From assembly GCA_038065235.1 (NCBI GenBank), contig JBBTRK010000014.1, positions 16,629 to 80,628 on the forward strand: a stretch of 64,000 bases of DNA, written 5' to 3'. The notes beneath the pieces were generated by a model, which made no database searches, was not told the origin of the DNA, and was given only the letters and a program-made list of their open reading frames with translations. The stretch comes from Patescibacteria group bacterium. GTDB lineage: Bacteria; Patescibacteriota; Patescibacteriia; PEXW01. Positions 1 to 64,000 of the stretch are shown piece by piece. Each line of letters starts with the position of its first letter. Position 1 is the stretch's first letter. The position numbers and the translations under genes were made by a program.

Positions 1-632
1 ACATTGCTATCTGCAGTACGCTGCTTCTGCAGTTCCACAACCACGTCGTAGGTCGCCGGGATATTCGCGGTGATTTCATCGATCTTCAAGGAGTCCCGAA
101 CGATAGCCGCGACATCAAGCCCTTTCGGCCGACACGGTGGCAAGGCGTCGGTGAGAGATTTGAATTTTTCAAAGTCTTTCAGTTGGTCAGCAACACAAAT
201 GGGAAGTGCCTGCACGCGAGCGACCAGGCGCTCCTGCGCGGCAATTGGGAGCTGTCGCTTAACGTCCTGCAGCGGGATTATGAAGTTTGTCGTCGAAAGC
301 GACGTCCGACTATGCAGCAGATCGAATGCGACATCAAGCCCACGCTCCAGCTGCTGCTGGAGGAACGATGCCGACAGTGTCCCTTGTGCAATTGCCACCA
401 GGTCATTCGGCGTAAGCGGCGCTTTCTCTAGTACATTGTCAGTCACCATCTTCTCTGCAACTATTTCGGGCAATGCCTCAACGAGCAGCCGATCGTAGAC
501 CCGCGTTTCACGCAAGCCTGCTTTCCATGGCGCACTCGAAAGCAGTGACGTCCGAATCCCCCAGCCGAGGAGGACCACGACACCGACAATTGTACTAATC
601 AAAATGAGTAAAACTCCTAGAACTTTGCGCAT
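1..632 (-). CDS. Hypothetical membrane-anchored protein, partial; extends past the window start
   Basis: Reverse-strand ATG at 632-630 opens a frame with no stop down to position 1 (~210 codons). The product starts MRKVLGVLLILISTIVGVVVLLGWG, an N-terminal TM helix. It is absent from the ORF track because it has no in-window stop. Plus-strand ORFs 70..498 and 183..431 overlap it and are taken as spurious. Confidence 0.45.
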   Translation of the reverse strand, partial: MRKVLGVLLILISTIVGVVVLLGWGIRTSLLSSAPWKAGLRETRVYDRLLVEALPEIVAEKMVTDNVLEKAPLTPNDLVAIAQGTLSASFLQQQLERGLDVAFDLLHSRTSLSTTNFIIPLQDVKRQLPIAAQERLVARVQALPICVADQLKDFEKFKSLTDALPPCRPKGLDVAAIVRDSLKIDEITANIPATYDVVVELQKQRTADSN

Positions 633-660
633 GGGTACAGTGTATCGCGCACGCGATGCC

Positions 661-689
661 TTGACTAGCTGCGGGTTTTTCGCTAGAGT
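661..689 (+). promoter_or_regulatory. Sigma70-like promoter TTGACT-N17-TAGAGT upstream of the 730..1452 gene
   Basis: TTGACT at 661-666, a 17-nt spacer, TAGAGT at 684-689; about 40 nt upstream of the ATG, with AAGGA 8 nt before the start. Confidence 0.4.
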
Positions 690-729
690 GTACTGAAAAT
701 CCAAAAAATATAAAACATAAAGGACACAC

Positions 730-1452
730 ATGCTTCAACCCCTGCTCATTACCATTGCTTTCACTTGCACGACACCTGAACTCGCTGGTACGCAGTTAAA
801 CACAACACACGGATCTGCTGCAACCAGACAGCTCGAACAAATCTCCAGGTCAGATAGCACTGCCTGGACAACGCTTGGAACACTGTTTGCAAACCGCATA
901 TTCATGATGGAGTCTACGAATAAGCGTCAGGATGCAGATTCTGCGCTGTTCTACTTCCGCAAAGCTCAGGCAGTTTGCCCGAATAACCCCGTGATTGCCG
1001 CCTACATTGCCGTTGCCACTGGGCTCCGCGCAAAAGAAGATGGGTTCTGGCGAAAAATCACCGGGAAAACCGAAAACCAAGCACTTGGCGCATTCGCGCT
1101 CATGGATACGATCCGCCAGCAGAATCCGAAAAATCTGGCGGTGCAATTCCTAAGCGCATGCTTGTTCCGAGATGCACCAAAGCAGTTCGATTCTGCCCGG
1201 GCGTACCACCAAAAGAGTTACGATACGTTCCATGCCCTGCACAGTATTGCGCTCAGCGGTACGGTACGACAGTTCTTTACGCCTGACGTGCACGGACATA
1301 TCCTGCTGAGTCTTGCAAACCTCGTGGGGAAACTCGAGGCGAGCCAAGATGCAGACATGCTCTCGTGTCAGTACATTACCCAGCTCTTGGCGCACTTCCC
1401 AAACTCCCCCGCTGCCGAGTACGCGAGGGATAAAAAATTGCAGTGCGAGTGA
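730..1452 (+). CDS. Hypothetical protein with a hydrophobic N-terminus
   Basis: Complete 240-aa ORF preceded by a promoter-like element; I recognise no family motif. Confidence 0.5.
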   Translation: MLQPLLITIAFTCTTPELAGTQLNTTHGSAATRQLEQISRSDSTAWTTLGTLFANRIFMMESTNKRQDADSALFYFRKAQAVCPNNPVIAAYIAVATGLRAKEDGFWRKITGKTENQALGAFALMDTIRQQNPKNLAVQFLSACLFRDAPKQFDSARAYHQKSYDTFHALHSIALSGTVRQFFTPDVHGHILLSLANLVGKLEASQDADMLSCQYITQLLAHFPNSPAAEYARDKKLQCE

Positions 1453-1490
1453 ACACGAAACCTGTAGCGCTTACCGATTTACGGTGGGCG

Positions 1491-2987
1491 CTATTTTTTT
1501 ACCCGAAACTTCTCGGTGACGTTGAAACCCAGGTACTTCCCCAGCATGAGCCGTGTGAGTGCTTCAGTGGCAGGGATGGCGCCAAAGCCTATCATGGTGA
1601 CCGGAAAAATTACCCACTGCAAGAACATGACCACCCAGTGCCACCGCGGTACGGCTGCCGGGCGCGGCGGAAGCAAGGTCATGCTTAATATTGCTGAGGC
1701 AACCAAACCAATCATGGAAACGGTCATCATGATGGAAAGAATGTGTGGGGTGTTCTGCGTGATTGCCGAAGTAAGGTGCTGGTGGTTTGCAACGGCAATC
1801 GGTAGCCGACCCAGGATGAAAATAAGGATTGGGGCGGTGCACCACGAGAATGATCCTTCGAGCTGGTTGAAGAGGTAGCGAAATTTCTTCAGGAAAGGAA
1901 TCGCCTTATTCCCCCAAAAGTGCCACACCATGAAGGGGAAATTCTCTATCCCATACGCCCAGCGCCGCTGCTGTGCGTACTGGTTCTTCAAACTCTGCCA
2001 AATTGACTGGCTCATCACCGTATCCATAGCCAGCGGGATGAAGAGCGGCACGACGCGGTAGTTACCGTCGTACTCCACGAAGCCTTGCACGAAGATGCGG
2101 CTATCCTCGGTGACGATGTCACTCTGCCAGAAGCCGACGTCCACTAATGCTTGGAACGGCATAGAGTGCGAGGAGAAGGTGAAGAGCCGTTCGGGCCGCA
2201 TCTGCTCGGTCATCAACCAGAAGGTGGTGGACATAGCCACCACGCGCATGAGGAACGGTGACTCCCACACGTTATTGCTGTACACCGCCAAAGGCTGGTA
2301 GCTTGCCCGGGTCGGGTTTGGCACGGTGAGGTAGTGGTACGTGAGGCAGGCCAGGTACTGCGGGTGCACGACCGTGTCCACGTCGAGACTGGAGACGACG
2401 ATTTTCTCATACGGAATTTTCAACTCGTCAATGAGGTCTTTCGCGAGTCGTCCTGCATATGCGGTGTTCGAACCTTTGCCCGCCACTTCACCAGCAACGT
2501 CCTGCGGGTGCTCGGTCACGAGGAAACGGAAGAACGATTTGCCGTACTTCGCCTCCATAGTGGCGGCAATGGTACGGAAGTGCTGCGCATCCTTGGCTTC
2601 GCCGCACAGCACGACGAAGAGCTTGTCAGTGGGGTACTGTACGTTGGTCAAACTCTCCAGGCTCTGGTTCACCACCGCTTCCGACTCTTTGTAGGTCGGC
2701 AGAAAAATGAGGTGAATGATATCGTCATAGCCTGGGAGCACCTTCACCATCCCTGACCAATCACGCTGACTCTCAAAACGGAATCGACGGTAGGACGTGA
2801 GCAAGAAAACGAGGAGGTAGCTTATACGAATGAGCCACAGCGCATCGAAAATAATAATGAAACTAATTACCCAAAGCGGCTTGGCAAATGAGAGTGCAAT
2901 GGCCAAGACAAACGCGAGCCAGACGAGTGCGCCGGGGATGATTTCCAGGGTTCGGTAGAGACGGTAGGCGGAACGTTTGGAGAGCAT
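1491..2987 (-). CDS. Processive family-2 glycosyltransferase (cellulose/chitin/hyaluronan-synthase-like), multi-TM
   Basis: 498 aa. QxxRW motif (YAQQRRWAYG). DxD-type acidic motifs upstream (SSLDVDTV, TEDS). N- and C-terminal TM segments. Confidence 0.75.
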   Translation of the reverse strand: MLSKRSAYRLYRTLEIIPGALVWLAFVLAIALSFAKPLWVISFIIIFDALWLIRISYLLVFLLTSYRRFRFESQRDWSGMVKVLPGYDDIIHLIFLPTYKESEAVVNQSLESLTNVQYPTDKLFVVLCGEAKDAQHFRTIAATMEAKYGKSFFRFLVTEHPQDVAGEVAGKGSNTAYAGRLAKDLIDELKIPYEKIVVSSLDVDTVVHPQYLACLTYHYLTVPNPTRASYQPLAVYSNNVWESPFLMRVVAMSTTFWLMTEQMRPERLFTFSSHSMPFQALVDVGFWQSDIVTEDSRIFVQGFVEYDGNYRVVPLFIPLAMDTVMSQSIWQSLKNQYAQQRRWAYGIENFPFMVWHFWGNKAIPFLKKFRYLFNQLEGSFSWCTAPILIFILGRLPIAVANHQHLTSAITQNTPHILSIMMTVSMIGLVASAILSMTLLPPRPAAVPRWHWVVMFLQWVIFPVTMIGFGAIPATEALTRLMLGKYLGFNVTEKFRVKK

Positions 2988-3052
2988 AAGGGAGCGGCAC
3001 TGTACCCTGGTGCCGAGTCAATCGTCAACTGCTCACAGGTGAACGTTGGGCT

Positions 3053-3484
3053 TTACTGGTACGTGAAGCCTTCAACCAAGGTCGAGCTCGGGGCGCTTGG
3101 AGCCTGCAGGGAAACATCGACCTTCTGCCCCTTCGTGCCAGCTGGGGTCGTGGCAGTCATTTCGGTCTTACTTATAATCTTCACATCCTTCGCTTCCATA
3201 GTACCGAATAGGAGCTTCGGTGTTCCGATGAAGTTCTCGCCGGTAATTTTCACCTCTGTTCCGCCTGCGGCTGGCCCCTTGCTCGGCGTGACGATCAAGA
3301 GCAAGCCTGGATTCGGCTGCGTAAGATTAGGGTTCGCACTGATGTTGGTGGCAGGGCTATTCGTGTTGGCATTTGAATTCTTATCCTTCATTAGCACATA
3401 CGCGGCAATGAACGCCACCCCCACAAGTGCAACACTGAGGACAAAGATTTTTACGCTTCGTGGTTGCATACCTGCATGATACAC
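3053..3484 (-). CDS. Membrane-anchored IPT/TIG domain protein
   Basis: N-terminal TM (IFVLSVALVGVAFIAAYVL). GGTEVKITGENFIGTPKLLFG... matches the IPT/TIG consensus. Chosen over the overlapping plus-strand ORF 3039..3479. Confidence 0.55.
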   Translation of the reverse strand: MYHAGMQPRSVKIFVLSVALVGVAFIAAYVLMKDKNSNANTNSPATNISANPNLTQPNPGLLLIVTPSKGPAAGGTEVKITGENFIGTPKLLFGTMEAKDVKIISKTEMTATTPAGTKGQKVDVSLQAPSAPSSTLVEGFTYQ

Positions 3485-3811
3485 CTAGAAGTAATAGTCC
3501 ACCAAGTACTGCTGCAGTTTCTGGTCGAATGTGGCCTTTGCAGCTTCGGCGCGTTCGAGTTGCGCTTTGGTCAAATCTGTAGGGAAAGCGAAAGTGAAAA
3601 TGAGGTTCTTGTTCGGATCCTGGATATACCAAAGCTCGGCTTTCAGTTCATTCCCTGATCCAGCAGGAAGAATGTACCGCTTAGTCTCTGATTCCAGGGC
3701 TGCCCTAACTACGTCAACCGATGGTACTTCTTTCTGCGTCAAACCTGCCACCTCGGCGTAGAGGTTGTAAATTGCAGTCACAATATCCTGCCGAAGGTCG
3801 TAGAGAATCAT
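3485..3811 (-). CDS. Hypothetical protein in the xse operon
   Basis: 108 aa. Abuts the IPT gene and overlaps xseB by 4 bp (translational coupling). Confidence 0.45.
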   Translation of the reverse strand: MILYDLRQDIVTAIYNLYAEVAGLTQKEVPSVDVVRAALESETKRYILPAGSGNELKAELWYIQDPNKNLIFTFAFPTDLTKAQLERAEAAKATFDQKLQQYLVDYYF

Positions 3812-4062
3812 GCGCTAGCCTCCTCGGTGTGCTTGTACTTGGCTTTGATGGTTTCCACTTTCTGCTCTACCGTCTTCAACCGGTCCTTAAGCTGTTTTGC
3901 TAACGCCATGCCCCGCTCGAAGTCGGCCAGGCCTTGCTCCACATCGAATGCGCCAGACTCAAATTTCCGCGCGAGTGCTTCCAGCTCGGCGAAATCAGTG
4001 GCAAAACTTGACTTTGCTTTCTTGGGCATAGGATTAGTCGACAGTGGAGTGAATGGTGCCAC
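3808..4062 (-). CDS. xseB: Exodeoxyribonuclease VII small subunit
   Basis: 84 aa. Helical segment FAELEALARKFESGAFDVEQGLADFERGMALAKQLKDRLK is typical of XseB. Overlaps xseA. Confidence 0.85.
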   Translation of the reverse strand: MAPFTPLSTNPMPKKAKSSFATDFAELEALARKFESGAFDVEQGLADFERGMALAKQLKDRLKTVEQKVETIKAKYKHTEEASA

Positions 4063-5191
4063 GCTTCAGCCGGGTTTGCAAGCGGCTCCCCTGCCCGACG
4101 TCGTGGGCATCACGGACGACCTTGCCTTCATGTAAGGTTAGGGAATACCCCCGGCCGAGCGTCGCAGTAGGAGAAAGTGACGATACGAGTTTCGCGGCAT
4201 TAGCCAACCCGACGCGTGAGTGCTCCAGGGCAAACGTGAATGACTGCAAGAGTTGCTGGCCGAGCAGTTGAATACGTTGCGCCGTCCCCTGCACCACATC
4301 GGCCAAGTCACGGGTGAGGTGGTGGAGCCGGTCGTAAAGCTCGCCGAGCACTTGGCGCCAACCGTCGTCCATCGTGTCACGGAGCCCAATCACGTCAGCT
4401 AGAATTTGCTCTTGATCGGGACTGACGATTTCGGCGGCATTACTCGGCGTCGCAGCACGAACGTCCGCGACGAGGTCAGCAATGGTCCAGTCTCGCTCGT
4501 GCCCAACACCGCAGACTATTGGCAAAGTACAGGAAAACATTGCGCGCGCGACGAGCTCGCTGTTAAAGGCCTGCAAATCTTCCAGGCTCCCACCCCCGCG
4601 CGTCAATATGACCACGTCGAGACTATACTTTCCACAGTGCTGCAGAGCTTGTACTATGCTGGCAATTGCGCCGGCACCTTGCACGCCTACGGGAAAAAAA
4701 ACGACCGTCGCAAACGGCCAACGATTCTTGAGGACGCGGAGAACATCTGTCCGTGCCGCTGCGTCTTTCGAGGTCACTAAACCAATGCGTTCTGGAAACA
4801 CTGGAATAGCGCGTTTGCGCTCTGGGGCGAACAACCCTTCGGCTTCCAATTTCTTCTTGGTTTTCTCCAATACCTGTTGCAATGCACCTTGGCCAACGAG
4901 TTCCACTTTCGAGACGCGCAAGTGCAATCCCCCGTTCTTCACGAAGACGGACGGGGTACCAGTAACGCGCACGGCCATGCCGTCTGCTAAGTCGCACTCG
5001 AGTTCGTGCGCTAGCATGAAGCAACGTAAGCGGCTGCCTGCATCTTTTATTTCAAAAAAGACCAACGTCTCGCGGCTCAAACCCCGAAAGTCCGCGACCT
5101 CGCCTTCAACCACAACTTCCCCCAACCGGCCCAAGTGGACTTTGAGGGTTTGAACGAATTCCGAAACGGAAAAGATCGGCTGGTCGGGCAT
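4034..5191 (-). CDS. xseA: Exodeoxyribonuclease VII large subunit
   Basis: 385 aa. N-terminal OB fold (SVSEFVQTLKVHL...VVVEGEVADF). Central catalytic region (GLFAPERKRAIPVFPERIGLVTS...ILTRGGGSLEDL). Confidence 0.9.
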   Translation of the reverse strand: MPDQPIFSVSEFVQTLKVHLGRLGEVVVEGEVADFRGLSRETLVFFEIKDAGSRLRCFMLAHELECDLADGMAVRVTGTPSVFVKNGGLHLRVSKVELVGQGALQQVLEKTKKKLEAEGLFAPERKRAIPVFPERIGLVTSKDAAARTDVLRVLKNRWPFATVVFFPVGVQGAGAIASIVQALQHCGKYSLDVVILTRGGGSLEDLQAFNSELVARAMFSCTLPIVCGVGHERDWTIADLVADVRAATPSNAAEIVSPDQEQILADVIGLRDTMDDGWRQVLGELYDRLHHLTRDLADVVQGTAQRIQLLGQQLLQSFTFALEHSRVGLANAAKLVSSLSPTATLGRGYSLTLHEGKVVRDAHDVGQGSRLQTRLKRGTIHSTVD

Positions 5192-5197
5192 AATTTT

Positions 5198-6160
5198 CTA
5201 TTGTATCTTCAAAAAGTGACTATCAATCCAGTCTAAATACCGGGCAGCGATGTCGGGTTTTTTCAGCATGTACTGGTATGCAACGAGAATGAGTGCTGCT
5301 TCAATTAAATATGCGTATACAGTCTTATCATCAGGCATGGAATAGTACGGCGTTGCAGCTTTCAAAAAAGCTTGACCTAGCGCTTCGCCACCAAGCGCAA
5401 AAACATCAGCGGCTGGCCGAGTAATATTCACCAACGGATCCACTGCAAGCCAGTGTTCTTTAAATTGATAAATGTCCAAGAATTCAATACTGTCGTCAAA
5501 AATGAGGATATTTCCAGCGTGATTATCAATAGCAACCTGCATTTTGGCAGAATCGTACGCACGTACGTACGGATCATCGGCAATTTTCTCTAACGCCTGA
5601 AGAACATTTTGAACGTACATTACTGGCAGCTGCTCCGGGACCATTGCGCACCATTCTCGTAAATCCTGCAATCGGAGCAAGTAGAGCTCCCGCCATGGCC
5701 TCTTAAACGTTGGGATTGTTGCTGCCTTCAACAAAGTTAAGTTGTGTAAACGCGTCATCATTGTATCTGCAACCTTACCCACTATCACTGCATTAGCCTT
5801 GCCTTGTAACAAGGTATGGTGCAGATTCTTTTCTACATCAACTTTCGCCATGACAATAGAAAAATCTTCTGCTTCGGCCATGGGGCATACTTGCCAAACC
5901 CCATCTACTTGCTTGGCGCCTTCGAGATGAAGATATATCTCGGGACACATCAAATTGTTCCATACAAAATCTTCTTGCACGAATTTCCTACGAAAAACTG
6001 GATCATCTAGCCTCCCTACAAAGCCATTGTCATATCGGTATACTTTGCGGGCAAACGTTTTATACAAAAAAACTTTCGAAATGACCGAATCCACGGTTTT
6101 CACGCACGAATCATCTATGCCAACAACACTATTTTTTTCTAGAGCCTCAAAATACGTCAT
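5198..6160 (-). CDS. Protein-kinase-like-fold phosphotransferase (putative), AT-rich gene
   Basis: 320 aa. Catalytic-loop-like IDNHAGNIL (D-x4-N) followed by IFDDSIEF (a DFG-like position). GC is visibly lower than the flanks. Overlaps the next gene by 4 bp. Confidence 0.5.
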   Translation of the reverse strand: MTYFEALEKNSVVGIDDSCVKTVDSVISKVFLYKTFARKVYRYDNGFVGRLDDPVFRRKFVQEDFVWNNLMCPEIYLHLEGAKQVDGVWQVCPMAEAEDFSIVMAKVDVEKNLHHTLLQGKANAVIVGKVADTMMTRLHNLTLLKAATIPTFKRPWRELYLLRLQDLREWCAMVPEQLPVMYVQNVLQALEKIADDPYVRAYDSAKMQVAIDNHAGNILIFDDSIEFLDIYQFKEHWLAVDPLVNITRPAADVFALGGEALGQAFLKAATPYYSMPDDKTVYAYLIEAALILVAYQYMLKKPDIAARYLDWIDSHFLKIQ

Positions 6161-6954
6161 TTGCCTATTAAAAGTGTACGGGTTCGACGGTCAAATCCTA
6201 CCTGTTTTTGTTCACCCCGAAAATAAATCTGCAATTCAACTTGGTCTTGATTGTTTTCTTCAGAAGCAAGGACTTCAATTTCTATTAGTTCACCATGTTT
6301 AAGTGGTTCCTCGCCACGTTCAGATAAATTAAATACTTTCTCACTAAGCTGCCCAAGGAGTTCAAAGTGTGACACACCAATAATATGGGGCTTTTGTAAC
6401 TCTTTATGTTTATGCACAACGTTAAAAGCGCGTATTGTATACTCCAAATTCTTAAAAAAACGCTTCTCTACCTCACTTCTAGGCTCATAGATCGTTGCAT
6501 CTTCAAAGCGTTGATCATGCAAGTAAGCACGATCCACACCGCGTACGGGAGCTTCTTCTTTATGCGTATTCTTGTTTTCTGCGAGCATTTCTTCAAATAT
6601 TTCTTTGGCTCGCTCACGATCGCGCAATTGCATCGCGGTCATACTGGGTTGAATCTTCACTTCTTTAGAATAACCAATCTTCTCTTTAATAATGTCTGCA
6701 GAACCACGTGCTCGCGCTTTATCGGAGCTTACTATTATTGGCTCCTCTTCGTGCCGTAAACCTCGTGCTATTTGCTCAGCACTCTTTTCTATTGTCGCTT
6801 TCCCTTCAACGGTGAGGTCTGGATATTCATCCGTATACTCGGTTTGTCCGTGCCGAAGCAAGGTAATGCGTCCTAACTCAACCAAATGCTCTTGCTCTTT
6901 TGATTCAGCATCCGGCAATTGTCCTGAGCTATGTGGATCACCTTCTCTATACAT
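6157..6954 (-). CDS. Histidine phosphatase superfamily protein (phosphoglycerate-mutase-like branch)
   Basis: 265 aa. RHG motif LLRHGQTEY near the N-terminus of the fold. AT-rich. Confidence 0.65.
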   Translation of the reverse strand: MYREGDPHSSGQLPDAESKEQEHLVELGRITLLRHGQTEYTDEYPDLTVEGKATIEKSAEQIARGLRHEEEPIIVSSDKARARGSADIIKEKIGYSKEVKIQPSMTAMQLRDRERAKEIFEEMLAENKNTHKEEAPVRGVDRAYLHDQRFEDATIYEPRSEVEKRFFKNLEYTIRAFNVVHKHKELQKPHIIGVSHFELLGQLSEKVFNLSERGEEPLKHGELIEIEVLASEENNQDQVELQIYFRGEQKQVGFDRRTRTLLIGK

Positions 6955-6967
6955 ATACTTTTGCTCG

Positions 6968-7885
6968 TTACCTTCCCCCCGCCATCAACCACGCCCCTAA
7001 GGCCGGGCGCAGCTTGGGTTTTACAAACTGCACTTTCGGTGCAACCTGTTTCACCGCCACTCGGAAGTACGTTGGCAAAATAATTGGACACTTAAAAATC
7101 CCACCAACGGTAACGAGGGGGAAGACCTTTCGCTGCAATCCACTCTTTTTAATAACCGTGATGGCGAGTAAAGCCAGCTCAATAGCTGCATGAACGAGAA
7201 TATTTTTCGCAACGTGGTCCCCTCTCTCCGCGGCGAATTGCACGTAGGGTGCGAGCGCGGCAATCTGTGGTTTCCCAAATGTTGGTTCGTATACAATACG
7301 CACCAGTGCATCAACGTTACGAATTTTGAAGTGCTTGAGGACGTACGCGGTAAGTAATGTTTTTGGTCCACGACCATCTGCCGCTTTGGTCACGGCGTGA
7401 AGTGCTGCGCTGCCCTGTGCAAACCCCGAGCCTTCATCAGCTAACCGATGTCCGCGTCCGCCAGCCCGCGCAACGCCCTTTGGTCCATGAGCGTACGCAT
7501 TAGAACCAGTACCAGAAATAATCACTGCTGCCTGTTTAGAATCCGTTCCCGAACGCAGGGCAATGACAATGTCATTCACGAGCTTCCAGCCTGGGGCAAA
7601 AATGCCACGAAGTTCTTTGGTGAGCGCGCGGTGCATAATGGAAACATCTTTTGGCGTATCCATCCCGGCCAAACCAATAACTGCCTTATACGGTCGCTTC
7701 CGACCAAGTTGCTTTTCAGCTGCGAGGGCAGCTGCTCTCACATTATTCGCCGCAGATGCTATACCAACTGCATGCGGGTTTGATGGACCGGCCTTTCCCC
7801 AGGCAACGCGTTTCCCAATGCCAAGGAGTGCTTCGGTTTTCGTCCCGCCGCCGTCAATGCCGAGGAACCATTGCTGCTGTTGCAT
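6968..7885 (-). CDS. BadF/BadG/BcrA/BcrD-type ATPase / N-acetylglucosamine-kinase-like (ASKHA superfamily)
   Basis: 305 aa. N-terminal phosphate-1 motif LGIDGGGTKTE. GTGSNAY and DEGSGF motifs. Confidence 0.75.
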   Translation of the reverse strand: MQQQQWFLGIDGGGTKTEALLGIGKRVAWGKAGPSNPHAVGIASAANNVRAAALAAEKQLGRKRPYKAVIGLAGMDTPKDVSIMHRALTKELRGIFAPGWKLVNDIVIALRSGTDSKQAAVIISGTGSNAYAHGPKGVARAGGRGHRLADEGSGFAQGSAALHAVTKAADGRGPKTLLTAYVLKHFKIRNVDALVRIVYEPTFGKPQIAALAPYVQFAAERGDHVAKNILVHAAIELALLAITVIKKSGLQRKVFPLVTVGGIFKCPIILPTYFRVAVKQVAPKVQFVKPKLRPALGAWLMAGGR

Positions 7886-7912
7886 ACCAGTAGTGTAGCA
7901 CCTGTGGAATTG

Positions 7913-7955
7913 ATCAAAAAAAGACGGACGTACCTTGGTAGATACGTCCGTTGTT
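7913..7955 (-). terminator. Rho-independent terminator (minus strand)
   Basis: Minus-strand read: AACGGACGTA-tctaccaagg-TACGTCCGT (9-bp stem), followed by CTTTTTTTGATC. Confidence 0.6.
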
Positions 7956-8390
7956 GAAATCGGCAGGTCGATACATCAGCCAGTAAAGGCTTGAAGAGTG
8001 GGCAGGCAAACCAGTCTGCTAGAGCGGCATAGATACAAGATCGATGAGCGTTAGGCTGGTTCAGTTACGAACGAGCAAGCTTCGATCGGGTGCACGGAGT
8101 TAGTACTCTCTACGTGCGTTCAGTGGTGCTCTAGGAACATTGCTTCACCGAAGTGAAGGATGCGGGATTGCTGTAGCAGCTACGATGTACCTGTTAACAG
8201 GTGTGTGGCCAAATTAATGGTCAATTGCTGCGCCCTTCATGTTGAGGACTCTACCGAGTTTTCAAAGCACTGAGCCATGTTTCTTTCGGAAGACAATCAT
8301 ACTCGATGCTTCAGACGTGGTCAAGGCACAATATCCACATTTCTAGCATTTTTGTACCTGGTAGAATTTTAAAAAGCTTATTTCTTGGCT
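7956..8390 (-). ncRNA. Candidate structured ncRNA or long cis-regulatory leader (class unresolved; RNase P RNA considered)
   Basis: ~430 bp with stops in all six frames. Contains a UUCG-tetraloop hairpin (CCTTCAC-TTCG-GTGAAG), and the AGAGCACCAC tract loosely resembles RNase P CR-IV (see finding). A TAAAAT -10-like box lies near 8370 on the minus strand. Ends in the intrinsic terminator at 7913-7955. Confidence 0.3.
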
Positions 8391-8421
8391 AACGGTAGCG
8401 GTATAAGTTATCCACACCCCT

Positions 8422-8434
8422 AAACACGTTGTTT
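8422..8434 (+). promoter_or_regulatory. Palindrome AAACA-CGT-TGTTT upstream of lexA (candidate SOS/LexA box)
   Basis: Perfect 5-bp inverted arms, 3-nt spacer, ~45 bp upstream of the putative lexA -35. Confidence 0.25.
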
Positions 8435-8477
8435 CTTCTGTCACCGTAAAAATGGCGAATATTTAAGTAAATAAACC

Positions 8478-8506
8478 TTGAACTTCGGCTTTCCTTCGGG
8501 TATACT
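8478..8506 (+). promoter_or_regulatory. Putative lexA promoter TTGAAC-N17-TATACT (near-leaderless)
   Basis: -10 TATACT ends 11 nt before the ATG at 8518. Confidence 0.4.
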
Positions 8507-8517
8507 CCCCTGCACCT

Positions 8518-9138
8518 ATGGCTCCCATCCTCCACAAGCAGAAACGCGCCATCCTGGAATACCTTCAGAAGTCCATACAGGACAACGGTTACGCCCCTAC
8601 GCTCACGGAAATTGCCAAAGCGTTTAACCTCTCCTCCCTTGCTACAGTGCACGAGCACCTGGCGTTCTTAGAGGAAGCTGGTTTCATAAAACGCGACCGA
8701 AATAACGCGCGAGGCATTACCCTATCTGAACCCGAGCAGGATGAGGAAGCAAGCGCCACCTCCATGCTCTTGCCGTTAGTTGGCACAATTGCTGCTGGCT
8801 CCCCTATCGAAGCATTTGAAGACAAGCAGGATATGGTTGCCGTGCCGCGCGAGCTGGTCGGCCGTAAGAATGCGTACATCCTCAAAGTTCGTGGTGACTC
8901 GATGATCGAAAGCCTCGTCGCCGATGGCGACCTAGTAGTGGTGGAGAAGAGCCAACTCGCTCATGATGGTGATATGGTTGTGGCTATGCTGGAAGATGGC
9001 ACGGCGACGCTGAAAAAATTCTTCCGCAAGAAGAACTTCGTCCGACTGCAACCCGCGAACGTCAACTACAAACCCATAGACGTGAAGAACGTGACCATCC
9101 AAGGAAAAGTCATAGGCGTCATTCGGAAATTTTCCTAA
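8518..9138 (+). CDS. lexA: LexA repressor (S24 peptidase)
   Basis: 206 aa. N-terminal wHTH (TLTEIAKAFNLSSLATVHEHLAFLEEAGFI). Ala-Gly cleavage site (VGTIAAGSP). Ser (GDSM) and Lys (ATLKK) catalytic dyad context. Confidence 0.9.
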   Translation: MAPILHKQKRAILEYLQKSIQDNGYAPTLTEIAKAFNLSSLATVHEHLAFLEEAGFIKRDRNNARGITLSEPEQDEEASATSMLLPLVGTIAAGSPIEAFEDKQDMVAVPRELVGRKNAYILKVRGDSMIESLVADGDLVVVEKSQLAHDGDMVVAMLEDGTATLKKFFRKKNFVRLQPANVNYKPIDVKNVTIQGKVIGVIRKFS

Positions 9139-9179
9139 GCTATTTTTTTACTTTACAGCTTCGGTTTTTCTTCGGCACA

Positions 9180-9992
9180 ATGAACTTCTTCACTCGCCTC
9201 TCACAACGCGCATCCAGCAACGGCACAGCAGTCGCCCACGTGCGGCTGTGGAACTTTGTCGCGAGCGTTGAACAAGCGCTACAGCCATCACTGCGGAACA
9301 CGCCATTCGCTGTCGTTGATGCAAACAATGCATCTGGACGAGTTATCGATGTAAATGAGCTGGCACGAGCATTGGGCGTACGACCTGGAACAACCGTACA
9401 CCGTCTACGGCAACGTTTCCTAAACGTGCAGATCCGCCAGTACAACCAGGAACGTATGCAAGGTTTCTCAAAAGCTTTCTTCACCCAGGCGAAGCGTTGG
9501 GGCAGAGTTGTCAAAACGGACGAAGCTGGCTATGCAATAACCATTACCATTCCAGCGGTTAATGCCCTGGAACGCGCCGCAGTATTCATGCACATGCAAG
9601 AAATGTGCTGGAAAGAGCTCGAGTGCAACATCACGGTTGGCATTGGTTCAACTATTGCATTTGCAAAGTTGGCTGCCATAGCGTGTGTCGAGCCAGGGTT
9701 TCGCTACTTCGATTGCCATGAGCATCAGGTACTCAATACGCTACCCGTGAGTATCATCCCGGGCATAGGTCGACGGACGTCTGCAGCGCTCGTGCAGCTG
9801 AACGTCCCAACGGTGTGGCACTTCTTGCAGCTCGATCCACAAACGGTCGAGCAGCTCGGCGGGCGGTCTTTGCTCCGCCTCTACCGGCAATACATTCTGG
9901 TGGCTGCATTACCATTCATCGAGCCACTATACACACCATCGGTGAGAATGCACCACCTCTTCCAAAGCACCGCTACAAGCAGCGTAGCGTAA
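9180..9992 (+). CDS. Y-family DNA polymerase paralog lacking catalytic aspartates (ImuB-like), truncated before the little-finger domain
   Basis: 270 aa. Aligns to the DinB N-terminus: DinB IIHVDMDCFFAAVE versus VAHVRLWNFVASVE here, so D8/D10 are replaced by R/W. Also SANY...FGV-like VDANNASGRVIDVNELARALGVRPG and HhH-like LPVSIIPGIGRRTSAAL. Immediately downstream of lexA. Confidence 0.6.
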   Translation: MNFFTRLSQRASSNGTAVAHVRLWNFVASVEQALQPSLRNTPFAVVDANNASGRVIDVNELARALGVRPGTTVHRLRQRFLNVQIRQYNQERMQGFSKAFFTQAKRWGRVVKTDEAGYAITITIPAVNALERAAVFMHMQEMCWKELECNITVGIGSTIAFAKLAAIACVEPGFRYFDCHEHQVLNTLPVSIIPGIGRRTSAALVQLNVPTVWHFLQLDPQTVEQLGGRSLLRLYRQYILVAALPFIEPLYTPSVRMHHLFQSTATSSVA

Positions 9993-10020
9993 GAAAGACA
10001 CAGACTGAATCTTGAGAGTG

Positions 10021-10890
10021 CTAGGAGCTAACTTTCCGGACTTTCACAATGCCTCTGGCAATGAGTATTGCCCGGGCTTGTGCGAGCACTGAGCGCAGAT
10101 CCTTATGTAAGGTTTTCGGCGGTTTTGGTGATGCCACTGGAACCCATAGAAGTTTGAGGTTTGCCACCTCGCCTGTCATAACCCTAGGAAGCGTTCGAGA
10201 GCTCGTCCGTAAAAAAAGGAAGTGATGTAGATGATGGGGTATTTTTTTCGCTAATTTCCCGTGGTCGTCCGAAAGGTACTGCACACCAGGTAAACGAGCG
10301 ACGTACTCGAAATCAGCAACCCCAGTTTCCTCAGTTATCTCCCGCTTCGCAGCAACAAGCAGTGTCTCCCCGATTTCACGATGGCCTTTGGGTGTTCCGA
10401 TACGAAGGTTGTCTTTGCGTTGAACAAAAAGCAATGCGCGCTTCGCTGGGTCGTACACAACGCCACCGGCATTCTCGTGAAACTTCAAACCCCGTGAGGG
10501 TTTAGAAATATTTGGCTCGGCATCGTAACGCGGGGTCAAATATTTCTGTGGCGTTTCCCGAAGTGCACGTTCACCATCCTGAATGACAACCGCCAGGTCA
10601 ACTTGCTGATCTTGCCTTTGCACCATGACGATAGGACATTGTGCAGCGAACGCCAATGTGTTCGCGGTGGTGAGCAGTGAACGCGTTGCCGAGAATGAAA
10701 GCCTATCTTTAGCAACGACAACACCAGTCAAGTAGGGTGCTTGCCTTGGGCTAAGTACATGAGCAATCTGATTGAGGAGTTGACCGCGACCAGTCTGGGG
10801 AAAGTGTTTTGAGTGTCGGTGTGCACCACGTAGCCATGCAATTGTGGTGCCTTCAAACCCTACGACAATGACGAGCAGAGATTTCTTCAC
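10021..10890 (-). CDS. Fusion of a TsaB (YeaZ)-like N-terminal domain and a NUDIX hydrolase
   Basis: 289 aa. N-terminus LLVIVVGFEGTTIAWL...AQCPIVMV resembles the t6A TsaB N-domain. C-terminus carries the Nudix box GHREIGETLLVAAKREITEETGV. Confidence 0.6.
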   Translation of the reverse strand: MKKSLLVIVVGFEGTTIAWLRGAHRHSKHFPQTGRGQLLNQIAHVLSPRQAPYLTGVVVAKDRLSFSATRSLLTTANTLAFAAQCPIVMVQRQDQQVDLAVVIQDGERALRETPQKYLTPRYDAEPNISKPSRGLKFHENAGGVVYDPAKRALLFVQRKDNLRIGTPKGHREIGETLLVAAKREITEETGVADFEYVARLPGVQYLSDDHGKLAKKIPHHLHHFLFLRTSSRTLPRVMTGEVANLKLLWVPVASPKPPKTLHKDLRSVLAQARAILIARGIVKVRKVSS

Positions 10891-11447
10891 GAGTGGAGTT
10901 TATCAACGAGCACAATTTTTCGATTCTCGAGGATGTCGTAGAGAAAACGATCGGTAATGTCATTGCGGTACTGGTACTCCTTCTTGGTAAGTACCGTGTA
11001 CCGCACGTCATGGTCCATGTCGTGCTGAAACCGCCGCACTAGCCTACGGAGTTTTACACGGTTAACCGTGCCAACGATGAAGATATCAGTTTTCGCTTCG
11101 GGAACATTCGTGAAGTAACCCGTTAGCGCAGCGTACGCAATACGCCCAATTGCCAAAATCTTCTTGCCAAAGTCATACTCGGTTAGAAGTTGGGCTTTCA
11201 GAAAGAGCGCTCGGAGCTCAGGGAAAATCGCCGCCTCTTTCACAAAATGGTACGTCTTCCCATTCTCACTGGCGGCCTCTACCACGAGTTGGATAGCTAT
11301 CAAACGTTGAAGCTCTGCGCGTATGGCAGCATCGGTTACATGCAGCTTTCGACGGAGCTCCACTACGCTGTATTGATGCTCTGGGTTGAAAACCAGAACA
11401 CGCAAAACTAGGTAGCGGGTAGTCGTGCCAAAAAGGTGTTGGAGCAT
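10887..11447 (-). CDS. Putative winged-helix DNA-binding protein
   Basis: 186 aa. N-terminal wHTH-like segment (TRYLVLRVLVFNPEHQYSVVELRRKLHVTDAAIRAELQRL). 4-bp overlap with the upstream gene. Divergent from the 11516 gene. Confidence 0.45.
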   Translation of the reverse strand: MLQHLFGTTTRYLVLRVLVFNPEHQYSVVELRRKLHVTDAAIRAELQRLIAIQLVVEAASENGKTYHFVKEAAIFPELRALFLKAQLLTEYDFGKKILAIGRIAYAALTGYFTNVPEAKTDIFIVGTVNRVKLRRLVRRFQHDMDHDVRYTVLTKKEYQYRNDITDRFLYDILENRKIVLVDKLHS

Positions 11448-11515
11448 ATAGAGTCGGCTCGCCGGAGAGGTGTAGCTGTAGTATACTTTGGGTACTTTTT
11501 TGGAACAAGGAAACC

Positions 11516-13771
11516 ATGGGAAGCATCGAAAAACTGCTGATTTACGACGCTACACGAAGCCGGTCAACGACCCACGTCTTTATCGCGCACCCAAGCCCGG
11601 CAGAAGACCGCGCCCTGGGACAACTTGGATTTGTCGCCGAGCTCACCAAAAATGAACGTATTTACCAGGAACTCTTAAGCCGTTTACAGGACTTCCTAAA
11701 GGCTGCGTACTACACCTCGCCAGAGGTGCACGCGGACGTCGCTTTTGAACACACCATTCAAGCTTGCAACCGCTACATCGGTGAGCTCGTTGGTGACTTC
11801 GGCGCCTCATGGGTCGATGAGCTCTCGATGGTGCTCTTCACAGTCCGGAACCAGGAAGTGCACTTCGCTGATGTCGGCCGCCTCGTCGGTTTCCTCGTCC
11901 ACGAGAAGCAAGTTATTGATCTCCTGGGTAACCAACGCGCAACGAGCCGCCGAGTGAATCCCATGAAACTTTTTGCCTCAATTGCATCCGGAACACTTAA
12001 GAATTCTGACGCAATATTCTTCGGCACGTCAAATCTCCTCGACTACTTCTCGGTAGAAAAACTCCGACGCACCATTGTAGAATCTCCTATGGGTGGCGCT
12101 GCGCGCGAGCTGGAAATGACTCTCCGTGTTGATCCAACGCATGCGGCTTTTGCAGCGGTCATCCTGCAACGCCACGAAGTGCCAGTGACCATAGAAAAAT
12201 TGGAACCAATACGCAATGCAAACATTGTTGGCGCCCCACAACGTTCAATGGACGCTATGATTGCTCAATCTGCGCAAACACAGGCATTCCTCACGCCATC
12301 CCTATGGCCAGCGGTGCGTCGCGGGCTGAAACAAGCAGGGCAAAATGCCCGTGTACTATTCCGTGCATGGGTGCTCCGAAAACCAACCCGCTTCTCACCT
12401 GTGCTCGAAACCGTTCCGACCGAACGTGAAGAGACAGTGCGTCAGCGTCCACTCCCCCCAGTTGCCCAGCAAACACGGTTTGGAGCAAAAGCCAACCGCC
12501 GGGCGCTCTTGAAAAAAATACCTAGTGTCATATGGGAACGAAGTAGGCAAGCATTAAAGGCCACCCCCAAAATTCTCTCGGCCTTGCAACGCTTCGGCAG
12601 CATCGTCCGGCGAGCGCCAAAACAAATTCCTGTTTCTATTGAGCAACGTGTTTCTGATGTGCAGCAACTTCCTCGACGCTCTCGTCTACTCTTCTACGGT
12701 ACAGTGGCAGTCGCCGCAATCTTCGCCCTCACGCTCATCGGCATTGGTCTGCAACGCAATCGAAGTGCAGCAGCAACAGCGCAAAAAGCGAACATCACTG
12801 CAATAAGCCAGGCAATTGACCAGGCAAAATCTAGCATCATCTACGGCGATGAAGACCGAGCTCGGACACTCCTCCGAGATGCACAAACAAAGCTAGATGC
12901 ACTCTCGAAGAAAACTTTGAAAGATGCAGAACGCGCCATATCCCAAAATGCAATTCGTGATGTACTCGCCGAAACCCGCCACGCAATTACAACCGCACCC
13001 ACCGAGTTTGCAACCTTACCGTCAGAAAGCCAACCAATTGGCCTTACTCTGCTGGGTCAAAATTTGTACTCAACGGACGCAAAAAATAACCAACTCCTAG
13101 CCATTCCAAGTGCAGATGGAAAAGTGCAACGCAATGTCATACTACCGGGTGACGCTGGAATCCAAGAGCTGACACCGTATGGGAGCGGTTCGCTCATTGC
13201 GCTCATGGCAAACCAAGATGTTATCGAGCAGCGCCCGGGTACAAAAACTGGTACCCGCTCCGCACTCACCGTGCCAACTGCAAATACGAATTTGGTAGGC
13301 CTCGTGAGTTATAATGCTGCGCTCTATACTGTCGACGTGGCGAATAGTACAATTCTCCGAGCGACGAAGAAAGGCTCGGGCTTCACCGCAATCAAATGGC
13401 TTAAGCAAAGTGAAAGTCTTGCAACAACAAGTGATATTGCTGTTGATGGTTCAATCTACACTGTCGCGTCGAACGGGGAAGTACAGAAGTTTACCCAAGG
13501 TCGTCGAGTGACACTGGTGCTCTCTGAAATTGAGCCAAAGCTTACGACTGCAACGAAACTCGCTGGTGACGTTACACTACAGAACCTCTACATCCTCGAC
13601 CCTATAGGCAAACGCGTTGTCGCGTTCACCAAGAATGGAAAGTTCATAAACCAGTATGTACACGACACGCTCGGTAATGCAACGGCAATGACTGTCGACG
13701 AGCGGAACCAAAAAATCTACGTCTTGATCGGTCAAACGATACAAGCCCTCACCTTGCAGAAAGCGAAGTAA
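11516..13771 (+). CDS. Large bitopic membrane protein (cytoplasmic N-domain, one TM, extracellular beta-rich C-domain)
   Basis: 751 aa. Single TM LLFYGTVAVAAIFALTLIGIGL around aa 390-415. C-terminal repeats of alternating hydrophobic/Thr/Gly-rich segments suggest a beta-propeller. No family motif recognised. Confidence 0.5.
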   Translation: MGSIEKLLIYDATRSRSTTHVFIAHPSPAEDRALGQLGFVAELTKNERIYQELLSRLQDFLKAAYYTSPEVHADVAFEHTIQACNRYIGELVGDFGASWVDELSMVLFTVRNQEVHFADVGRLVGFLVHEKQVIDLLGNQRATSRRVNPMKLFASIASGTLKNSDAIFFGTSNLLDYFSVEKLRRTIVESPMGGAARELEMTLRVDPTHAAFAAVILQRHEVPVTIEKLEPIRNANIVGAPQRSMDAMIAQSAQTQAFLTPSLWPAVRRGLKQAGQNARVLFRAWVLRKPTRFSPVLETVPTEREETVRQRPLPPVAQQTRFGAKANRRALLKKIPSVIWERSRQALKATPKILSALQRFGSIVRRAPKQIPVSIEQRVSDVQQLPRRSRLLFYGTVAVAAIFALTLIGIGLQRNRSAAATAQKANITAISQAIDQAKSSIIYGDEDRARTLLRDAQTKLDALSKKTLKDAERAISQNAIRDVLAETRHAITTAPTEFATLPSESQPIGLTLLGQNLYSTDAKNNQLLAIPSADGKVQRNVILPGDAGIQELTPYGSGSLIALMANQDVIEQRPGTKTGTRSALTVPTANTNLVGLVSYNAALYTVDVANSTILRATKKGSGFTAIKWLKQSESLATTSDIAVDGSIYTVASNGEVQKFTQGRRVTLVLSEIEPKLTTATKLAGDVTLQNLYILDPIGKRVVAFTKNGKFINQYVHDTLGNATAMTVDERNQKIYVLIGQTIQALTLQKAK

Positions 13772-13851
13772 TACAACAGGTTCTACACCATTTGGGCGCT
13801 GGCTTGATGTCTCTTCGATTGTTCGTTACACTCCTATCGCATTGATACTCT

Positions 13852-13925
13852 TCCGGGATCGTCTAACGGTAGGACATGGGCCTTTGAAGCCCAGTATCTT
13901 GGTTCGATTCCAAGTCCCGGAACCA
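13852..13925 (+). tRNA. tRNA-Gln (anticodon UUG)
   Basis: Cloverleaf with acceptor TCCGGGA/TCCCGGA (U1-A72), anticodon loop CTTTGAA, T-arm CTTGG-TTCGATT-CCAAG, encoded CCA. Confidence 0.9.
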
Positions 13926-13976
13926 AAAGGTCGGAATCCGATACTTCGGGTCTCGGCCTTTTTTTGTGGGAAAATA

Positions 13977-14903
13977 CTACACCTTCAAATACCGACGCGT
14001 TGCAAACAGCGCGCTCAGCGAGCTCAACACAAGCGCACCGACAAATTGGAAACCAATAATTGACCAGAAATTTTCTTGGAGTAGACCAACAACATTGACG
14101 TCTGTCCCTTTGAAGAAGAACGTATGCAACGATGGCGCTGAGCCTTGCCACAGTAGAAAGATTGCGAGAATAGCAATTCCCGCACCGACCGTGCTATAGA
14201 TGAGGCTCTCCAGAATGAACGGCGCACGGATGAAGCCATTCGATGCACCGACAAGGCGCATGATGCCGATTTCTTCGCGATGGGTGTAGATAGCAATACG
14301 TATTGTATTTATAACGACGATGAGTGAGAGAATAGCGAAAACCGCACTCACGCCTACACCCGCATCGCGAACACGATTGGTAATGGTCGTCAACCGCGCA
14401 ATGACGAGCTGACTGTCTTTGAAATCACGTTTACTATCAGCCACGAACTTGGAGTTTTCACTCTGGTCAACGAATTGCAGTATGGCTTCGTAGGCCGTTA
14501 CTTGCTTCGCCACAATGGTAATGCTAGCCGGAAGTGGATTCTCGGTAAGTTGAGCGAGAAGTTCTTGAATGTTAGGTTCAGCGCTATGAGTTTGCTTGAA
14601 TGCTGCGAATGCCTCATCTTTGCTTTGGTACACTGCGCTCTTCACCTTTGGCTGCTCACGTAAGCGCTGCAGAAAATCCTGGGCTTGGTCTTCGGTGATA
14701 TCTGGTTTCAGCTCAAGCGTCACATCCACCCGTTGTTCAACGGTTTGGAGTGCTCGCTGTCCCACGACATTCAACGCGGCAACGAGGCAAATGGAGAAAA
14801 CCGCAACAGCAACAATGATTGTCGTGACGAGCGAAAGCCACAGGTTGCGTCGAGCATTCTGGCTGGCGAAGCGAAGCGCACGACTAGCTTGGAGGAGCAT
14901 CAT
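13977..14903 (-). CDS. ftsX: Cell-division permease FtsX
   Basis: 308 aa. N-terminal TM, periplasmic domain, three C-terminal TM helices. Adjacent to and overlapping ftsE. Confidence 0.85.
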   Translation of the reverse strand: MMLLQASRALRFASQNARRNLWLSLVTTIIVAVAVFSICLVAALNVVGQRALQTVEQRVDVTLELKPDITEDQAQDFLQRLREQPKVKSAVYQSKDEAFAAFKQTHSAEPNIQELLAQLTENPLPASITIVAKQVTAYEAILQFVDQSENSKFVADSKRDFKDSQLVIARLTTITNRVRDAGVGVSAVFAILSLIVVINTIRIAIYTHREEIGIMRLVGASNGFIRAPFILESLIYSTVGAGIAILAIFLLWQGSAPSLHTFFFKGTDVNVVGLLQENFWSIIGFQFVGALVLSSLSALFATRRYLKV

Positions 14904-15580
14904 AGACGGTACTTCCCAGTTGCTTGGTCAGCGACGAGGTGGCCGTGATCAAGCGTGAGCACGCGCTTGCGCAAACCATTGACGATTTCCCGATTGTGCG
15001 TAACGAGAACGACAGTGGTGCCAAACGCATTTATCTTCAAGAGCAGTTCGATAATCTCATTTGCATTAATAGCATCGAGGTTACCAGTTGGCTCATCGGC
15101 AAGAAGAATTTTTGGTCGGTGCACGAGCGCTCGGGCAATAACCACGCGCTGCTGCTCACCGCCAGATACTTCACGGGGGAAACGATGCTGTTTGTGTTCC
15201 AGCCCCACGATCTTGAAGACTTGAGGAACAATCTGCATGATCTTCGCGTGCGTGACACCGGCTACCTCCAGCGCGAAGGCAACGTTCTCAAAGAGTGTCT
15301 TCTGGGGCAAGAGCTTGAAATCCTGAAATACGACACCAATTTGACGCCGGAGCAGCGGAACATCTTTCAAACTAATGTGCGAAATGTCCCAATCACCAAT
15401 AATCACTCGACCTTCACTTGGGTGCTCTTCAGCGATAATCATTTTCGCGAATGTGGTCTTACCCGTTCCAGACTGCCCTACAATAGAAACAAACTCACCT
15501 GAACCTATCGTCACGCTCACATCTTTCAAGGCAGCGACGCCGTGCGGATAGAGTTTTGAAACTTTTTCAAAAGTTATCAT
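14900..15580 (-). CDS. ftsE: Cell-division ATP-binding protein FtsE
   Basis: 226 aa. Walker A GQSGTGKTT, ABC signature LSGGEQQRV, Walker B ILLADEPT. Confidence 0.9.
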   Translation of the reverse strand: MITFEKVSKLYPHGVAALKDVSVTIGSGEFVSIVGQSGTGKTTFAKMIIAEEHPSEGRVIIGDWDISHISLKDVPLLRRQIGVVFQDFKLLPQKTLFENVAFALEVAGVTHAKIMQIVPQVFKIVGLEHKQHRFPREVSGGEQQRVVIARALVHRPKILLADEPTGNLDAINANEIIELLLKINAFGTTVVLVTHNREIVNGLRKRVLTLDHGHLVADQATGKYRL

Positions 15581-17562
15581 TGGAGGTTTGCAAAGCCAAT
15601 ACTGAGTGTACTCTCGGTGTCTGCATACTGCTTCACAGCCGAAGCAGCGCCCAGTATGACACTGACAATCGTTCGGCCAGTCGTTTTCCCCTTCACTTGG
15701 GTAATTAAACAGTTCCCAGATTCCTCAATATACCCCGTTTTAATACCCGTGACTTGCCAACCAGTATCCAGCATTTTGTTTCGATTCTTCACGGTGTGCA
15801 CTTTCTTCGTGTTGCGGGTACTGAACGTGTAACTCTCTTTCACCGTGGCTCTGGAAATCTCTGGATTCTTGAATGCAATTGCCGCGAGCTTGGCCATATC
15901 ACGTGCCGACCCTTGATTCGCTGGGTCGAGCCCAGTGGGATCAGCAAAGGTCAGTGTGGCAAGCCCGAGTGTTTTGGCTTTCTCGTTCATAAGCTTTACG
16001 AAAGCTTCCTCGCTGAGGTTTGTGGAACGCACAAGAGCGCGGGTAGCATTGTTCGCTGACCCAATGAGCATTGCATGCCAAAGATCATTCGCGGTCATGG
16101 TCTCGCCAGGATTCACGTACAAGCACGAGCAGAACAGTGCTTTATCCGTCTTCTGGTACGTTACGATATTCTTAAAAGTTGGTTTTCTATCCAAGTAAAC
16201 CAGCGCCGTCATGAGCTTTGAAAGGCTCGCAATAGGATGAGCCTCATCTGCATTCTTCGCAGCGACTATCGTCCCCTGCTCAACGTCGTAGGCCACGCCA
16301 GCGGTACTACTCACTGGTAAAGTGACGGGTGTTGGAGATGTGGGATCAACGGCCACTGGGGATATAACTGGATTACTCACTGTATCCCCTAACACTTTAG
16401 GATCAACTGCGGCAACCCGAACCCGAGCGAGCCCACCATTTGAACCTTTAATCTTCTTAAACGCCGTGTAGACTAAGTCAACAACCCGACCCCGTACATA
16501 AGGCCCACGAGATACCACTTTCACAATCGTCGATTTGCCATTCTCTAAATTCGTAACTTTCAGCTTGGTTCCCATGGGGTACCGATTGTGTGCTACGCCA
16601 TCTGGATGCTTCTTACTCTTATACCAGCTGGCAATGCCAACTTCTTCACCGACATCATACACTACGACAGCGTACCCCATGACGTAAGCGGTATTACTCC
16701 TCGTCACTTCCCAAACTTTTACACTGGGGTTATAGAAGAGTACGCGCTGCGGATAGAAACCATTTCCTGATACTTTTGGGGTAATGACGACGCCTTGTGT
16801 GAAACGTTGAAGAATACCATCAGCCCCGCGCAGGCCCACCTGGAGTGCATTTGCCCGTTGTTTGTACCTAGCGGGAAGCGGTGCAGGCAGCGTAGCATCT
16901 GGCGTAAGGACAAAGGTTGCAGCTTGAGAGTAGGCTTGGGCTCGAAGGGTAAGGGTATAAATTGGTAAAACGAAATTCTGACCCGTACTACCAACCGGTA
17001 CATCTACTACGGTACTCGTCGTCGTTACGGCTAAGCCATCATTGTACGCCCCCGGCTTGGTTGCGAGGTCAGCCGCTGGCACAATGACAGTGTGGAGACG
17101 TAACGTGGAGCCGGTGAGTATATTCGCTGTATCAATCTTGCCACCAATAATGCTCCAGGTCATTGTCGTCTCATTGTAACCCAAGAGGACTGTCGCAGAA
17201 TCAGGCTGCGGCGTCGCCGGCACCTTCAGCCAGAGGGATTTCGCTGCCAGAGGCGTATCGGTTGCTGTATCTACATCAAACTTGTACGCTGTTCCCGCTT
17301 GGCTGTACCGAGTAGGGAGCGGCGAGGGCAGAACAACTCCAGGCGCTAGGGTAACTCTTGCTGGGACGCTCACTGCAGCGGCGCGAATGTTCACAAGGAA
17401 ACCATCGCCAATCCGAATCTCCCCTCCGGCATGGTCGGCAGTAAGATCAACGACAGTCGGTTCTACAGCCACCGTTGCCCGGACCCAGCCGAAGCAGGCC
17501 AGGACAATAAGGAGACTAATGAGACGATACGTTCTTGTCATGGGGTGGGTCATTAGGTACAC
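15577..17562 (-). CDS. Secreted fusion protein: RlpA-like double-psi beta-barrel domain plus serine-type D-Ala-D-Ala carboxypeptidase (S11/PBP5-like)
   Basis: 661 aa, signal/TM at N-terminus. DPBB segment GIASWYKSKKHPDGVAHNRYPMGTKLKVTNLENGKSTIVKV. PBP motifs SLSK (SxxK), SANN (SxN), KTG. 4-bp overlap with ftsE. Confidence 0.7.
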   Translation of the reverse strand: MYLMTHPMTRTYRLISLLIVLACFGWVRATVAVEPTVVDLTADHAGGEIRIGDGFLVNIRAAAVSVPARVTLAPGVVLPSPLPTRYSQAGTAYKFDVDTATDTPLAAKSLWLKVPATPQPDSATVLLGYNETTMTWSIIGGKIDTANILTGSTLRLHTVIVPAADLATKPGAYNDGLAVTTTSTVVDVPVGSTGQNFVLPIYTLTLRAQAYSQAATFVLTPDATLPAPLPARYKQRANALQVGLRGADGILQRFTQGVVITPKVSGNGFYPQRVLFYNPSVKVWEVTRSNTAYVMGYAVVVYDVGEEVGIASWYKSKKHPDGVAHNRYPMGTKLKVTNLENGKSTIVKVVSRGPYVRGRVVDLVYTAFKKIKGSNGGLARVRVAAVDPKVLGDTVSNPVISPVAVDPTSPTPVTLPVSSTAGVAYDVEQGTIVAAKNADEAHPIASLSKLMTALVYLDRKPTFKNIVTYQKTDKALFCSCLYVNPGETMTANDLWHAMLIGSANNATRALVRSTNLSEEAFVKLMNEKAKTLGLATLTFADPTGLDPANQGSARDMAKLAAIAFKNPEISRATVKESYTFSTRNTKKVHTVKNRNKMLDTGWQVTGIKTGYIEESGNCLITQVKGKTTGRTIVSVILGAASAVKQYADTESTLSIGFANLQ

Positions 17563-17607
17563 TCTATGACGATTAGATAAATTTCAGGCGGGTATAGTAC
17601 AGTGGTA

Positions 17608-17681
17608 GTATGCATCCTTCCCAAGGATGAGATACGGGTTCGATTCCCGTTACCCGCTCCATGAACCACTCACTATCGTTC
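17608..17681 (+). tRNA. tRNA-Gly (anticodon CCC)
   Basis: Acceptor GCGGGTA/TACCCGC, anticodon loop TTCCCAA, T-loop TTCGATT, CCA encoded. Confidence 0.9.
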
Positions 17682-17711
17682 GGGTTCATGGCAGGCCAAC
17701 TTGTGCCGATG
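17679..17711. repeat. 33-nt hairpin element CCATGAACC-N15-GGTTCATGG overlapping the CCA end of tRNA-Gly (copy 1 of 2)
   Basis: Perfect 9-bp inverted arms. The same element, reverse-complemented (1 nt different), lies at 20580..20612 on the CCA end of tRNA-Thr(UGU). Confidence 0.6.
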
Positions 17712-17724
17712 TAGCTCAGCTGGT

Positions 17725-17800
17725 AGAGCAATGCTTTCGTAAAGCATGGGTCGGAGGTTCGAATCCTCTCATCGGCTCCAGGAATTTTCATTAAACGTAC
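17725..17800 (+). tRNA. tRNA-Thr (anticodon CGU)
   Basis: Acceptor GCCGATG/CATCGGC, anticodon loop TTCGTAA, T-loop TTCGAAT, CCA encoded. Confidence 0.9.
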
Positions 17801-17820
17801 TCAGCTGGGGGTAGTACGCC

Positions 17821-18930
17821 CTACTCGTTAGTATTCGTGTTCTGGTTCGTGTTCGTCGTATCTTTACAACTTGGCTCAGACTTCGCCAACACACCGCACG
17901 CAGCTTCCCAACGGAATCGTGGCTCGAAGAGCATAACCCGAAGCTTTTCTGCCTTGGCAGTTACGAGGTCAGATAACCACGTATTGAAGTCTGGAGTTTT
18001 CACAATTCGTCGTAAGCTATACACCGTTCCGTCGGCCTTCTTCGAGGCTGAGACCTTTTTCTCTAAGAGCACAATCTCGTACCCCCGACTCGTTTCGAGT
18101 ACCGCGCTAATTTGCTTATCTCCGAGCGCGATAATCGTCTTCACCGCTTCAGCAGTGTACTCATCTGCTATAATCTTTGTGTTGAGTTCAATTGCCCCAC
18201 CCTTCACTGCTGTCTGTGCGTCTTGACTTTCCTTACTCGCCGTATCGGCAAATGTCGCCGCTGTGACTTTTTCCCGAATTGTCGCAACCTGGCTCTTCAC
18301 ATCGGCAAAATATTTCTCTGCTAGTTTCTCCTGGATGACTTGCGGCTTGATGAGCTTGAGCTTGAACTGCTCGACGTTCCAGCCGTAGAGCGTCTTGATG
18401 TACTGCTCGACATCCGCAGCATTCCCCGACTGCTGTACGTACCCGTCGTACGTCTTCTGTATGTCGACCTCAGCAATTGTCACTTTCTGCTCGTTCGCAA
18501 TAATAGTGAGGAGGGATTCGCCAATGATCTTATTGAGAATAATCTTTCGGGTATACACATCAGTACTTAACGTTCGCTGACTTGCGGCATCCGGTGGCTC
18601 ATTCCGCTGCAGATACGAGGCAATGTTCGGCACGTCCTTCTGGTAGTCTTCATACGACAGCCACTGATCCCCAACAATTGCTACTGGCAAGTGCATCGTT
18701 CGGGCAACCCACAGGAGCGCTGGGCGCTGCCAACTAAAACGGAGAAAGCCAACGGCGAATACCAGAATAACCACCACGACTACGCCAAGAACCCAAAGAC
18801 TTATACGCCGAACCCAATGGATGTGTGGAGGTGGTAGTTGCTTCAGGTTGTGGTGTTCAGGATCAGCCAGCGGAGGCATCTGCGTAATTGCCGCGCGGAC
18901 AGCTTCATGGTCAGGATGCAGGTCAGTCAT
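17821..18930 (-). CDS. Membrane-anchored SurA-N-like / parvulin-type chaperone-like protein (putative)
   Basis: 369 aa. N-terminal TM (LWVLGVVVVVILVFAVGFL). Long helical region; weak resemblance to SurA/PrsA N-terminal domains. C-terminal TNTNQNTNTNE low-complexity tail. Confidence 0.45.
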   Translation of the reverse strand: MTDLHPDHEAVRAAITQMPPLADPEHHNLKQLPPPHIHWVRRISLWVLGVVVVVILVFAVGFLRFSWQRPALLWVARTMHLPVAIVGDQWLSYEDYQKDVPNIASYLQRNEPPDAASQRTLSTDVYTRKIILNKIIGESLLTIIANEQKVTIAEVDIQKTYDGYVQQSGNAADVEQYIKTLYGWNVEQFKLKLIKPQVIQEKLAEKYFADVKSQVATIREKVTAATFADTASKESQDAQTAVKGGAIELNTKIIADEYTAEAVKTIIALGDKQISAVLETSRGYEIVLLEKKVSASKKADGTVYSLRRIVKTPDFNTWLSDLVTAKAEKLRVMLFEPRFRWEAACGVLAKSEPSCKDTTNTNQNTNTNE

Positions 18931-18942
18931 AGTAAACGAGGG

Positions 18943-19347
18943 TTAAGAATTCGGAGAGAAAAAGTAGTACCACCAACGTTGCGCATTCGACGTCCCGGGC
19001 GTTTTGGACAATATTTCCGTTGCGATGAGTGATGTGCTATTTGCTTCTGGCACAATGAGTAGCGTTTCCCCAGGACGTTGTAGGTTCAAACGTTTCCGGG
19101 CTTCACGTTCCCGAAAGCTATCCGTGTTAATTGAGGCGACGTACTCCCCCAGGCTACGGTTCTGAGCCTGTAGTTCAGCAATCTGCTGCTCTAGGGTGGC
19201 AATCTCCTGCCGAAGCGACATACGCCGAACAACTTCTTTCGTAATGCCAATGAGGATTATGACGATGAGGATAACTTCCAACAGCAGCACACCGCGAGAG
19301 GTCATGATGCGGTGGATGAATCGTTTTTTCGTTGGCGTTTTCATCAA
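18943..19347 (-). CDS. FtsB/DivIC-like septum-formation protein
   Basis: 134 aa. Single TM followed by coiled-coil MSLRQEIATLEQQIAELQAQNRSLGEYV. Confidence 0.55.
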   Translation of the reverse strand: MMKTPTKKRFIHRIMTSRGVLLLEVILIVIILIGITKEVVRRMSLRQEIATLEQQIAELQAQNRSLGEYVASINTDSFREREARKRLNLQRPGETLLIVPEANSTSLIATEILSKTPGTSNAQRWWYYFFSPNS

Positions 19348-19439
19348 AGTTCTTGATTTTTCCTTGCTGCATCATTGTCACACAATTCTCCTCATTCGTC
19401 AATCCAAAACCAAACGACGACATGCCATGTATGCTACAA

Positions 19440-20138
19440 CTACCCTGCGAGGATATCGGATTGTTTCACTTCGCGCCACTCACCGGGTTGCAGGCTACCT
19501 AGTTCAAGCGTATTTATGCGGACACGGGTGAGACGCGTTAGGTCACCGCGCACCGTACCAACCATACGTCGAATCTGCCGTTTCCAGCCTTGGTGTATTA
19601 CTACGCGGTACGTCACTGGGCCAACCACGGTGAAAGTGTCAAAACGCGCATACCCTTCGTTCAATTTGACACCCTGGGTGAGCGCATTGCATGCATCTTC
19701 ATCGAGCGGTCGTGATGTCGAAAATTCGTACTCCTTCTCGTGCTCGTACCGAGGGTGCGTCACCTGGTTCACGAGCTCCCCGTCATTCGTGAGGAGCAGC
19801 AAACCGCCAGAATCTTTATCGAGACGGCCAGCAATAGCTAAATCCCGTATCCCCGGAATAATATCGTAGATCGTGCGCTCGTTCTTGTACTGGGCATGCG
19901 TGCAGGTTACGCCTTCGGGCTTATTCACGGCAATGTACCGAAACGTTGTTACAGGAACTAGGTCTTTGCCATTCACGCGAACGTGATCAATGTGTGGGTC
20001 AATGCTAGTACCAAGCTTCATGACTTGTGTACCATTCACGTATACGCGCCCAGCAACAATTAGGTCTTCAGCTGTTCGCCGAGACACAATACTAGTACTC
20101 GCAATGAATTTCTGTAAGCGGACTTTCTTATCGCCCAT
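19440..20138 (-). CDS. RsuA/RluB-family pseudouridine synthase with N-terminal S4 domain
   Basis: S4 domain (VRLQKFIASTSIVSRRTAEDLIVAGRVYVNG). Catalytic-Asp motif (AGRLDKDSGGLLLLTNDGEL). Start moved to the internal Met (MGDKKVRLQKF) because the longer ORF would run into tRNA-Trp. Confidence 0.8.
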   Translation of the reverse strand: MGDKKVRLQKFIASTSIVSRRTAEDLIVAGRVYVNGTQVMKLGTSIDPHIDHVRVNGKDLVPVTTFRYIAVNKPEGVTCTHAQYKNERTIYDIIPGIRDLAIAGRLDKDSGGLLLLTNDGELVNQVTHPRYEHEKEYEFSTSRPLDEDACNALTQGVKLNEGYARFDTFTVVGPVTYRVVIHQGWKRQIRRMVGTVRGDLTRLTRVRINTLELGSLQPGEWREVKQSDILAG

Positions 20139-20164
20139 AATAAAAAATCCTATCAGCCCAAGGC

Positions 20165-20239
20165 TGGCGGGGGCGCAAGGACTCGAACCTTGAATAATGG
20201 TTTTGGAGACCATTGTGATAGCCATTTCACCACACCCCC
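20165..20239 (-). tRNA. tRNA-Trp (anticodon CCA)
   Basis: Minus-strand cloverleaf: acceptor GGGGGTG/CGCCCCC, anticodon loop CTCCAAA, T-loop TTCGAGT, CCA encoded. Confidence 0.9.
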
Positions 20240-20278
20240 ACAGGTTTTAAAAAATTACTAGGAAAATTAAAAAATCTC

Positions 20279-20434
20279 TTACTTCGTTTCCTTATGCAAG
20301 GTATGCTTACCGCACCACGTGCAGTGCTTCTTCAATTGCAAGCGTCCTTTCAGTGTCTTCTTATTCTTCTTCGAGTGGTAGTTCACATGCTTGCAAATCG
20401 TGCACTCCAGGTGGATCAAATTATCTTGCGACAT
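20279..20434 (-). CDS. rpmG: 50S ribosomal protein L33
   Basis: 51 aa: [51 protein letters not shown]. Zinc-ribbon Cys pairs and the L33 signature. Not in the ORF track (<60 aa). Classic tRNA-Trp/rpmG neighbourhood. Confidence 0.85.
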
Positions 20435-20579
20435 AGTAGATTAGACATCAATGAGTGAAATGAATAGAAACTTTTCTGGCTGCCCTGTACCAGTCGTCCC
20501 GCAAGGCGTGACTCCGGTGCAGGGCATGAACCACTACATCCTCTAATTGTTGGCAAGCCTTACAAATATGAGTGGCTTG

Positions 20580-20612
20580 CCATGAACCCGAACGACAGTG
20601 AGTGGTTCATGG
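20580..20612. repeat. 33-nt hairpin element (copy 2) overlapping the CCA end of tRNA-Thr(UGU); partial third copy CATGAACCACT at 20525..20535
   Basis: CCATGAACC-cgaacgacagtgagt-GGTTCATGG is the reverse complement of copy 1 with a single loop substitution. Confidence 0.6.
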
Positions 20613-20684
20613 AGCCGGAGAGAGGAGTCGAACCTCCGACCTTCGCTTTACAAAAGCGTTGCTCTACCACTGAGCTACTCCGGC
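20610..20684 (-). tRNA. tRNA-Thr (anticodon UGU)
   Basis: Acceptor GCCGGAG/CTCCGGC, anticodon loop TTTGTAA, T-loop TTCGACT, CCA encoded. Confidence 0.9.
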
Positions 20685-20763
20685 AAAAATTTTCTGAATT
20701 CCCTGGGGGTTAAACGATATTTTCCAGCATTGCGACAGAAATTTGTATTCGCCCAGTCACCTC

Positions 20764-20839
20764 TGGAGCCGATGGCCGGAATTGAACCGGCGACCTACTC
20801 CTTACCATGGAGTTGCTCTACCAGCTGAGCTACATCGGC
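20764..20839 (-). tRNA. tRNA-Thr (anticodon GGU)
   Basis: Acceptor GCCGATG/CATCGGC, anticodon loop ATGGTAA, T-loop TTCAATT, CCA encoded. Confidence 0.9.
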
Positions 20840-20907
20840 AAAGGTGACTGGGCGATCTACACGACTTTCGCCGTACTGCATCGACGTGCAAATGATAACG
20901 ATCAACC

Positions 20908-21798
20908 TTATAGGTTCTTCACTGCTTCTGCAAGTTCAGGTAATTTCTGATTCTCTGGGTTCGTTACACGCAGCCGCTCGAGCGTTTCGCGGGCTAGTAC
21001 TTTCCGAGAATTCTGGATTGCGAACGCGAGTAGTGCGTCGAGGTACTTCGGATTCGAAGGTTCTAGCTTCACTGCCTCTTGGAAAGCGATTTGAGCTTTC
21101 TCCGTACTGCCGAGTTTCACCTCAACGTTCGCGAGCTCAAATTGTGCCGTCGCGGTCGTAGCATTCAAACTCACGGACTTCAGATAGTCAGATTCTGCTT
21201 CAGAAAAATTCCCTTCATCAGTTGCGATTCGGCCGAGCCGCGTGTACGCCGAGTCATTCCCCTGCTGCAGTTTCAATACGAACTGGAGAGCTTCACGCGC
21301 ATTCTTGTAATCCTTCTTCGCCATGGCCACATCAGCGAGTCCAAGGTACGCCTCTATATTTTTCGGATCAAGTGCAACCACGTCAACAAAGAGTTGCTCA
21401 GCACGGATGTAGTCTTCGGCTGCCATTGCAGTCTGCGCATCAGCGAGACTAGTAGCTAGTCGGGAGCGTAAAACTTCAGGATCTTCTATTGATTTCTGGG
21501 TTATGATTTTCCGCCGGTACTCCCGTTCGAGTTCATGTAAACGGTGGAGCAATGTCTGCAGCCCACGCCACAATCCCGTGAACCCCTTCTTAAGCGTTCT
21601 CACAATCGCCGCTTCGGCGTTACCTAGCTTCTGTTGTAACCGATGGTCTAATATCTGTTGCTTCCGCGCTTGCTGCTGGTGCTTAGGAATTGCCTCGGTG
21701 CGTATACTGGCAAGTTGCGGTAACTTCCGCCAGACCACCACGGCACAGACCACGACGCAGGTGCCAAAGACTCCAAGAAATATCCAATCGATGAACAT
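20908..21798 (-). CDS. Membrane-anchored TPR-repeat protein
   Basis: 296 aa. N-terminal TM. Several TPR-like repeats (AEQLFVDVVALDPKNIEAYLGLADVAMAKKDYKNAREALQFVLKL...). Confidence 0.6.
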   Translation of the reverse strand: MFIDWIFLGVFGTCVVVCAVVVWRKLPQLASIRTEAIPKHQQQARKQQILDHRLQQKLGNAEAAIVRTLKKGFTGLWRGLQTLLHRLHELEREYRRKIITQKSIEDPEVLRSRLATSLADAQTAMAAEDYIRAEQLFVDVVALDPKNIEAYLGLADVAMAKKDYKNAREALQFVLKLQQGNDSAYTRLGRIATDEGNFSEAESDYLKSVSLNATTATAQFELANVEVKLGSTEKAQIAFQEAVKLEPSNPKYLDALLAFAIQNSRKVLARETLERLRVTNPENQKLPELAEAVKNL

Positions 21799-21801
21799 GT
21801 G

Positions 21802-22386
21802 CTACACGCTTAGGCGAACGAATTCTTTAACCTGAATGTTCTCCCCGAGTTTCTGCATTGCCTCCTGGACAACGCCACCAACAGTCTTCGAATCGTCCTT
21901 GAAAAACTTTTGCTCAAGCAAGCAATGTTCCTCGACAAACTTCTTCAGCTTTCCCTGGATGATTGATGCGAGGATAGCCTCTGGTTTCCCGGTCGATTGG
22001 CTGCGAGCAATATCTTCTTCTTTCGCCAGGATATCGGCTGGGATCTCAGCGGCCGTGAGATACGTGGGTGCTGCGGCTGCAACGTGCATTGCGAGCTCGT
22101 GCGCAAGCGTCTGAAAATCTGCAGTGCGGCCAACGAAGTCAGTCTCACACGCCACAGCAACGACTGCCACAAGCTTCTTGTTACTGTGCTCGTAGACACC
22201 GACCACACCTTCTCGCGTTGCCCGGGCAGCTTTCTTATCCGCAACTTTCTGACCAGCTTTTCGAAGCGCCGTTACCGCAGCATCGAGGTCACCACCGACT
22301 GCTTCGAGCGCCTGCTTCGCATCGAGCATGCCAACGCCAGTGCGCTCGCGAAGTTTCTGGATATCGGCTACGGGTATTGCAGGCAT
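21802..22386 (-). CDS. tsf: Elongation factor Ts (short form)
   Basis: 194 aa. UBA-like N-terminus (IQKLRERTGVGMLDAKQALEAVGGDLDAAVTALRKAG). Immediately downstream of rpsB. Confidence 0.9.
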   Translation of the reverse strand: MPAIPVADIQKLRERTGVGMLDAKQALEAVGGDLDAAVTALRKAGQKVADKKAARATREGVVGVYEHSNKKLVAVVAVACETDFVGRTADFQTLAHELAMHVAAAAPTYLTAAEIPADILAKEEDIARSQSTGKPEAILASIIQGKLKKFVEEHCLLEQKFFKDDSKTVGGVVQEAMQKLGENIQVKEFVRLSV

Positions 22387-22404
22387 TGTGAGTTGATTAA
22401 ATGA

Positions 22405-23136
22405 TTACGCTACTACTGCAGGGACAGGGGTCACAGCAGGAGCCGTCGCAGCTTGACGTTTCTTGCCAGCATTAATGGATTCGGTAATCACGCTGGTGAG
22501 GAGTTCCACCGACTTTGTCGCGTCATCATTCCCTGGTATGGGGTACTGGACGAGGTCGGGATTCACATTTGAATCGCAGATGGCAATGATTGGGACATTC
22601 ATCTTCCGAGCTTCACGAATCGCTGTGCGCTCTTTTGCACAATCGATGACGAAGAGTACTTGAGGGATCTTGTCAATCTGCTCGATGCCGCCAATTTCTG
22701 TCTGCAGCTTGGTAATATCCTTCTGCAAACCAACCTGTTCCTTCTTCGTGTACCGATCCAGAAGACCAGCTGCTTGCTCACTCTTCAGCCGACGGAGCTT
22801 CTTAATGAGCTCGTGGATGGTGCTGAAATTTGTGAGGGTGCCGCCAATCCAGCGTTCGGTCATGTAGGGCATTCCACTCGCTTCGGCCTGCTGCTTGACG
22901 ATTGCTTTCACCTGCCGCTTCGTGCCGACGAAAAGAATTGTGCCGCCTGCTTGCACGACGGACTCAGCAAAAGCCGCGGCAGCTTGCAGCTTGTCGAGGG
23001 TCGCTTCCAAATTAATGATATGGATTCCGTTCCGAGACGTAAAAATGTAGGGCTTCATCTTCGGATTCCACCTAGATTCTTGATGGCCAAAGTGCACGCC
23101 CTTCTGGAGCATTTCGAGTAAAGTAACCTCGCGCAT
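22405..23136 (-). CDS. rpsB: 30S ribosomal protein S2
   Basis: 243 aa. MLQKGVHFGHQESRWNPKMKPYIF is the canonical S2 N-terminus. Confidence 0.95.
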   Translation of the reverse strand: MREVTLLEMLQKGVHFGHQESRWNPKMKPYIFTSRNGIHIINLEATLDKLQAAAAFAESVVQAGGTILFVGTKRQVKAIVKQQAEASGMPYMTERWIGGTLTNFSTIHELIKKLRRLKSEQAAGLLDRYTKKEQVGLQKDITKLQTEIGGIEQIDKIPQVLFVIDCAKERTAIREARKMNVPIIAICDSNVNPDLVQYPIPGNDDATKSVELLTSVITESINAGKKRQAATAPAVTPVPAVVA

Positions 23137-23220
23137 ACGTGTAGTCCTTTCATTAATTGCCGCTACGTCGTATCGGCAACGGGGGCCCCGCGCTTGGCGA
23201 AGGTCAGGATCCGCACCAGA

Positions 23221-23238
23221 TTTGCCAGGATTGGCAAA
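23221..23238. promoter_or_regulatory. Operator-like palindrome TTTGCCA-GGAT-TGGCAAA in the rpsB/rpmE divergent intergenic region
   Basis: Perfect 7-bp inverted arms with a 4-nt spacer. Confidence 0.2.
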
Positions 23239-23312
23239 CGACGTATGTGAGATAAGAACGTCATGACTCTACCACGGTGTTTCATCCCTGACAAGGGGGC
23301 ACTTCCAAGTGC

Positions 23313-23340
23313 TTGACGCATCATCTGAACGTGGTATAGT
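23313..23340 (+). promoter_or_regulatory. Putative rpmE promoter TTGACG-N16-TATAGT (near-leaderless)
   Basis: -10 ends 8 nt before the ATG at 23349. Confidence 0.4.
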
Positions 23341-23348
23341 ACGAACCT

Positions 23349-23603
23349 ATGAAGGACAAGATTCACCCAACCTACTATCACGACGCCGCTGTACGTTGCG
23401 GCTGTGGCAATAAGTTTATTACTGGTTCCACCCTGCAGGAGCTGAGCGTTGAAGTCTGTTCAAATTGCCATCCGCTCTACACCGGCAAGCAGAAAATGGT
23501 AGACACCCAAGGCCGCGTCGATCGTTTCAAGCGCCTGAAAGAGAAGTCTTCGGCAAAGGCGACAGCTCTGTTAACAGTGAAAAAGTCGAAAAAGCGCAAG
23601 TAA
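23349..23603 (+). CDS. rpmE: 50S ribosomal protein L31
   Basis: 84 aa. [11 protein letters not shown]-terminus and a CxxC...CxxCH zinc ribbon. Confidence 0.9.
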
Positions 23604-23652
23604 CTAACTCACTACACTCCCCTTCCGCGATACCCGCGTAGGGTTTTTCCCC

Positions 23653-24717
23653 ATGGCAGTAGACCGAAACGCACTCAACGTACGACGCGAGGAACTAGAA
23701 CACCAGTTGCAAGAAGCAGCCAGCACTGGTGAGACTTCGCGTCTAGAGAAACTCTCCCGTGAGCATTCTCATATTGTCGAGCACCTTGGCCTCCTCACCG
23801 AACATGACCACATGCAGCACCAGCTCGCTGATGCACGCAGTATGCAAGCAGATGGTGATGCGGATATGCTCACCTTAGGGAAAGAAGAAGAAGAGCGCAT
23901 TCAAAGAGAGCTTGCCGATATCGAAATGCAAATTCAAGATATTGAACGCCCGCGCGACCCACTCGACACACGCGACGCGATTATTGAAATACGCGCTGGC
24001 GCCGGGGGCGACGAGTCAGGCTTGTTCGCCGCCCAACTGGCACGCATGTACATGCGTTTCGCTGAACGCCGCGGCTGGAGCACGAACATTGTAGACACCA
24101 ACCGCACGGGCATTGGTGGCTACAAAGAAGTCATTTTCGAGGTCCACGGTACCGACACCTACGGCATGCTCCGTCTTGAATCGGGTGTGCACCGCGTGCA
24201 GCGTGTACCGGACACCGAGAAAAGTGGTCGTGTACATACGTCAACTGCAACCGTTGCAGTCTTACCCATCGTCGAGGCTGAAGACATAACAATCAAGCCA
24301 GAAGATATCAAGCTTGAAGTGACGACGTCATCAGGCCATGGCGGGCAGTCGGTGAACACTACCTACTCGGCCGTCCGCATGACGCACATTCCATCCGGCA
24401 TTATGGTGAAGATGCAGGACGAACGCTCGCAGAAGCAAAACCGGGAGAAAGCCATGGAGATCCTCCGCGCGCGGGTATTCGCCATGGAGCAGGAGAAACG
24501 CGTACAAGCCGCCTCTGACCTCCGGAAAAGCCAAATTGGTACGGGCGACCGAAGCGAAAAAATCCGTACCTATAATTTCCCTCAGGATCGCATGACCGAC
24601 CACCGCCTGAAGGAGAACTACCATGGCCTCACAGGAATTATGGATGGGGACATTGAGCCAGTACTCATAGCGCTCATGAAAGCCCGTCGGGATGCCGCCC
24701 CAACTGCAACTGCGTAA
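23653..24717 (+). CDS. prfA: Peptide chain release factor 1
   Basis: 354 aa. GGQ motif ([12 protein letters not shown]). RF1-type tripeptide region reads [15 protein letters not shown], i.e. PDT where E. coli has PAT. Confidence 0.9.
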
Positions 24718-25513
24718 CGTCGAGACGGCACTTCGTCTCGCCAACCTTGATTTGCGTGAATCAAGGGATTTACTCGTGCACGTACTTCGCAAGCCTCTCA
24801 GTTATCTCATCGCGCACCCAGAAACTACGCTCACCCCAGCTCAACTTGTAAAGTTTCGCGGCCTCGTGGTGAAACGTCGCCGAGGCGTACCATTCGCCTA
24901 TCTCACTGGCCACCAGGGCTTCTACGGATTGGACTTTACGGTCACGAAAGATGTGCTCATCCCCCGACCCGAAACTGAACAACTTGTTGATTGGGTACTC
25001 GCACATGTCGATCGGAAGGAAACCACAACAATTATCGACGTTGGCACTGGCTCTGGCTGCATTGCCGTGACCTTGGCGAAGTACTTACCTGTGGTAAAAA
25101 TCATTGCCTCGGACGTGAGCGCGAAAGCTATTGTCATGGCCAAAAAAAACGCACGGACGCATAACGTAGCGAATCGCATTACGTTCCGCCGCGGCTCGCT
25201 CTTATCTGTACTCAAACCTAACGAAAAGCCCGAACTGGTGGTAGCCAATCTCCCCTACCTCACCAAACCCCAGCTCAAGAATGTACCCCACGAACCCAAA
25301 CTTGCCCTCCACGGCGGCACGCGAGGACTTGAACTTATTGAAAAACTTATCATCCAAATAATAGAACGAAATATCGCCCTAGCCATTCTCGAAATTGATC
25401 CGGCACAAGAACGTTGGCTCACGGGCGTTGGCGACCGACTGACTGGCTACCACTACGAATTCCTCGCCGACCTTACGGGGCGGACGAGGTTCTTAATCCT
25501 CCAAAAAGCCTAG
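24692..25513 (+). CDS. prmC: Release-factor glutamine N5-methyltransferase (HemK/PrmC)
   Basis: 273 aa. SAM-binding [12 protein letters not shown]. Substrate motif reads VVANLPYL (NPPY variant). Overlaps the prfA 3' end. Confidence 0.8.
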
Positions 25514-25568
25514 CCCTTCCGCTCCGCGACCATGGGCGCTAAGATGAAATTGTAAATACAAATAACTT

Positions 25569-25588
25569 CCCCAGTTTGAGACCTGGGG
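25569..25588 (-). terminator. Hairpin CCCCAG-N8-CTGGGG downstream of the small ORF (candidate terminator of the island operon; also distal to prmC)
   Basis: 6-bp GC-rich stem. Minus-strand downstream sequence AAGTTATTTGTATTT is T-rich but not a clean U-tract. Confidence 0.3.
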
Positions 25589-25617
25589 ATTATACTGTGC
25601 ATCAAAGAATAAGAAAC

Positions 25618-25797
25618 CTAAACGGACTGGGAATCCCCAAGCTTTCGTTGGTAGGTTTCAACAAGTGCACTTTGAGCACGGTTGGCTTCTTGCGCAGCCT
25701 GCTTAATCAACTTTTTTTGCTCTCCTGAAGGGAGGCGAAAAAAGTTCTGGCGACCATGTTGGCTGCCTTTAAAAAATGAAAGAAGACGTGTAATCAT
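25618..25797 (-). CDS. 59-aa helical ORF overlapping the zeta-like gene stop (ATGA); candidate partner or antitoxin-like protein
   Basis: MITRLLSFFKGSQHGRQNFFRLPSGEQKKLIKQAAQEANRAQSALVETYQRKLGDSQSV, hand-translated. One codon short of the ORF-track cut-off. Start and stop overlap the upstream gene, which suggests translational coupling. Confidence 0.4.
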   Translation of the reverse strand: MITRLLSFFKGSQHGRQNFFRLPSGEQKKLIKQAAQEANRAQSALVETYQRKLGDSQSV

Positions 25798-26495
25798 AAG
25801 CTTTTTCTAAGTTGATCTTTAGTATACGGACAAACAATATGATTGTCAATATTATCAATATTGAAGCGTGTCTTTTTTACGCTTTTATTTGACCAATCTT
25901 TTTCTATGAGAAAAAGCTCCACATCCTTCTTGAACATTTCTTTTACGCGATTTGCATTTTCTCTGGCAGCAAAAAATGCCTCGATAAAAGCTTCTTTAGG
26001 TAAGTAACGACCTTCTTCTTTTTCACGAATCTGTGTGAACTTCCATGCTACTTCTGGCTCTTGATAAATATAAATAATCCCAATTTTCCGTTTACGCTTA
26101 ATTGAACGTGCAACATCTTCTATACAATATTTGTCGTCTGCGAATGTCCCATCAAGTAGAATATTCTGCCTTTCTTTTAAACAATAATCGTATAGTTTTT
26201 GCACGCCAAGAGCGGAAGCACCCTGTACTTCGTTAGAGTTACTACCTGTATATTGTGGTAGCATCTTCTTAATTTCATCAGCATCAATTCGGACACATTG
26301 TATTGACGGCTTTCGGCGAGCCAAACTCTTCACTAAACCTTCAGAAAACTCTGTTTTTCCTGCACCGGGTGAGCCCGCCATAAAAATGGTAAAGGGATCG
26401 TCCATTGGCGGATATGCACGTGGGTCGGCAAAACGAACGATGAGCTCGTCACGATGTGCCTTTAAAAAATCCACTGCGTCTTCAGCAATGCTCAT
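25794..26495 (-). CDS. Zeta-toxin-family-like P-loop kinase (AAA_33 / PezT-like)
   Basis: 233 aa. Walker A FMAGSPGAGKTEF, then the CVRIDADEIKKMLPQY segment matching the zeta catalytic region (ViDxDxfR). Low GC. Confidence 0.6.
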   Translation of the reverse strand: MSIAEDAVDFLKAHRDELIVRFADPRAYPPMDDPFTIFMAGSPGAGKTEFSEGLVKSLARRKPSIQCVRIDADEIKKMLPQYTGSNSNEVQGASALGVQKLYDYCLKERQNILLDGTFADDKYCIEDVARSIKRKRKIGIIYIYQEPEVAWKFTQIREKEEGRYLPKEAFIEAFFAARENANRVKEMFKKDVELFLIEKDWSNKSVKKTRFNIDNIDNHIVCPYTKDQLRKSL

Positions 26496-26501
26496 GGTGA
26501 T

Positions 26502-29039
26502 TTATGCCTTCCGCTCCGCGACCATCGGTGGCGGGGCAGCTGCGCCGAGCTGGGAGCGTTCCAGGATTTCTTTTTCTACGGTTTCCCGCAGGACGCCGAA
26601 CTGTTTGCGTGAGAGGCTTACCAGGTGCTCAACGAGGCCAGGTGTCGCTGGGGCCAGTGGCAACGTCTTCATGGTGAATGGCTTCGACATGGTGTTGTCG
26701 ATGAGGAGCTTTACAATTGCGGTGTACTTCTCTACGTTAGTTACGTCGAAGGCACTGAAGGTGGGGGCGAACGTCTGGGCGAACGTCTCGGCATCTTCCA
26801 CACCCACGCGGAATGCCACGACTGTGCCGACGTTACCGAACACCGCGTCGCGAATTTTTGTATCTGCGCCCTGCACCAACTGCCCGACGTACTGGTGGGC
26901 AATGGTGAGGTTCAAACGGTACTTCCGCGCTTCAGAAAGGATGGTCGCGATGGAGTCGGTAATGAAATTCTGGAACTCGTCGATGTAGAGGAAAAAATCT
27001 CTGCGCTGCTCTTGGGGTAATGATGCTCGACGTAAGGCTGCCATCTGAAGCTTCGAAACAATAATGAGACCCAGGAGGTTGGCGTTCACCTCGCCAGTTG
27101 TACCTTTCGAGAGGTTCACCAGCAAAATCTTGCCTTCGTTCATAATGCGCTGGAAGTCGAAGCCGCTCTTCGATTGACCAATGACATTACGCATCATGGT
27201 GTTCTCCACAAACCGGCCGACCTTGCTAATGAGGTAGCCCAGCATTTCGGACTTATGGAAGTCGCTGGTCTTCGCCATCTCCTTTTCCCAAAACGCCCGC
27301 ACAATAGGGTCAGTCACTTTGGAGACCTTTACCTTCTGAAACACTGGGTCGGTGAACATCCGGGGGATTTCGACGATGGTACCCGGGTGCTCGGGATCGG
27401 ACATGAGCGTGAGCATGACGTTGCGCATGTTGTGCTCGAACATTGGGCCAATCATCTCGGGTGGGAAGAGTTTCATGAAAATAGAAATCATCTCCTGCAC
27501 TGCGAAGTCTTTATCCTCGGGGTTCTCGGCATCCAGCATGTTCAAACCAACCGGGGCCTGCATATCTGACGGATTGAAATGGATAACGTCCTTCAAGCGA
27601 TGGGCGGGTATCCGACCCATGATGTCGACGATGAGGTCTCCGTGCGGATCCACGACGCACACGCCATCACCGTTCGTAATGTCCTGCAAAGCCATCTGCG
27701 TCATGAGTACAGACTTGCCCACCCCAGACTTCCCAATGACGTACACGTGGCGGCGGCGGTCTTCCCGGGCCACACGGATTTTCGCCTCTTCGCCGCGGTA
27801 GTGGCTGGTGCCGAGCAGTACGCCAGTTTTTGGCAAATTGACAGGCGGAGGGGCATTGCGCGAAAGCACCCAACGAATGTTCGGAGTTTCTGTGGTGGCG
27901 AGCGGTAAGTGCCACAGGCTGGCAAGTTCTTCAATACTCAACGTGGCGTAACGAGGCCGAAGGGTGAAACGATTGCCATCGAACATTCGGTATATGAAAC
28001 TTCGAATGATTGTTTCGTTAGAGTGCCAAGCATTCTTCCAGAAACGATTCCCCGTTTCGGGGGAAGCGTACTGGCCGAAGGCAGAAATGATATTCTGTAA
28101 ACGTACGGAAGCAGATTGCTGGGTGGCACTACTGACGATAATGCGAATGTTCACGTCGAGCGCTGGCTTGGTGTTCTTCTCTTGCAGGCGTTGGATGAGT
28201 TCCTCTTGCACAGGACTGACAGGTTTGGGCATTTCCTCTTGCTGCACACTCTTCTTCGTACTGAAGAACATGCTCCAGAGCCCACCAATAATTTTCCCAA
28301 CTAAAGAAGGGTTCGCCTTCCCACCCGCACGGAGATTCCGAATGGATGCTGCGGCACGGGTATGCCAGCGGGGGTGCGAAGACCGGCACACGTACTGGAT
28401 AACCGCTGACTCATCAGGATTCAGTTTCGAGAGCGCATTGGTTAAACCCCCGAGCGGGTCAACATCCATGCGACGGTACGAGAGAATGGGGAAGAGCGAC
28501 CGTTGCCGAAGACTCAGTGCTGCGGCCGCGACGTGGGACGTGGGACGGAAAGGGTTATACTCGGGCGTGACGAGTATTTCGGCGTCAGCGTACTGGGCTT
28601 GAATCTGCTGCTCCATGAACTCTTTCATCGGCTTTGGAACCACAACGTAGAAGGTTATGAGCTCACGGTCGGCAACGATTTCTAAACTGAAGTGGTCGTT
28701 CCGCCCCCGGCCGAGCGTGTGGTACCAACGCTGCGCGCGCATGTTGCCTAGGAACGAGAAGAATGACTCCCCCACGCTAATCTGCTCCTGCATTTGCTGG
28801 ATGCGCGATGGTCCTTTCCCTGAATCCTCTTCTTGCTGCTCCTTTGGCAGCGTTACCATGAGGCAGACGAGTTTTTCGGTCGATGGTTTTGCGCTCCGTC
28901 GACGAATGATGAAGAAGATGACCAATCCGAGCCCAACCACTGCGCACGCAATACCAAACTGAACCCAAGGAAAAACCGTGGCATAGTCGTTCTCGAGGGT
29001 ACCGACCTGCGCCTGCGCCGCGTGGACGAACTGCAGCAT
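26502..29039 (-). CDS. Type IV coupling-protein-like ATPase (VirD4/TraG/TraD family) with N-terminal TM and a ~400-aa N-terminal extension
   Basis: 845 aa. Walker A HVYVIGKSGVGKS followed by the T4CP-typical VVDPHGDL (compare vLDPKGE). Walker B FLYIDEFQNF. N-terminal TM GIACAVVGLGLVIFFII. Confidence 0.65.
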   Translation of the reverse strand: MLQFVHAAQAQVGTLENDYATVFPWVQFGIACAVVGLGLVIFFIIRRRSAKPSTEKLVCLMVTLPKEQQEEDSGKGPSRIQQMQEQISVGESFFSFLGNMRAQRWYHTLGRGRNDHFSLEIVADRELITFYVVVPKPMKEFMEQQIQAQYADAEILVTPEYNPFRPTSHVAAAALSLRQRSLFPILSYRRMDVDPLGGLTNALSKLNPDESAVIQYVCRSSHPRWHTRAAASIRNLRAGGKANPSLVGKIIGGLWSMFFSTKKSVQQEEMPKPVSPVQEELIQRLQEKNTKPALDVNIRIIVSSATQQSASVRLQNIISAFGQYASPETGNRFWKNAWHSNETIIRSFIYRMFDGNRFTLRPRYATLSIEELASLWHLPLATTETPNIRWVLSRNAPPPVNLPKTGVLLGTSHYRGEEAKIRVAREDRRRHVYVIGKSGVGKSVLMTQMALQDITNGDGVCVVDPHGDLIVDIMGRIPAHRLKDVIHFNPSDMQAPVGLNMLDAENPEDKDFAVQEMISIFMKLFPPEMIGPMFEHNMRNVMLTLMSDPEHPGTIVEIPRMFTDPVFQKVKVSKVTDPIVRAFWEKEMAKTSDFHKSEMLGYLISKVGRFVENTMMRNVIGQSKSGFDFQRIMNEGKILLVNLSKGTTGEVNANLLGLIIVSKLQMAALRRASLPQEQRRDFFLYIDEFQNFITDSIATILSEARKYRLNLTIAHQYVGQLVQGADTKIRDAVFGNVGTVVAFRVGVEDAETFAQTFAPTFSAFDVTNVEKYTAIVKLLIDNTMSKPFTMKTLPLAPATPGLVEHLVSLSRKQFGVLRETVEKEILERSQLGAAAPPPMVAERKA

Positions 29040-29040
29040 A

Positions 29041-29559
29041 CTATTCTTCTCTAGCGACTAAACGGACGAGCTTTTGGGCTTTGATTTTTGCCTCTTGCTC
29101 CACGAAGAACTGGTTCACCCCGGGGAGCGTGCCGAGCCACTTCTTGAGCACGGCAATGACCGCATCGAGCTTCACCTTCACCTGTGCTAGAAGACCAGAT
29201 ACTTCTCGCGCGGCTATCTCCCCTGCCACCTTGAACTTCTGCTGCTCTGCCGGTGGCAAGGCGATGAAAATGTCATGGAGCCCTTCGGAAAGAACCGACT
29301 CAATCTGTTTCAGCTGTTGCTCTTCGGTGTTGATTGGCAAAGGCATGGTAGCCGGCGGGGTCTGGCTGGGGAACTCCTTCACCTGAGATGGAACCTCTTG
29401 GTGCGGCTCGAATCGGGAACCGTGCTGCTCCAAGGCCTCGCGAACCTTCTCGGGCCGCACTTCAGGTACACCGCTCTGCCCTTGCTCCACGAACGCAAAA
29501 ATGTCTTCCGGCTCTTTCTCCGGTAGGTTTTCGGGACGGGTTTGCGCTGGTGTAGACAT
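29041..29559 (-). CDS. Hypothetical acidic protein
   Basis: 172 aa. Pro/Glu-rich N-half and a helical C-half. 2 bp from the T4CP-like gene. Confidence 0.45.
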   Translation of the reverse strand: MSTPAQTRPENLPEKEPEDIFAFVEQGQSGVPEVRPEKVREALEQHGSRFEPHQEVPSQVKEFPSQTPPATMPLPINTEEQQLKQIESVLSEGLHDIFIALPPAEQQKFKVAGEIAAREVSGLLAQVKVKLDAVIAVLKKWLGTLPGVNQFFVEQEAKIKAQKLVRLVAREE

Positions 29560-29592
29560 ACGGGCAGTATAGCACTGACCCCGATTTCCACT

Positions 29593-29907
29593 CTACGGTT
29601 CCTGCGATGGTGGGGTTGCCGGTGGTTCTTGTAGTTTCAATTTCTCCTGCTTACGCTGCACCCACAGCGTATGGAAATACATGTACGTACCGGTTAGAGC
29701 CATGATGAAGAGCACAATACTGAAGTACGTACTCACTTGCCCGTGCAAGTACCGTACACGACCAGCGGATAACCACGCCGGCAGCCACTCGAACCAGCTC
29801 GGGTACCGCATGATGGAACCCGTACCCGACATAACCACGAACAACCCAAGGAAGATTAGCACGAGGTACCGGTGGATTCTTCGACTGAACGTGTAGAGAT
29901 TAATCAT
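29593..29907 (-). CDS. Small membrane protein (2 TM)
   Basis: Start set at MINLY (GGGAGG lies 9 nt upstream) rather than the longer ORF-track start. Two hydrophobic helices. Confidence 0.45.
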   Translation of the reverse strand: MINLYTFSRRIHRYLVLIFLGLFVVMSGTGSIMRYPSWFEWLPAWLSAGRVRYLHGQVSTYFSIVLFIMALTGTYMYFHTLWVQRKQEKLKLQEPPATPPSQEP

Positions 29908-30406
29908 CGTCTTCATCCTCCCGTTCCCCGCTTTGTGGAATAAGCGTACTAACATTGGCATTCACTTGGGTGATCGTATTCGCTGTCGTCGTACTGCCGA
30001 GTGTTCCCAAGCGGAGAGCAGCTAGGTCAGCGCTCGCGCTTGATGAATGCGTGCCATTACCACCGCGAGTTGCAAAAGCTGTGGTCGCGTCCTTCCCGCA
30101 ATACGGAATAATACGACTTGCGCCTCCCGGGTGTTTGGTGAGATACCCGGTCACGGCGTACACTCCCTTACTGACAATGATCCAGCAGTCACTTGCACTA
30201 CTGTGCCTCGCAACTGTTGCAACATCGAGATTAACCGAAGGAGAAGCTGAGGCAGAGGTATTCGTGAGCCCTGACGTAGTATTCGTCGTGGGGCTACTAA
30301 CGAAGGGAACTGAAATAACTAAACTATCGTACCGAGCCGAAAAAAACGCGACAATTCCAACAACGGCAACGAGACCGACAAGTCCAATGGTATTCTCTGT
30401 CTTCAT
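29900..30406 (-). CDS. Membrane-anchored cytochrome-b5-like heme/steroid-binding domain protein
   Basis: 168 aa. N-terminal TM. Cyt-b5 signature HSSASDCWIIVSKGVYAVTGYLTKHPGG...IIPYCGKDATTAF. Thr/Ser-rich linkers. Acidic tail. Confidence 0.6.
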   Translation of the reverse strand: MKTENTIGLVGLVAVVGIVAFFSARYDSLVISVPFVSSPTTNTTSGLTNTSASASPSVNLDVATVARHSSASDCWIIVSKGVYAVTGYLTKHPGGASRIIPYCGKDATTAFATRGGNGTHSSSASADLAALRLGTLGSTTTANTITQVNANVSTLIPQSGEREDEDDD

Positions 30407-30466
30407 AGGGGTAGCGCAAGAATAGCATCTGTGCGCGTTCTATTAGAGCCCTGTACCATATGGCTG

Positions 30467-31054
30467 CTACTCGCCGAGTGCTTGGGCAACTTTCCCAGCA
30501 ATCTTCAGGTCTGGTACAAGATCTTTGCCATTGGTATCCCAACTCACCGGGCAAGCATGGCCGGGGTTATTGCGCACATAGGTCAAGGCTCGGAGCTTCC
30601 GCACTATTTCGCTTGCCGAACGGCCAATGTTCTCGGCCACAACTTCTGCTGACTGGAGCAAACCTTCAGGATCGATAATGTACACACCCCGATCTGCAAT
30701 GCCACTGACTTCATTAAGAATACCAAGTGTTCGGGCAAGGAGCCCGGCGTGATCAGCAGCCAGTGGGTAACGCACATCTTTGAGTAAGGTCTCGGTTTCG
30801 ACCCATGCTTTATGGGTGTAGACCGTGTCTGTACTCACCGCCAGAACCTCTGCCCCAAGTGCCTGAATGTCGACGTAATTCCTGGCAAGGTCACGTAATT
30901 CAGTTGGACACACGTACGTGAAGTCCGCCGGGTAAAAAAACACTACAAGCCACTTCCCTTTGAATGCAGCGAGGTTTACATCCTTGCGGCTGCTATCGTG
31001 TGGATGGTACGTATCAAGATTGAAGTCTGGAAATGCTTGGCCAATTTTGGGCAT
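30467..31054 (-). CDS. Peroxiredoxin (AhpC/TSA family)
   Basis: 195 aa. Peroxidatic Cys motif FFYPADFTYVCPTEL. Resolving-Cys region NPGHACPVSWD. Confidence 0.9.
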   Translation of the reverse strand: MPKIGQAFPDFNLDTYHPHDSSRKDVNLAAFKGKWLVVFFYPADFTYVCPTELRDLARNYVDIQALGAEVLAVSTDTVYTHKAWVETETLLKDVRYPLAADHAGLLARTLGILNEVSGIADRGVYIIDPEGLLQSAEVVAENIGRSASEIVRKLRALTYVRNNPGHACPVSWDTNGKDLVPDLKIAGKVAQALGE

Positions 31055-31072
31055 AGGGATATTACTCAGGAC

Positions 31073-31891
31073 TTAAACTGGGCGAAGTGTGCCTGCGAAC
31101 ACCTGCCAGGCCAGCAGTGACTTCGCCACGAGGCTGAGGATAATATACGCTCGCTCACCGTAAAGGTAATCCTTCCACTTCCCAATCTTCTTGTACTGCA
31201 ACACCATATTGATTGCGAAGCAGTTGAAGAACAGGAAGATGGAAAAGAAAATCCAGTACACGAACGTCGGTGCGTGTCCGTTTGGCCCGCCCGAACCGAA
31301 GAGGTAGAACGCGACAATGAGCCAAGGGACGAAACCGGCAATACTCCCGAAAATGAATGACGTCCAATCAGTGCGCTTCGTCGTCTGGTTGTGCAACTCC
31401 ATCATCCAGCCAAAGAGCAACATCATCATGTTCAGGAAGAAAATGAGAAGGAGACTAGAGAGGTCGGCCATACCCGTGAGCATGACGACGATGACAATCA
31501 TGAGCGAACTGGAAAACGCGTACTCAATCCAGCGTGCCAAGTTCATGCCTTTCTTCAAATTGTTCTCGTACCATGCTCGCACCGTTGGGAGGCACGATAC
31601 CGCGAAGTGCGCAAAGGCAGAGAGAAAGAAAAAACCTGCAACGAGCGGCCCAATTTGAATATCTGCAATGGTCTTGAGTACGGGCACAAGCATGTTCCGA
31701 ATTGGATCCATCTGCACATACGCCGTAGTCACCGGCAAATTGAAGCTGCTGCTAGCAAAGAGCAACGCCACACCTTGCAAGAAGTGCAAACATGCCATAA
31801 CGATGTTGAACCGATAGAGCTTCTTCAACTTACGCTGCGTAGAGGTGATGGCGGGCATTTCGATAGACGTTGATGTTACTTTCATGAGCAC
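31073..31891 (-). CDS. Heliorhodopsin (7-TM retinal protein, inverted topology)
   Basis: 272 aa. Strong similarity to characterised heliorhodopsin segments: NLARWIEYAFSSSLMIVIVV...LLFGWMMELHNQ, GFVPWLIVAFYLFG, and TM7 ERAYIILSLVAKSLLAWQVFAGTLRP with the Schiff-base Lys in LVAKS. True start may be at Met12. Confidence 0.8.
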   Translation of the reverse strand: MLMKVTSTSIEMPAITSTQRKLKKLYRFNIVMACLHFLQGVALLFASSSFNLPVTTAYVQMDPIRNMLVPVLKTIADIQIGPLVAGFFFLSAFAHFAVSCLPTVRAWYENNLKKGMNLARWIEYAFSSSLMIVIVVMLTGMADLSSLLLIFFLNMMMLLFGWMMELHNQTTKRTDWTSFIFGSIAGFVPWLIVAFYLFGSGGPNGHAPTFVYWIFFSIFLFFNCFAINMVLQYKKIGKWKDYLYGERAYIILSLVAKSLLAWQVFAGTLRPV

Positions 31892-32026
31892 TAACAGTAT
31901 AGCTAAAACATCAAAGGTTTAAAATGTACTACCCCATTGACTGCCTTGTTACCCAGGTATAGGCTAGGCAACTCAACAGAAACCTTGTTCATTCCCAAAC
32001 ACCCAAATTGAAAGGAGGGTACAAAT

Positions 32027-32611
32027 ATGTACCGTCGGGTGACAATTGCCATACTCATGGCCATAGTGGCGCTCAGCTTAGTTGCTGGTTGCAACAAGCA
32101 GGAGATCGCAGATCTCAAAACCCAAATCGCTGACAAAGATAATATCCTCGTCAGCACGAATAGCGAGAATGCGATCTTGCGAGAAAACCTCGCTCGAGTA
32201 AATGCTGAGCGTGTGTCTGTCATGCAGGAACGGGATAGCTTGCAGAAAATTGTCCAAACACATGGTAGCGAGAATGCACAGCTGCGGACGACGCTCGGGC
32301 AAGTGAAAGCGCAAGCGACGCATGACTTGAAAGAGTTTGCCGATGCTACCGTAATCTTCCATGACCGCCAGGTGACCTGTGAAGCTACTGATGATTCACT
32401 CCGTCACGAACTGCTGAGATTGAGTGCAACAAACGATTCGTGCACAATATCATTGAATGCCTGTGACCAATTCTCGACAGACATTAATCAGTGGCGAGAG
32501 TACTACGAGCTAGAATCACACCGTAGTTGGTGGAAAAAATTCTGGGGTGCTGGCAAACACACGCCACCGCCATTCCCAGATCCGACACACGAGACATTTC
32601 TCTCAAGGTAA
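32027..32611 (+). CDS. Coiled-coil lipoprotein (hypothetical)
   Basis: 194 aa. Signal peptide with lipobox LVAGC. AAGGAGGG SD. Heptad-rich region. Confidence 0.55.
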   Translation: MYRRVTIAILMAIVALSLVAGCNKQEIADLKTQIADKDNILVSTNSENAILRENLARVNAERVSVMQERDSLQKIVQTHGSENAQLRTTLGQVKAQATHDLKEFADATVIFHDRQVTCEATDDSLRHELLRLSATNDSCTISLNACDQFSTDINQWREYYELESHRSWWKKFWGAGKHTPPPFPDPTHETFLSR

Positions 32612-32626
32612 TACACATTCGAAAAA

Positions 32627-32659
32627 AGCGGGGAATACTTTTCCCCGCTCTTATTTTTA
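32627..32659 (+). terminator. Rho-independent terminator after the lipoprotein gene
   Basis: AGCGGGGAA-tactt-TTCCCCGCT followed by CTTATTTTTAT. Confidence 0.55.
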
Positions 32660-32739
32660 TCCTTTAGACTTGATAGGAAAGTTCCGTTCTGCCACTATGT
32701 GCATTCGAAAACAAACAACATATAGATATTGGAGAAACA

Positions 32740-33003
32740 GTGAAAATACGAAACACATACATGGATCAGCACATTGGGGAGAATGGAACTCTCATTGCCA
32801 GGATTACCCACGATGACCCCGAGGCAATTGAAGAGTACGTGAAGGCCTTACGCATTCACGCGAAAACGCCCCACATCGACTGGTTCTACATCGTAAATAC
32901 TATTGCCGTAGTAAAGGCAATCGGCGATCTGCCCCAACTCCGTCTAAGAGCAAAAGAGGTATTCCCTCCCAACTGTTCCATTCCCCTGCACCTTGTGGTG
33001 TAG
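32740..33003 (+). CDS. Hypothetical small protein
   Basis: 87-aa ORF followed by a clean terminator. No motif recognised. Confidence 0.4.
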   Translation: MKIRNTYMDQHIGENGTLIARITHDDPEAIEEYVKALRIHAKTPHIDWFYIVNTIAVVKAIGDLPQLRLRAKEVFPPNCSIPLHLVV

Positions 33004-33029
33004 AAGAACGCTCGTCACGAACACTACGA

Positions 33030-33062
33030 ACATCCATTCGCACTGAATGGATGTTTCTTTTT
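33030..33062 (+). terminator. Rho-independent terminator
   Basis: ACATCCATT-cgcactg-AATGGATGT followed by TTCTTTTT. Confidence 0.55.
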
Positions 33063-33074
33063 GACGTGAAATCG

Positions 33075-33473
33075 CTATTCCGTAGTCTGCCCGTCAAAGT
33101 CAGCCTCGTTGGCAGCTGCTTCCGCTTTCGTCGTCCGGACAATCTGATCCTTATGGTGGGCTGGGCTGTAGAGCGTGTAAAGTTTCAACGGTTCGGTTGC
33201 CGAGGTGTTGATGACGTTGTGCTTTGCACCGGCAGGCACGATGACTGCTGACCCGTCCTGCACCATAGACTCATTACCATCGATAATGACTTTCCCCTGC
33301 CCGGCTTCGAAGCGGAAGAATTGGTCATTGTCTGGGTGCACCTCCATGCCAATCTCCTCGCTCGGCTGCAGACACATAAGCACCAGCTGCGTGTGCTTGG
33401 CGGTGTACAGCACCTTGCGAAAATTCGTATTCGCGATGGTTTCTTGCTCGATGTTCTGGTTGAATCCGTGCAT
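33075..33473 (-). CDS. Cupin-domain protein
   Basis: 132 aa. Two-His cupin motif region (GMEVHPDNDQFFRFEAGQGKVIIDG...VIVPAGAKHNVIN). Confidence 0.65.
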   Translation of the reverse strand: MHGFNQNIEQETIANTNFRKVLYTAKHTQLVLMCLQPSEEIGMEVHPDNDQFFRFEAGQGKVIIDGNESMVQDGSAVIVPAGAKHNVINTSATEPLKLYTLYSPAHHKDQIVRTTKAEAAANEADFDGQTTE

Positions 33474-33537
33474 AGTGAATTACTGATAAAGGTGAAACCT
33501 CTACCTATAAACTACCACGCTTTTGGGATAGCTAAAA

Positions 33538-33960
33538 CTACACGTTCTTCCGGTGTTTCCGCACCACCTTCAGGCGCGCCAGCTCTTTGGCCATGGCAGC
33601 CTGTGCATCGGCAAAACCAACATCGTCCGTCGCGCGCTCTTGCATGAGCTGCTGAGCCTTCTCTCGTGCTGCTTGGGCGCGCGTCTCGTCAATTTCGTGC
33701 GCGTGCTCGGCGGTGTCGGCCAGAATAACGACCCGGTTATCTCGGACTTCAATGAAGCCACCGGACACGGCCATGACCTGCTCTTCACCAGTAGTTGTCA
33801 CCGCATGGAGTTCACCTGGAGCGAGCAATGAGACGAGGGGGATGTGATCGGGCAGCAACCCAATTTCACCATCGACTGTGAAAACGTTGACGCTGCTGAC
33901 CTCGGATTCGAGGACAATGCGCTCTGGCGTGGTGATAGTGAGGTGGAGGGACTTGGGCAT
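33538..33960 (-). CDS. atpC: F-type ATP synthase epsilon subunit
   Basis: 140 aa. Beta-sandwich N-domain plus helical C-domain. Last gene of the atp operon. Confidence 0.9.
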   Translation of the reverse strand: MPKSLHLTITTPERIVLESEVSSVNVFTVDGEIGLLPDHIPLVSLLAPGELHAVTTTGEEQVMAVSGGFIEVRDNRVVILADTAEHAHEIDETRAQAAREKAQQLMQERATDDVGFADAQAAMAKELARLKVVRKHRKNV

Positions 33961-33966
33961 AGTCGT

Positions 33967-35343
<1,377 letters not shown>

Positions 35344-35444
35344 TTATTTATTCATCCAAGTGCAGGTCTCCGTGCCTGCGCGGACAGAGACACCCGCGCT
35401 TGGACAAATTGTAATGAATTATTGAAGAGATAGTATTTACTTTT

Positions 35445-35535
35445 GTCATCCTGAACCCCGAGTATGCCGAGGGGTGAAGGATCTTGCCTGCCGCTTTATT
35501 GGCCCGCAGGATCCTTCGCTGCTGCTCAGGATGAC
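35445..35535. repeat. 91-nt structured inverted-repeat element, copy 1 (GTCATCCTGA...TCAGGATGAC)
   Basis: Termini GTCATCCTGA/TCAGGATGAC plus an inner helix AAGGATCTTGC/GCAGGATCCTT. The first 48 nt are identical to copy 2 at 35849..35939. Confidence 0.6.
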
Positions 35536-35662
35536 ACGGGTTGAAGAGGTGGGTCAGGAGCGAAATTGTTTTCGCCCCTCACGTTTCCCTTCAGGGGGTT
35601 GACAGTTTATCCAAACTCATATCATACTTGGCTAACAAACACACGTTACTAGGAGAGTACAC

Positions 35663-35773
35663 ATGAACATTGTTCTGGTGATTCTTTGGGGGTTACTGGT
35701 CACTGGATGCTTGGTTTTGGCTTGGGTAATCATCCGCCCTGACAAACGCCGAACCAACGATGACCATCCGTAA
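35663..35773 (+). CDS. 36-aa hydrophobic peptide (single TM + charged tail), antisense to the atp operon; type-I-toxin-like architecture
   Basis: MNIVLVILWGLLVTGCLVLAWVIIRPDKRRTNDDHP. AGGAGAG SD 7 nt upstream. Followed by its own intrinsic terminator. Flanked by the two repeat copies. Confidence 0.4.
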   Translation: MNIVLVILWGLLVTGCLVLAWVIIRPDKRRTNDDHP

Positions 35774-35789
35774 ACTTGTAACTAGTTTA

Positions 35790-35826
35790 GAAGCGCTATG
35801 ACTACCTCGTGGCGCTTCTTTTTTTT
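35790..35826 (+). terminator. Rho-independent terminator after the 36-aa peptide gene
   Basis: GAAGCGC-N15-GCGCTTC followed by T8. Confidence 0.5.
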
Positions 35827-35848
35827 GGAAGGAACGGTTTTCTTTACT

Positions 35849-35939
35849 GTCATCCTGAACCCCGAGTATGCCGAGGGGTGAAGGATCTTGCCTGCCTGTT
35901 AACCGACCTGCAAGATTCTTCGCTGCTGCTCAGAATGAC
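35849..35939. repeat. 91-nt structured inverted-repeat element, copy 2
   Basis: Same termini (one G-to-A change). The inner helix is kept by different G-U/compensatory changes (GCAAGATTCTT versus GCAGGATCCTT). The 12-nt central loop differs from copy 1. Confidence 0.6.
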
Positions 35940-35954
35940 AAGAAAGAAAAAGAG

Positions 35955-36851
35955 CTACTCCAACGCCGCCCTACCGGCGGAAATTTCCGCGATCTCTCGC
36001 GTAATGCTGGCTTGGCGCACTTGGTTATAAGTGAGGTTGAGATCTTCAATGAGCTCTTCGGCCGAGTCTGTCGCGTTGCGCATTGCCACCATGCGGGCGG
36101 CGTGCTCGGACGCGAGTGACTCCAGCACCACCTGGTACAGCTGGCTGGTCACGAGGTTCCGCAACATTTTCTCCAGCACGGCTTCGGCGTTCGGTTCGAA
36201 AAGGTAGGGGTTCTGGAAGCCTTCAATATCTTGCATCGCAATGGAGCTATCAACGTCATCCAACACTTCTTTGAGTTCTTGTTTGCGGATTGGCAGCACC
36301 TGGCGGCTCCAGACTTTCTGCACGAGGGTAGAACGGAAATCAGTGTAAACCACGAAAACTTTATCGTACACGCCAGTAACGTAGTCATTGATGGCAATCT
36401 TCACCACGGGTTGTAGGTCCGCCACAGTCGGGTGGGTGTGGGCATTCGGAAACGCTGCAACAATATTCACGTTGAGGCGACGCAGCGCGTCAGCCGCTTT
36501 CGTGCCCACCGTAATGACATCGACGGGCACAGTCTGCGCTTTCAGAACGTCCAATGTCTGGCGGACAATATTCGTATTTAACCCGCCTGCCAAGCCGCGG
36601 TCGGAGCTGACGACAATGACCGCCACGCGCTTCACCTCGCGCTCGATGAGGAGCGGGTGAAGTTCACGGTTCGTCACGGCGCTCACGTTGGTGAGTACAT
36701 CCCAGGCAGCCTTGGCGTAGGCGCGCGTCGCCAGGGCCTGCTGCACGGCACGGCGCATCTTGGACGCAGCCACGAGTTCCATGGCTTTGGTAATCTTCTT
36801 GGTATTGCCGACGGACTTTATGCGTCGCCGAATGTCGAGCGTACTAGCCAT
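35955..36851 (-). CDS. atpG: F-type ATP synthase gamma subunit
   Basis: 298 aa. MASTLDIRRRIKSVGNTKKITKAMELVAASKMRRA N-terminus. Confidence 0.9.
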   Translation of the reverse strand: MASTLDIRRRIKSVGNTKKITKAMELVAASKMRRAVQQALATRAYAKAAWDVLTNVSAVTNRELHPLLIEREVKRVAVIVVSSDRGLAGGLNTNIVRQTLDVLKAQTVPVDVITVGTKAADALRRLNVNIVAAFPNAHTHPTVADLQPVVKIAINDYVTGVYDKVFVVYTDFRSTLVQKVWSRQVLPIRKQELKEVLDDVDSSIAMQDIEGFQNPYLFEPNAEAVLEKMLRNLVTSQLYQVVLESLASEHAARMVAMRNATDSAEELIEDLNLTYNQVRQASITREIAEISAGRAALE

Positions 36852-36855
36852 AATT

Positions 36856-38346
36856 CTAGCTTTGCTTGAAAGTAATGAGCGCAGTCTTTAACTGTTCTTC
36901 AAGTGCAGACGTGAGTTCACCACTATCTTCAATTGCTTTCACCCAGGCACTGGAACCGGTACGGAGGCTCTTGGTAAAATTCTTTTCCCAGGTTTGGACG
37001 TTCTCAACTTCCACGTCATCCAGGTAGCCCTGCGTGACGGCATAGAGCACCGCAACCTGCTCGGGCATAGGCATAGGCTGGCCAATCCCCTGCTTGAGCA
37101 ACTCTGCTGTGCGCTTACCGCGTTCCAGCTGCTTCTTGGTGGCATCATCCAGGTCAGAACCAAACTGCGCAAAGGCCGCGAGCTCACGGTACTGGGCCAT
37201 ATCCAGGCGGAGCTTGCCTGCCACTTTTTTCATGGCCTTGCGCTGGGCGCTGGAACCCACGCGGGAAACGGAAAGGCCAACGTTCAAAGCCGGGCGCTGA
37301 CCTTGGTAGAACAAATCGGATTCCAGAATAATCTGCCCGTCGGTAATGGAGATAACGTTTGTCGGAATATACGCGCTCATGTCGCCAGCCTGCGTTTCGA
37401 TGATCGGCAAGGCCGTGAGCGAACCGCCGCCGTTATCCTTATTGAGCTTGGCCGCGCGCTCCAGTAAACGGGAGTGGAGGTAAAAAATGTCACCCGGGTA
37501 GGCTTCGCGGCCTGGGGGGCGGCGGAGCAAGAGTGAAACTTGACGGTATGCCCAAGCATGTTTGGAGAGGTCGTCGTACACCACGAGCGCGTCTTTCCCT
37601 TTGCTCATGAAGTACTCACCCATGGCACAACCCGCGTACGGGGCGAGGAACGAGAGCGCAGCCGGATCGGCCGCACTCGCCAGCACGATGATGGTGTGGT
37701 TCATGGCGCCGTGCTTCTCCAGCTCGGCGACGATGCGCGCAATCTTGCTGGCCTTCTGGCCAATAGCCACGTAGATACAAATGACCCCGCTGTTCTTCTG
37801 GTTGATAATGGTATCAATAGCAATGGCCGTCTTGCCGGTCTGGCGGTCGCCGATGATGAGCTCGCGCTGGCCGCGGCCGATTGGGATGAGTGCGTCGATT
37901 GCCTTTATACCCGTCTGCACCGGCTGCTTCACTGACTCGCGGGTGATGACGCCAGGTGCCACGCGCTCTACTGGGTAGGTATCCGAAGCTTTGATTGCGC
38001 CTTTGCCATCAATGGGCTCGCCCAACGGGTTCACCACGCGGCCCACAAGCGCATCACCCACGGGCACGGACATTACCTGACCAGTACCGCGGACTTCTTC
38101 GCCTTCGGTCACGTCTGTCGCGCCGTTCAGGATCATGATGCCGACGGTATCCTCTTCCAAGTTCAAGGCTACACCAGTAGCGCCAGAAGCGAACGTGACT
38201 TTCTCGCTAGATTTGACGTTGCTCAAACCTTCGACGCGTGCAATGCCGTCGCCCACGTCAATGACGTGGCCGACCGTAGCCGTGCTGGCCACGGCGGTGT
38301 AGGACTGGAGCTGGGCTTTCAGGACGTCGACGATGGTGTGTGGCAT
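36856..38346 (-). CDS. atpA: F-type ATP synthase alpha subunit
   Basis: 496 aa. P-loop GDRQTGKTA. Confidence 0.95.
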
Positions 38347-38366
38347 ACGGGTGGGACGAGGGAGAA

Positions 38367-38768
38367 TTATTGGAGGAGGTGAGATTTGAGTGTGCTGAGG
38401 CGGGAGGCGAGCGCGTTATCGATGAGCCGATCCCCCACCTGGATTTTCACGCCAGCGAGGAGTTTGGCTTCGTGCACGTGCCGGATCTTCACTTTCTGAT
38501 GCAATGCCTTCTCTAAGTTTTCAGTGAGTTCCGCGTCTTCTGCGGCAGTAATGGTTTTTGCGCTCCGGACCTTCACGATGATAGGCCCGCCCTGCTCGGC
38601 AATGAGCCGTTCCAATTCTGCGGCGATGCGCGGGATAAGCCGCAGTTGCCGCTGACGAGCCAGCGTTCGCACGAGTCGATCGGCCACCTCGACGCGATCC
38701 TTCACGGGCGCAGCTTGGGCAGCGCTCAGGTAGGCTTCAGCATACTGGCGGACAGAAGCTTTACGCAT
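38367..38768 (-). CDS. atpH: F-type ATP synthase delta subunit (short form)
   Basis: 133 aa. Position between atpF and atpA. Helical OSCP-like sequence. Confidence 0.75.
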
Positions 38769-39264
38769 GTTTACTTTCCTCTACAGCTTCAGCGACGAGT
38801 TTCTTATCCAGATCTTTAGTTGTGCCCTGCGGAACGACTTTCTGCGTGGCGCTGATGATAAGGTTCACGAGTTCGGTCTTCGCTTCGGTGAGTGCCTGAA
38901 GCTTCTCGGCAGCAATTTCATTACGGGCGTGCTTCCGCATCGTCGCGAGCTCCGCGTCAATTTCATCTATACGCTGCTTCCGGTAGCGCTCACTCTCCAC
39001 TTCCACTTTCTCCATAATATGCTGGGCATCTTTGCGAGCCTCTAGAATCTTCGCTTCTTTTAACTTTTCCGCTTCGGCGAGCTTCACTTCAACCGCTTTC
39101 GCGTTTTTCAGACTCTGCTCAATCTTCTCCCGCCGCTCGGCCATGGCCTTCAGCACTGGCTTGTACGCAAACTTCCACAGCACGAAGAGTACAATCCCAA
39201 AGTTGAGGATTTGTGCCAGGAGCAGCGTGGGCTCGATACCGAATTTCTTGACTAACTCTTCCAT
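38761..39264 (-). CDS. atpF: F-type ATP synthase subunit b
   Basis: 167 aa. N-terminal TM then a long charged helix. Confidence 0.8.
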   Translation of the reverse strand: MEELVKKFGIEPTLLLAQILNFGIVLFVLWKFAYKPVLKAMAERREKIEQSLKNAKAVEVKLAEAEKLKEAKILEARKDAQHIMEKVEVESERYRKQRIDEIDAELATMRKHARNEIAAEKLQALTEAKTELVNLIISATQKVVPQGTTKDLDKKLVAEAVEESKHA

Positions 39265-39329
39265 AAAATTAAGGTGTTACTCGCTAGCCTTCCCTCACCA
39301 GCAGTGGCGAGGGATTCGTCAGCGAAGAA

Positions 39330-39557
39330 CTAGACGAACTTGATGATGAGCGCGACAACCAAAGCATACACGGCAATGGCTTCGGCAAACGCCATGGCAA
39401 TGAGCATCGGCACTTGAATCTTACTCGCGGCTTCGGGGTTGCGGCCAATAGCTTCCATGGCCTTGGCGGCCAACTTACCAATGGCGAACGCTGGACCGAA
39501 TCCACCGATGGCAATTGCCAGTGCGGCGGCAAACAACTTCGCGGATGCTTCTTCCAT
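39330..39557 (-). CDS. atpE: F-type ATP synthase subunit c
   Basis: 75 aa, two-TM hairpin. Proton-binding E in [14 protein letters not shown]. Confidence 0.9.
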
Positions 39558-39672
39558 ATAGCTTTCCTTTTCGTACCTGCGCCCCGACGAGGGTTAGGTG
39601 TTTAACGTCGGGCGGTTGGTACAGTTAGTGGTGAAACGTTGAGCGCTCGGCGGAGCAACCAACGTCTCGCCG

Positions 39673-40413
39673 CTAGTGCTCGTGCGTGGCAGTGGCGACC
39701 TTCAGAAAGACCAAGGTTAGCATAGCGAATATGAATGCCTGGATAAAGCCTACAAAGATCTCTAGGAACATGAACGGGATGGGGACGACGTACGGGATGA
39801 TGAGACCAATGACTATGAGCAGCACCTCCCCGGCGAAGACGTTGCCGAACAACCGGAAGCTGAACGAGAGGATCTTGGCAAATTCTGACATTGCTTCCAG
39901 CGCGCCGACGAAGCCCATGATCGGATCCTTGAAGTTAATGTACTTCTTCATGTGCTTACCGAAGCCGAGGACAACCACGGCAATGACCTGCGTCGCTACC
40001 ACCGAGATAAGTGCGAGTGCCAGGGTGAAGTTCAAATCTGCGGCTGGACCACGTAAGATTGGCACGAATACTTCCTTGCCGTCGTGCAATTCGCGGAAGC
40101 CGATAGTCCCCACGCCGGGCAAGAGGCCAAGCCAGTTGCCAATGAGGATGAATATGAAAAACGTGAAAATGAACGGGAAGAACTTCTCGGATTGCGCCCG
40201 GCTCCCAGTGACCGAGTCCATGATGCCGAGTGCGCCGTCGAACAGGAACTCCACCAAGTTCTGCAGCCCATGCGGGACGAGCTTGGCTTTACGCAGGAAC
40301 GATGCACCGATGATGATCAGCACAACGACGATCCAGGTGGTGAGCACGCTGTTATTCACCGGGATGGGACCCAGGTGGAATATGGTTTCGGCAGCGAGAG
40401 AGACTTCAGCCAT
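39673..40413 (-). CDS. atpB: F-type ATP synthase subunit a
   Basis: 246 aa. Conserved Arg region (LSFSFRLFGNVFAGEVLL). Confidence 0.9.
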   Translation of the reverse strand: MAEVSLAAETIFHLGPIPVNNSVLTTWIVVVLIIIGASFLRKAKLVPHGLQNLVEFLFDGALGIMDSVTGSRAQSEKFFPFIFTFFIFILIGNWLGLLPGVGTIGFRELHDGKEVFVPILRGPAADLNFTLALALISVVATQVIAVVVLGFGKHMKKYINFKDPIMGFVGALEAMSEFAKILSFSFRLFGNVFAGEVLLIVIGLIIPYVVPIPFMFLEIFVGFIQAFIFAMLTLVFLKVATATHEH

Positions 40414-40677
40414 TTACTTCTTCGGTAATATGGGTGGTGTGGATTCCTGCTCGACGTCTTTGAGCAGCTTCTTGAACTTCCAGACCAACCCGAACGAGGT
40501 GAGAATAATAGAGACGAGAACGCCGGCGAGGAACAGCCAGGGCGAGGTTTCAAGACGTTTATCTAACAATCTACCCCCTAAACCGAGCATAACAATGGGA
40601 ATGGCGATGATATAGCCGAGCTCCCAGGCCATGCCCAGAGCCTTCCAGAACCCCTGCTGCTGCGGTGTTTCGGCCAT
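40414..40677 (-). CDS. ATP-synthase-associated small membrane protein (AtpZ/AtpI-like)
   Basis: Start trimmed to the internal Met (MAETPQQQGFWKALGMAWELGYIIAIPIVMLGLGG). Two TM helices. Operon-first position. Confidence 0.5.
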   Translation of the reverse strand: MAETPQQQGFWKALGMAWELGYIIAIPIVMLGLGGRLLDKRLETSPWLFLAGVLVSIILTSFGLVWKFKKLLKDVEQESTPPILPKK

Positions 40678-40855
40678 AATCAGAACGGAAAATGCGTGGT
40701 TCTGCGGGTATTCCGCCGAATCGGCCAAAAATATGGCGCGCAATAATTGTATGAATTGAAGCCAAAATGTCAAGTATCGAGCTTTCCTACCCTTGCCCGC
40801 CCCAGTAAAAAGGTGTTAGGGTTCGGGAAAAGCAAATACCAAGGAAGGAGACGAC

Positions 40856-41314
40856 ATGCCGAAGGTTCTGTTCATTGAAGATGACACGACAATTTGCCGC
40901 GCTCTCACCGAGGCCGCCCAAAATGCAGCCTGGATTTCAGAGCAGGTACCAGGGAACGACATTAAGCGTGGCCGGGCTGTAGACTTAGCAACAGCAAACA
41001 CGAAGTACGACGCGATTATCGTCGCGGGATACTTCCTCGAAGCGGATATCCCTTATGGGCACAAGGTTGTGGAGCAAATTCGCAAACGAAAATGTACTTC
41101 CATCATCGTTGGCACATCTGGCGACCCCAAGCGTGAAGCAGATTTCCTCAAGGCTGGTGCGGACGCATTCGTCTGCCGGGGTTCCGGGGTGCTGAACAAT
41201 CCTGCGGGTGGGTTCACCAAAGCAGCCGAACTCTTCGACCAAGGCTTTGAAGCGGCCAAACAGACAAGCAACAAAAAGAAAGAGAACACTAAACCAACAC
41301 CTGATCAAACGTGA
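40856..41314 (+). CDS. Stand-alone receiver (REC) domain protein, atypical
   Basis: 152 aa. Acidic pocket VLFIEDD. The phospho-acceptor region is non-canonical (YDAIIVAGYFLEADIP). Conserved K in KAGADAF. Lys-rich tail. Confidence 0.5.
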   Translation: MPKVLFIEDDTTICRALTEAAQNAAWISEQVPGNDIKRGRAVDLATANTKYDAIIVAGYFLEADIPYGHKVVEQIRKRKCTSIIVGTSGDPKREADFLKAGADAFVCRGSGVLNNPAGGFTKAAELFDQGFEAAKQTSNKKKENTKPTPDQT

Positions 41315-41324
41315 TCGGGTGTTT

Positions 41325-42002
41325 TTACTTCCTCGGCCCCAGCACCACGGTGAACTCCCCTTTCACGGCATCGGCGCGCAGGGCGGCGAGTGCGTCGGCG
41401 GGTTTGCCACGGTAGAGGTGCTCGAAGGTTTTGGTGAGCTCCCGCGCTACAAAGACTTCCCGTTCTGGGCAGTTATCCACGAAAAACTGGAGAACCTTCT
41501 CCACCCGGTGTGGCGACTCGAAGAACACCGCTGGCCGCTCATCGGCAACCATATTTTTTAGGATTGTCTGCCGGCCGTTCTTGAGCGGCAGAAAGCCGTA
41601 GCCCGTGTACTGCTGCAAGGGGAAACCGCAGACGGACAGTGCAGTTGCCATTGCCGACGGCCCGGGGATTGGGACCACCTTCACCTCGGGGCACTCACGG
41701 TACACACGCTCGACGAGCCGGCCGCCGGGATCGGCGATGTTTGGCGTACCACGGTCTGCCACGAGCGCCAGAGATTCTCCTCGCTTCAAACGCGCAATAA
41801 TTGCGTCTTCCCGGGCCCCACGGGTGTGCTCGTCGTAGCGGACGAGCTCTTTCTGGGCGCCAATGTGTGTCAGAATCTTGGCAGCTTCCCGCGTATCTTC
41901 GGCCAGCACGGCGTTTACGTGTGCCAAAGTTTCTTTCGCGCGGACGCTAAGATCAGCTAAGTTCCCAATTGGCGTAGCAACGATGTACAGCGTACTAGAC
42001 AT
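41325..42002 (-). CDS. rsmI: 16S rRNA 2'-O-ribose C1402 methyltransferase RsmI
   Basis: 225 aa. Tetrapyrrole-methylase fold N-terminus LYIVATPIGNLADLSVRA. Confidence 0.85.
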   Translation of the reverse strand: MSSTLYIVATPIGNLADLSVRAKETLAHVNAVLAEDTREAAKILTHIGAQKELVRYDEHTRGAREDAIIARLKRGESLALVADRGTPNIADPGGRLVERVYRECPEVKVVPIPGPSAMATALSVCGFPLQQYTGYGFLPLKNGRQTILKNMVADERPAVFFESPHRVEKVLQFFVDNCPEREVFVARELTKTFEHLYRGKPADALAALRADAVKGEFTVVLGPRK

Positions 42003-42510
42003 TGATAATTGCTTTCACCCCACGAATGGCTTCGGGCAAAAGCGGCATGAGGCTATTACCGATTGCACCGAGCAGGCTGGCGACACGAGAACCTTCCAGG
42101 TATTCCGTGAGGCTCGCGCTGACCTCCAGCCGCTGCGCCAACCCGACGAGCAAGCCAAGGATGAGCGCGCCTTCAACCAGACCGACGAGCGCGCCCCCCA
42201 AGCGGTTGATGGAACCAACACCAGGGACAACCTTCACGACGTTTAAAATCTTTCCCACACTGCCAGTCGCAATTGCCACGGCGCGGTTGACGACAACGAA
42301 GATAACCGTGAATGCCAGCCACTGGCTCAAGCCTAACCGGTCACCAGCTGCGCCCAACCACCCGCCAGCCACGGCGTACGTCCGGCCAGCGATGATTGCC
42401 CCTGCGATGACACCCACGACCCCGCCGAGCGTTTGGATGAGGCCGTACCAGAATCCGGCCCAGACGAAGCCGAACCAGAGGACGAGGAGGATAATGTCAG
42501 CGCTGCTCAT
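41995..42510 (-). CDS. CvpA-family membrane protein
   Basis: 171 aa, 4 TM helices. Typical CvpA N-terminus (IDIILLVLWFGFVWAGFWYGLI). Confidence 0.7.
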   Translation of the reverse strand: MSSADIILLVLWFGFVWAGFWYGLIQTLGGVVGVIAGAIIAGRTYAVAGGWLGAAGDRLGLSQWLAFTVIFVVVNRAVAIATGSVGKILNVVKVVPGVGSINRLGGALVGLVEGALILGLLVGLAQRLEVSASLTEYLEGSRVASLLGAIGNSLMPLLPEAIRGVKAIINV

Positions 42511-43970
42511 ACGACGCGTTGGAACAATGGTGGAGCTTTGACGATTTTCTTTGCCCGTAGCGCCTTGGTCATCGTGGCTGCGGTGACGGGTAGGTACGAC
42601 GTGAGCGCGTGGCTAATCTCCAAGAGTTGTGCCACGAGCTGCGCGAGAAGAAGTTTCAGCTTCTTAACATCCGCAGGCTTCGCGCTCTTCGCTAATGCCC
42701 AGGGTTTTGCCGTATCGATTGCCTGGTTGGCCCAGGTGATGGCTTTCCAGGTGGCGGCGAGCGAGCCAGTGAAATCGTACTTCAACGTCTGCTGCTCGGC
42801 CTTACCGAGTGGCTTCGGCGCATCCACAGACTTCACTACACCCCCACAGTACTGCTCGACCATATTCGTTGTCCGGGACAAGAGGTTGCCTAGGCCATTC
42901 GCCAAATCGGCGTTGAACTTCTCGGTGAAGCGCTGCACTGGCAAGTCCCCATCTTGGCCGAACGGGAACGGAGTGAGCAGAAGGTACCGGGTGCCATCCA
43001 CGCCGTACTTCGCGACCAGATCGACAGGGTTAATGACATTGCCAATGCTCTTACTCATCTTGCGGCCATCGATAGTGAAGTACCCATGCGCGAACATGGT
43101 CGCGGGCACAGGTTCACCGACCGCCATGAGCAGTGCTGGCCAATAGATGGTGTGGAACTTTAGGATATCGCGCGCCATAAAGTGCACCACCTCGCCACGC
43201 CACCACTGCCGGTACTGCCGCACGTTCTTGCCGTATCCAACACCGGTGAGGTAGTTCGGGAGCGCGTCCACCCACACGTACGCCGTCTGCGTCTTGTCCC
43301 ACGGCAGCGGTATTCCCCACTTCACGTTCTCACGCGAAATTGAAAAATCTTGAATTCCTTGCCTAAAGTACCCCAGCACTTCTTGCCGCGCAGCCGAGGG
43401 AAGAATCTTAAGCGTATTTGCGGTGATAGCTTTCTTCAACTGGGGCAAATAATCGGTGAGGCGGAAAAACCAGTTATGCTCGACGAGCTCTTGCGGCACG
43501 GTATTGTGCAACGGACACTTCCCATCTACGAGCTCTTTCTCGGTGAGGAACCGCTCACAGCCCTGGCAGTACAAACCCTTGTACTCACCTTGGTACACCG
43601 CCGGCCGGCCGAGCGGGGTGGTGGCAGCTTTTAATTTCGTCAAAAAAGTCTGAACGCCAAGGACGTGGTCAGACTCGGTGGTGCGGATGAACCGATCGAA
43701 ACCAATATTTAGCTGCTGGAACACATGCTGGAAAGCTTTGGCTTGTAGGTCGACGAACGCTTGGGAGGTAACGCCAGTGCTAGCGGCAGTGTCCGCAACT
43801 TTCTGGCCGTGCTCGTCGGTGCCCGTGAGGAAAAACACCTTACGCCCAAGTATGCGCCAAGCGCGGACCACGACGTCTGCCGCGATCGTCGTGTACGCAT
43901 GCCCCACGTGTGGCGCACCATTGGCGTAGTAAATAGGCGTCGTCAGCAGAAGCGGGACGCGTTTGGACAT
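42507..43970 (-). CDS. metG: Methionyl-tRNA synthetase
   Basis: 487 aa. HIGH (PHVGHAY) and KMSKS motifs. Confidence 0.9.
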   Translation of the reverse strand: MSKRVPLLLTTPIYYANGAPHVGHAYTTIAADVVVRAWRILGRKVFFLTGTDEHGQKVADTAASTGVTSQAFVDLQAKAFQHVFQQLNIGFDRFIRTTESDHVLGVQTFLTKLKAATTPLGRPAVYQGEYKGLYCQGCERFLTEKELVDGKCPLHNTVPQELVEHNWFFRLTDYLPQLKKAITANTLKILPSAARQEVLGYFRQGIQDFSISRENVKWGIPLPWDKTQTAYVWVDALPNYLTGVGYGKNVRQYRQWWRGEVVHFMARDILKFHTIYWPALLMAVGEPVPATMFAHGYFTIDGRKMSKSIGNVINPVDLVAKYGVDGTRYLLLTPFPFGQDGDLPVQRFTEKFNADLANGLGNLLSRTTNMVEQYCGGVVKSVDAPKPLGKAEQQTLKYDFTGSLAATWKAITWANQAIDTAKPWALAKSAKPADVKKLKLLLAQLVAQLLEISHALTSYLPVTAATMTKALRAKKIVKAPPLFQRVV

Positions 43971-43981
43971 AGGATTCGAAT

Positions 43982-45040
43982 TTACTGTTCCAGTTGAAGT
44001 TCTGCCTCGCGTCGCTTGCCAAAGATATCCTGGTACACGGTCATGACGATGAGGGTGACGGGAACAGCAAGGATAACCCCGAGCAATCCCGCGACTTTTG
44101 CCCCAATGAGCAGCACAACGATGGTGACAATAGAGTGTAAACCAGTTGTGCTCTTCATAACCTTAGGGACAATAAGGTTATTCTCAATCTGCTGGACGAC
44201 AATGAAGAGGACGATGGTAAGGATGCCCTTGGTTGGGCTCTGCGTGAAACCAATGAATGCCGCAGGTACCATTGCAATGGTCGAGCCAATCATGGGAATG
44301 AACTCCATGAGGCCGGCGAAGAGCGCAAGTACGAGGGCATACTTAACACCTAAGATAAGTAAACCAATGTAACTCATGATAGCCACGATGAGCAGCAGCA
44401 GGAGCTGACCCCGCAGCCAGCCGCCCATTTTGAATTGAATCTTCGTGATTAGCTCGTGCAGGTAGGGCTGAAACCTCAACGGGGCAAAGGAACGAAAAAG
44501 CTTCTTCATCCCACTCTCTTCAGTCACCATGTAGAAAGTAATGATAAGCACGGCAATGAAGGCAATGACTCCACCGAAGAAGCCACTGAGCGCCGAGAAC
44601 ACGCTCCCGCTGGCGCTGGTGACACTGCCTTGAATGGACTGCAAAACGCTCGAGATGTTCTGCTGGATGCCGGCTTGGCCCGAGAGATCCCGCAGGGCTT
44701 GGAACTCATTGATGAACTTCTGGTAGATAGCGGGGAAATTCTGCGTAAGCTCGTTAAACTGGGCAATGAGCGGCGGGATAAGGAGGCCCAGGATAACGCT
44801 AATGCCACCGAAGAGGATAATATAGATGATAATGAGACCCAGCGTGCGGGGAATGCGCCGCGCTTGGAGCTTGTCGACCCACGGATCGAGGGCAGTTGCG
44901 AGCACGACGGCAACGAGGAAAAGGACAAAGACTTCACGGATGGCGTACGCGAATGCGAGCACCAGCACAACCCCAACCAAACGGAGCATGGTTGCCGTAG
45001 AAATGCTGACGCTGACGTTGCGGTTATCTCCAATATCCAT
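43982..45040 (-). CDS. AI-2E family transporter (PerM/YdiK-like)
   Basis: 352 aa, ~8 TM helices, characteristic C-terminal region. Confidence 0.7.
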   Translation of the reverse strand: MDIGDNRNVSVSISTATMLRLVGVVLVLAFAYAIREVFVLFLVAVVLATALDPWVDKLQARRIPRTLGLIIIYIILFGGISVILGLLIPPLIAQFNELTQNFPAIYQKFINEFQALRDLSGQAGIQQNISSVLQSIQGSVTSASGSVFSALSGFFGGVIAFIAVLIITFYMVTEESGMKKLFRSFAPLRFQPYLHELITKIQFKMGGWLRGQLLLLLIVAIMSYIGLLILGVKYALVLALFAGLMEFIPMIGSTIAMVPAAFIGFTQSPTKGILTIVLFIVVQQIENNLIVPKVMKSTTGLHSIVTIVVLLIGAKVAGLLGVILAVPVTLIVMTVYQDIFGKRREAELQLEQ

Positions 45041-45063
45041 GTGTGGAGTATACTGCCTTGGCT

Positions 45064-46326
45064 CTAGCCTTGCAAAAGCCTGGTAAACTGCTTGTGATCC
45101 GTGTACGGTCCCACAATTGCCAGCCGGTACGCGCGCGGCCGCAACACTTGCCGAGCAACGTTCTCGATTGCGCGCCGCGTGACCTTTTCAAAATCTGCAA
45201 TCCGCTCTCTATCAGTTTTTACTTTCCGCTGGAAGAGCGCTTGCTTCCCCAGCCAGCCTGCGACGTTCTCAGAATCTTCCAACGAGAGAATAAACTTTCC
45301 CTTGATATACTCTTTCGCTCGGTGAAGCTCTTCGGCAGTGATTCCGTTGCGCACGAGCTTGGCAAGTTCGGAGGTTATTGCAGGGATTGCCTGGTCAACG
45401 CGGTTCTTGTCGATGCCGGCTTGAATAGCGAGATGGCCCACCTGCTCGTAGGGGTTCACACTGGCGCGGATGTAGTAGCACAGGCCGCGGCGCTCCCGAA
45501 TTTCAATAAAGAGCCGGGAACTCATGGTGCCGCCGAGGATGATAGAAAGGAGCGCGAGCGCGTCGTTCCGCTTGTCGAGGTAGCCAAAGGTCGGCATGCC
45601 AATAGTTAGGTGGACCTGCTCGGTAGCTTTCTGCCGCAAAACTACCCCAGGTTTGGCAAAACCTGTTTGCGGGACGAAGCGTTTACCTACACGTTTACTA
45701 GGGTACTTCTGAAAGTACGAGGTTATAAGGCGGCGAACATTCTTCGGCACGCTACCCGAAACGATGATGGTGGTGTTACTGCCGACGTAGTAGGAATCTT
45801 TGTACTGCAGCATGGCTTTTCGATTCATACTCACAATCCCCTGCTTGGTCCCGGCAATGTTCCGGCCGAGCGGGGTGCTGCCGTAGAGCTGTTTCTCGAA
45901 AACATCCTCGACGAGCGCCATGGGATTATCCTCGTACATGTTAATCTCCTCAATGATCACGCCCCGCTCACGGTCTAGCTCTTTGGCGTCGAACTTGGAA
46001 TTTATGAGCATGTCCGAGAGCATATCGAGCGCGAGGTCCAAGTGCTGCTTGCTAGCCTTGATGTAGTAGGCAGTGTGGTCTTTGCTGGTGAAGGCGTTGA
46101 ACTCCGCGCCAATGCTATCGAGCTCGCGGGAAATCGTCTGCGTGTCGGGTCGGCGCTTGGTACCCTTGAACATGAGGTGCTCCAAGAAGTGCGATGCGCC
46201 GTTGAGCGGAACGCCTTCGTAGCGGGAACCGACTTTTACAAAGACCATGACGGTGACGGCCTGGGTATCTTTCCGTGGGGCAATGATGACCCGGGCGCTA
46301 TTCTTGAGGTTGAATGAGGTGAACAT
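45064..46326 (-). CDS. M16-family (pitrilysin-like) zinc peptidase
   Basis: 420 aa. Inverted zinc motif HxxEH (HFLEHLMF). Confidence 0.8.
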   Translation of the reverse strand: MFTSFNLKNSARVIIAPRKDTQAVTVMVFVKVGSRYEGVPLNGASHFLEHLMFKGTKRRPDTQTISRELDSIGAEFNAFTSKDHTAYYIKASKQHLDLALDMLSDMLINSKFDAKELDRERGVIIEEINMYEDNPMALVEDVFEKQLYGSTPLGRNIAGTKQGIVSMNRKAMLQYKDSYYVGSNTTIIVSGSVPKNVRRLITSYFQKYPSKRVGKRFVPQTGFAKPGVVLRQKATEQVHLTIGMPTFGYLDKRNDALALLSIILGGTMSSRLFIEIRERRGLCYYIRASVNPYEQVGHLAIQAGIDKNRVDQAIPAITSELAKLVRNGITAEELHRAKEYIKGKFILSLEDSENVAGWLGKQALFQRKVKTDRERIADFEKVTRRAIENVARQVLRPRAYRLAIVGPYTDHKQFTRLLQG

Positions 46327-46344
46327 AGTGGTTCAAAAAAATGG

Positions 46345-47175
46345 TTAGTTTTTTCTAGGATTACGGTTAGCCAGGATCCAATCAATAGCCTCTGCCACGC
46401 CATCCTGGTCGCACGAGGCGACGACATGGTCTGCTGCGCGCTCTACTGCAGCGGCAGCGTTCTTCACTGCAAAGCTTTCGCCCGCGACTTTGAACATTGG
46501 AATATCATTGTACCCGTCGCCAATTGCCGCGGTCTGCGCCATTTCCAGGTTGTAGTGCTCGGCCAGGTATCGAAGCGCGAAACCTTTGTCCACATGCGGG
46601 TGAAGGAACTCCAAAAGGTTGGCGCGCGTGCGGGTTATATAAAGCTTACTCCCCCACTTGCGCTGTGCCAGTGCTTCCAGTTTTATAACTTTCTCGGGTC
46701 GAGTTACAAACATGATCTTAATGGGCGGGTGCGAGAACGGAAATGTCCGAAGGTTCACTAAGCTAATCTGCCGCACTTGCTCAATGCGGTCGAGGTACTC
46801 CTTGCCATAACGGTCGAGTGGCCGTTGGAAAAAAACGGTTTCGTGGTCTAGCACGTAGACGCAGACCTGAACTTTGTGACGCAAACCAAACTCTACGACA
46901 TCGAGAAAGTGCTGGGGCGGCATGGTGCGGGAAGCTAACACCTTACTTTTCCCACGCAAGAGTGCGCCTTGGAAGCACGCCAGAGTATGCGTTAGCCCAA
47001 GCTGCTTGGCGAACGGGAGCGTCGTGGTAAACGTCCGACCCGTGGCGAGCGTGACTATAATCCCCGCCCGAATTGCCCGCCGCACGGCACGTTTGTTGAC
47101 CTGGGATATACGAAAGTTTGACCCAATAAGCGTGTCATCGAGGTCAATCGCTAACAGTTTAATCTGGTGTCGCAC
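46345..47175 (-). CDS. Cof-type HAD-IIB phosphatase
   Basis: 276 aa. DxD motif LLAIDLDDTL. C-terminal GDGYND motif (AIGDGYNDIPM). Confidence 0.8.
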   Translation of the reverse strand: MRHQIKLLAIDLDDTLIGSNFRISQVNKRAVRRAIRAGIIVTLATGRTFTTTLPFAKQLGLTHTLACFQGALLRGKSKVLASRTMPPQHFLDVVEFGLRHKVQVCVYVLDHETVFFQRPLDRYGKEYLDRIEQVRQISLVNLRTFPFSHPPIKIMFVTRPEKVIKLEALAQRKWGSKLYITRTRANLLEFLHPHVDKGFALRYLAEHYNLEMAQTAAIGDGYNDIPMFKVAGESFAVKNAAAAVERAADHVVASCDQDGVAEAIDWILANRNPRKN

Positions 47176-47177
47176 GC

Positions 47178-48380
47178 TTACTTAATGTTTAACGTCCGAC
47201 CTTCGGGCAAAACTTCGATCCAGGTATTGCCGGGGAGGAACGTCGCTGGGGTTCCGTCAGCCAAGGTGAATACGGTGCGGTCTTCAGATTTCACTTTGCT
47301 CCATGTGATATCCAGAACCTGCCCTTTCTGAAACAGCTGCGCTTTCCCCGTACCCGTCACTGACATAGCTAAGCGCCCCTTCTCACCGACTGCTATTTTG
47401 TTAGAGACACGCTGAATGACAAGGTTGGTGACGCCAAGAGTTGCTTTCGTCAAACGATCCTGGTGCTCTTTGCCAGCCTGACTGCGTAGCCACTGCTGCT
47501 TCGCCGCATCGTAGGTATAGCTCACCTCGGTACTCTTCGTGCGGCCAGTGAAATAGAAGGTGACGTTCTTCGCGGCAACCCCAGCAGCGAGCGTAGTGCC
47601 GAACGTCCACGGTGTTAGTGTGATGTCGGAGTACTTAAGTTTATTCGCCCGAGTGGTGATGAACATTTTCATCCCGCTAGTGTACAAATTGTGCGGCGCT
47701 GGGCGAGTACTATCGCGAAAGAATGCGTTCGACGCGCTCCCAATGCCGTTGATGTCGTGGATACGTTCACGACGGATGTTTGTGAGCGCCTCGGGCGAAC
47801 CACCCGCATGGGCGTAAGCAGCCTCGTACTCTGCGAGCCACTCTAAGAAATACTGGCGCGCCGAGCGTACTGGGCCAATTTCTTTCACATCCCCTTGGTC
47901 AAACACCGCCATGAAACGCGTAATGCCGCCTTCGACGAGCGCTTCGTACACAATCGATGCAGCCTGCAGCGAAGATTGTGGCCGTGCTGATCCTGCATTA
48001 TCAATCATGACCGCGACTGGGTAGAAGTGCCCGTGGCTGAAACGGTTCCCCCCGGTGAGGTCAGGGGCAAACTCTGTTGGCACAGTGCTGACTTTTTGCT
48101 TCGTGGTGGGAACGACGGTAATCGTTGCTTTCTTTGTGAAGTGTACGAATGCCACCAAGGACATACCGAGTGTGACGACGAGAATGGCGGCGAGGGTGAG
48201 GTAGGTCCAGCGCGTCCAGTGGTGGTGGGAGAGTGGCGCTAACCCAAGCGGACCCACAGGTGTGGGTGTGGGGATTTGCGGTTTCGCAGGCGGGATAACT
48301 GATTTCACCGGTACTGCTTTAACGATAATATTTTTCTTCGGCGCTGGTTTTGCGTTTACGGTTGGTTTTGGTTTTGGCAT
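47178..48380 (-). CDS. DUF3048-domain protein (YerB-like), membrane-anchored
   Basis: 400 aa. DNAGSARPQSSLQAASIVYEALVEGGITRF is the DUF3048 core. Confidence 0.65.
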   Translation of the reverse strand: MPKPKPTVNAKPAPKKNIIVKAVPVKSVIPPAKPQIPTPTPVGPLGLAPLSHHHWTRWTYLTLAAILVVTLGMSLVAFVHFTKKATITVVPTTKQKVSTVPTEFAPDLTGGNRFSHGHFYPVAVMIDNAGSARPQSSLQAASIVYEALVEGGITRFMAVFDQGDVKEIGPVRSARQYFLEWLAEYEAAYAHAGGSPEALTNIRRERIHDINGIGSASNAFFRDSTRPAPHNLYTSGMKMFITTRANKLKYSDITLTPWTFGTTLAAGVAAKNVTFYFTGRTKSTEVSYTYDAAKQQWLRSQAGKEHQDRLTKATLGVTNLVIQRVSNKIAVGEKGRLAMSVTGTGKAQLFQKGQVLDITWSKVKSEDRTVFTLADGTPATFLPGNTWIEVLPEGRTLNIK

Positions 48381-48410
48381 AGTTTTTTCGTTGCTGGGAG
48401 CGAGTGAGAA

Positions 48411-49484
48411 TTAGTAGGTAACGTATTTCTCTGGTAAGTCTACCACCTCTACCCAGGTTTGCCCGCGGTTGAGCTGGATAGCCGCCCCAGTACTGTCGAG
48501 TAGCTGAAGCTGTGATTCAGGTGAGGATTTCTTCCAGGTTCCAGTGACCATCTCGCCATCGCGGAAGAGCAAGAGCTTCCCTTCGCCGACAATCACAATG
48601 TCCCGCCGAAGCTTATCGAAAAGCTTCGACGTGGTGAACATGATGGCAACGTTCTTAGGCTCTAGTGCGCCGCCTTCCTTATCTATAGCGAGCGTGCCGG
48701 CCTGGCTGCGCTTGTACACGTTGCGGCTCGCATCGTAGGCAAAAGAGACACGGTAACTTGCTGTAGAAAAGTCCACGACAATAGGCTTCGTCGTAGGCGT
48801 TGCTACCGGCGAATCATCTTTAAAAGACCAGCTCTCATAGTCGCCGCGATCTTTGAATTTCATTGCCCGCCAGCCGAGCTCCATAAGGTGGAGGTTGGTG
48901 AATAGCGAGTGCTCTTGCGCCCGTCCAGGAATATTGTAGAAATTGTACTTCTTATAGAACTGATTGAAATCCGTAATCTTTGTCTTCTCAATTTCGATTT
49001 GCGCTTGCGGGGATTGCCCGGCGTGAACGTAGATACCATTGTAGGCACGGGCAAGCTGGACGAAGTATGGCCGAGCCGAACGGATTGGACCAATGTTGAG
49101 TTTACCATTCACCGCGAAGATGGCGAGAAAACGCGTAATACCGCCTTCCGCGAGCGCTTCATACACCACACCTGCTTTCGAAAGGCCACTCTGCGGCCGC
49201 ACCGAGGTGTGATTCTCCACCACCATCATGAGCGGCAGGTGGTTGGACTTCTCTGACTCCACGAGCACGCCGTCGAGCTTCCGGGGTACAAGCGCGGCGG
49301 TATCTAATTCACTATTCGTATTCGCACTGCCATCATCGTTGGCGGCGCTCCCACGGAATGTCAAGTAGCCCCCAATGCCAATTAGCACCAGCGCTCCAGC
49401 GCCCGCAGCGATCAGCCAGGGCCAGCGGAGCTTACGCTTGCCAAACGTATAGTCACTTGGCCGATCGGTGAGCTTCTGACCCAT
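48411..49484 (-). CDS. DUF3048-domain protein, paralog
   Basis: 357 aa. ENHTSVRPQSGLSKAGVVYEALAEGGITRF. Tandem with the previous gene. Confidence 0.65.
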   Translation of the reverse strand: MGQKLTDRPSDYTFGKRKLRWPWLIAAGAGALVLIGIGGYLTFRGSAANDDGSANTNSELDTAALVPRKLDGVLVESEKSNHLPLMMVVENHTSVRPQSGLSKAGVVYEALAEGGITRFLAIFAVNGKLNIGPIRSARPYFVQLARAYNGIYVHAGQSPQAQIEIEKTKITDFNQFYKKYNFYNIPGRAQEHSLFTNLHLMELGWRAMKFKDRGDYESWSFKDDSPVATPTTKPIVVDFSTASYRVSFAYDASRNVYKRSQAGTLAIDKEGGALEPKNVAIMFTTSKLFDKLRRDIVIVGEGKLLLFRDGEMVTGTWKKSSPESQLQLLDSTGAAIQLNRGQTWVEVVDLPEKYVTY

Positions 49485-49488
49485 GGAT

Positions 49489-50205
49489 TTACTTCTTGTC
49501 TTTAGAATCTTTCTTCACTTCTTTTTTCACATCTTTTGCTGCAGCACCTTCTTCAGCTGCGTCTTCATCAGGTTTCTTCTCCGCAACCACCTTCTCCACC
49601 GCTTCCACATTCTCCTCGACCTTCTCATCCAGCGCCTTCAACTCTTCTTCGGTGCGTGGCGGCTCAACAACAGCGATAATATCTTCGGGTTTGGCGAGAA
49701 CCTGCACCTTCGACGGGATATTAATATCTGCAACCGTGATGCGGGAAGCAAAATCTACAAGCACACTAATGTCGACAATAATTTCGTGCGGGAGGTCAGC
49801 TGGTAAACACTTCACCTTAAGTGTGGAGTGGTTCTTCACCAGGATACCACCGAGCGCCTTCACCGCAGCTGACTCGCCGGTGTACGCCAAAGGCACGTCG
49901 TTAGTTATTTCCTCATCCATACGTACCTGGTAAAAATCCACGTGCAAAATTGCCCCTGTGGTCGGGTGGCGATCGACGTCTTGAATGAGTACTTGAACCG
50001 GCTTCTTGCCTGTCACATCAAGGGTGATAAGGGTAGATTCACCAGCAGTTAGGTACGCTTTCTCGAAGAGTGGGCGCGGGATAGCAACATTCTCGTTGGT
50101 AATGCCGTGGCCATAGACAACCGCGGGGATCATATCGACCTTCCGGAGCGAAGCGCGTTCCTGCTTGCTAATTGCACGGGGTGTAGCGGTGAGCTGCAGA
50201 TTCAT
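49489..50205 (-). CDS. rplY: 50S ribosomal protein L25 / general stress protein Ctc, with Lys/Glu-rich C-terminal tail
   Basis: Start set at the internal Met MNLQLTATPR; IPAVVYGHG is the L25 motif. The ORF-track N-extension is unlikely. Confidence 0.8.
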   Translation of the reverse strand: MNLQLTATPRAISKQERASLRKVDMIPAVVYGHGITNENVAIPRPLFEKAYLTAGESTLITLDVTGKKPVQVLIQDVDRHPTTGAILHVDFYQVRMDEEITNDVPLAYTGESAAVKALGGILVKNHSTLKVKCLPADLPHEIIVDISVLVDFASRITVADINIPSKVQVLAKPEDIIAVVEPPRTEEELKALDEKVEENVEAVEKVVAEKKPDEDAAEEGAAAKDVKKEVKKDSKDKK

Positions 50206-50293
50206 GGGATCTATGGAAGAAGAAAGAAAAGGCCCAACGGGCCAGGCAGGAAATCCAACGCGACTATACCATCGCTGCGAGCGGGCGTCAACC

Positions 50294-51400
50294 CTATCCC
50301 GTAGACCGCCTTCGAACCGCCACACTCTGAACCAAACCTAGCCCTATAATACTGGCCACGAGCGAACTCCCGCCTGAGCTAACAAAAGGGAGTGGAATAC
50401 CAGTCACCGGAAGCAAACCCATGTTCATGCCGACGTTGATGAGGAGGTGAATAGCGATGCCAATGCTGATTCCTGTGCACAGGAACGCCCCAAAATCATC
50501 TCGCGACTGGCGAGCAATGACTACAGTGCGCATGAGCACCACCCCAAAACTCCCGAGGAGCACGAGCACGCCGATGAAGCCGAACTCCTCGGCGAGCACA
50601 GCGAAAATGAAGTCAGTTTGCTGCTCGGGCAGGAAGTTGAGCTGGCTCTGTGTGCCTTGGCCGAAGCCCCGACCGAAGAGCTGCCCCGAACCGACCGCAA
50701 TGATTGCCTGCTTCACATTGTAGCCACTCTTCAGCGGATCGGCAGTGGGATTCACCAGTACCCGGATCCGATCTTTCTGGTACCCCTGGAGCAAGAACAT
50801 GTAGCTCACCACTGCTGCAATGATGAAAAGCACTAAGAGCAAGACGAGCTGCTTTGCCCGCACGTTAGCGGTCAGCAAGAGACCCACGTATATACCCGCA
50901 ACGACCACGGCCGAACCGAGATCTGGCTGGCGGAGAATGAGCACAATAAGACCGAGCGCAAAGGCACCGCTAATTGCGAGGTGACGCCACTGGTCGAAAG
51001 CCCGAGCGTACCGAGAGAGGTAGGCGGCGAAGGCAATAATCCAGAGCACTTTCACAATTTCCACAGGCTGAAAGCTGACACCAGCAAAGACGAACCAACC
51101 CGTCGTATTCCGAATTGTCGTACCAAAAAACAACACGCCGATTAGGAGTATTGCAGCCGTCACGTACGCCGCCGTACTCCACCCCCGCAGAGTTCGGTAG
51201 TCAACCAGCACCGCAATGACGTAGAGGACGACGCCGAGCGCAAGGAACGTCAACTGGCGGGTGAAAGTCCCCCACTCGGGCGGCGACTTCGCAATGGTCA
51301 CGCTCGCGAGCGCGATGAGACCAAAGAGAACCAAAATCGTACTGGCACCGAATAGGAGCCAGTCAACCTTCGTCAGTGACCGAAGATTCCACCGCGCCAT
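50294..51400 (-). CDS. ftsW: SEDS-family peptidoglycan glycosyltransferase (FtsW/RodA)
   Basis: 368 aa, ~10 TM helices. Conserved GxSQ/NFLPE region (LPEQQTDFIFAVL) and C-terminal PFVSSGGSS. Confidence 0.85.
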   Translation of the reverse strand: MARWNLRSLTKVDWLLFGASTILVLFGLIALASVTIAKSPPEWGTFTRQLTFLALGVVLYVIAVLVDYRTLRGWSTAAYVTAAILLIGVLFFGTTIRNTTGWFVFAGVSFQPVEIVKVLWIIAFAAYLSRYARAFDQWRHLAISGAFALGLIVLILRQPDLGSAVVVAGIYVGLLLTANVRAKQLVLLLVLFIIAAVVSYMFLLQGYQKDRIRVLVNPTADPLKSGYNVKQAIIAVGSGQLFGRGFGQGTQSQLNFLPEQQTDFIFAVLAEEFGFIGVLVLLGSFGVVLMRTVVIARQSRDDFGAFLCTGISIGIAIHLLINVGMNMGLLPVTGIPLPFVSSGGSSLVASIIGLGLVQSVAVRRRSTG

Positions 51401-51403
51401 AGG

Positions 51404-52237
51404 CTAGCGTGAAACAATCCCGCGGTGCACTTCGGGGTAGACGTCTGCTTGCTGGATGTTCGCGATGACCGTATCCCACTCCACCGAGAATGGTTGCGTT
51501 TGCTCGGCATCGATGTGCGAGAGGATAGTACTGCCGACGCCGACCGTAGCACCACCCCGGGTGAGTACGACGGACACTCGCAGTCCATCGAGTGCAACGA
51601 AGGCGCTATTCACAATTGTGCCAGTCACTTGTGTGACCGTACGCTGCTGATTCTCACCGGTGACGAGCGTACGCAAACCAGTTGTGACGTTCACCGGCTT
51701 CACATCAATCTTCTCGGCGGCTTCGGTTGGCGTGAGCCGTGCCCAGGTGGTATCGGTCACGGTCATCGTCCCACTTGGAGTTGTTGCATTCGCTGGGCCT
51801 TCGACGTTCAAGGCCATAGCGTACCGTACGCTCTTCGGCGGCAGGATGATGATAACTGGAGAGAGTGGCTTGACCCCCCCAGCAAACTGAACCGTGACGA
51901 CTGCAGACCACGTAGTATTCGTATTCTCCAGCCGGGACGAGAAATCATAGCGGGACTGGCTGTGCGGCGTCGTCGCGACGATTCCTGTTGCAATTGGCGT
52001 TGGAGCAATATTCGCCTGTGCCTTACCGACTGCTGAAGTGCTCGCGACGACAGTTGCTACGACGTCTGAAGAATCGCGGAATCGGAAGACGAGAAGCATC
52101 CCCTGAGTGAGGAAGAGGGCCAACAGAAAAATATCCACAGCCATGAGGACGAGGACCCACCACTTGCGAAGTTGCTGGCGGTTGGTGAGGTACCAGTAGT
52201 TGAGTTTAAGCCCAAGGTCCGAGAGCGTGTCTGCCAT
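51404..52237 (-). CDS. Hypothetical membrane-anchored protein upstream of ftsW
   Basis: 277 aa. N-terminal TM. Thr/Val-rich beta region. No motif recognised. Confidence 0.45.
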   Translation of the reverse strand: MADTLSDLGLKLNYWYLTNRQQLRKWWVLVLMAVDIFLLALFLTQGMLLVFRFRDSSDVVATVVASTSAVGKAQANIAPTPIATGIVATTPHSQSRYDFSSRLENTNTTWSAVVTVQFAGGVKPLSPVIIILPPKSVRYAMALNVEGPANATTPSGTMTVTDTTWARLTPTEAAEKIDVKPVNVTTGLRTLVTGENQQRTVTQVTGTIVNSAFVALDGLRVSVVLTRGGATVGVGSTILSHIDAEQTQPFSVEWDTVIANIQQADVYPEVHRGIVSR

Positions 52238-52299
52238 AGGCTGTAGTATACCCGCCCCAGCTCAGCTCGGCTAGGCAAACTGCACCTACGGGTTTCGGG

Positions 52300-52878
52300 T
52301 TACGAAAAGGTTAATTCCTTACTCTCCACGTCCTTCGTCGATTCATGGTAATCAGCGAACTCATTGTACTGAATTTTTTCATAGAGCTCTGCATTAAACG
52401 GCAGCTGATCGACAAAGGTACGGTCGTCTGGATGGACAGTTTTCACCACGTAGTACCGCAGCGCTTCATTCGACGGGATGCGAAAAGGCAAACCCTCAAG
52501 CTTCAGGACTTGGCATCGGTCAAAAATCTCTTTTGGGTACTTGGCGTGAAACCACTCTCGTTCTCGCTCGTAGTACAAACCTCGATCGAACAGCTCGAAC
52601 ACGTCAACTTTACAATCGGATTTGTATAAGACGTACTTTAACCCCTGTTGTGTGACACGAAAGCCATCCGCAAAGCATGCCTGCAAAAAATCCTGCATGT
52701 CTTGTTCGTGCATGCAGACGTCAACATCACCGTGTGTCCGAGTGATGTGGCCAACCTTTGCGTCGACAGCAAAGCCACCAACCACCCAGTAGCGGAAGTG
52801 CCTGCGCTCGCAGAGTTGGACGACTGCCCGTAAAACCCCGAAAACATCGTTCACCATAGCAAGAGTATACTCGCCCAC
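52300..52878 (-). CDS. Nucleotidyltransferase-fold protein (lincosamide / aminoglycoside-2''-nucleotidyltransferase-like)
   Basis: 192 aa. GG...hGDVDV motif (YWVVGGFAVDAKVGHITRTHGDVDVCMHEQD). Confidence 0.5.
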   Translation of the reverse strand: MGEYTLAMVNDVFGVLRAVVQLCERRHFRYWVVGGFAVDAKVGHITRTHGDVDVCMHEQDMQDFLQACFADGFRVTQQGLKYVLYKSDCKVDVFELFDRGLYYEREREWFHAKYPKEIFDRCQVLKLEGLPFRIPSNEALRYYVVKTVHPDDRTFVDQLPFNAELYEKIQYNEFADYHESTKDVESKELTFS

Positions 52879-52923
52879 CCGCTCCCCTACCAGCGGAAAA
52901 CCATTGTGCTATACTAGTCCCCT

Positions 52924-53241
52924 ATGAGCACCGGGGACATCCTCAATATTGTCATCGCCATTGTCCTGCTCGCTGTTGGCGGCTTCACCGTCTGGCTGCT
53001 GTACTACTTGGTCCAAATAGTGAAAGATCTGTACCGAGCAATCGAGGATTTCCGGAAGATGCTGGACAGCGTGAAGCAGCGCCTGGAGCACATTGGCGAC
53101 TTTCTGGACACCATCCAGACTAAAGTTTCCTCGTCGGCCTCTGCCATTGCCAGCATCGTGCGCGTCGTCGGCGACCTGACGAGTTTGGTGAAGAACCGAA
53201 AAACTAAAAAGGCTGCACCACCCGCTGACGATTTGGAGTAG
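52924..53241 (+). CDS. DUF948-like small membrane protein
   Basis: 105 aa. N-terminal TM then a helical region. Confidence 0.45.
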   Translation: MSTGDILNIVIAIVLLAVGGFTVWLLYYLVQIVKDLYRAIEDFRKMLDSVKQRLEHIGDFLDTIQTKVSSSASAIASIVRVVGDLTSLVKNRKTKKAAPPADDLE

Positions 53242-53365
53242 CTAGCAAAAATGATTTGATAACCAGGGTGTTATATATAGCGCCCACTTTTTTGTAGTCA
53301 CATAATATACGCAAGATCCCGGATCGGAGTCCGGGATGACAATGTGGTAAAGTCAGTCTTGACCT

Positions 53366-56300
53366 ATGTCCTTCGTCCACCTCCACGTCCACTCCCACTA
53401 CTCCCTCCTCGACGGCTTGCCGAAGATCGATGATTTGATTGCGCACGTGCAGAAACTTGGCGCACCAGCTGTAGCCCTTACAGACCATGGCGTGCTATAT
53501 GGCGCGGTGGAGTTTTATCAAAAGGCGGTGAAAGCTGGCATCAAGCCAATCATCGGCGTGGAGACGTACGTCGCCCGGCGCACCCTCCACGACAAGGAAG
53601 CGCGCATCGACGAACGACCATTCCACCTAGTGCTCTTGGCGACAAACCTGACGGGTTACAAAAATCTCATCGCACTCGTGTCAGTTGCGCATCTCGAAGG
53701 TTTCTACTACCGCCCCCGTGTAGACCATGACCTGCTGAAGAAGCACAGCGAGGGGCTCATTGCATTGTCTGCCTGCTTGCAAGGGGAAGTTGCCAATGCA
53801 ATTCTCGGCAAAATTAACGCCACGCCGGATGAGGTTGTGGAGAAGCACATTGCGACATTCGGCAAGAAGAACTACTTCCTCGAAGTCCAGTCGCACCCAG
53901 ACATCCCAGACCAAGTAAAGGTGAACGATGCAGTATTTGCACTGGCGATGAAGCACGGCGTGCAAGTCGTCGCCACGAATGACGTGCACTACCTAAAGAA
54001 GGAGGATGCCGAGATTCAGGACGTGCTGCTCGCCATCCAGACGAAGACCACGATGGACGACCCCAAGCGCATGTCGTACAAGGGCGTGGATGTGAGCATG
54101 CGCAGCGAAGCCGAAATGGCGGCCGCGTTCCCCGACCATCCCGAAGTCCTCACCAACACCGCCGCCATTGCTGAGCGCTGCAACGTTGAACTGGAACTCG
54201 GTAAAACCCAGCTCCCGCACTTCGAAGTACCAAAGGGCGAAACGGCCGAAACGTATTTACGGCAGCTCTGCGAGCAGGGTATCCCCCGTCGGTACCCGGG
54301 CCGCGAGAGCGACCCAGTCGTCCTGCAGCGTTTGGAATACGAATTCGGCGTCATTGAGAAGACTGGCTTCGCTGGGTACTTCCTCATCGTGCAGGACTTT
54401 GTGAACTGGGCTAAAGAGCATGGCGTCGTGGTTGGACCAGGCCGTGGTTCTGCTGCCGGGTCGATCGTTTCGTACCTCACGAATATCACGAACGTTGACC
54501 CCATTGCTTACGACCTGCTATTTGAAAGATTTTTGAATCCCGAGCGTATATCCATGCCAGATATCGACTTGGACTTCGCCGACACGCGCCGCGATGAAGT
54601 GCTGAAGTACGTCGGCGAACGGTACGGCCACGACCACGTCGCGCAAATTATAACTTTTGGGACTATGGCCGCCCGCGCTGCCATCCGTGACGTCGGCCGC
54701 GCCCTGGGCTTCCCCTACACCTACTGCGACCGCGTGGCCAAGCTCATTCCCATGTTCACGACCTTGCAAGAAGCGCTCGACACAATCCCGGAACTGAAGG
54801 AAATCGCCGAACAGGACGAAGATGGTCGGCGCTTGCTGCAGACTGCCATGCGCTTGGAGGGTGTGGCCCGACACGCTTCGGTGCACGCGTGCGGCGTGGT
54901 CATTACCAAAGGCCCACTCATAGAACACGTACCAATTCAACACGCCGGTCCTGATGACGAAACAATTATTTCCCAATACTCCCTGCACCCAATCGAAGAC
55001 CTGGGTTTGCTGAAGATGGACTTCCTCGGGCTGCGAAACCTCACCGTGCTGGAGCAGACCATTGAGATTGCCCGCAAAGGTCGCGGCCGAGTATACGACC
55101 TCGATAAACTCCCGCTGGATGATAAGGGCACGTACGCGCTCTTGCAGGCCGGTCACACCACGGGCGTCTTCCAGTTTGAATCTGGCGGTATGCGGCGCTA
55201 TTTGAAAGAGCTCAAGCCGACGGAACTGGAAGACCTTATTGCTATGGTGTCGCTGTACCGACCTGGACCAATGGAATTCATCCCCGACTTCATTGCCCGC
55301 AAGCAGGGGAAACAGAAGGTCACCTACATCCACCCCAAGTTGGAAAAGAGCTTGGCGAAGACCTACGGGGTGGCGGTGTACCAAGAACAAATTATGGAGC
55401 TAGCACGCGATCTGGCTGGCTTCACCCTGGGCGAAGCCGATGTGCTGCGGAAAGCCGTGGGCAAAAAAATATCCAAGCTTCTCAAGGAGCAGCGCGACAA
55501 GTTCATAGTCGGGTGTGTGAAGAACGGCATCGCGAAAGCTACGGCAGAGAAGATCTTTGACTTCATTGAACCGTTCGCCCGTTACGGGTTCAACCGGTCG
55601 CACGCCGCCTGCTACGCGCTCATCGCCTACCAGACGGCGTACTTCAAGGCCACGGAACCCGAAGCGTTCATGGCCGCCCTCCTCACGGGCGACCAAAGCA
55701 ACATCGATCGTATCGCCATCGAAATTGACGAGTGCCGACAAATGGGCTTGACCGTGCTACCGCCGGACATCAACGAGAGCTACTCCACCTTTACCGCGGT
55801 GTACGATGCCGCAACGAAAACTCCAACGCGAACCATCCGCTTCGGCTTGAACGCTATTAAGAACGTGGGCGACAATGTTGTGCGAGCAATTGTGCACGAA
55901 CGAAAAGCGAATGGCCTGTTCGCCAGCCTCGAGGATCTGCTCCGCCGCGTGCAGGTGAAAGACTTCAACAAGAAGTCCGTGGAGAGCCTCATCAAAGCCG
56001 GCGCCCTAGACCGCTTCGGCGAGCGCGGCCAGCTTTTGGCGAACATCGATACCATCCTGCAGTACAACAAGCACGCCACCCAAGCGGTGAATGCCAACCA
56101 AGACTCGCTCTTCATGAATTTGCCCGCCGCCAAAGCCCCGTCACTCTCCTTGAAACCTGCAGAACCAATGTCGAAACGCGAATCTCTGCAGTGGGAGAAA
56201 GAACTGCTCGGCCTCTACCTCTCGGACCACCCATTGAAAGCGTACCAAGACCAGCTGAACCTCATCACCACGCCGATGAGCACGTTGCATGAACACGGCA

Positions 56301-56806
56301 AAGATGAACGCGTCCGCATCGGTGGTATTATCACTAAAGTACATAAGATAATGACCAAACGGCAAGAACCCATGCTCTTCGTGCGGGTGGAAGATGCGGT
56401 TGGTGCGGTTGAGGTCATCGTATTCCCGAAACTCTTCCAGCAGAGCCAGGCACTCTGGACGCTCGAAAGACTCATTATCGTGGAGGGCAAGACCTCAGAC
56501 AAAGACGGGGAGACCAAAATCCTGGCTGATGCCGTGCGCGAGCTAGACACCGTGGCGCTCCAGGCCTACGCCACGACGCACGAAGTTGGCCGGCCGCTCG
56601 TCATTCACGTGCCAGCTGACCTCTCCCGCGCAAAGCTGGCCGAAATTCAAGCCATTCTTGAGAAGTACCCCGGCCCAACGCCAGTGGAGCTCAGCGCGAA
56701 AAATGAGAATGGTGGTAAACGCGTCCCCCTCCCCAACCGAATAAACAGCGGCGCGGCGTGGAGCGACCTGGCAAACCTCGTCGGTGCCTCTGCTTTGCGG
56801 AGGTAG
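53366..56806 (+). CDS. dnaE: DNA polymerase III alpha subunit
   Basis: 1146 aa. PHP N-terminus MSFVHLHVHSHYSLLDG. Polymerase core and OB domain. Confidence 0.95.
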   Translation: MSFVHLHVHSHYSLLDGLPKIDDLIAHVQKLGAPAVALTDHGVLYGAVEFYQKAVKAGIKPIIGVETYVARRTLHDKEARIDERPFHLVLLATNLTGYKNLIALVSVAHLEGFYYRPRVDHDLLKKHSEGLIALSACLQGEVANAILGKINATPDEVVEKHIATFGKKNYFLEVQSHPDIPDQVKVNDAVFALAMKHGVQVVATNDVHYLKKEDAEIQDVLLAIQTKTTMDDPKRMSYKGVDVSMRSEAEMAAAFPDHPEVLTNTAAIAERCNVELELGKTQLPHFEVPKGETAETYLRQLCEQGIPRRYPGRESDPVVLQRLEYEFGVIEKTGFAGYFLIVQDFVNWAKEHGVVVGPGRGSAAGSIVSYLTNITNVDPIAYDLLFERFLNPERISMPDIDLDFADTRRDEVLKYVGERYGHDHVAQIITFGTMAARAAIRDVGRALGFPYTYCDRVAKLIPMFTTLQEALDTIPELKEIAEQDEDGRRLLQTAMRLEGVARHASVHACGVVITKGPLIEHVPIQHAGPDDETIISQYSLHPIEDLGLLKMDFLGLRNLTVLEQTIEIARKGRGRVYDLDKLPLDDKGTYALLQAGHTTGVFQFESGGMRRYLKELKPTELEDLIAMVSLYRPGPMEFIPDFIARKQGKQKVTYIHPKLEKSLAKTYGVAVYQEQIMELARDLAGFTLGEADVLRKAVGKKISKLLKEQRDKFIVGCVKNGIAKATAEKIFDFIEPFARYGFNRSHAACYALIAYQTAYFKATEPEAFMAALLTGDQSNIDRIAIEIDECRQMGLTVLPPDINESYSTFTAVYDAATKTPTRTIRFGLNAIKNVGDNVVRAIVHERKANGLFASLEDLLRRVQVKDFNKKSVESLIKAGALDRFGERGQLLANIDTILQYNKHATQAVNANQDSLFMNLPAAKAPSLSLKPAEPMSKRESLQWEKELLGLYLSDHPLKAYQDQLNLITTPMSTLHEHGKDERVRIGGIITKVHKIMTKRQEPMLFVRVEDAVGAVEVIVFPKLFQQSQALWTLERLIIVEGKTSDKDGETKILADAVRELDTVALQAYATTHEVGRPLVIHVPADLSRAKLAEIQAILEKYPGPTPVELSAKNENGGKRVPLPNRINSGAAWSDLANLVGASALRR

Positions 56807-56879
56807 ACAATGCCTCCCCTCCTGCCGGAGGAGGGGTGCCCGAAGGGCGGGGTGGTGGGAGTAGTGCTACAATAGCCCC

Positions 56880-58103
56880 ATGGTCAAACACGTCGAACAC
56901 CACGAACCGCACCACCCCCAACGGCACACCACCACCCCCCGCCAACGCGTGTGGGTCATTTCGTTCGTCGTTGCGGCGACAGTGCTCTTCGCTGGCGTAC
57001 TCTTTTTGGCCATGGGCAAAAGCCGCATTGCTTTCACCTGGCTGCCGCAAACAATTGAAGGCACGACAACGTTAACGGTCGCGGTAGAATCTACGGGTGA
57101 TGAAATTCCAGCAGCGTTTGTCGAGAAGAGTGTGGAGGTGAGTAAAGTGTTTACCGCTGAAACCAAAGCAACAACACCACAACCTCAACCATCAACGCCA
57201 ACGGTTCCGACCTTCACCGGCAAGGCGCGCGGCAAAGTTACTATCACCAACCGCTACAGCAAAGCCCAACCACTCACCGCTGGCACTCGGTTGAAGTCAC
57301 CTGACGGTCAAATTTTCCGCACCCAAACACGAGTGGATGTACCGGTTGGCGGATCCGTGACCACCGAGGTTGTAGCTGACGTTGCTGGCGAAGCAGGTTC
57401 CCTGCCGAAAGGTACAACGTTCATCCTCCCTGCGCTGTGGGCTGGGTTACAGGATAAAATTACCGGCATCTCAACCGAGGCCTTCCACGATGATGACCAG
57501 TCAACAGCAACCACAACTTCTACAAACCCGGGGTTAACCGCAAACGAGCTGGCGAATGCTGAACAAGTGCTGCTGCAAGAAGCCATTACCCAGGCGCTCC
57601 CCGACCTGCAGAAGCTCGTCCCAACCGGCCGAACACTCTACCCCGGCTTGGTGGATGCCACGACGGTTAAACGTACCGGACCGGCAATTGGCGACAAAGC
57701 TTCGTCCTACACGCTTTCACTCACCGTAAAAACCACGGCCATTGCCGTTGACCCCGCAAAACTTACGGAGAGTGCGACCGCCCTGCTAACCACTTCCCTC
57801 TCCCCAGACCTCCAACTCCTAACCATCGATCCTGCAACCTTTGGCTACACCCTAAAAAGCACGGACGCTAAGAAGCAGCGCGCTGACGTGACCCTCGTCG
57901 CCCGCGGGACGACGATCCCCGCGCCTGCCCACCGACTCCTCCAGCAAGTAACCTTCGCCGGCAAAACAGCGGACGAGGTGCGCACGCTCTTGAGCCAAGA
58001 GCAGGCCGTTACGAATGTTCTCGTTGAGCTCATGCCTTTCTGGAACCGCCGGGTACCTTCCAACGCGAAAGATTTGCAATTGGAAGTGACCCGGGCGAAG
58101 TAG
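56880..58103 (+). CDS. Hypothetical membrane-anchored protein
   Basis: 407 aa. His-rich N-terminus. One TM (VWVISFVVAATVLFAGVLFLAM). Thr-rich extracellular region. Confidence 0.45.
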   Translation: MVKHVEHHEPHHPQRHTTTPRQRVWVISFVVAATVLFAGVLFLAMGKSRIAFTWLPQTIEGTTTLTVAVESTGDEIPAAFVEKSVEVSKVFTAETKATTPQPQPSTPTVPTFTGKARGKVTITNRYSKAQPLTAGTRLKSPDGQIFRTQTRVDVPVGGSVTTEVVADVAGEAGSLPKGTTFILPALWAGLQDKITGISTEAFHDDDQSTATTTSTNPGLTANELANAEQVLLQEAITQALPDLQKLVPTGRTLYPGLVDATTVKRTGPAIGDKASSYTLSLTVKTTAIAVDPAKLTESATALLTTSLSPDLQLLTIDPATFGYTLKSTDAKKQRADVTLVARGTTIPAPAHRLLQQVTFAGKTADEVRTLLSQEQAVTNVLVELMPFWNRRVPSNAKDLQLEVTRAK

Positions 58104-58185
58104 CCAACACGGACGCGCACCTTGGAAAACGTGCGCTTGACCTTATGGTAACCCCGAGCGCACCTTTTCCAAGGTACGCGTTCTC

Positions 58186-58281
58186 ATTGTCATTGCGAGA
58201 AACGACCAACGGGAGTGACGCGGCAATCCCGATGTACCAACGGGATTGCTTCGGGTCGAGTACGACCCTCGCAAAGACAAT
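58186..58281 (+). promoter_or_regulatory. Structured leader upstream of thrS (long-range helix ATTGTCATTGCGAG/CTCGCAAAGACAAT enclosing a hairpin with a UGU-containing loop)
   Basis: The outer 14-bp helix has one mismatch. The inner hairpin CAATCCCG-AUGUACCAA-CGGGAUUG presents U-G-U-A in the loop, i.e. the tRNA-Thr(UGU) anticodon plus A37. Confidence 0.3.
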
Positions 58282-58351
58282 ACAAAACCCCCGCGCACGA
58301 AGCGCAGGTAAATTTGAGAATTTGTCAATAATCAGGCTATACTACAAACCT

Positions 58352-60193
58352 ATGCCTGACCAACTCACCAACCTCCGCCACTCGCTAGCCCACCTGCTCG
58401 CTTCCAGCGTGCTCGAGCTCTTCCCAGACGCCAAGCTCGGCGTCGGCCCGACTATCGAGCATGGCTTCTACTACGATTTCCAACTCCCCCGCCCGCTGAC
58501 GCCGCAGGACTTGCCGAAAATTGAAAAACTCATGCGCAAGCGCATTGGCCAGAGCCTTGGTTTTGAACGCGCTGAACTTTCGGAAGTACAAGCCAAGGAG
58601 AAGTTTGCGAAGCAGCCATTCAAGCTCGAACTCATCCACGACCTCGTCACTAAGGGAACAACGGTCTTTGACGAACTGGAGAAACCTGTCGGCAAGCCGA
58701 GTGCGACCATCACGATGTACACCACGGGCAACTTCGTGGACTTGTGCCGCGGCGGGCATGTGGAGAGCACCAAGGACATCCCAGCCGACGCGTTCAAGCT
58801 CACGCACATTGCCGGCGCGTACTGGCGCGGTAGCGAGGATAACCAGATGCTCCAGCGCGTCTACGGCGTCGCCTTTTTAACGAAAGCTGAACTGGACGCC
58901 CACCTGAAGATGCAGGAAGAAGCCAAAAAGCGCGACCACCGGAAGCTCGGCCAAGACCTAGACCTCTTCACCTTCTCTGACAGCGTCGGCAAAGGCTTGC
59001 CCCTGCTCACCCCGCGCGGTTCGGTCATCCGCCGCGAGCTGGAACGCTACACCGTAGACACCGAGCTGGCCCATGGCTACCAGCACGTGTACACCCCGCC
59101 GCTTGCCAAGACTGACCTCTACAAGACCTCGGGCCACTACCCGTACTACAAAGACACAATGTACCCAGTGATGAAGGTGGACGACGACGAACTCATCCTG
59201 CGGCCCATGACCTGCCCGCACCACTTCATGCTATTCAAGGACAAGCCGCACTCTTACCGCGACTTGCCCCTGCGCTTCGCCGAGCTGGCTTCGCAGTTCC
59301 GCTACGAAAAATCCGGGGAGCTCACCGGCCTCATGCGCGTGCGCATGTTCACCCTCGCGGACGCGCACATCTTCGTGGCACCCGAGGGTGCGGAGAAAGA
59401 AATTACGAGCGTGCTCAAACTCATTGATGAAATGAACCAAACCCTGGGCCTGAAAAAAGGCGTAGACTACCGCTACCGCTTATCACTCGGTGATCGCACA
59501 GACACCAAGAAGTACTACAAAGATGACGCGGCGTGGGAGCGCGCCGAGGGCGTGTTGCGAAAAGTGCTGCAAGGCCAGAAAACGCCGTTCTTCGAAGCGC
59601 CAAACGAAGCCGCCTTCTACGGCCCGAAGATTGACGTGCAGGTGAAGAAGGTCAACGGCCAGGAAGAGACCGCCTTTACCGTGCAGTACGACTTCGTCAT
59701 GCCCGAGCGCTTCAACCTGGAGTACGTGGGCAAAGACGGCAAGATGCACCGGCCAATCGTCATTCACCGCGCTTCCATTGGCTGCTTGGAGCGCACTATT
59801 GCCTTCCTCATCGAGCACTACGCCGGCGAGCTTCCCTTGTGGCTCTCCCCCGTGCAGGTCGTCGTCATCCCGGTTGGCTTGAAGCACGAGAAGGCCTGCC
59901 AGAAACTGGGCAAAGAACTGCGTGAAGCGGGCTTGCGCGTGGATGTGTTCACGGCTGACCAATCTGTGGGTAAAAGCATCCGCATCGCAGAGAAGCAGAA
60001 GTCACCGTACATGCTGGTCATTGGCGATAAAGAAGTGAAGTCACCCAAGCTGCACGTGCGCGAGCGGGCCCGCCCGGCATCGCCTTCGGCATCAGCCGAT
60101 GGCGGACGGGGCAAAGAAAAACTACGTCTCGTCGCGAAGAAGTCATTCATTGCTGAGTTGCTAAAGAAGATTCAAACGAAGGCCAAACGCTAA
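58352..60193 (+). CDS. thrS: Threonyl-tRNA synthetase (lacks the N-terminal TGS domain)
   Basis: Start set at MPDQLTNLRHSLAHLLA (N2/SAD HxxxH). Class-II motifs and the anticodon-binding domain are present. Basic C-terminal extension. The ORF-track N-extension is leader sequence. Confidence 0.9.
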   Translation: MPDQLTNLRHSLAHLLASSVLELFPDAKLGVGPTIEHGFYYDFQLPRPLTPQDLPKIEKLMRKRIGQSLGFERAELSEVQAKEKFAKQPFKLELIHDLVTKGTTVFDELEKPVGKPSATITMYTTGNFVDLCRGGHVESTKDIPADAFKLTHIAGAYWRGSEDNQMLQRVYGVAFLTKAELDAHLKMQEEAKKRDHRKLGQDLDLFTFSDSVGKGLPLLTPRGSVIRRELERYTVDTELAHGYQHVYTPPLAKTDLYKTSGHYPYYKDTMYPVMKVDDDELILRPMTCPHHFMLFKDKPHSYRDLPLRFAELASQFRYEKSGELTGLMRVRMFTLADAHIFVAPEGAEKEITSVLKLIDEMNQTLGLKKGVDYRYRLSLGDRTDTKKYYKDDAAWERAEGVLRKVLQGQKTPFFEAPNEAAFYGPKIDVQVKKVNGQEETAFTVQYDFVMPERFNLEYVGKDGKMHRPIVIHRASIGCLERTIAFLIEHYAGELPLWLSPVQVVVIPVGLKHEKACQKLGKELREAGLRVDVFTADQSVGKSIRIAEKQKSPYMLVIGDKEVKSPKLHVRERARPASPSASADGGRGKEKLRLVAKKSFIAELLKKIQTKAKR

Positions 60194-60204
60194 ACTAACC
60201 AAAA

Positions 60205-60237
60205 CGCCCGCCCCAATACTGGGACGGGCGCTTTTTT
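60205..60237. terminator. Bidirectional rho-independent terminator between thrS and the convergent protease operon
   Basis: CGCCCGCCCC-aatact-GGGACGGGCG followed by TTTTTT on the plus strand, and by TTTTGG on the minus strand. Confidence 0.6.
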
Positions 60238-60248
60238 AAACGTTTTGG

Positions 60249-60392
60249 CTAGTTGGCGAACCCGCCGAGGTAAACCGCAAACCCGAAGGTTACGCCGAGG
60301 GCTACGACAGTGGCAATAGCTATACCAATCGTCACCTTTGTACCCACGGAGAGTTTCGTTGTTTGGGTTGTCTGGGTCATTGGTGAAGGCAT
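60249..60392 (-). CDS. 47-aa small membrane protein downstream of the dockerin-protease gene
   Basis: MPSPMTQTTQTTKLSVGTKVTIGIAIATVVALGVTFGFAVYLGGFAN. 10 bp after the upstream stop. Not in the ORF track (<60 aa). Confidence 0.35.
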   Translation of the reverse strand: MPSPMTQTTQTTKLSVGTKVTIGIAIATVVALGVTFGFAVYLGGFAN

Positions 60393-60402
60393 AGGTGTAG
60401 TA

Positions 60403-63400
60403 TTACTGAACTGCCTTGAGAGCGTCCAGGACTTTGGGGTTTTTCGGGTTGATCACTGACGGAATGGGGATAAGTTTCGCTTCTAGCGCTTTCAATGTGA
60501 GGGCTGAATTTTTCATCAACGCTAGTGCGGCAGTGCCCGCAACGTAGGTGCTGCTCACCGATGTGCCTTCAAAGCTCACCCCGAGCGCTGCACCTGGAGC
60601 ATTCACCAGCGCACCGGTATTGGTGTACGTGGCAAGCCCTTTGCCGTTCGACGTCGTGGCGCCAACCGAGAGGACGCCGCTCACGTTCGCTGGGAAGACG
60701 CGCGAGATAGGTGTGCTGTCATTCCCAGCCGCACCGACCACGAGCATACCCGACGCTTTCGCGTAACGGACGACGTCGGCGAGGAGTGTAGAAGCGCCAA
60801 CACCGCTAAACGGGAGCTCAGCAATATCTGCTCCACGTATTATTGCGTAAACCAGACCATTCGCCACACTCAACGCTGTGCCATTACCCTTGCAGTCTAG
60901 TACGCGGATCGGAATAATTTTCGCGAGCGGTGAGACACCAGTCTTCGAGACAAGTATTTTGGCTAGCGCTGTCCCGTGACCCTGGCAATCAGTGACGACT
61001 GGCGTTCCGTTGATTGTATTCCAACCCTCTACATCAGCAATGTATCCATTACGGTCATTGTCTAGAGCATTAGCAAGTTCTTTCGTTGAGGCAATTGTTC
61101 CTTCCAGCTCAACGACCATGGGTTTTACGCCGCTATCTAGCACTGCAACGCGTACATCACTAGGTAATGTACCACCACCACTTACCGGGCACGCCCGCTT
61201 CGCTAAGATGATGACGTCGGCAACGTTCTGCTTGCCGTCGCCATTCACGTCTGCACGAACCGCAGGTGATGCAACCGGCCCTTTCTTAAAGTACGTGGCA
61301 TTCAAAAACTTCACGTCACGACAATCAACCAGGTTGTCGGCATTCGCATCTCCAGAAAGTACACTTGTCAAAGATTGCTCAGCTTGCAGGGTTGTCACAT
61401 ACGTAAGCGCATCGGCAGCGTCCACTGCTCCATCACCGTTCACATCGGCAGTGAGAGACACGGTACCCTTTGAAAATACGCCATTCACCACAATGTCAGC
61501 GTCAGCCCAATTTACCTTGCCATCACTATTGAGATCTGGCAACGGTTTAGTCGTTTTATTAAGCTTGAGCAGGCGGGCGAGATCGTAGGTATCAAGAATA
61601 TTTTTCTTCCCGTCATTGTTCACATCGGATGGCGTCTCAACGCTAGCTGCAAGATCGGCTGGATTAACTGCACCATCATTATTCGCATCTCCCGGCAATA
61701 CAACAGGAGTCGATATTTCGTTCAACTTGGCATTAAGTGCCAGGACATCTAAGGGGGTTACGTCACTATCGCAATCCACATCTGCGCGATCTTTGAGCGC
61801 TGGGAGTGTTGCCTTGGCGTACATAATGTTTGCAAGTGCAGTAAGGTCTGTCTTGGTGACACTCCCATTCGCGTTGACGTCGCCGTTCAAGAAGGTGGTC
61901 GTGCCTACAGTCCGCACATTTGCACATACCGGTGCGGGTTGTGAGAGGAACACATACTCGACCATTGCGGTAACATCAGCAATGTCTACATTACCGTCAC
62001 CATCGATGTCAGCTTTCGCCAAATCAGGCGTCGGGCCATTTTCGAAAAGGTAACTCACTAAGTAATCCAGATCAGCACCGTTTACCTTACCATCGCCATT
62101 TAAGTCTGCCAGTGCGGCACGCGCCTTAATCGGTATATACACCATTTCTACCATTCGAGTAACGTCTGCAATATCGACATTTCCATCAAAGTCAAGGTCA
62201 ACACGGCTCAGTGGGCTCGGTGCTGGACCTTTCTCATACAGGTACGCTACGAGGTGGTTGAGGTCAGTAGCCGTAACCCTGCCGTCACCATTGCTATCGC
62301 CCAAAAAGTATGTTGGCACTATGACTGGCTGGACAACGCCTCCATCGGCATCGGAAACCGCACCAGAACTCAAAGTTGTACTTCCGGCTGGACTAGCCAC
62401 AGCTGCTTGCACCCCATCATTGGTGCTATACAGCAGGCTAACCAAGAACGTTACATCGGTAATGTCGAGCGCACCATCGAGATCCATATCCACGAGCCCA
62501 ATTGGGCTTGGCGCTGGGCCGTTCTCAAAGAGGTACGCGACGAGATAATCAAGATCTCGCTTATCAACAACACCGTCTCGGTTGGCATCGCCTTTGCCAT
62601 AGTTGAGAATACCTTGCGTATTCGCACCGTACAGCACCTCCACAGCCATGGTGACATCGGTAATATCTACATTCCCATCTTTATCATAGTCGGCGGCACT
62701 CAATGGGCTGGGGGCTGGACCTTTCTCATACAGGTACGCGACGAGGAAATTCAAATCATCCACAGTATACTTACCATCAGCCGTAAGGTCGGCATACCCT
62801 GCGGTCAAGTTCTTATAGAGCGTGTCGATAAGTGCGGTCACGTCGGCAATATCAATGTCGCCGTCACGATTCACGTCGGCTGCGATAGTACTCTTGGGTG
62901 CCGGACCCTTTAAGTAAAGAAAATTCACCAGTATGCGCAGATCCTTACCGTCAATAACCTTATCGAGGTTGCAGTCACCCGCTGCAGGCGCTGCTGCATT
63001 CTGGGCTTCCAAGAGTTTCACCGTCGTTCCGGCAGTGGTGCTCGAGAGTGAGCGTCCACCTGCTGCCAGTGATACCTTTCGGTTCGTCTCGACCTTTTCA
63101 ACACCTCCTTGCATGCGGAGCGCATTGGAAACTTGATTTAAATCTGCGGTCGCCGGGCTGACGCGAACCACGTACCACTGCTGCAGTGCCTTCGCTGTGC
63201 CTGCTACATCAGCGGCAGTTCCGCGCTTGTTTCGCGTAGCATTAGTCACGCTCGTCAGCTGCACCGAGTTGCTGACGACTGGGGTTATGCTCTGGAGGGT
63301 CGCAATTTTCTGCGTGATCGTTTCAACATTGCGCGTCACTGTCCGTAGACCTTCTCGCTTCTTCACTTGCGTCACGACTGGAACATTCACCGGTTTCACC

Positions 63401-63705
63401 AGTGCCTTCTGCAACGTTTGCGTCCGGCTCAGCTGCGTGCTATTCGCCGCGAACTTCACCAGTAACTCCCCCGCGACGTACCCATTTGCCGATTTCGTCA
63501 CTTTGGGACCAACGGCGACAGAAGTCCCCCTATCCGATACTGGCACTAACCGGATGAGCAGGGCAGCGAGCACGAATGACGTGCAGAGCATCGCGATCGC
63601 CGTCATGACGACCATCGAAAGCCGCACAGCCGTGTATGTTGTGGCCTGCGTTTTTACTTCAACCTTCTTCCCTTTACTCTGCGGCACCTTAGTTGGCGTT
63701 GGCAT
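60403..63705 (-). CDS. Membrane-anchored subtilisin-family (S8) serine peptidase with I9-like propeptide and ~9 tandem dockerin-type (Ca-binding) modules
   Basis: 1100 aa. N-terminal TM. Propeptide-like GELLVKFAANST...VEKVETNRKV. Repeated DxNxDGxVNxxD motifs (DVNRDGDIDIADVTALIDTLY, DLNGDGKVNGADLDYLVSYLF, etc.). C-terminal S8 triad: VAVLDSGV (D), HGTALAKIL (H), GAAGND (N), GTSVSSTYVAGTAALAL (S). Confidence 0.75.
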   Translation of the reverse strand: MPTPTKVPQSKGKKVEVKTQATTYTAVRLSMVVMTAIAMLCTSFVLAALLIRLVPVSDRGTSVAVGPKVTKSANGYVAGELLVKFAANSTQLSRTQTLQKALVKPVNVPVVTQVKKREGLRTVTRNVETITQKIATLQSITPVVSNSVQLTSVTNATRNKRGTAADVAGTAKALQQWYVVRVSPATADLNQVSNALRMQGGVEKVETNRKVSLAAGGRSLSSTTAGTTVKLLEAQNAAAPAAGDCNLDKVIDGKDLRILVNFLYLKGPAPKSTIAADVNRDGDIDIADVTALIDTLYKNLTAGYADLTADGKYTVDDLNFLVAYLYEKGPAPSPLSAADYDKDGNVDITDVTMAVEVLYGANTQGILNYGKGDANRDGVVDKRDLDYLVAYLFENGPAPSPIGLVDMDLDGALDITDVTFLVSLLYSTNDGVQAAVASPAGSTTLSSGAVSDADGGVVQPVIVPTYFLGDSNGDGRVTATDLNHLVAYLYEKGPAPSPLSRVDLDFDGNVDIADVTRMVEMVYIPIKARAALADLNGDGKVNGADLDYLVSYLFENGPTPDLAKADIDGDGNVDIADVTAMVEYVFLSQPAPVCANVRTVGTTTFLNGDVNANGSVTKTDLTALANIMYAKATLPALKDRADVDCDSDVTPLDVLALNAKLNEISTPVVLPGDANNDGAVNPADLAASVETPSDVNNDGKKNILDTYDLARLLKLNKTTKPLPDLNSDGKVNWADADIVVNGVFSKGTVSLTADVNGDGAVDAADALTYVTTLQAEQSLTSVLSGDANADNLVDCRDVKFLNATYFKKGPVASPAVRADVNGDGKQNVADVIILAKRACPVSGGGTLPSDVRVAVLDSGVKPMVVELEGTIASTKELANALDNDRNGYIADVEGWNTINGTPVVTDCQGHGTALAKILVSKTGVSPLAKIIPIRVLDCKGNGTALSVANGLVYAIIRGADIAELPFSGVGASTLLADVVRYAKASGMLVVGAAGNDSTPISRVFPANVSGVLSVGATTSNGKGLATYTNTGALVNAPGAALGVSFEGTSVSSTYVAGTAALALMKNSALTLKALEAKLIPIPSVINPKNPKVLDALKAVQ

Positions 63706-63904
63706 ATGCGCTTGTATTATGACGAAAGCTCGAACGCTCCCTAAGGAGCGCCGAAATTATGAAATAGAGAGTTGAGTAGCTATTCCCTTCGTTTGGCAGT
63801 GCATGGTATGGGTATTACTTTGATTTCTAAACCTATTATACCACGTCTGAACGAGTTTTGCAACAGTTAACAATATCGCTATGGATAAATGCTAGAATAC
63901 ACGC

Positions 63905-64000
63905 ATGGAACAGCGAGTTATTGCAATTGTTGGGCAAACGGCAACTGGGAAATCTCAACTCGGAATCGTTCTCGCAAAAAAATTCCATGGGTCAATTGTG
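63905..64000 (+). CDS. miaA: tRNA dimethylallyltransferase, N-terminal fragment (runs off the window)
   Basis: MEQRVIAIVGQTATGKSQLGIVLAKKFHGSIV: P-loop GQTATGKS, as in the MiaA N-terminus. TAGAAT box 6 nt upstream of the ATG. Confidence 0.6.
   Translation, partial: MEQRVIAIVGQTATGKSQLGIVLAKKFHGSIV

Follow-up and report, generated by a model that had tools for sequence, protein, structure and literature searches.

Among the essential organisers of mutagenesis after DNA damage are inactive Y-family polymerases such as ImuB, and the contribution of the dead polymerase core itself is poorly understood. The locus described here raises this question in a reduced form. In the window, that is the whole 64-kb stretch of DNA analysed, lexA is followed by a short gene for a Y-family polymerase paralog, hereafter IMS-short, and it may be asked how the two genes are controlled, whether the second one belongs with ImuB, and what its product could do. 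Our analysis makes it rather probable that lexA and this dead DinB paralog constitute a two-gene SOS module in the genome of a Kerfeldbacteria-related member of the Patescibacteria. The features on which the argument is built are the following.

8478..8506, + strand: lexA promoter found in a promoter scan, with -35 TTGAAC (8478-8483), a 17-nt spacer and -10 TATACT (8501-8506).
8484..8499, + strand: candidate operator 1, TTCGG-CTTTCC-TTCGG, period 11, filling the spacer of the lexA promoter; PWM 35.7 bits.
8518..9138, + strand: lexA, from TIGR00498, PF01726 and PF00717; dN/dS of 0.01-0.07 against relatives.
9143..9149, + strand: T7 run directly 3' of the lexA stop, its position kept in all related loci.
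9160..9175, + strand: candidate operator 2, TTCGG-TTTTTC-TTCGG, 21 nt past the lexA stop and 4 nt before the paralog ATG; PWM 28.3 bits.
9180..9992, + strand: IMS-short, a DinB paralog of 270 aa, from PF00817, alignments to Dpo4 and DinB, an AF2 model and Foldseek.

Judged by its translation, the first gene encodes a bona fide LexA of 206 aa, which scores above the equivalog cut-off of TIGR00498 (197.8 bits vs 110.95). The protein combines an N-terminal winged-helix domain (LexA_DNA_bind, PF01726, E 5e-16) with an autopeptidase domain (Peptidase_S24, PF00717, E 5e-31), and inspection of the translation revealed the cleavage site and the Ser/Lys dyad in IAA93-G94SP, GDS128M and TLK166K. Ala93-Gly94, Ser128 and Lys166 presumably correspond to A84-G85, S119 and K156 of the E. 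coli protein. The lexA ATG lies 11 nt after the -10 element, and the leader is therefore very short. An arrangement of TTGnnn, box and TATACT was also found upstream of lexA in related loci, and many metagenome matches display the same promoter arrangement with a TTGAC-type -35. The T7 run after lexA may be a promoter element or, in some loci, the tail of a terminator. The region upstream of lexA was also considered as oriC on account of DnaA boxes, a reading that was dropped since the GC skew shows no inflection around 8 kb. No Rfam RNA was detected in the 630-bp intergenic region, and the whole window contains six tRNAs only.

The earlier note had proposed as SOS box of this lineage a palindrome, AAACA-CGT-TGTTT, which is correctly placed at 8422-8434. 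Nevertheless, its occurrence is at chance level, and the corresponding block of columns is not conserved in an upstream alignment of four loci; across the 64 kb there is a single exact AAACA-N3-TGTTT, with one-mismatch matches numbering 2 vs 2.37 expected. The assignment for this lexA lineage is corrected here to a probable operator of another kind, the direct repeat TTCGG-N6-TTCGG, which has two exact matches in 64 kb vs 0.11 expected, and the best non-operator site in the window reaches only 11.7 bits with the PWM. Operator 1 has a counterpart upstream of lexA in related loci. Of the lexA-PolY loci examined, nearly all have a counterpart of operator 2 about 20-25 nt past the stop of lexA, at a distance of 1-4 nt from the ATG in most of them; in one locus (L018) a clean -10 element, TATACT, comes after it, and in another (L129) there is no exact copy between lexA and the PolY gene. 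In a metagenome scan, the box-plus-TAT pattern was located directly upstream of 37 other lexA homologues, and the other downstream genes comprised 8 genes for the 84-aa protein p84 discussed below, 3 PolY genes, radical-SAM/SplB and dnaE-like genes. Box matches before dnaE-like genes (L064, L073 and L131) were not counted in favour of a DnaE2 partner; in L064 and L073 the ORFs overlap densely, as is typical of GC-rich DNA, and these two loci may come from outside the Patescibacteria. A near-match at 63740-63755, upstream of a dockerin/subtilase gene, has one mismatch and a PWM score <10, and was treated as chance.

These data suggest that TTCGG-N6-TTCGG, standing before both genes, is probably the operator of LexA. 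Autoregulation of lexA through the operator in its own promoter is the most likely reading, and LexA control of the paralog is a prediction drawn from the conserved operator 2. Within the visible 64 kb, the regulon predicted for LexA is very small and comprises lexA and the paralog only. Published lists of direct-repeat LexA motifs cite a Patescibacteria study (PMC8565304, PMC7739468), and in one of them the LexA of Patescibacteria is named among the repressors whose evolution led to recognition of a direct repeat (PMC7739468); our candidate is likewise a direct repeat and may be the published motif.

How the paralog is transcribed allows two readings, either from a promoter of its own or within a lexA operon with an internal roadblock. 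Operator 2 abuts the paralog ATG and therefore leaves no room for a -10 element or a leader. A terminator scan of 8200-10300 gave no candidate, and a hairpin before the T-run, between lexA and the paralog, was rejected as a terminator since it is present in L005 and L007 only and is not conserved. An independent sigma-70 promoter of the paralog, TTTACA-18-CACAAT, is doubtful, because transcription would start inside the ORF, whose codons 1-20 are coding: there is an excess of third-position substitutions (464 vs 338 and 266), which, over codons 2-20, supports the ATG at 9180. At its other end, the paralog stop at 9992 lies 29 nt before the stop (10021) of a convergent gene.

The earlier note had described the product of this gene as a Y-family paralog in which the catalytic D-x-D is lost, a downstream DE and the HhH are kept, and the chain ends at 270 aa before any little finger. 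Except for the weight given to the DE, this description was borne out. IMS-short matches PF00817 (IMS) with E 4.8e-22 over residues 25-166, and IMS_HHH with E 5e-5 and 23.7 bits, slightly under the cut-off of 24.4. An N-terminal extension (1-16) precedes palm, fingers and thumb (~17-240), the latter with the HhH (PGIGRRT), and a disordered tail (241-270) follows. In the alignment with Dpo4, R22, W24 and V27 take the positions of D7, D9 and the steric-gate Y12, respectively, and in the alignment with the intact DinB of a relative HLDMNSYFASVEQ of IMS-short stands opposite HVRLWNFVASVEQ of DinB. Several dNTP-contacting positions are changed as well. In a 21-sequence family alignment L23-W24 is invariant, within the motif VRLWH, and distant members carry IQLWH, ISLWH, ISINH or VSIWH at this place. 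As for the DE, D114-E115 do align with D105-E106 of Dpo4, but they are not a family feature: E115 occurs only in the window sequence and its 96% relative, D114 in 5 of the 21 sequences, and the region reads TDAPG, IDPTG, TSTDG, TTQDG and others. The retained DE being limited to these two sequences, the family therefore lacks all three carboxylates, and we take the DE of the window sequence to be a chance or relic state.

No PF11799 match was obtained in IMS-short, and when full-length DinBs were used as tblastn queries, nothing coding for a little finger was detected in the whole window. With catalytic carboxylates, steric gate and little finger lost, IMS-short should therefore be unable to polymerise DNA. 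The fold itself appears to be preserved, since the AlphaFold model (pLDDT 82, pTM 0.75) superposes on the Dpo4 catalytic core with a TM of about 0.72, and Foldseek matches to Dpo4 and DinB reach E values down to 1e-17. Among NCBIfam models the best matches are Pol IV equivalogs, at best 65.5 bits vs a cut-off of 399, and the UmuC model gives 44.6 bits vs 431. In the tail, where L244-P245 is invariant, the only candidate for a QL[SD]LF-type clamp motif is ALPFxEPLY...HHLFQ, which lacks the canonical Q. The similarity of this motif is weak across the wider family, in which distant members carry QLPFP..WLF or RLNFGLF; an unrelated dead PolY of 243 aa without little finger (P0054) ends in QLPLQFRKV. 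The RecA-NT-like xxIxxxFG C-terminus found in the full-length PolYs of relatives is absent from IMS-short.

The IMS-short family comprises about 35 proteins of 258-292 aa, all with an intact frame and with identities down to 31%, including 25 close homologues of 261-292 aa. An exhaustive HMM search of 1.84 billion cluster representatives returned only 4 clusters above 188 bits, the next one scoring 89 bits, and five GTDB species, one of them named Ca. Kerfeldbacteria, carry the gene. It always lies directly downstream of lexA, in Kerfeldbacteria-related Patescibacteria, and the synteny is kept in all 12 independent loci, even with members 31-36% identical; the order is a BadF-type ATPase, lexA with IMS-short, TsaB/Nudix with a 186-aa protein, and a 750-aa protein. 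The dN/dS of IMS-short is 0.06-0.16 with saturated dS, its dN being ~4 times that of lexA, and dozens of columns are invariant, including the new family-specific motifs CWxELEC and VRLWH. On this sequence evidence we regard IMS-short as a gene under purifying selection and not as a pseudogene.

Regarding its origin, the family profile aligned by hhalign with the DinB of relatives at 94.6% (E 7e-8, 203 columns) and with a bona fide Agrobacterium ImuB at 0.6% (43 columns), single-sequence targets limiting the sensitivity of the comparison. In the same domain scan the Agrobacterium ImuB showed IMS, IMS_C and DUF6504, and IMS-short IMS and HhH only. Profile comparison and domain content speak against membership in ImuB, and the profile comparison points to descent from DinB; the earlier wording "ImuB-like" holds only as a functional analogy. 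In other lineages, the positional orthologues in L018, L056 and L071 are full-length PolYs with xSLDxF, that is with Ser at the first Asp, downstream of lexA and of the same T-run and box, and L065 has a 196-aa remnant in the same synteny. Therefore, it is possible to propose that a lexA-linked DinB would have been converted stepwise, by a route independent of ImuB, through change of Asp to Ser in the full-length protein, loss of the little finger and, in one lineage, reduction to the 196-aa remnant. Slow decay is another way to read the size series of 395, about 270 and 196 aa.

The partners of a mutasome were searched with the Agrobacterium cassette. In the window, tblastn with ImuA, ImuB and DnaE2 retrieved only the dnaE at 53366-56806 (29% identity), which agrees with the earlier statement that the pair lacks imuA and dnaE2 neighbours; this dnaE, ~44 kb away and previously treated as replicative, indeed shares 39-46% identity with replicative DnaE1 proteins, compared with about 30% for DnaE2. 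In 17 related loci, neither imuA nor dnaE2 was found, the only dnaE being DnaE1-like. In relatives, a third operator precedes the gene for p84, which lies immediately upstream of an intact DinB with a QLSLF clamp motif and a RecA-NT-like C-terminus, about 4 kb away. Seven of 12 p84 homologues match DUF6504 (best E 0.001), all with scores below the gathering threshold, and FxWRGKxYKI, a motif of p84, can be aligned with residues 428-444 of ImuB. Neither p84 nor an intact dinB occurs in the window or at the syntenic site of L001 and L008, the two closest relatives with context; the best tblastn match to p84 in the window (17645-17767, E 0.009) falls on two tRNA genes and was discarded. Moreover, p84 is always coupled to an active DinB, even in genomes that lack the dead core. 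Copies of imuA, dnaE2, intact dinB or p84 could lie elsewhere in the genome, outside the visible 64 kb.

Several other explanations of IMS-short have to be weighed against this background. A role as true orthologue of ImuB, at the hub of an ImuA-ImuB-DnaE2 mutasome with its partner genes in another part of the genome, would agree with a Y-family fold devoid of catalytic carboxylates, with predicted LexA control as in ImuB (PMC6511836) and with a view of 64 kb of the genome; the profile comparison, the lack of little finger, RecA-NT motif and ImuB-C/DUF6504, the missing imuA and dnaE2 in the window and in the 17 loci, and a DnaE1-like protein as the only DnaE make this very unlikely. We consider it unlikely, too, that IMS-short is half of an "ImuB in pieces", which would form a Patescibacteria-specific mutasome together with a LexA-controlled, ImuB-C-like p84 and an active RecA-NT DinB. 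The operator before p84, the DUF6504 matches, a domain which also matches the C-terminus of the real ImuB, the alignment of FxWRGKxYKI, and a conserved Trp and basic residues that fit the published description of ImuB-C (PMC3765255) speak for such a division, but p84 accompanies active DinB even where the dead core is lacking, ImuB-C plus DinB is a known self-sufficient module, the DUF6504 scores are subthreshold, and p84 and intact dinB are missing from the window and from L001 and L008.

A functionless remnant of a lexA-linked dinB, decaying and awaiting deletion, would explain the shrinking positional orthologues, the faster dN and the loss of all catalytic and partner-binding modules; it is quite unlikely given the low dN/dS at saturated dS, the constant length, the intact frame of about 35 sequences, the invariant columns and the conserved operator of the paralog, in streamlined genomes that normally shed dead genes. 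It is also conceivable that IMS-short is a partner of LexA itself, whose self-cleaved, UmuD'-like C-terminal dimer would bind the UmuC-like core in a non-catalytic complex modulating RecA filaments, LexA turnover or polymerase access. The strictly conserved order of an S24 peptidase gene and a Y-family gene mimics umuDC, LexA has a generic UmuD likeness (66 bits vs a cut-off of 110 with the UmuD model), and no separate umuD was seen in any locus. Nevertheless, shared regulation explains the adjacency equally well, lexA-dinB operons being common, and the sites on UmuC that UmuD' contacts in Pol V, namely its C-terminus and the cleft between palm and little finger (PMC12926913), are both missing here, so that the proposal appears highly improbable. 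Finally, it is hardly credible that IMS-short is still a polymerase, with an unconventional active site or with a little finger encoded elsewhere: the D114-E115 kept by the window sequence are not conserved, Arg and Trp occupy the other acidic positions, changes affect the steric gate as well as several dNTP-contacting positions, no little-finger sequence exists in the window, and Pol IV equivalog scores are far below the cut-off (65 vs 399).

Returning to the two-gene SOS module, LexA would repress itself through TTCGG-N6-TTCGG between -35 and -10 of its own promoter. Since operator copies stand before both genes, both would therefore be switched on upon RecA-stimulated self-cleavage of LexA after DNA damage. 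The computations show the identity of the genes, the losses of catalytic residues and domains, the descent from DinB, the selection, the synteny, and how conserved and specific the operator is; LexA binding to the TTCGG repeats, damage induction and the function of the paralog are what we infer from the sequence. IMS-short would keep the palm-fingers-thumb fold and the DNA-backbone-binding HhH and would have lost polymerisation; its thumb/HhH surface would contact DNA, and the conserved disordered tail ALPFxEPLY...HHLFQ would contact a partner such as the beta clamp. A role as non-catalytic, SOS-induced accessory or regulator of lesion bypass is the likeliest function, with somewhat less than an even chance of being right. 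More speculatively, and at long odds, the lexA-linked DinB of one Patescibacteria lineage may have become, by a path independent of ImuB, a minimal non-catalytic hub induced in the SOS response; the ImuB principle would then have been invented a second time, by convergence, and in the smallest form known. The 270-aa core, without dNTP or metal binding, would dock both on DNA and on one partner or another (the beta clamp via the tail, p84 with active DinB, or a UmuD'-like LexA fragment) and gate lesion bypass in genomes without ImuA, DnaE2 and UmuD.

IMS-short appears to be a natural minimal version of the inactive polymerases, consisting of palm, fingers and thumb only, maintained by selection behind its own predicted LexA operator. 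Its traceable route separates the role of the non-catalytic core from those of the appended modules, and makes the role of the core testable. If the clade of the window lacks an active DinB, DNA damage would induce only a dead polymerase, which would be genuinely odd.

Among known systems, ImuB shares with IMS-short the Y-family palm, fingers and thumb without carboxylates, the predicted LexA control and a presumably non-catalytic role. Nevertheless, IMS-short has about half its size, lacks the QLPLWG-type clamp motif, RecA-NT, ImuB-C and little finger, has no imuA or dnaE2 near it, and has an independent origin from a lexA-linked dinB. The iPolY proteins (Streptomyces DinB2, Geobacter bemidjiensis DinB2 and the Kyrpidia tusciae group) are DinB-like, with a destroyed active site, and are encoded in operons often including lexA (Timinskas and Venclovas, PMC6511836, PMC12926913); the text of the 2026 iPolY survey does not mention Patescibacteria (PMC12926913). 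The inactive site is common to IMS-short, but iPolYs are full-length proteins with a RecA-NT motif, coupled to DnaE2, to a standalone ImuB-C or to both, whereas IMS-short lacks RecA-NT and little finger, and neither dnaE2 nor a standalone ImuB-C accompanies it in the window. Operons of lexA and dinB (Pol IV) have the same gene order, LexA control and DinB ancestry, but IMS-short scores far below the equivalog cut-off and has neither catalytic residues nor little finger nor an evident clamp motif. In umuDC, likewise, a Y-family gene comes directly after an S24-peptidase gene, with an SOS operator in control, but here the upstream gene encodes a full LexA and not UmuD, and the downstream protein is inactive and closer to DinB than to UmuC. 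Operons of a standalone ImuB-C plus DinB, with or without LexA, were described by Aravind et al. 2013 (PMC3765255), and in relatives of our genome the operator found here also precedes p84, with its weak DUF6504 match, and the intact DinB that comes after it; this module is not in the 64-kb window, and the dead short paralog is a separate, additional gene. The candidate operator resembles the GTTC-N7-GTTC of Alphaproteobacteria as a period-11 direct repeat placed in the promoter spacer, CTTC-N7-CTTC being contained in TTCGG-N6-TTCGG. Taken with these systems, IMS-short would be a new minimal variant of the known inactive-polymerase helpers, and it may already figure as "dinB" in the primary paper on the Patescibacteria SOS regulon (Sanchez-Osuna et al. 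2017).

The lexA gene and the short Y-family polymerase (PolY) paralog directly behind it are a real feature of this locus, and the earlier note, which had proposed lexA, an ImuB-like gene and an AAACA-CGT-TGTTT SOS box, was partly right. The elements concerned are as follows.

8484-8499: candidate operator 1, in the spacer of the lexA promoter (weight matrix 35.7 bits)
8518-9138, + strand: lexA (TIGR00498, LexA equivalog, 197.8 bits against a cut-off of 110.95)
9160-9175: candidate operator 2, 21 nt past the lexA stop and 4 nt before the paralog ATG (weight matrix 28.3 bits)
9180-9992, + strand: short PolY of 270 aa, beginning 42 nt after lexA (IMS, the Y-family core domain, E 4.8e-22)

The assignment of lexA was confirmed by domain search, which matched both the LexA DNA-binding domain and the S24 peptidase domain, and inspection of the translation shows the Ala93-Gly94 cleavage site, Ser128 and Lys166. 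In the HMMER alignment of the short PolY to the reference polymerase Dpo4, R22 and W24 fall on D7 and D9, and V27 on the steric-gate Y12; HLDMNSYFASVEQ of the paralog aligns with HVRLWNFVASVEQ of a relative's intact DinB. The catalytic D-x-D is replaced, as had been noticed before. The DE said to be retained stands for the window protein, whose D114-E115 align with Dpo4 D105-E106, but not for the family, since among 21 aligned members it is confined to the window and one relative at 96% identity, the others having DA, DP, DT, ST, AP, TQ and the like. L23 and W24 are invariant across the 21, and more distant members (IQLWH, ISLWH, ISINH, VSIWH) likewise have no DE. As judged from these alignments, the family as a whole is without all three catalytic carboxylates.

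The NCBIfam Pol IV and UmuC models all cover only the first ~235 residues, and none comes near its cut-off (best 65.5 against 399). The helix-hairpin-helix (HhH) is kept, as the earlier note held: the IMS helix-hairpin-helix match is slightly under threshold, PGIGRRT is invariant in the family, and the thumb is also retained. That the product ends at 270 aa before any little finger was borne out too, since tblastn with two full-length relatives' DinBs matched only the N-terminal core and found no little finger anywhere in the window; the ORF stops 29 nt before the stop of the convergent TsaB-like/Nudix gene. An AlphaFold model computed from the family alignment (pLDDT 82, pTM 0.75) is confident for residues ~17-240, and Foldseek matches this part to the catalytic core of Dpo4/DinB (E 1e-17 to 1e-14, TM ~0.72); residues 241-270 are disordered. 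The family has new invariant surface motifs, VRLWH and CWxELEC, and the disordered tail carries an invariant L244-P245 within ALPFxEPLY...HHLFQ; the tails of distant members read QLPFP..WLF or RLNFGLF.

A word-indexed search returned 25 homologues of 261-292 aa with 50-96% identity, and those with a taxonomic label are Patescibacteria. When 1.84 billion cluster representatives were searched exhaustively with an HMM, only four clusters exceeded 188 bits, all of 258-277 aa, below which the score falls abruptly to 89 bits, the level of ordinary full-length DinB-like proteins. The family is present in five GTDB species representatives, one of them named Candidatus Kerfeldbacteria. Pairwise dN/dS over six relatives was 0.06-0.16 for the short PolY, with dS saturated, and 0.01-0.07 for lexA. 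Codons 2-20 show 464 substitutions at the third position against 338 and 266 at the others and no indels, which places the start at the ATG at 9180. Gene order was fixed in 12 of 12 independent loci, including members only 31-36% identical: a BadF-type ATPase (-), lexA (+), the short PolY (+), TsaB/Nudix (-), a 186-aa winged-helix-like protein (-) and a ~750-aa protein (+). The gene is not a pseudogene.

The convergent neighbour itself (10021-10890, -) has its Nudix domain at residues 137-270 and no Pfam match for its N-terminus; in L018 and L065, two related loci, the gene at this position encodes a short TsaB/TsaD-like protein that lacks Nudix. By this comparison the N-terminal half is probably TsaB/TsaD-like and the gene a lineage-specific fusion.

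Regarding its origin, the family profile matches the relatives' intact DinB (hhalign 94.6%, E 7e-8, 203 columns), against 0.6% over 43 columns for a bona fide ImuB, that of an Agrobacterium pTi plasmid, whose gene has an ImuA-family gene on one side and a gene for an error-prone polymerase on the other. This ImuB has IMS, IMS_C and C-terminal DUF6504 matches; the short PolY of the window matches neither IMS_C nor DUF6504. Among the best full-length matches of the profile the first catalytic Asp is often replaced, mostly by Ser (xSLDxF; P0032, P0035, P0041, P0042, P0180, P0181), and this clade keeps the DE, steric gate, little finger and RecA-NT-like end. P0180 (395 aa), for instance, has the DE, little finger and RecA-NT-like end, and its gene lies directly downstream of lexA with the same synteny, as do the two others with genomic context. 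The lexA-linked variants are:

L018:4662-5849: full-length Ser-for-Asp PolY (P0180)
L056, ~8750-9960: full-length Ser-for-Asp PolY, 402-aa ORF
L071, ~6030-7170: full-length Ser-for-Asp PolY, 393-aa ORF
L065:8091-8681, + strand: 196-aa remnant, beside a LexA 63% identical

Ser likewise stands at the first-Asp position in the basal short members (ISLWH, VSIWH), and in the 196-aa protein only the thumb/HhH is still recognisable. The occurrence of Ser-bearing full-length, short and 196-aa forms in the lexA-linked position indicates that the PolY lost its first Asp while still full-length; the little finger and the other acidic residues went next, and one lineage shrank further. A second, unrelated dead family without little finger was also found (243 aa; P0054, P0105), with LTIP/LKIP in place of DxD and, in P0054, a clamp-binding-type C-terminus, QLPLQFRKV. 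Most relatives encode an intact DinB ~4 kb away (HLDMNSYF, SIDEAF, QLSLF, RecA-NT-like end); neither the window nor L001 and L008, the closest two of its relatives that come with context, has one at this site.

The SOS box proposed earlier did not hold. The palindrome at 8422-8434 is the sole exact AAACA-N3-TGTTT in the window, one-mismatch copies are at chance level (2 found, 2.4 expected), and the upstream alignment shows no conservation where it lies. What is invariant just before the lexA ATG is TTG..-TTCGGCTTTCCTTCGG-G-TATACT, a sigma-70-type promoter (TTGAAC-17-TATACT) whose spacer is the direct repeat TTCGG-N6-TTCGG. Exact copies number two in 64 kb against 0.11 expected, and with a weight matrix built from related sites the next best score in the window is 11.7 bits. 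Nearly all related loci have both copies in the corresponding positions (L129 has no exact second copy), and several relatives have a third in the TTGAC-box-TATACT/TATGCT promoter of an 84-aa gene (p84) beside intact dinB. A one-mismatch look-alike at 63740-63755 scores poorly and is probably due to chance; it precedes a gene (60403-63705, -) for a 1100-aa protein that has a subtilase domain at its C-terminus and about ten dockerin type I repeats. When metagenomes were scanned for the box with TAT..T behind it, at least 120 stretches came up. Their first downstream ORF encoded LexA homologues of 32-87% identity in at least 37 cases, p84 homologues in at least eight and full-length PolYs in at least three; among the matches listed were also radical-SAM/HhH, SplB-like, dnaE-like polymerase and HNH proteins. 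Such a pattern would be expected of a general Patescibacteria LexA operator, as predicted here, and a passage of PMC7739468 cites a Patescibacteria study among cases of LexA evolving direct-repeat recognition.

Operator 2 keeps a fixed position relative to the lexA stop and a conserved T7-8 run, whereas its spacing to the following start codon varies: most loci have 1-4 nt between its end and the ATG, L018 has 14 nt, with a clean TATACT in between, and L016, L017 and L096 have ~190 nt. It could belong to an independent paralog promoter, or could act as an internal roadblock within a lexA-paralog operon; no conserved terminator hairpin follows lexA in the related loci.

Other features were observed around these operators. 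In some metagenome contigs, tandem arrays of an 11-bp TTCGGnTTTnn unit, the operator half-site at its native period, reach 11 copies (L098:1007-1121, L113:3692-3740, L082:86-123). Upstream of lexA lie the only perfect DnaA box of the window, TTATCCACA (8408-8416), and an 8/9 copy (8331-8339), both kept in four relatives, together with a small conserved palindrome, GCTAACGGTAGC (8388-8399). As no GC-skew inflection occurs near these boxes, the region is no obvious origin; DnaA may contribute to the control of lexA expression. Many metagenome contigs have, behind the same operator, single-ORF LexAs of 486-624 aa, in which a complete LexA (HTH and S24 peptidase) is joined C-terminally to a DNA methyltransferase:

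L026:1349-2926, + strand: 525-aa form, C5-cytosine (PF00145)
L022:5303-7168, - strand: 621-aa form, N6/N4 (PF01555)

The methylase domains were established for these two, the other fusions (L029, L047, L068, L101, L109, L120, L124; L053, L059, L122, L133) being inferred from ORF length and LexA BLAST match. The DnaA-box-type CTGTGGATAACT occupies the -35 position of LexA-methylase promoters in L022, L053, L059, L114, L122 and L133. Such self-cleaving fusions look unusual, and a brief literature search found no description of them.

In all likelihood p84 represents a standalone ImuB-C domain. DUF6504, whose model also matches the C-terminus of real ImuB, was matched by 7 of 12 p84 homologues (best E 0.001, below threshold); the motif FxWRGKxYKI aligns to ImuB residues 428-444, and the C-terminal Trp and basic residues are conserved, as described for ImuB-C (PMC3765255). 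One representative is:

L005:12212-12466, - strand: p84, with its operator at L005:12487-12502 and dinB (L005:10707-11942, -) next

It is also found in L003, L007, L012, L017, L044, L052, L066, L099, L116, L125, L129 and L130. In many Patescibacteria contigs p84 lies directly upstream of intact dinB, sometimes as lexA-p84-p84-dinB, an arrangement that corresponds to the known ImuB-C + DinB + LexA module. The window contains no p84, intact dinB, imuA, imuB or dnaE2, in agreement with the missing imuA/dnaE2 partners reported before. Its dnaE (53366-56806) was rightly taken as replicative, being 39-46% identical to DnaE1 proteins and ~30% to DnaE2, and the weight matrix found no operator there.

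We hypothesize that LexA would repress lexA and the paralog through the repeats and that DNA damage would induce both. The induced 270-aa protein would not catalyze synthesis and, having no little finger, would not hold primer-template as polymerases do. From the retained HhH/thumb, the new invariant motifs and the disordered tail we tentatively favour an SOS-induced, non-catalytic accessory or regulator of lesion bypass, docking on DNA and a partner such as the beta clamp, a reading that may well prove wrong. Alternatively, the paralog may work with p84 and DinB as an ImuB in pieces, which fits the relatives that encode both and fits less easily the window, where neither is present. It may also pair with cleaved LexA in a UmuD'C-like manner, for which the fixed lexA linkage could be adduced. 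Slow decay is another alternative, consistent with the 196-aa remnant and hard to match with the low dN/dS and the invariant motifs.

Elsewhere in the window we observed a heliorhodopsin gene (31073-31891, -; PF18761, E 1e-96), adjoined by two genes:

30467-31054, - strand: AhpC/TSA peroxiredoxin
29900-30406, - strand: cytochrome-b5-like protein

A zeta-toxin family kinase (25794-26495, -) adjoins an 845-aa TraG/TrwB-like type IV secretion coupling protein (26502-29039, -), a pair that may be a mobile-element remnant. There are also two tandem DUF3048 paralogues (47178-48380 and 48411-49484, both -) and, immediately following dnaE, a gene for a Baseplate_J-like protein (56880-58103, +).

We came across no account in the literature searched of a conserved dead PolY core lacking the little finger, or of this Patescibacteria family, which a 2017 Patescibacteria study may list as dinB. 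The likeness to ImuB suggested by the earlier note holds in the broad sense only, that of a dead PolY under predicted LexA control, and the protein failed every ImuB-specific test made. The nearest known proteins are the "inactivated PolY" groups of Timinskas and Venclovas, which, unlike the short PolY of the window, have the full length and a RecA-NT motif and occur coupled with DnaE2 or ImuB-C (PMC6511836, PMC12926913).

Follow-up and report, generated by a model that had tools for sequence, protein, structure and literature searches.

The function of heliorhodopsins (HeRs) is still debated, and several of them regulate an enzyme that is encoded alongside. Such regulation has been demonstrated for AbHeR and glutamine synthetase (PMC9529153), for TfHeR and a photolyase (PMC9769723), and for OcHeR and the OmrDE ABC transporter (PMC11109279). 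In Bulzu et al. (2021, PMC8612252), redox genes are over-represented near HeRs, and the HeR-adjacent genes described there, mainly from Actinobacteria and under a criterion of <10 bp, encode glutaredoxin, GSHPx, glyoxalase and catalase. A link between HeR and oxidative stress has also been invoked for the CPR by Chiriac et al. (2022, PMC9166423). In addition, the use of exogenous retinal by CPR without blh and fast retinal uptake by HeR have been described (PMC9296517).

The locus reported here lies in a stretch of 64,000 nucleotides (64 kb; the window) from a small-genome Patescibacteria (CPR) MAG. The window is 100% identical to GCA_964353065.1 (Patescibacteria group), and the nearest HeRs come from Patescibacteria and Kerfeldbacteria MAGs, which confirms the CPR origin suspected in an earlier sequence-only reading. 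That reading had also described a HeR, a 2-Cys-type peroxiredoxin (Prx) 18 nt downstream on the same strand, a membrane-anchored cytochrome-b5-like protein (b5) and a protein with two transmembrane (TM) helices, and these four identifications, with their positions, all hold up in the analysis below. The features are as follows, in the direction of transcription and in window coordinates.

31896 to 31923, minus strand: TTTAAA-16-TATACT, a sigma-70-like promoter match immediately ahead of the HeR start (consensus scan).
31073 to 31891, minus strand: HeR gene; the product has 261-272 aa, according to which start codon is used (PF18761, alignment to TaHeR 6IS6, residues of 48C12).
31055 to 31072, minus strand: HeR-Prx spacer of 18 nt, without a terminator (terminator scan).
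30467 to 31054, minus strand: AhpC/Prx1-type typical 2-Cys peroxiredoxin, 195 aa, cytoplasmic (PF00578, AhpC 1WE0).
30407 to 30466, minus strand: conserved 60-bp region upstream of b5, with TGCTATTCT at 30419-30427 (alignment to relatives).
29900 to 30406, minus strand: single-domain, b558-like cytochrome b5 with an N-terminal membrane anchor (PF00173, 1CXY).
29593 to 29907, minus strand: mini-PepSY_TM protein, 104 aa, two TM helices (PF03929, gene calls; ORF as listed 29593-29961).
26502 to 29559, minus strand: backbone downstream of the b5 pair, comprising a 172-aa acidic protein (unk172) and a DUF8128/T4SS-coupling-protein-like ATPase of 845 aa (T4CP).

By profile search, the HeR protein matches PF18761 from the first to the last profile position (1-242 of 242) at E=1e-96, scoring 323 bits where the cut-off is 26.7. 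The Pfam search at E<=0.01 gave no Bac_rhodopsin match, and the only other family returned was DUF3611, which stayed below its threshold of 27 with 16.8 bits. Among solved structures, the best match is TaHeR from the Thermoplasmatales archaeon SG8-52-1 (PDB 6IS6/7U55); the match to 6IS6 has E=5e-78 and 55% identity in the 7-TM core over 245 aligned residues, and the alignment covers all seven helices. A crude hydropathy scan found six segments and missed the polar TM3. The Schiff-base lysine K257 (SLVAK) aligns with K241 of HeR 48C12 and with the TaHeR lysine, which places a lysine at the TM7 position as had been claimed; S253, the serine of SxxxK, aligns with S237 of 48C12, the counter-ion Glu E123 (RWIEY) with E107, and the conserved H36 and H95 with H23 and H80. 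TaHeR, HeR 48C12 (6SU3) and the window HeR agree exactly in the SxxxK lysine, the Glu counter-ion, the pair of His and the C-terminal motif AWQVFAGTLRP, whereas the host is an archaeon for TaHeR and a bacterium (Patescibacteria) for the window HeR. A basic cluster, RKLKKLYR, precedes TM1 and is compatible with an inverted topology with the N-terminus inside. Three start codons are available, a GTG giving 272 aa, an ATG at 31885 giving 270 aa and an ATG at 31858 giving 261 aa; comparison with the N-termini of the relatives' HeRs, which have 261-263 aa, was made, and one of the two ATG codons is the likely start. Judged by these alignments, the protein is a bona fide heliorhodopsin, and it probably binds retinal.

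Among the window's genes with a Pfam annotation, about 50 in all, there are neither retinal/carotenoid genes (blh, crt) nor haem genes (hem). A TP_methylase match (41325-42002, 225 aa) was considered as a haem enzyme and rejected, as it is probably an RsmI-type rRNA methylase. The question of where the cofactors come from is not new (PMC9296517).

The peroxiredoxin matches AhpC-TSA (PF00578) at E=2e-35 and AhpC 1WE0 at E=1.6e-52, and over the AhpC proteins of Amphibacillus xylanus, Salmonella and E. coli (1WE0, 1YEP, 4O5R) the matches range from E=1e-49 to 1e-52. Both catalytic cysteines are present: the peroxidatic Cys (PxxxTxxC; PADFTYVCP/FVCPTE) and the C-terminal resolving Cys (ACPVSW) align with 1WE0. 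The catalytic Arg (ADRG) is present as well, the motifs align with both 1WE0 and 4O5R, and no TM segment was found in the protein. The classical ahpCF system includes AhpF; in contrast, the genes with a Pfam annotation in the 64-kb window include neither AhpF nor a pyridine-nucleotide disulfide reductase. Because AhpF is absent nearby, thioredoxin is presumably the reductant that recycles Prx. The nearest other homologues of Prx are also CPR proteins. A recent horizontal gain from another phylum was considered and rejected, since the next-best homologues (62-69% identity) include Patescibacteria-annotated proteins where the source is annotated. Prx orthologues in other CPR (63-66% identity) are located away from HeR.

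HeR and Prx are tightly spaced and co-directional, as had been noticed from the sequence alone, and no terminator-like site is predicted on the minus strand from 31891 to 28065. The promoter-like site upstream of HeR has 9 of 12 consensus matches, and as a consensus match it is a candidate promoter. The spacer measures 18 nt in the window, whereas L001 has 15 nt at this place and L176 has 23 nt (HeR loci are numbered with L throughout). Given the lack of a terminator and these short spacers, HeR and Prx probably form one transcript. On the other hand, short same-strand spacing is usual in compact CPR genomes, so the spacing argues weakly for a functional linkage.

The recurrence of the pairing was assessed with about 140 non-redundant HeR loci, including 12 species-level lineages of the immediate clade and about 130 more distant loci. 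HeR is followed by Prx in three sister species only (the window, L001/L168 and L176/L177), and the pair is missing from 9 of the 12 lineages of the immediate clade; no HeR-Prx adjacency was found in the about 130 more distant loci. The HeRs of the three species are 80-86% identical. The identities among them (Prx 91/87/87%, HeR 83/80/86%) are roughly congruent, which indicates vertical co-inheritance. The gene after Prx varies, being b5 in the window, an opposite-strand metallophosphoesterase (Metallophos) in L001 and a Na+/Ca2+ exchanger (Na_Ca_ex) in L176. In the HeR tree, lineages with Prx are scattered among others that lack it, a pattern that implies repeated loss or recombination and, consequently, weak selection on the pairing, which is lineage-restricted and evidently dispensable.

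The b5 protein matches Cyt-b5 (PF00173) at E=2e-16 and has one TM helix (residues 6-24). Its best PDB match is 1CXY (E=1.3e-12), the bacterial extracytoplasmic cytochrome b558 of Ectothiorhodospira vacuolata, with both axial His (KHPGG, THSS) and both Cys aligned, and the protein is probably extracytoplasmic. Compared with b558, the window b5 has a membrane tether, made up of the N-terminal TM helix and a linker rich in Ser and Thr, and its partner is the 2-TM His-containing protein. In relatives, the b5 proteins have two b5 domains and 274-281 aa. The gene callers place the start of the 2-TM protein at 29907, which gives an 8-nt overlap with the b5 stop. This protein is PepSY_TM-like; it matches PF03929 at E=7.7e-7 over profile positions 134-226 of 295 only, with 29.7 bits, which is only 0.9 bit above the cut-off of 28.8. 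An exhaustive profile search was used to gather its family, of which a word-indexed homologue search reached 10 close relatives. The family is small (about 167 clusters of 70-120-aa proteins), and one His stands at the start of each helix; in a set of 110 family representatives, 95% carry H12 and 100% carry H55. No PDB relative was found by sequence search. The HRxL...TG helix motifs with conserved His are common to the mini-PepSY_TM protein and the PepSY_TM family, of which the ferric-siderophore reductase FoxB is an example. PepSY_TM proteins usually have at least four TM helices, whereas the mini-PepSY_TM protein has two and lacks the PepSY domain. A role in membrane electron transfer is plausible.

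By comparing the gene order with that of the relatives, the history of the locus may be elucidated. In most close relatives, HeR is followed by a Na+/Ca2+ exchanger, an opposite-strand metallophosphoesterase, cytochrome b5 and PepSY_TM; thus Na_Ca_ex and the opposite-strand Metallophos lie between HeR and the b5-PepSY_TM pair in L170, L172, L003 and L176. This gene order implies that the four-gene string of the window arose by deletion. The 60 bp upstream of b5 align with the divergent Metallophos/Cyt-b5 intergenic region of L176, L170, L172, L003 and L182, and owing to this homology they are probably the b5 unit's own promoter. The unk172 and T4CP-like backbone is syntenic with b5-PepSY_TM in L003, L170, L172, L176, L181 and L182, and in L181 the b5-PepSY_TM-unk172-T4CP order occurs without HeR. 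In L031 the order is CDF, Nramp, two b5 genes, PepSY_TM, a gene for a 180-aa protein and HeR, and L059 encodes a fused b5-TM protein. As the b5-PepSY_TM pair occurs without HeR, and once beside an Nramp metal importer, it has the look of a separate unit for transmembrane electron transfer or ferric reduction, although this haem or ferric-reductase role is putative. A mobile-element origin, at which the T4SS coupling-protein-like ATPase and a zeta toxin hint, is not supported, as the backbone (ATP synthase, T4CP-like, PrmC, RF1, S2 and Tsf) is syntenic across species. Rfam and tRNA scans of the window returned six tRNAs only, with nothing near the HeR locus.

Based on the results presented above, the reading that we prefer, at roughly even chances, is that the locus consists of two separate units, HeR-Prx and b5-mini-PepSY_TM, which were brought up against each other by a deletion. 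The promoter upstream of HeR would drive HeR and Prx together, and consequently the peroxide scavenger would be made whenever the photoreceptor is made. With Prx recycled by thioredoxin, the pair could couple light exposure to peroxide defence, and HeR would act as a sensory or regulatory rhodopsin tied to photo-oxidative stress, as in the published view. The second unit runs on into the unk172 and T4CP-like genes. Most plausibly, b5 and the mini-PepSY_TM protein would form a small transmembrane electron conduit, with a ferric reductase as one possibility; a dimer of the 2-TM protein may ligate haem by the two invariant His and feed the extracytoplasmic b5 domain.

The light-to-defence part of this preferred reading can be set beside the published links. 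As in Bulzu et al. and in Chiriac et al., a HeR and a thiol-peroxide defence gene run in the same direction with very little DNA between them, the host belongs to a monoderm-type lineage, and the proposed logic, from light to ROS defence, is the same. The window differs from the cases of Bulzu et al. in the partner gene, which encodes an AhpC-type 2-Cys Prx and lies 18 nt away, and in the host, as the pairing is confined to three species of a Kerfeldbacteria-like CPR clade. The HeR-Prx pair fits the published HeR/photo-oxidative-stress hypothesis and adds one modest case to an idea already in print.

A somewhat less probable explanation, though one of appreciable weight, is that the position after HeR is a variable slot in which Prx sits by chance, sharing nothing with HeR but a transcript in a gene-dense genome. 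Differing genes fill this slot in related genomes: Na_Ca_ex in L003, L167, L170, L172 and L175, an AAA_21 ATPase in L004 and L081, a gene for a 124-aa unknown protein in L002, an opposite-strand GIDE gene in L005, and Response_reg in L072. The lack of Prx in 9 of the 12 close lineages and the location of its orthologues elsewhere in other CPR are in line with such neutrality, and so is the finding that the top neighbour family occupies at most 5 of 71 downstream and at most 5 of 83 upstream positions of HeR. Nevertheless, the pair has been retained with a 15-23-nt spacer in the three species despite differing downstream rearrangements. Other ROS- or UV-defence genes, namely those for superoxide reductase or a UV-dimer glycosylase, also stand beside HeR in independent CPR lineages. 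Among the immediate same-strand neighbours at the about 140 HeR loci, there are 3 family matches to AhpC-TSA, 3 to desulfoferrodoxin (L027, L036, L110), 3 to pyrimidine-dimer glycosylase (L008, L009, L082) and 1 to MsrB, whereas each of these families has <2 members among 143 control genes located 3-6 kb from HeR; each case is a single clade-level event, so that the enrichment consists of 3-4 events. The published statistical enrichment of redox domains near HeRs (PMC8612252) also speaks against chance. As a separate observation, a b5 gene (L031, L059, L075) and a Cupin_2 gene (L031, L058, L059) each accompany HeR in about 3 non-syntenic cases among about 130 loci, too few to separate either link from chance.

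A direct regulation of the enzyme is doubtful. According to this explanation, which extends by analogy the known HeR operons to the Kerfeldbacteria-like CPR clade, illuminated HeR would be a light-gated regulator that binds Prx at the membrane through its cytoplasmic face and boosts, switches or otherwise alters its peroxidase or chaperone activity. AbHeR, TfHeR and OcHeR provide the precedent of regulated operon partners (PMC9529153, PMC9769723, PMC11109279), the window HeR likewise lies in an apparent operon with an enzyme that it could regulate, and Prx is cytoplasmic and co-operonic. On the other hand, Prx is outside the ten recurrent HeR-neighbour groups of PMC11109279, and the partner is dispensable in sister species whose HeRs are 80-87% identical. 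If true, this explanation would provide a direct link from a photoreceptor to an antioxidant enzyme and a fourth biochemical output class of HeRs.

The proposal of the sequence-only reading that HeR, Prx, b5 and the 2-TM protein are one light-sensing oxidative-stress module, with the haem proteins in HeR-dependent redox signalling or detoxification, is very unlikely and largely refuted by the comparisons made here. In its favour, the four genes run in one direction, spaced by 18 nt and 60 nt and then overlapping by 8 nt, with no predicted terminator, and three non-syntenic loci have b5-type genes no more than about 3 kb away from HeR (two b5 genes with PepSY_TM in L031; a b5 gene on the opposite strand in L059 and L075). 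A four-gene operon was nevertheless rejected on the synteny, in which Na_Ca_ex and the opposite-strand Metallophos split the two units in the nearest relatives, and on the upstream region that b5 retains and that must be a promoter in those relatives, while L181 has the b5 pair without HeR, L001 keeps HeR-Prx with b5 and PepSY_TM lost, and metal transporters precede the b5 pair in L031.

For the reading of two joined units, the apparent four-gene module is a deletion accident and even the HeR-Prx pairing is dispensable in sister species, so caution is needed, and the locus should not be taken as a conserved system. At the same time, a HeR that is 55% identical to the crystallised TaHeR and a standard AhpC-type Prx make up a compact candidate pair for binding and activity assays, and the pair would allow a direct test of the photo-oxidative-stress hypothesis in a CPR protein background. 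In addition, the two-His, 2-TM PepSY_TM-like family, which is paired and occasionally fused with an extracytoplasmic b5, may bear on extracytoplasmic redox chemistry or on the handling of iron in haem-auxotrophic CPR.

Four ORFs follow one another on the minus strand from 31891 to 29593, all of them as set out in the sequence-only reading:

31073-31891, minus strand: heliorhodopsin (HeR), 272 aa; Pfam Heliorhodopsin, E=1e-96, profile positions 1-242 of 242
30467-31054, minus strand: AhpC/Prx1-type peroxiredoxin (Prx), 195 aa, 18 nt downstream of HeR; PF00578 at 2e-35
29900-30406, minus strand: cytochrome b5, 168 aa, 60 nt past Prx; b5 domain at 2e-16
29593-29907, minus strand: two-TM protein (mini-PepSY_TM), 104 aa, with an 8-nt overlap at the b5 stop; PepSY_TM at 29.7 bits, barely clearing the threshold of 28.8

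The HeR product matches its own family over the full profile and gave no match to the type-1 bacteriorhodopsin family in the Pfam profile search. Its best solved relative is TaHeR (6IS6, E=5e-78, 55% identity across 245 aligned residues), followed by 48C12 (6SU3, 1e-60). Residues H36, H95, E123, S253 and K257 align with H23, H80, E107, S237 and K241 of 48C12; all are conserved, and K257 is the Schiff-base lysine. The start codon is ambiguous: in relatives the protein starts at the position of M12 (261-263 aa), and gene callers choose the ATG at 31885 (270 aa). Prx, named as a 2-Cys type in the earlier reading, matches A. xylanus AhpC (1WE0) at 1.6e-52; its peroxidatic Cys (in PxxxTxxC), resolving Cys and catalytic Arg are all present. 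The b5 product, likewise correctly described as membrane-anchored, consists of a single N-terminal TM helix, a Ser/Thr-rich linker and the b5 domain; its closest structure is 1CXY, Ectothiorhodospira b558, an extracytoplasmic cytochrome of a bacterium, with which the two axial His and the two Cys align.

These four genes had been proposed to form one light-sensing oxidative-stress module. Recurrence was assessed in 80 species-representative genome loci and 80 metagenome loci, together with the contexts of the closest HeR proteins and of Prx and PepSY_TM homologues. Contigs that match the window exactly have its gene arrangement too, and were taken as the same organism rather than as recurrence. 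Among ~140 non-redundant HeR loci, Prx follows HeR in just three species, that of the window, L001 (=L168) and L176 (=L177), with spacers from HeR stop to Prx start of 18, 15 and 23 nt, respectively, and identities of 87-91% for Prx and 80-86% for HeR. The adjacency is absent from the remaining close lineages and from the more distant HeR loci examined. The immediate clade comprises 12 species-level lineages whose HeRs share at least 76% identity, and different genes follow HeR within it: Na_Ca_ex (Na+/Ca2+ exchanger family) in L167, L175, L172, L170 and L003, an AAA_21 ATPase in L004 and L081, and a 124-aa unknown in L002. In lineages beyond this clade, an opposite-strand GIDE gene (L005) or a same-strand, stand-alone response-regulator receiver (L072:6955-7323) lies beside HeR. 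Prx-bearing lineages are scattered among Prx-less ones on the HeR neighbour-joining tree, which points to repeated loss or recombination, and Prx orthologues (63-66% identity) in other Patescibacteria (CPR) genomes stand in unrelated gene contexts.

Na_Ca_ex, on the same strand and ~130-150 bp downstream, is the commonest gene directly after HeR in the window's clade (L167:1948-2994, L170:8984-10030, L172:5701-6747, L175:1942-2961, L003:6785-8002); it is commoner than Prx as a HeR neighbour and falls outside the published HeR-neighbour classes. In L176 (7707-8753) it comes after HeR-Prx, not directly after HeR, and the window has lost it.

Gene order separates the haem-protein genes from HeR-Prx. 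The fullest order is found in L176: HeR, Prx, Na_Ca_ex, opposite-strand Metallophos, a two-domain Cyt-b5 (279 aa), PepSY_TM, two unknowns, unk172 (an acidic 172-aa protein) and a T4CP-like ATPase. L170, L172 and L003 have this order without Prx, and L001 reads HeR, Prx, opposite-strand Metallophos, unk172, T4CP, the b5 pair being absent. From these orders, the arrangement in the window is that of L176 once Na_Ca_ex, Metallophos and one of the b5 domains are taken away. Its 60-bp Prx-b5 gap (30407-30466) aligns with the relatives' divergent Metallophos/b5 intergenic region and shares a conserved TGCTAT(T)CT block. Since b5 is the first gene there after a divergently transcribed one, that region must hold the b5 promoter in the relatives, and by alignment it appears to be kept in the window. 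In addition, L181 has the order two-component system, b5, PepSY_TM, opposite-strand Metallophos, unk168, T4CP, PrmC, RF1, S2, Tsf, with no HeR within the sequenced flank, which implies that the pair belongs to the T4CP-side backbone rather than to HeR. Of the proposed module, HeR-Prx therefore stands as a plausible operon; the b5 and two-TM genes, judged by synteny, their own upstream region and L181, are a separate unit that deletion would have brought beside it.

The window b5 has one b5 domain (168 aa), and all close relatives have two in tandem (274-281 aa; L170:11255-12091, L172:7978-8820, L176:9966-10805, L181:2695-3519); the N-terminal anchor and second domain are retained, indicating an internal domain deletion. 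Beyond the string, window 25794-29559 encodes unk172, the DUF8128/T4SS-coupling-protein-like ATPase (845 aa) and a zeta-toxin-family kinase (233 aa), co-directional and only 1-6 nt apart; unk172 and the ATPase keep their synteny throughout the clade, and the zeta-toxin gene is confined to the species of the window. In the 617-bp atpG-atpD gap, a palindromic element, GTCATYCTGAGCAGCAGCGAAGRATC ... GGGGTTCAGGATGACA, is present as two direct-repeat copies of ~92 nt (35445-35535 and 35845-35939, minus-strand reading), one on each side of a 36-41-aa hydrophobic ORF, and its 26-nt core occurs twice in the window versus 0 expected by chance. As the same gap is only 5 bp in the relative L170, the block looks like a MITE/REP-like insertion.

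A consensus scan placed a promoter-like site, a pattern match only, at 31923-31896, just upstream of HeR, and no terminator-like hairpin was found by consensus scan on the minus strand from HeR to the middle of the T4CP gene. Co-transcription of HeR and Prx is therefore likely, and transcription may read through into b5. A photoreceptor and a peroxide scavenger would then be made together. Such co-expression fits the proposal that HeRs act as sensory switches connected with oxidative stress caused by light, which rests on glutaredoxin, GSHPx and catalase genes lying next to HeRs and on over-represented redox domains near HeRs in 240 MAGs (PMC8612252), and its extension to CPR (PMC9166423); the occurrence of HeRs in CPR and their connection with oxidative stress have thus both been published. 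Immediate same-strand HeR neighbours included three AhpC-TSA family matches (one clade), desulfoferrodoxin at three loci (L027, L036 and L110, two being Berkelbacteria), three pyrimidine-dimer glycosylases (L008, L009, L082) and one MsrB, and among 143 control genes 3-6 kb from HeR in the same loci none of these defence families reached two members. If, as a rough estimate, ~1% of CPR genes belong to defence families, 1-2 events are expected per ~100 independent neighbour positions, against 3-4 observed. Because each case is one clade-level event, a preference of HeR neighbours for ROS/UV-defence genes is only suggestive. By analogy with HeR-GS, HeR-photolyase and HeR-ABC transporter, it is possible that HeR regulates Prx directly; the ten recurrent HeR-neighbour classes given in those reports do not include Prx.

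The desulfoferrodoxin (superoxide reductase) genes lie immediately upstream of HeR on the same strand (L027:5600-5974, L036:826-1203, L110:2227-2601), and the glycosylase genes 7 bp downstream, same strand, in one other clade (L008:6793-7125, L009:6802-7134, L082:6796-7134). A same-strand Cupin_2 protein beside HeR (L058:6834-7226) is 63% identical to the window cupin (33075-33473). At window 8518-9992, a LexA repressor gene precedes a Y-family polymerase of truncated appearance (IMS domain, 270 aa), an SOS-type pair that may bear on the response to UV or light damage.

The window is 100% identical to a contig in NCBI assembly GCA_964353065.1 and to contigs of several sequencing runs. The suspected CPR host is borne out: the identical contig's proteins are named Patescibacteria group bacterium at NCBI, the nearest HeRs come from Patescibacteria and Candidatus Kerfeldbacteria MAGs, and the rest of the 64-kb window holds housekeeping genes of the kind usual in CPR. 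No blh, crt or hem genes were found within the window. The retinal half of the earlier question of cofactor source is already covered by the literature: CPR rhodopsin carriers have no blh and, like TaHeR, bind all-trans retinal from an outside source within seconds (PMC9296517). In the argument of a 2025 preprint, HeR topology serves exogenous carotenoid uptake. Many of the closest HeR-carrying CPR MAGs (L009, L010, L016, L018, L023, L081 and others) are named after groundwater or aquifer samples (record titles: NC_groundwater, Crystal Geyser 'CG' series, Hainich H51, 'GW1' wells), and a light sensor so common in nominally dark habitats is odd. L162 (ENA ERZ1286166 contig_2308; 1.09 Mb, near-complete) carries the window's locus with HeR, atpD, the T4CP-like gene and others broken into fragments and the neighbours 100% identical; these are probably long-read assembly frameshift errors, not pseudogenes.

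Cytochrome b5 and mini-PepSY_TM (29593-30406) form a conserved pair. An exhaustive profile search found only ~167 clusters of two-TM homologues, mostly 70-120 aa, with near-invariant H12 (95%), H55 (100%), G30 and G73. As H12 and H55 each open one helix, a homodimer could ligate one haem near each membrane face, and the signal-anchor and b558-like Cys pair predict that the b5 domain lies outside the membrane. In L031 (4036-5320) the pair comes after a CDF exporter and an Nramp Mn/Fe importer, and in L059 (2545-3168) a single polypeptide holds a b5 domain and then C-terminal TM helices. Read most simply, the pair would be a minimal conduit for electrons across the membrane, perhaps a ferric reductase, with no relation to HeR signalling. 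The L059 gene adjoins cupin and DUF1295 genes, a b5 lipoprotein in L075 (8968-9360) adjoins dihydroorotate dehydrogenase, and in P0371 the mini-PepSY_TM module is fused to an ICMT/PEMT-like membrane domain. A literature search on the b5/mini-PepSY_TM pairing found no report.

HeR-Prx is plausibly a lineage-restricted, dispensable operon. The locus is of value mainly for the clean HeR-Prx pair that it offers to biochemical tests, and for the small b5/mini-PepSY_TM family that it brought to notice.

Follow-up and report, generated by a model that had tools for sequence, protein, structure and literature searches.

A pro-subtilase whose prodomain and catalytic domain are set apart by nine dockerin-fold modules is encoded in the 64,000-nucleotide stretch of DNA analyzed here (the window), which comes from a very small, uncultured member of the Patescibacteria. 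The two reading frames given in a preliminary description were recovered, one of 1100 aa plus stop (60403..63705, (-); ORF list and Pfam) and one of 47 aa (60249..60392, (-)). From N- to C-terminus, the 1100-aa protein comprises a cytoplasmic tail, a transmembrane (TM) helix (residues 29-53), a prodomain homolog (78-213), a junction helix (231-238), the dockerin array (243-843) and an S8 protease domain (850-1100). When the array is deleted, the remainder aligns continuously with conventional pro-subtilases (hhalign, Prob 99.95%, E=4.5e-38, 389 columns), which marks the array as an insertion at the pro/mature junction of such an enzyme. The literature searched yielded no description of a prodomain and an S8 domain split by nine dockerins, and the record of the identical protein in NCBI/ENA (P0001, from a 7.9-kb contig) bears an automatic name only. 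The best explanation, to which slightly less than even confidence is attached, is a surface pro-subtilase carried by an arm or tether of fixed length that is stiffened by Ca; together with the 47-aa protein it would make up a cell-envelope unit of two genes, inherited vertically in a lineage of the Patescibacteria (CPR).

Hydrophobicity, AF2 prediction and conservation define residues 1-53 (63547..63705, (-)) as a Lys-rich cytoplasmic tail (1-28, charge +6/-1) followed by a single TM helix (29-53). This helix is the sole hydrophobic stretch of the protease (KD19 up to 2.46), is predicted by AF2 at 27-52 and is better conserved among orthologs than the tail (0.65 versus 0.38). By these features the segment is predicted to be an N-in signal anchor. 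The single N-terminal TM with its upstream charge, three Cys pairs and 18 Ca loops argue for an extracytoplasmic location.

The subtilase N-terminal prodomain homolog (residues 78-213; 63067..63474, (-)) was delineated by AF2, sub-cutoff Pfam matches, a profile search and hhalign. In the AF2 model it folds as an alpha/beta plait with a long beta-hairpin (core pLDDT 80-93). Among 19 aligned members (the protease and 18 full-length homologs), the region matches PF16361 in ten and PF22148 in nine, all below gathering cutoffs. A profile of this N-domain (A2) retrieves only 14 proteins from 1.84e9 representatives; six have the architecture of the protease, and seven of the eight others carry PF16361/PF22148 prodomains. 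In P0037, P0038 and P0040 such a prodomain directly adjoins the S8 domain. The I9-like propeptide of the preliminary description thus held as a prodomain homolog that lies far from the S8 domain and is collinear with PF16361/PF22148 prodomains, but not as an I9 family member, the Pfam scan giving no PF05922 match to the N-domain; the assignment as a subtilase prodomain homolog is drawn from transitive profile evidence.

The pro/mature junction (residues 214-242; 62980..63066, (-)) was characterized by invariant columns, the AF2 helix and the hhalign alignment. Its conserved features are an 'AAA' stretch (about 213-216) and, just before the dockerin array, the AF2 helix 231-238 with invariant A234 and Q235, which hhalign places, in low-confidence columns, on 'GLKKINAAQAW' of conventional subtilases. 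The junction is a candidate autoprocessing region and its helix a candidate for the S8 fold's first helix in a displaced position; the S8 match begins at the position that residue 24 has in subtilisin BPN', and the usual first helix is absent after the array.

The catalytic domain itself (residues 850-1100; 60406..61158, (-)) was defined by PF00082, invariant columns and PDB sequence matches. It starts directly at the Asp-bearing beta-strand, and BPN' residues 24-242 align to residues 849-1070. The Pfam scan of the whole protein places Peptidase_S8 at 850-1078 (E=5.4e-24, 85 bits), and the PDB sequence matches include proteinase K, thermitase and subtilisins (E 1e-11 to 1e-17) as well as PCSK9 chains. 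The top NCBIfam match is the T7SS mycosin, with 70 bits far below its cutoff of 279. D857, H910, N995 and S1049 are invariant in the 19 members, and the domain also carries a conserved Ca-type loop (879-891) and the Cys pair C907/C938. The identification as an S8 subtilisin therefore stands, with triad and oxyanion Asn intact, and the invariance of these residues and their flanking motifs over 34-100% identity argues for catalytic competence.

The repeats between the two domains had been described as dockerin-type, and Dockerin_1 is by far their top-scoring model (E=1.1e-60; 202 bits, cutoff 22.9; 10 stretches). Thrombospondin type-3 (TSP_3) and RTX models, named beforehand as the refuting alternatives, and cadherin models are not listed for the protease in the Pfam scan with E up to 1. 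EF-hand_7 reaches just 43 bits, on one stretch. Regular expression, alignment and a module-derived HMM agree on nine two-loop modules with 18 Ca loops, in line with the 'about nine' counted before. The earlier boundaries (aa 250-780, units of about 57 aa) were close, but the array really spans 243-843 and its modules measure 47-59 aa. The array is 601 aa long and strongly acidic (90 D/E versus 44 K/R).

All modules were located on the (-) strand with the module HMM, and the two Asp pairs given for each are invariant. Modules 1 (residues 243-301; 62803..62979; D244/D255, D277/D288), 2 (305-363; 62617..62793; D306/D317, D339/D350; AF2 helices 315-326, 335-338 and 348-359) and 3 (372-430; 62416..62592; D373/D384, D406/D417) are followed by a linker (431-468; 62302..62415, (-)) defined by pLDDT, conservation and homolog spacing. 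This gap is common to every homolog, poorly conserved (0.46) and probably flexible, as its pLDDT below 50 over 429-465 suggests. Module 4 (469-527; 62125..62301; D470/D481, D503/D514), the best-scoring HMM domain, gives together with module 5 (533-590; 61936..62109; D534/D545, D566/D577) a calmodulin match (E=3e-5). A distinctive 'YL(F/Y)xxGPAPSP' connector characterizes modules 1-5. A conserved 17-aa linker with C594 precedes module 6 (608-666; 61708..61884; D609/D620, D642/D653), whose region matches the dockerin 2ccl_B (E=1.3e-4). Module 7 (672-718; 61552..61692; D673/D684, D694/D705), placed also by module alignment, is a short form without most of helix 1. Modules 8 (723-778; 61372..61539; D724/D735, D754/D765) and 9 (785-843; 61177..61353; D786/D797, D819/D830) complete the array, the latter with the conserved Cys pair C795/C839. 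The protease has three positional Cys pairs; each residue, including C594 and C645, is present in 16 of the 19 members.

The number of modules is a family trait: nine, with the same spacing, occur in all 23 members counted (34-100% identity). In the 19 aligned members, every one of the 18 loops has Asp at its positions 1 and 12 (conservation 1.0), and positions 5, 6, 3, 16, 8 and 20 reach 0.71-0.92, whereas those that correspond to cohesin contacts (10, 11, 17, 18 and 22) score 0.45-0.62. The conserved parts of the modules are the Ca ligands and the core. Per module, conservation amounts to 0.63-0.72, compared to 0.68 for the catalytic domain. Modules at the same position in different homologs are more alike (0.47-0.58) than modules at different positions (0.28-0.44); in the three most distant homologs this module-by-module orthology is blurred.

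Repetition is also visible in the DNA, as reported previously: the quoted 33-mer has one exact copy, at 62713, and a second that differs by 2 mismatches, at 62221 (0 expected by chance). Since short-read MAGs can misassemble internally repeated coding DNA, the repeat number might reflect collapsed or expanded repeats. The DNA copies of the modules, however, share only 60-73% identity, and Tandem Repeats Finder lists nothing at the dockerin region; nine modules recur in all 23 members, from independent assemblies, and the identical protein is recorded from another contig, the 7.9-kb one. An assembly artefact is excluded on these grounds, with a negligible residual probability.

The 47-aa TM protein described 10 bp downstream of the protease gene is real: this single-pass micro-protein (KD19 2.33) has an invariant Y-x-G-G-F at its C-terminus, matches no Pfam family in the Pfam scan and is conserved in all seven loci, its ORF starting 4-12 bp after the protease stop. 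The conserved order is miaA, protease gene and micro-ORF, then thrS, a Baseplate_J-like gene and dnaE downstream; in some loci one to four extra small genes separate the micro-ORF from the thrS-Baseplate_J-dnaE block. The protease gene is single-copy and conserved. With its housekeeping synteny and a G+C content that matches the remainder of the window, it behaves as a core gene.

These features can be assembled into a working model. The first gene would encode a type-II (N-in) membrane-anchored pro-subtilase with nine Ca2+-binding modules inserted at the prodomain/catalytic junction; the second, probably translationally coupled, would provide the micro-protein, which may pair with the unusually conserved TM helix of the protease. 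Judged from sequence features, Sec-dependent insertion would leave everything past residue 53 outside the cell. Collinearity with ordinary pro-subtilases suggests that the prodomain folds onto the S8 domain and blocks it; as the array sits between the two, it would have to form a closed loop in the zymogen. The invariant module number, spacing and Ca ligands point to a stiff arm of fixed length once the nine modules are Ca2+-loaded. Once the chain is cut within the conserved junction (about residues 214-230), the arm may present or tether the active enzyme outside the wall or S-layer, and its substrates could be surface proteins of its own cell or of a host. On this reading, the array is mainly a Ca-dependent ruler or tether, unlike the classical plug of one dockerin and one cohesin.

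The main rival, unlikely but to be taken seriously, is multivalent docking: cleavage would leave the prodomain behind in the membrane, and the freed protease would be fastened via its nine dockerins to a receptor, cohesin-like or other (scaffoldin, S-layer, glycan), which could belong to the surface of its own cell or to that of a host. Cohesin binding is the dockerins' only well-established function, which speaks against an arm, and the modules are true Dockerin_1 matches with a three-helix F-hand layout in AF2, module 6 matching the Clostridium thermocellum Xyn10B dockerin. Each of modules 6-9 is distinct from the others and conserved at its position, as if it had a job of its own. Dockerin-bearing S8 peptidases are known from cohesin-bearing Cloacimonadota (PMC8542988) and from Halobacterium (PMC2605481), and an envelope protein that bears a dockerin is reported to be essential in the patescibacterium Southlakia (PMC10633639). 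The usual maturation of a subtilase would moreover remove the membrane anchor, so that the mature enzyme would need the array for retention, a consequence that favors docking over an arm. Against a receptor of this kind, no cohesin was found in any ORF of at least 150 aa and no second dockerin ORF in the 64-kb window, nor either among the called genes in the flanks (about 2.5 to 10 kb) of five homolog loci. The cohesin-contact equivalents are among the least conserved positions, though co-evolution of the modules with a partner particular to each species should likewise make surface positions vary, and avidity alone does not require an invariant nine with fixed spacing. If docking holds, the protein would represent a protease-bearing, non-cellulosomal cohesin-dockerin system of very high avidity.

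A further reading is a prodomain-locked binding protein (PCSK9-like or mycosin-like): the prodomain would never be released, the molecule would serve mainly as a membrane-bound receptor or adhesin, and it would at most cleave itself. Given the fusion of prodomain and TM anchor, release would detach the enzyme, and PCSK9 and mycosin appear among the matches; the mycosin score is far under threshold, though, and the invariant catalytic residues and flanking motifs argue for catalytic use, which leaves this reading improbable. Still more doubtful is the polymeric surface lattice or fiber suggested in the preliminary description, in which neighboring arrays associate through Ca. The acidic array with its 18 Ca sites could bridge molecules and the gene is conserved, single-copy and core-like, but no data point to such an association: each Ca loop is of EF type and complete within a single molecule, and the competent protease and prodomain that have been kept would be needless in a purely structural polymer.

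Like cellulosomal type I dockerins (PF00404; Xyn10B, PDB 2CCL chain B), the modules are built from an F-hand segment of 22-24 residues in duplicate, in which a Ca loop of 12 residues (D1, N/D3, D5, D12) leads into a helix; a short helix lies in the middle. They differ in copy number (nine versus one), in their internal rather than C-terminal position, in the connector of modules 1-5 and in the missing cohesin partner (64-kb window and homolog flanks); the organism is not cellulolytic. A subtilase domain and Dockerin_1 are combined on secreted or surface proteins outside cellulosomes as well, in Halobacterium NP_280653.1 (Subt-(Dockerin_1)2; PMC2605481), in a Cloacimonadota S8-dockerin protein (PMC8542988) and in an Oceanobacillus protein (Sub_N-Subt-PA-Dockerin). 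In these, the catalytic domain adjoins its prodomain and has one or two dockerins behind it, whereas here nine precede the S8 domain and split off the prodomain. The PF16361 (Peptidase_S8_N)/PF22148 (fervidolysin N-pro-like) subtilases P0037, P0038 and P0040 have homologous domains in the same order; in conventional subtilases, however, the prodomain ends about 30-40 residues before S8, where the protease has 601 dockerin residues, and a cleavable signal peptide takes the place of the N-terminal TM anchor.

Tandem dockerin arrays are not unique. The 'dockerin-type giant proteins' of Omnitrophota exceed 30,000 aa and carry many dockerin modules, with attachment as their proposed role (bioRxiv 10.1101/2023.11.21.568195), and among metagenome proteins P0047 and P0049 have 5 modules and P0051 about 9 degenerate HMM matches. 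With these and P0048 the protease shares many dockerin/EF-type repeats on a membrane-anchored extracellular protein of ultra-small or uncultured microbes, and with P0047 and P0048 also the 'YIFxGGxAPxP' dockerin subtype. All of them lack an S8 protease and a prodomain and are not known to keep to a set number of repeats; those other than the giants are smaller and contain Cys-rich domains. By analogy only, the proposed arm resembles Ca-dependent extenders of unrelated fold, with F-hand helices in place of a beta-sandwich or a disulfide-rich wire. In cadherin ectodomains, RTX-adhesin extenders and the thrombospondin type-3 wire, tandem Ca modules keep the functional head a defined distance away from the membrane, and in such Ca-rigidified extenders both the Ca ligands and the module number are conserved.

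A single long ORF on the reverse strand of the window (60403..63705, -) encodes a protein of 1100 aa, in which Pfam recognized a Peptidase_S8 domain at residues 850-1078 (PF00082; 85.4 bits against a gathering cutoff of 21.8, E=5.4e-24). Nineteen further full-length or near-full-length relatives were found (34-77% identity, 1037-1118 aa), among them entries named Candidatus Kerfeldbacteria and Candidatus Parcubacteria, and 18 of these were aligned with the window protein. The active-site residues D857 (VLDSG), H910 (GHGT) and S1049 (GTSVS), in the order Asp-His-Ser, and the oxyanion-hole residue N995 (AAGND) are invariant in all 19 aligned sequences. With a score above the gathering cutoff and this intact set of residues, the preliminary description was right to call the protein an S8 subtilisin. 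The more specific identity of a T7SS mycosin (TIGR03921) was rejected, since the NCBIfam equivalog score of 70.2 bits falls far short of the 278.75 required. The only hydrophobic stretch, at residues 29-53, follows a Lys-rich tail (+6/-1) and is therefore read as an N-in signal anchor; its conservation (0.65) is on par with that of the folded domains, against 0.38 for the cytoplasmic tail. Three Cys pairs, assigned by position (594/645, 795/839 and 907/938) and each present in 16 of the 19 members, fit an extracytoplasmic location. As judged from its sequence, the window protein is a pro-subtilase that is anchored in the membrane, faces the outside of the cytoplasm and has retained its active site.

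The region in front of the catalytic domain is dominated by dockerin modules. Dockerin_1 (PF00404) scored 202 bits (cutoff 22.9, E=1.1e-60) over ten stretches, far above the EF-hand models, of which EF-hand_7 reached 43.5 bits in one stretch, and neither thrombospondin-type-3 (TSP_3) nor RTX models were listed for the protein in a Pfam scan at E up to 1. The repeats are thus of the dockerin type, as had been proposed, and not one of the rival calcium-binding types. A regular expression for EF-type loops, a module alignment and an HMM built from the modules agree on exactly nine modules between residues 243 and 843, each with two loops and 47-59 residues long; the earlier estimate of about nine was accurate, and its extent (aa 250-780) and module size (about 57 aa) came close. 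Each module comprises two tandem F-hand segments, a 12-residue calcium loop (ligands acidic or amide at positions 1, 3, 5 and 12) followed by a helix, without the entering E-helix, and the helix pattern predicted by AF2 is alpha1, short alpha2 and alpha3 (e.g. 315-326, 335-338 and 348-359). Asp occupies loop positions 1 and 12 in 18 of 18 loops and is invariant there throughout the 19-sequence alignment. A canonical EF-hand pair of the calmodulin type was ruled out, as loop 1 of the modules is preceded by linkers of 4-9 residues without a helix; a calmodulin match (E=3e-5) is confined to modules 4 and 5, where it spans loops and F-helices. The connector 'YL(F/Y)xxGPAPSP' unites modules 1-5 as a subtype, modules 6-9 are more divergent, module 7 is missing most of helix 1, and a poorly conserved linker of ~40 residues parts modules 3 and 4. 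Whereas a dockerin usually occurs as one C-terminal copy on an enzyme or scaffoldin, here nine copies lie internally, N-terminal to the catalytic domain.

Residues 78-213 form a confident alpha/beta domain with a long beta-hairpin in the AF2 model. Direct Pfam scores of this N-domain remained below threshold, both for Peptidase_S8_N (PF16361; 20.5 against 30.5, in 10 of 19 members) and for Fervidolysin_NPro-like (PF22148; 20.2 against 21, in 9 of 19), and scanning seven single N-domains yielded nothing beyond this 19-member scan. Inhibitor_I9 (PF05922) gave no match at E up to 1, either in the whole protein or in the 19 N-domains. Foldseek with the N-domain returned nothing significant, the N-domain profile retrieved from the PDB sequences just a chance-level match to phage Gp15 (E=0.36), and hhalign against the subtilisin E propeptide a probability of 0.6%, the aligned part being the 'VxxVExD' end of I9. 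More was learnt from an exhaustive search of 1.84 billion cluster representatives with the N-domain family profile. Six of its 14 matches have the architecture of the window protein, and seven of the other eight bear genuine PF16361 or PF22148 subtilase prodomains, retrieved at a library-wide E of 4e-6 to 8e-4. Homology of the N-domain to these prodomains is accordingly shown by profile comparison, so that the "I9-like propeptide" of the preliminary description stands as a prodomain and is not supported as a member of PF05922. Since the search delivered subtilase prodomains and not FtsX, an FtsX extracellular domain, for which 5 of 19 members gave FtsX_ECD Pfam matches, was set aside; hhalign to the window's own FtsX domain gave a probability of 0.3%.

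A subtilase prodomain acts as an intramolecular chaperone and normally adjoins its catalytic domain. In three of the retrieved proteins (P0037, P0038 and P0040) it lies just ahead of the S8 domain, with a gap of 28-40 residues. In the window protein the prodomain ends at ~213 and the S8 domain begins at 850, not immediately adjacent and with the dockerins in between, in keeping with the wide separation described earlier. Upon in-silico deletion of the array (residues 60-242 joined to 844-end), the family aligned continuously with conventional pro-subtilases from the prodomain to past the catalytic Ser (hhalign probability 99.95%, E=4.5e-38, 389 columns), with good column confidence through the prodomain. 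The array has therefore been inserted where prodomain and mature enzyme join. Compared with subtilisin BPN', the S8 domain matches only from BPN' residue 24 onwards, so that the helix with which the mature domain normally starts is absent after the array. Directly before the array lies a conserved helix (231-238; A234 and Q235 invariant), at the spacing where conventional relatives carry that first helix and aligning with it at low column confidence.

The exact protein was previously in the databases under an automatic name only, 'MAG: dockerin type I domain-containing protein [Patescibacteria group bacterium]'. All 19 aligned sequences have exactly nine modules with identical spacing, as do four remoter members identified afterwards. 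Between species each module most closely resembles the module in the same position (0.47-0.58 against 0.28-0.44 for other modules), a signal that weakens in the three most distant homologs. Module number and spacing are therefore fixed across the family. The DNA-level repeat reported earlier was recovered, the 33-mer having one exact occurrence and a second with 2 mismatches, where none is expected by chance; the module copies are otherwise just 60-73% identical. Tandem Repeats Finder reported no tandem array in the gene (positions 59500-64000); the repeats are evident only in the protein or as this diffuse DNA similarity. The array is a conserved family trait, and the chance that its repeat number is an assembly artefact is negligible. 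A contig scan with alignment A1 picked up generic S8 patterns and gave S8 proteases of many phyla, hence no map of the family's taxonomic spread; its two Patescibacteria loci (L025 and L052) encode ordinary S8 plus FG-GAP proteins outside the family.

The 47-aa ORF proposed to encode a TM protein downstream of the protease is present at 60249..60392 (-), beginning 10 bp past the protease stop codon. A counterpart was found in 7 of 7 loci, 4-12 bp past the stop, always polar at its N-terminus, with a single TM helix and, at the C-terminus, an invariant Y-x-G-G-F; the micro-protein gene is thus a conserved partner of the protease gene. A homology search returned 2 matches only, both on protease-bearing contigs, and ORFs so small are seldom called. 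The gene order is gatB, miaA, protease gene and micro-ORF, followed downstream by thrS, a Baseplate_J-like gene, dnaE and ftsW. This housekeeping order is kept down to the 34%-identity homolog, with one to four extra small genes between micro-ORF and thrS in some loci, and the G+C content of the protease gene is like that of the window. The locus has been inherited vertically within a Patescibacteria clade. In four related loci a small standalone Peptidase_C39 gene (139-175 aa) lies between micro-ORF and thrS (L002 13585-14112, L084 6394-6855, L085 6334-6753, L088 13858-14283). The window, L001 and L086 lack it; it may once have been the third gene of the protease unit and since been lost, or it may be unrelated. 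The Baseplate_J-like protein of ~400 aa, a weak phage match encoded between dnaE and thrS (56880-58103, +), occupies the same place in four relatives (L001, L002, L086, L088) and behaves as a core gene, not as prophage cargo. The window thrS ORF (58145-60193, +; 682 aa) has an N-terminus ~70 residues longer than that of its relatives (583-613 aa); these start at the residue corresponding to Met70 ('MPDQLTNLRHSLAHLL'), which makes 58352 the probable true start.

Several other genes of the window deserve mention. A heliorhodopsin of 272 aa (31073-31891, -; PF18761, E=1e-96) is encoded next to a peroxiredoxin (30467-31054) and a cytochrome-b5-like protein (29900-30406). On the same strand, a zeta-toxin gene (25794-26495) abuts that of an 845-aa VirD4/TraG-like type IV coupling ATPase (26502-29039), a pair that looks like a mobile-element or conjugation remnant within an otherwise housekeeping region. 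A pair of neighbouring DUF3048 paralogs (400 and 357 aa; 47178-49484, -) is probably secreted. At 8518-9992 (+), lexA precedes a gene for a Y-family (IMS) polymerase-like protein that looks truncated (270 aa), an SOS-type pair in a reduced genome. Two ORFs, of 751 aa (11516-13771, +) and 320 aa (5198-6160, -), lack a Pfam match at E up to 0.001; the former neighbours ftsEX (13977-15580) and a DPBB and D-Ala-D-Ala carboxypeptidase gene (15577-17562).

The architecture is odd for a subtilase and strikingly fixed; its biological function and the array geometry are what we infer. Our tentative preference is for a calcium-dependent ruler or tether. The prodomain would chaperone and inhibit the S8 domain in cis, as in other subtilases, in which case the zymogen would join the ends of the array and the array would form a loop. 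Loaded with calcium, the array would be a stiff arm of defined length, and once the enzyme had been activated by cleavage in the conserved junction, this arm would present or tether the protease at the cell surface. The main rival is that the dockerins dock the protease to a cohesin-like or other receptor on its own cell or on a host, which would also explain retention once prodomain cleavage removes the membrane anchor; we consider it possible, if unlikely. Dockerins are best known for binding cohesin. No cohesin (PF00963) was found among the ORFs of at least 150 aa across the 64-kb window or among the called genes flanking five homologs, and the module HMM detected no second dockerin-module ORF in the window. 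Conservation per module (0.63-0.72) is comparable to that of the catalytic domain (0.68). Within modules it peaks at the calcium ligands and in the hydrophobic core and is lowest (0.45-0.62) at positions 10, 11, 17, 18 and 22, whose equivalents touch cohesin in cellulosomal dockerins.

Two further proposals rank lower. A permanently locked prodomain, which would make it a binding protein, is improbable, and a self-associating lattice of such molecules very improbable. A bolder version of the geometry, which we regard as rather doubtful, takes the array not as a linear stalk but as a 600-residue excursion in the loop between helix 1 and strand 1 of the subtilase. Prodomain, displaced helix 231-238 and catalytic body would form an ordinary pro-subtilase by the membrane, and the nine calcium-loaded dockerins a closed arm of fixed length. 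If true, CPR bacteria would have a surface appendage rooted in a protease, of a sort not described before. In it, Ca2+ binding or the engagement of a partner could pull both ends of the array and thereby gate protease activation, and the conserved micro-protein could be a membrane co-anchor.

A natural, conserved family with prodomain and catalytic domain 600 residues apart tests the reach of chaperone coupling, the separation implying a looped zymogen. The dockerin fold is seemingly used here in bulk, with fixed copy number and no visible cohesin, which bears on the old question of dockerin function outside the cellulosome. In the ultra-small CPR bacteria, host contact is most likely to involve surface proteins, few of which have been characterised; a surface protease that is core, syntenic and single-copy and has its own micro-protein partner offers a concrete target for their study.

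Dockerins in tandem are also present in other uncultured microbes. P0047 has five modules of the subtype seen in the window array, and P0048, P0049 and P0051 have several each. In P0048 (606 aa; L087 2158-3978) modules of the same 'YIFxGGxAPxP' subtype are interleaved with Cys-rich 'CTDSDGG' domains. Its contig bears a DEAD-box helicase gene beside an ERCC4-nuclease gene, a pairing that we take to be associated with archaeal Hef, so this subtype may also occur in archaea. The literature search yielded no paper on the order prodomain, nine dockerins and S8 domain, nor on the linked micro-protein. Dockerins follow the catalytic domain in the S8 peptidases Subt-(Dockerin_1)2 of Halobacterium and Sub_N-Subt-PA-Dockerin of Oceanobacillus (PMC2605481), and S8 peptidases with dockerins are on record from Cloacimonadota (PMC8542988). 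Such peptidases have one or two dockerins C-terminal to the catalytic domain, whereas the window protein has nine in front of it. Many repeats and a proposed role in attachment are known from the 'dockerin-type giant proteins' of Omnitrophota (bioRxiv 10.1101/2023.11.21.568195), and the patescibacterium Southlakia depends on an essential envelope protein with a dockerin (PMC10633639); this protein (SEML1_0315), considered as an S8 relative, is an Ig/FnIII protein of ~927 aa and was dismissed. The window protein combines a subtilase with non-cellulosomal dockerins, both of known kinds, and this combination is a variant of them.
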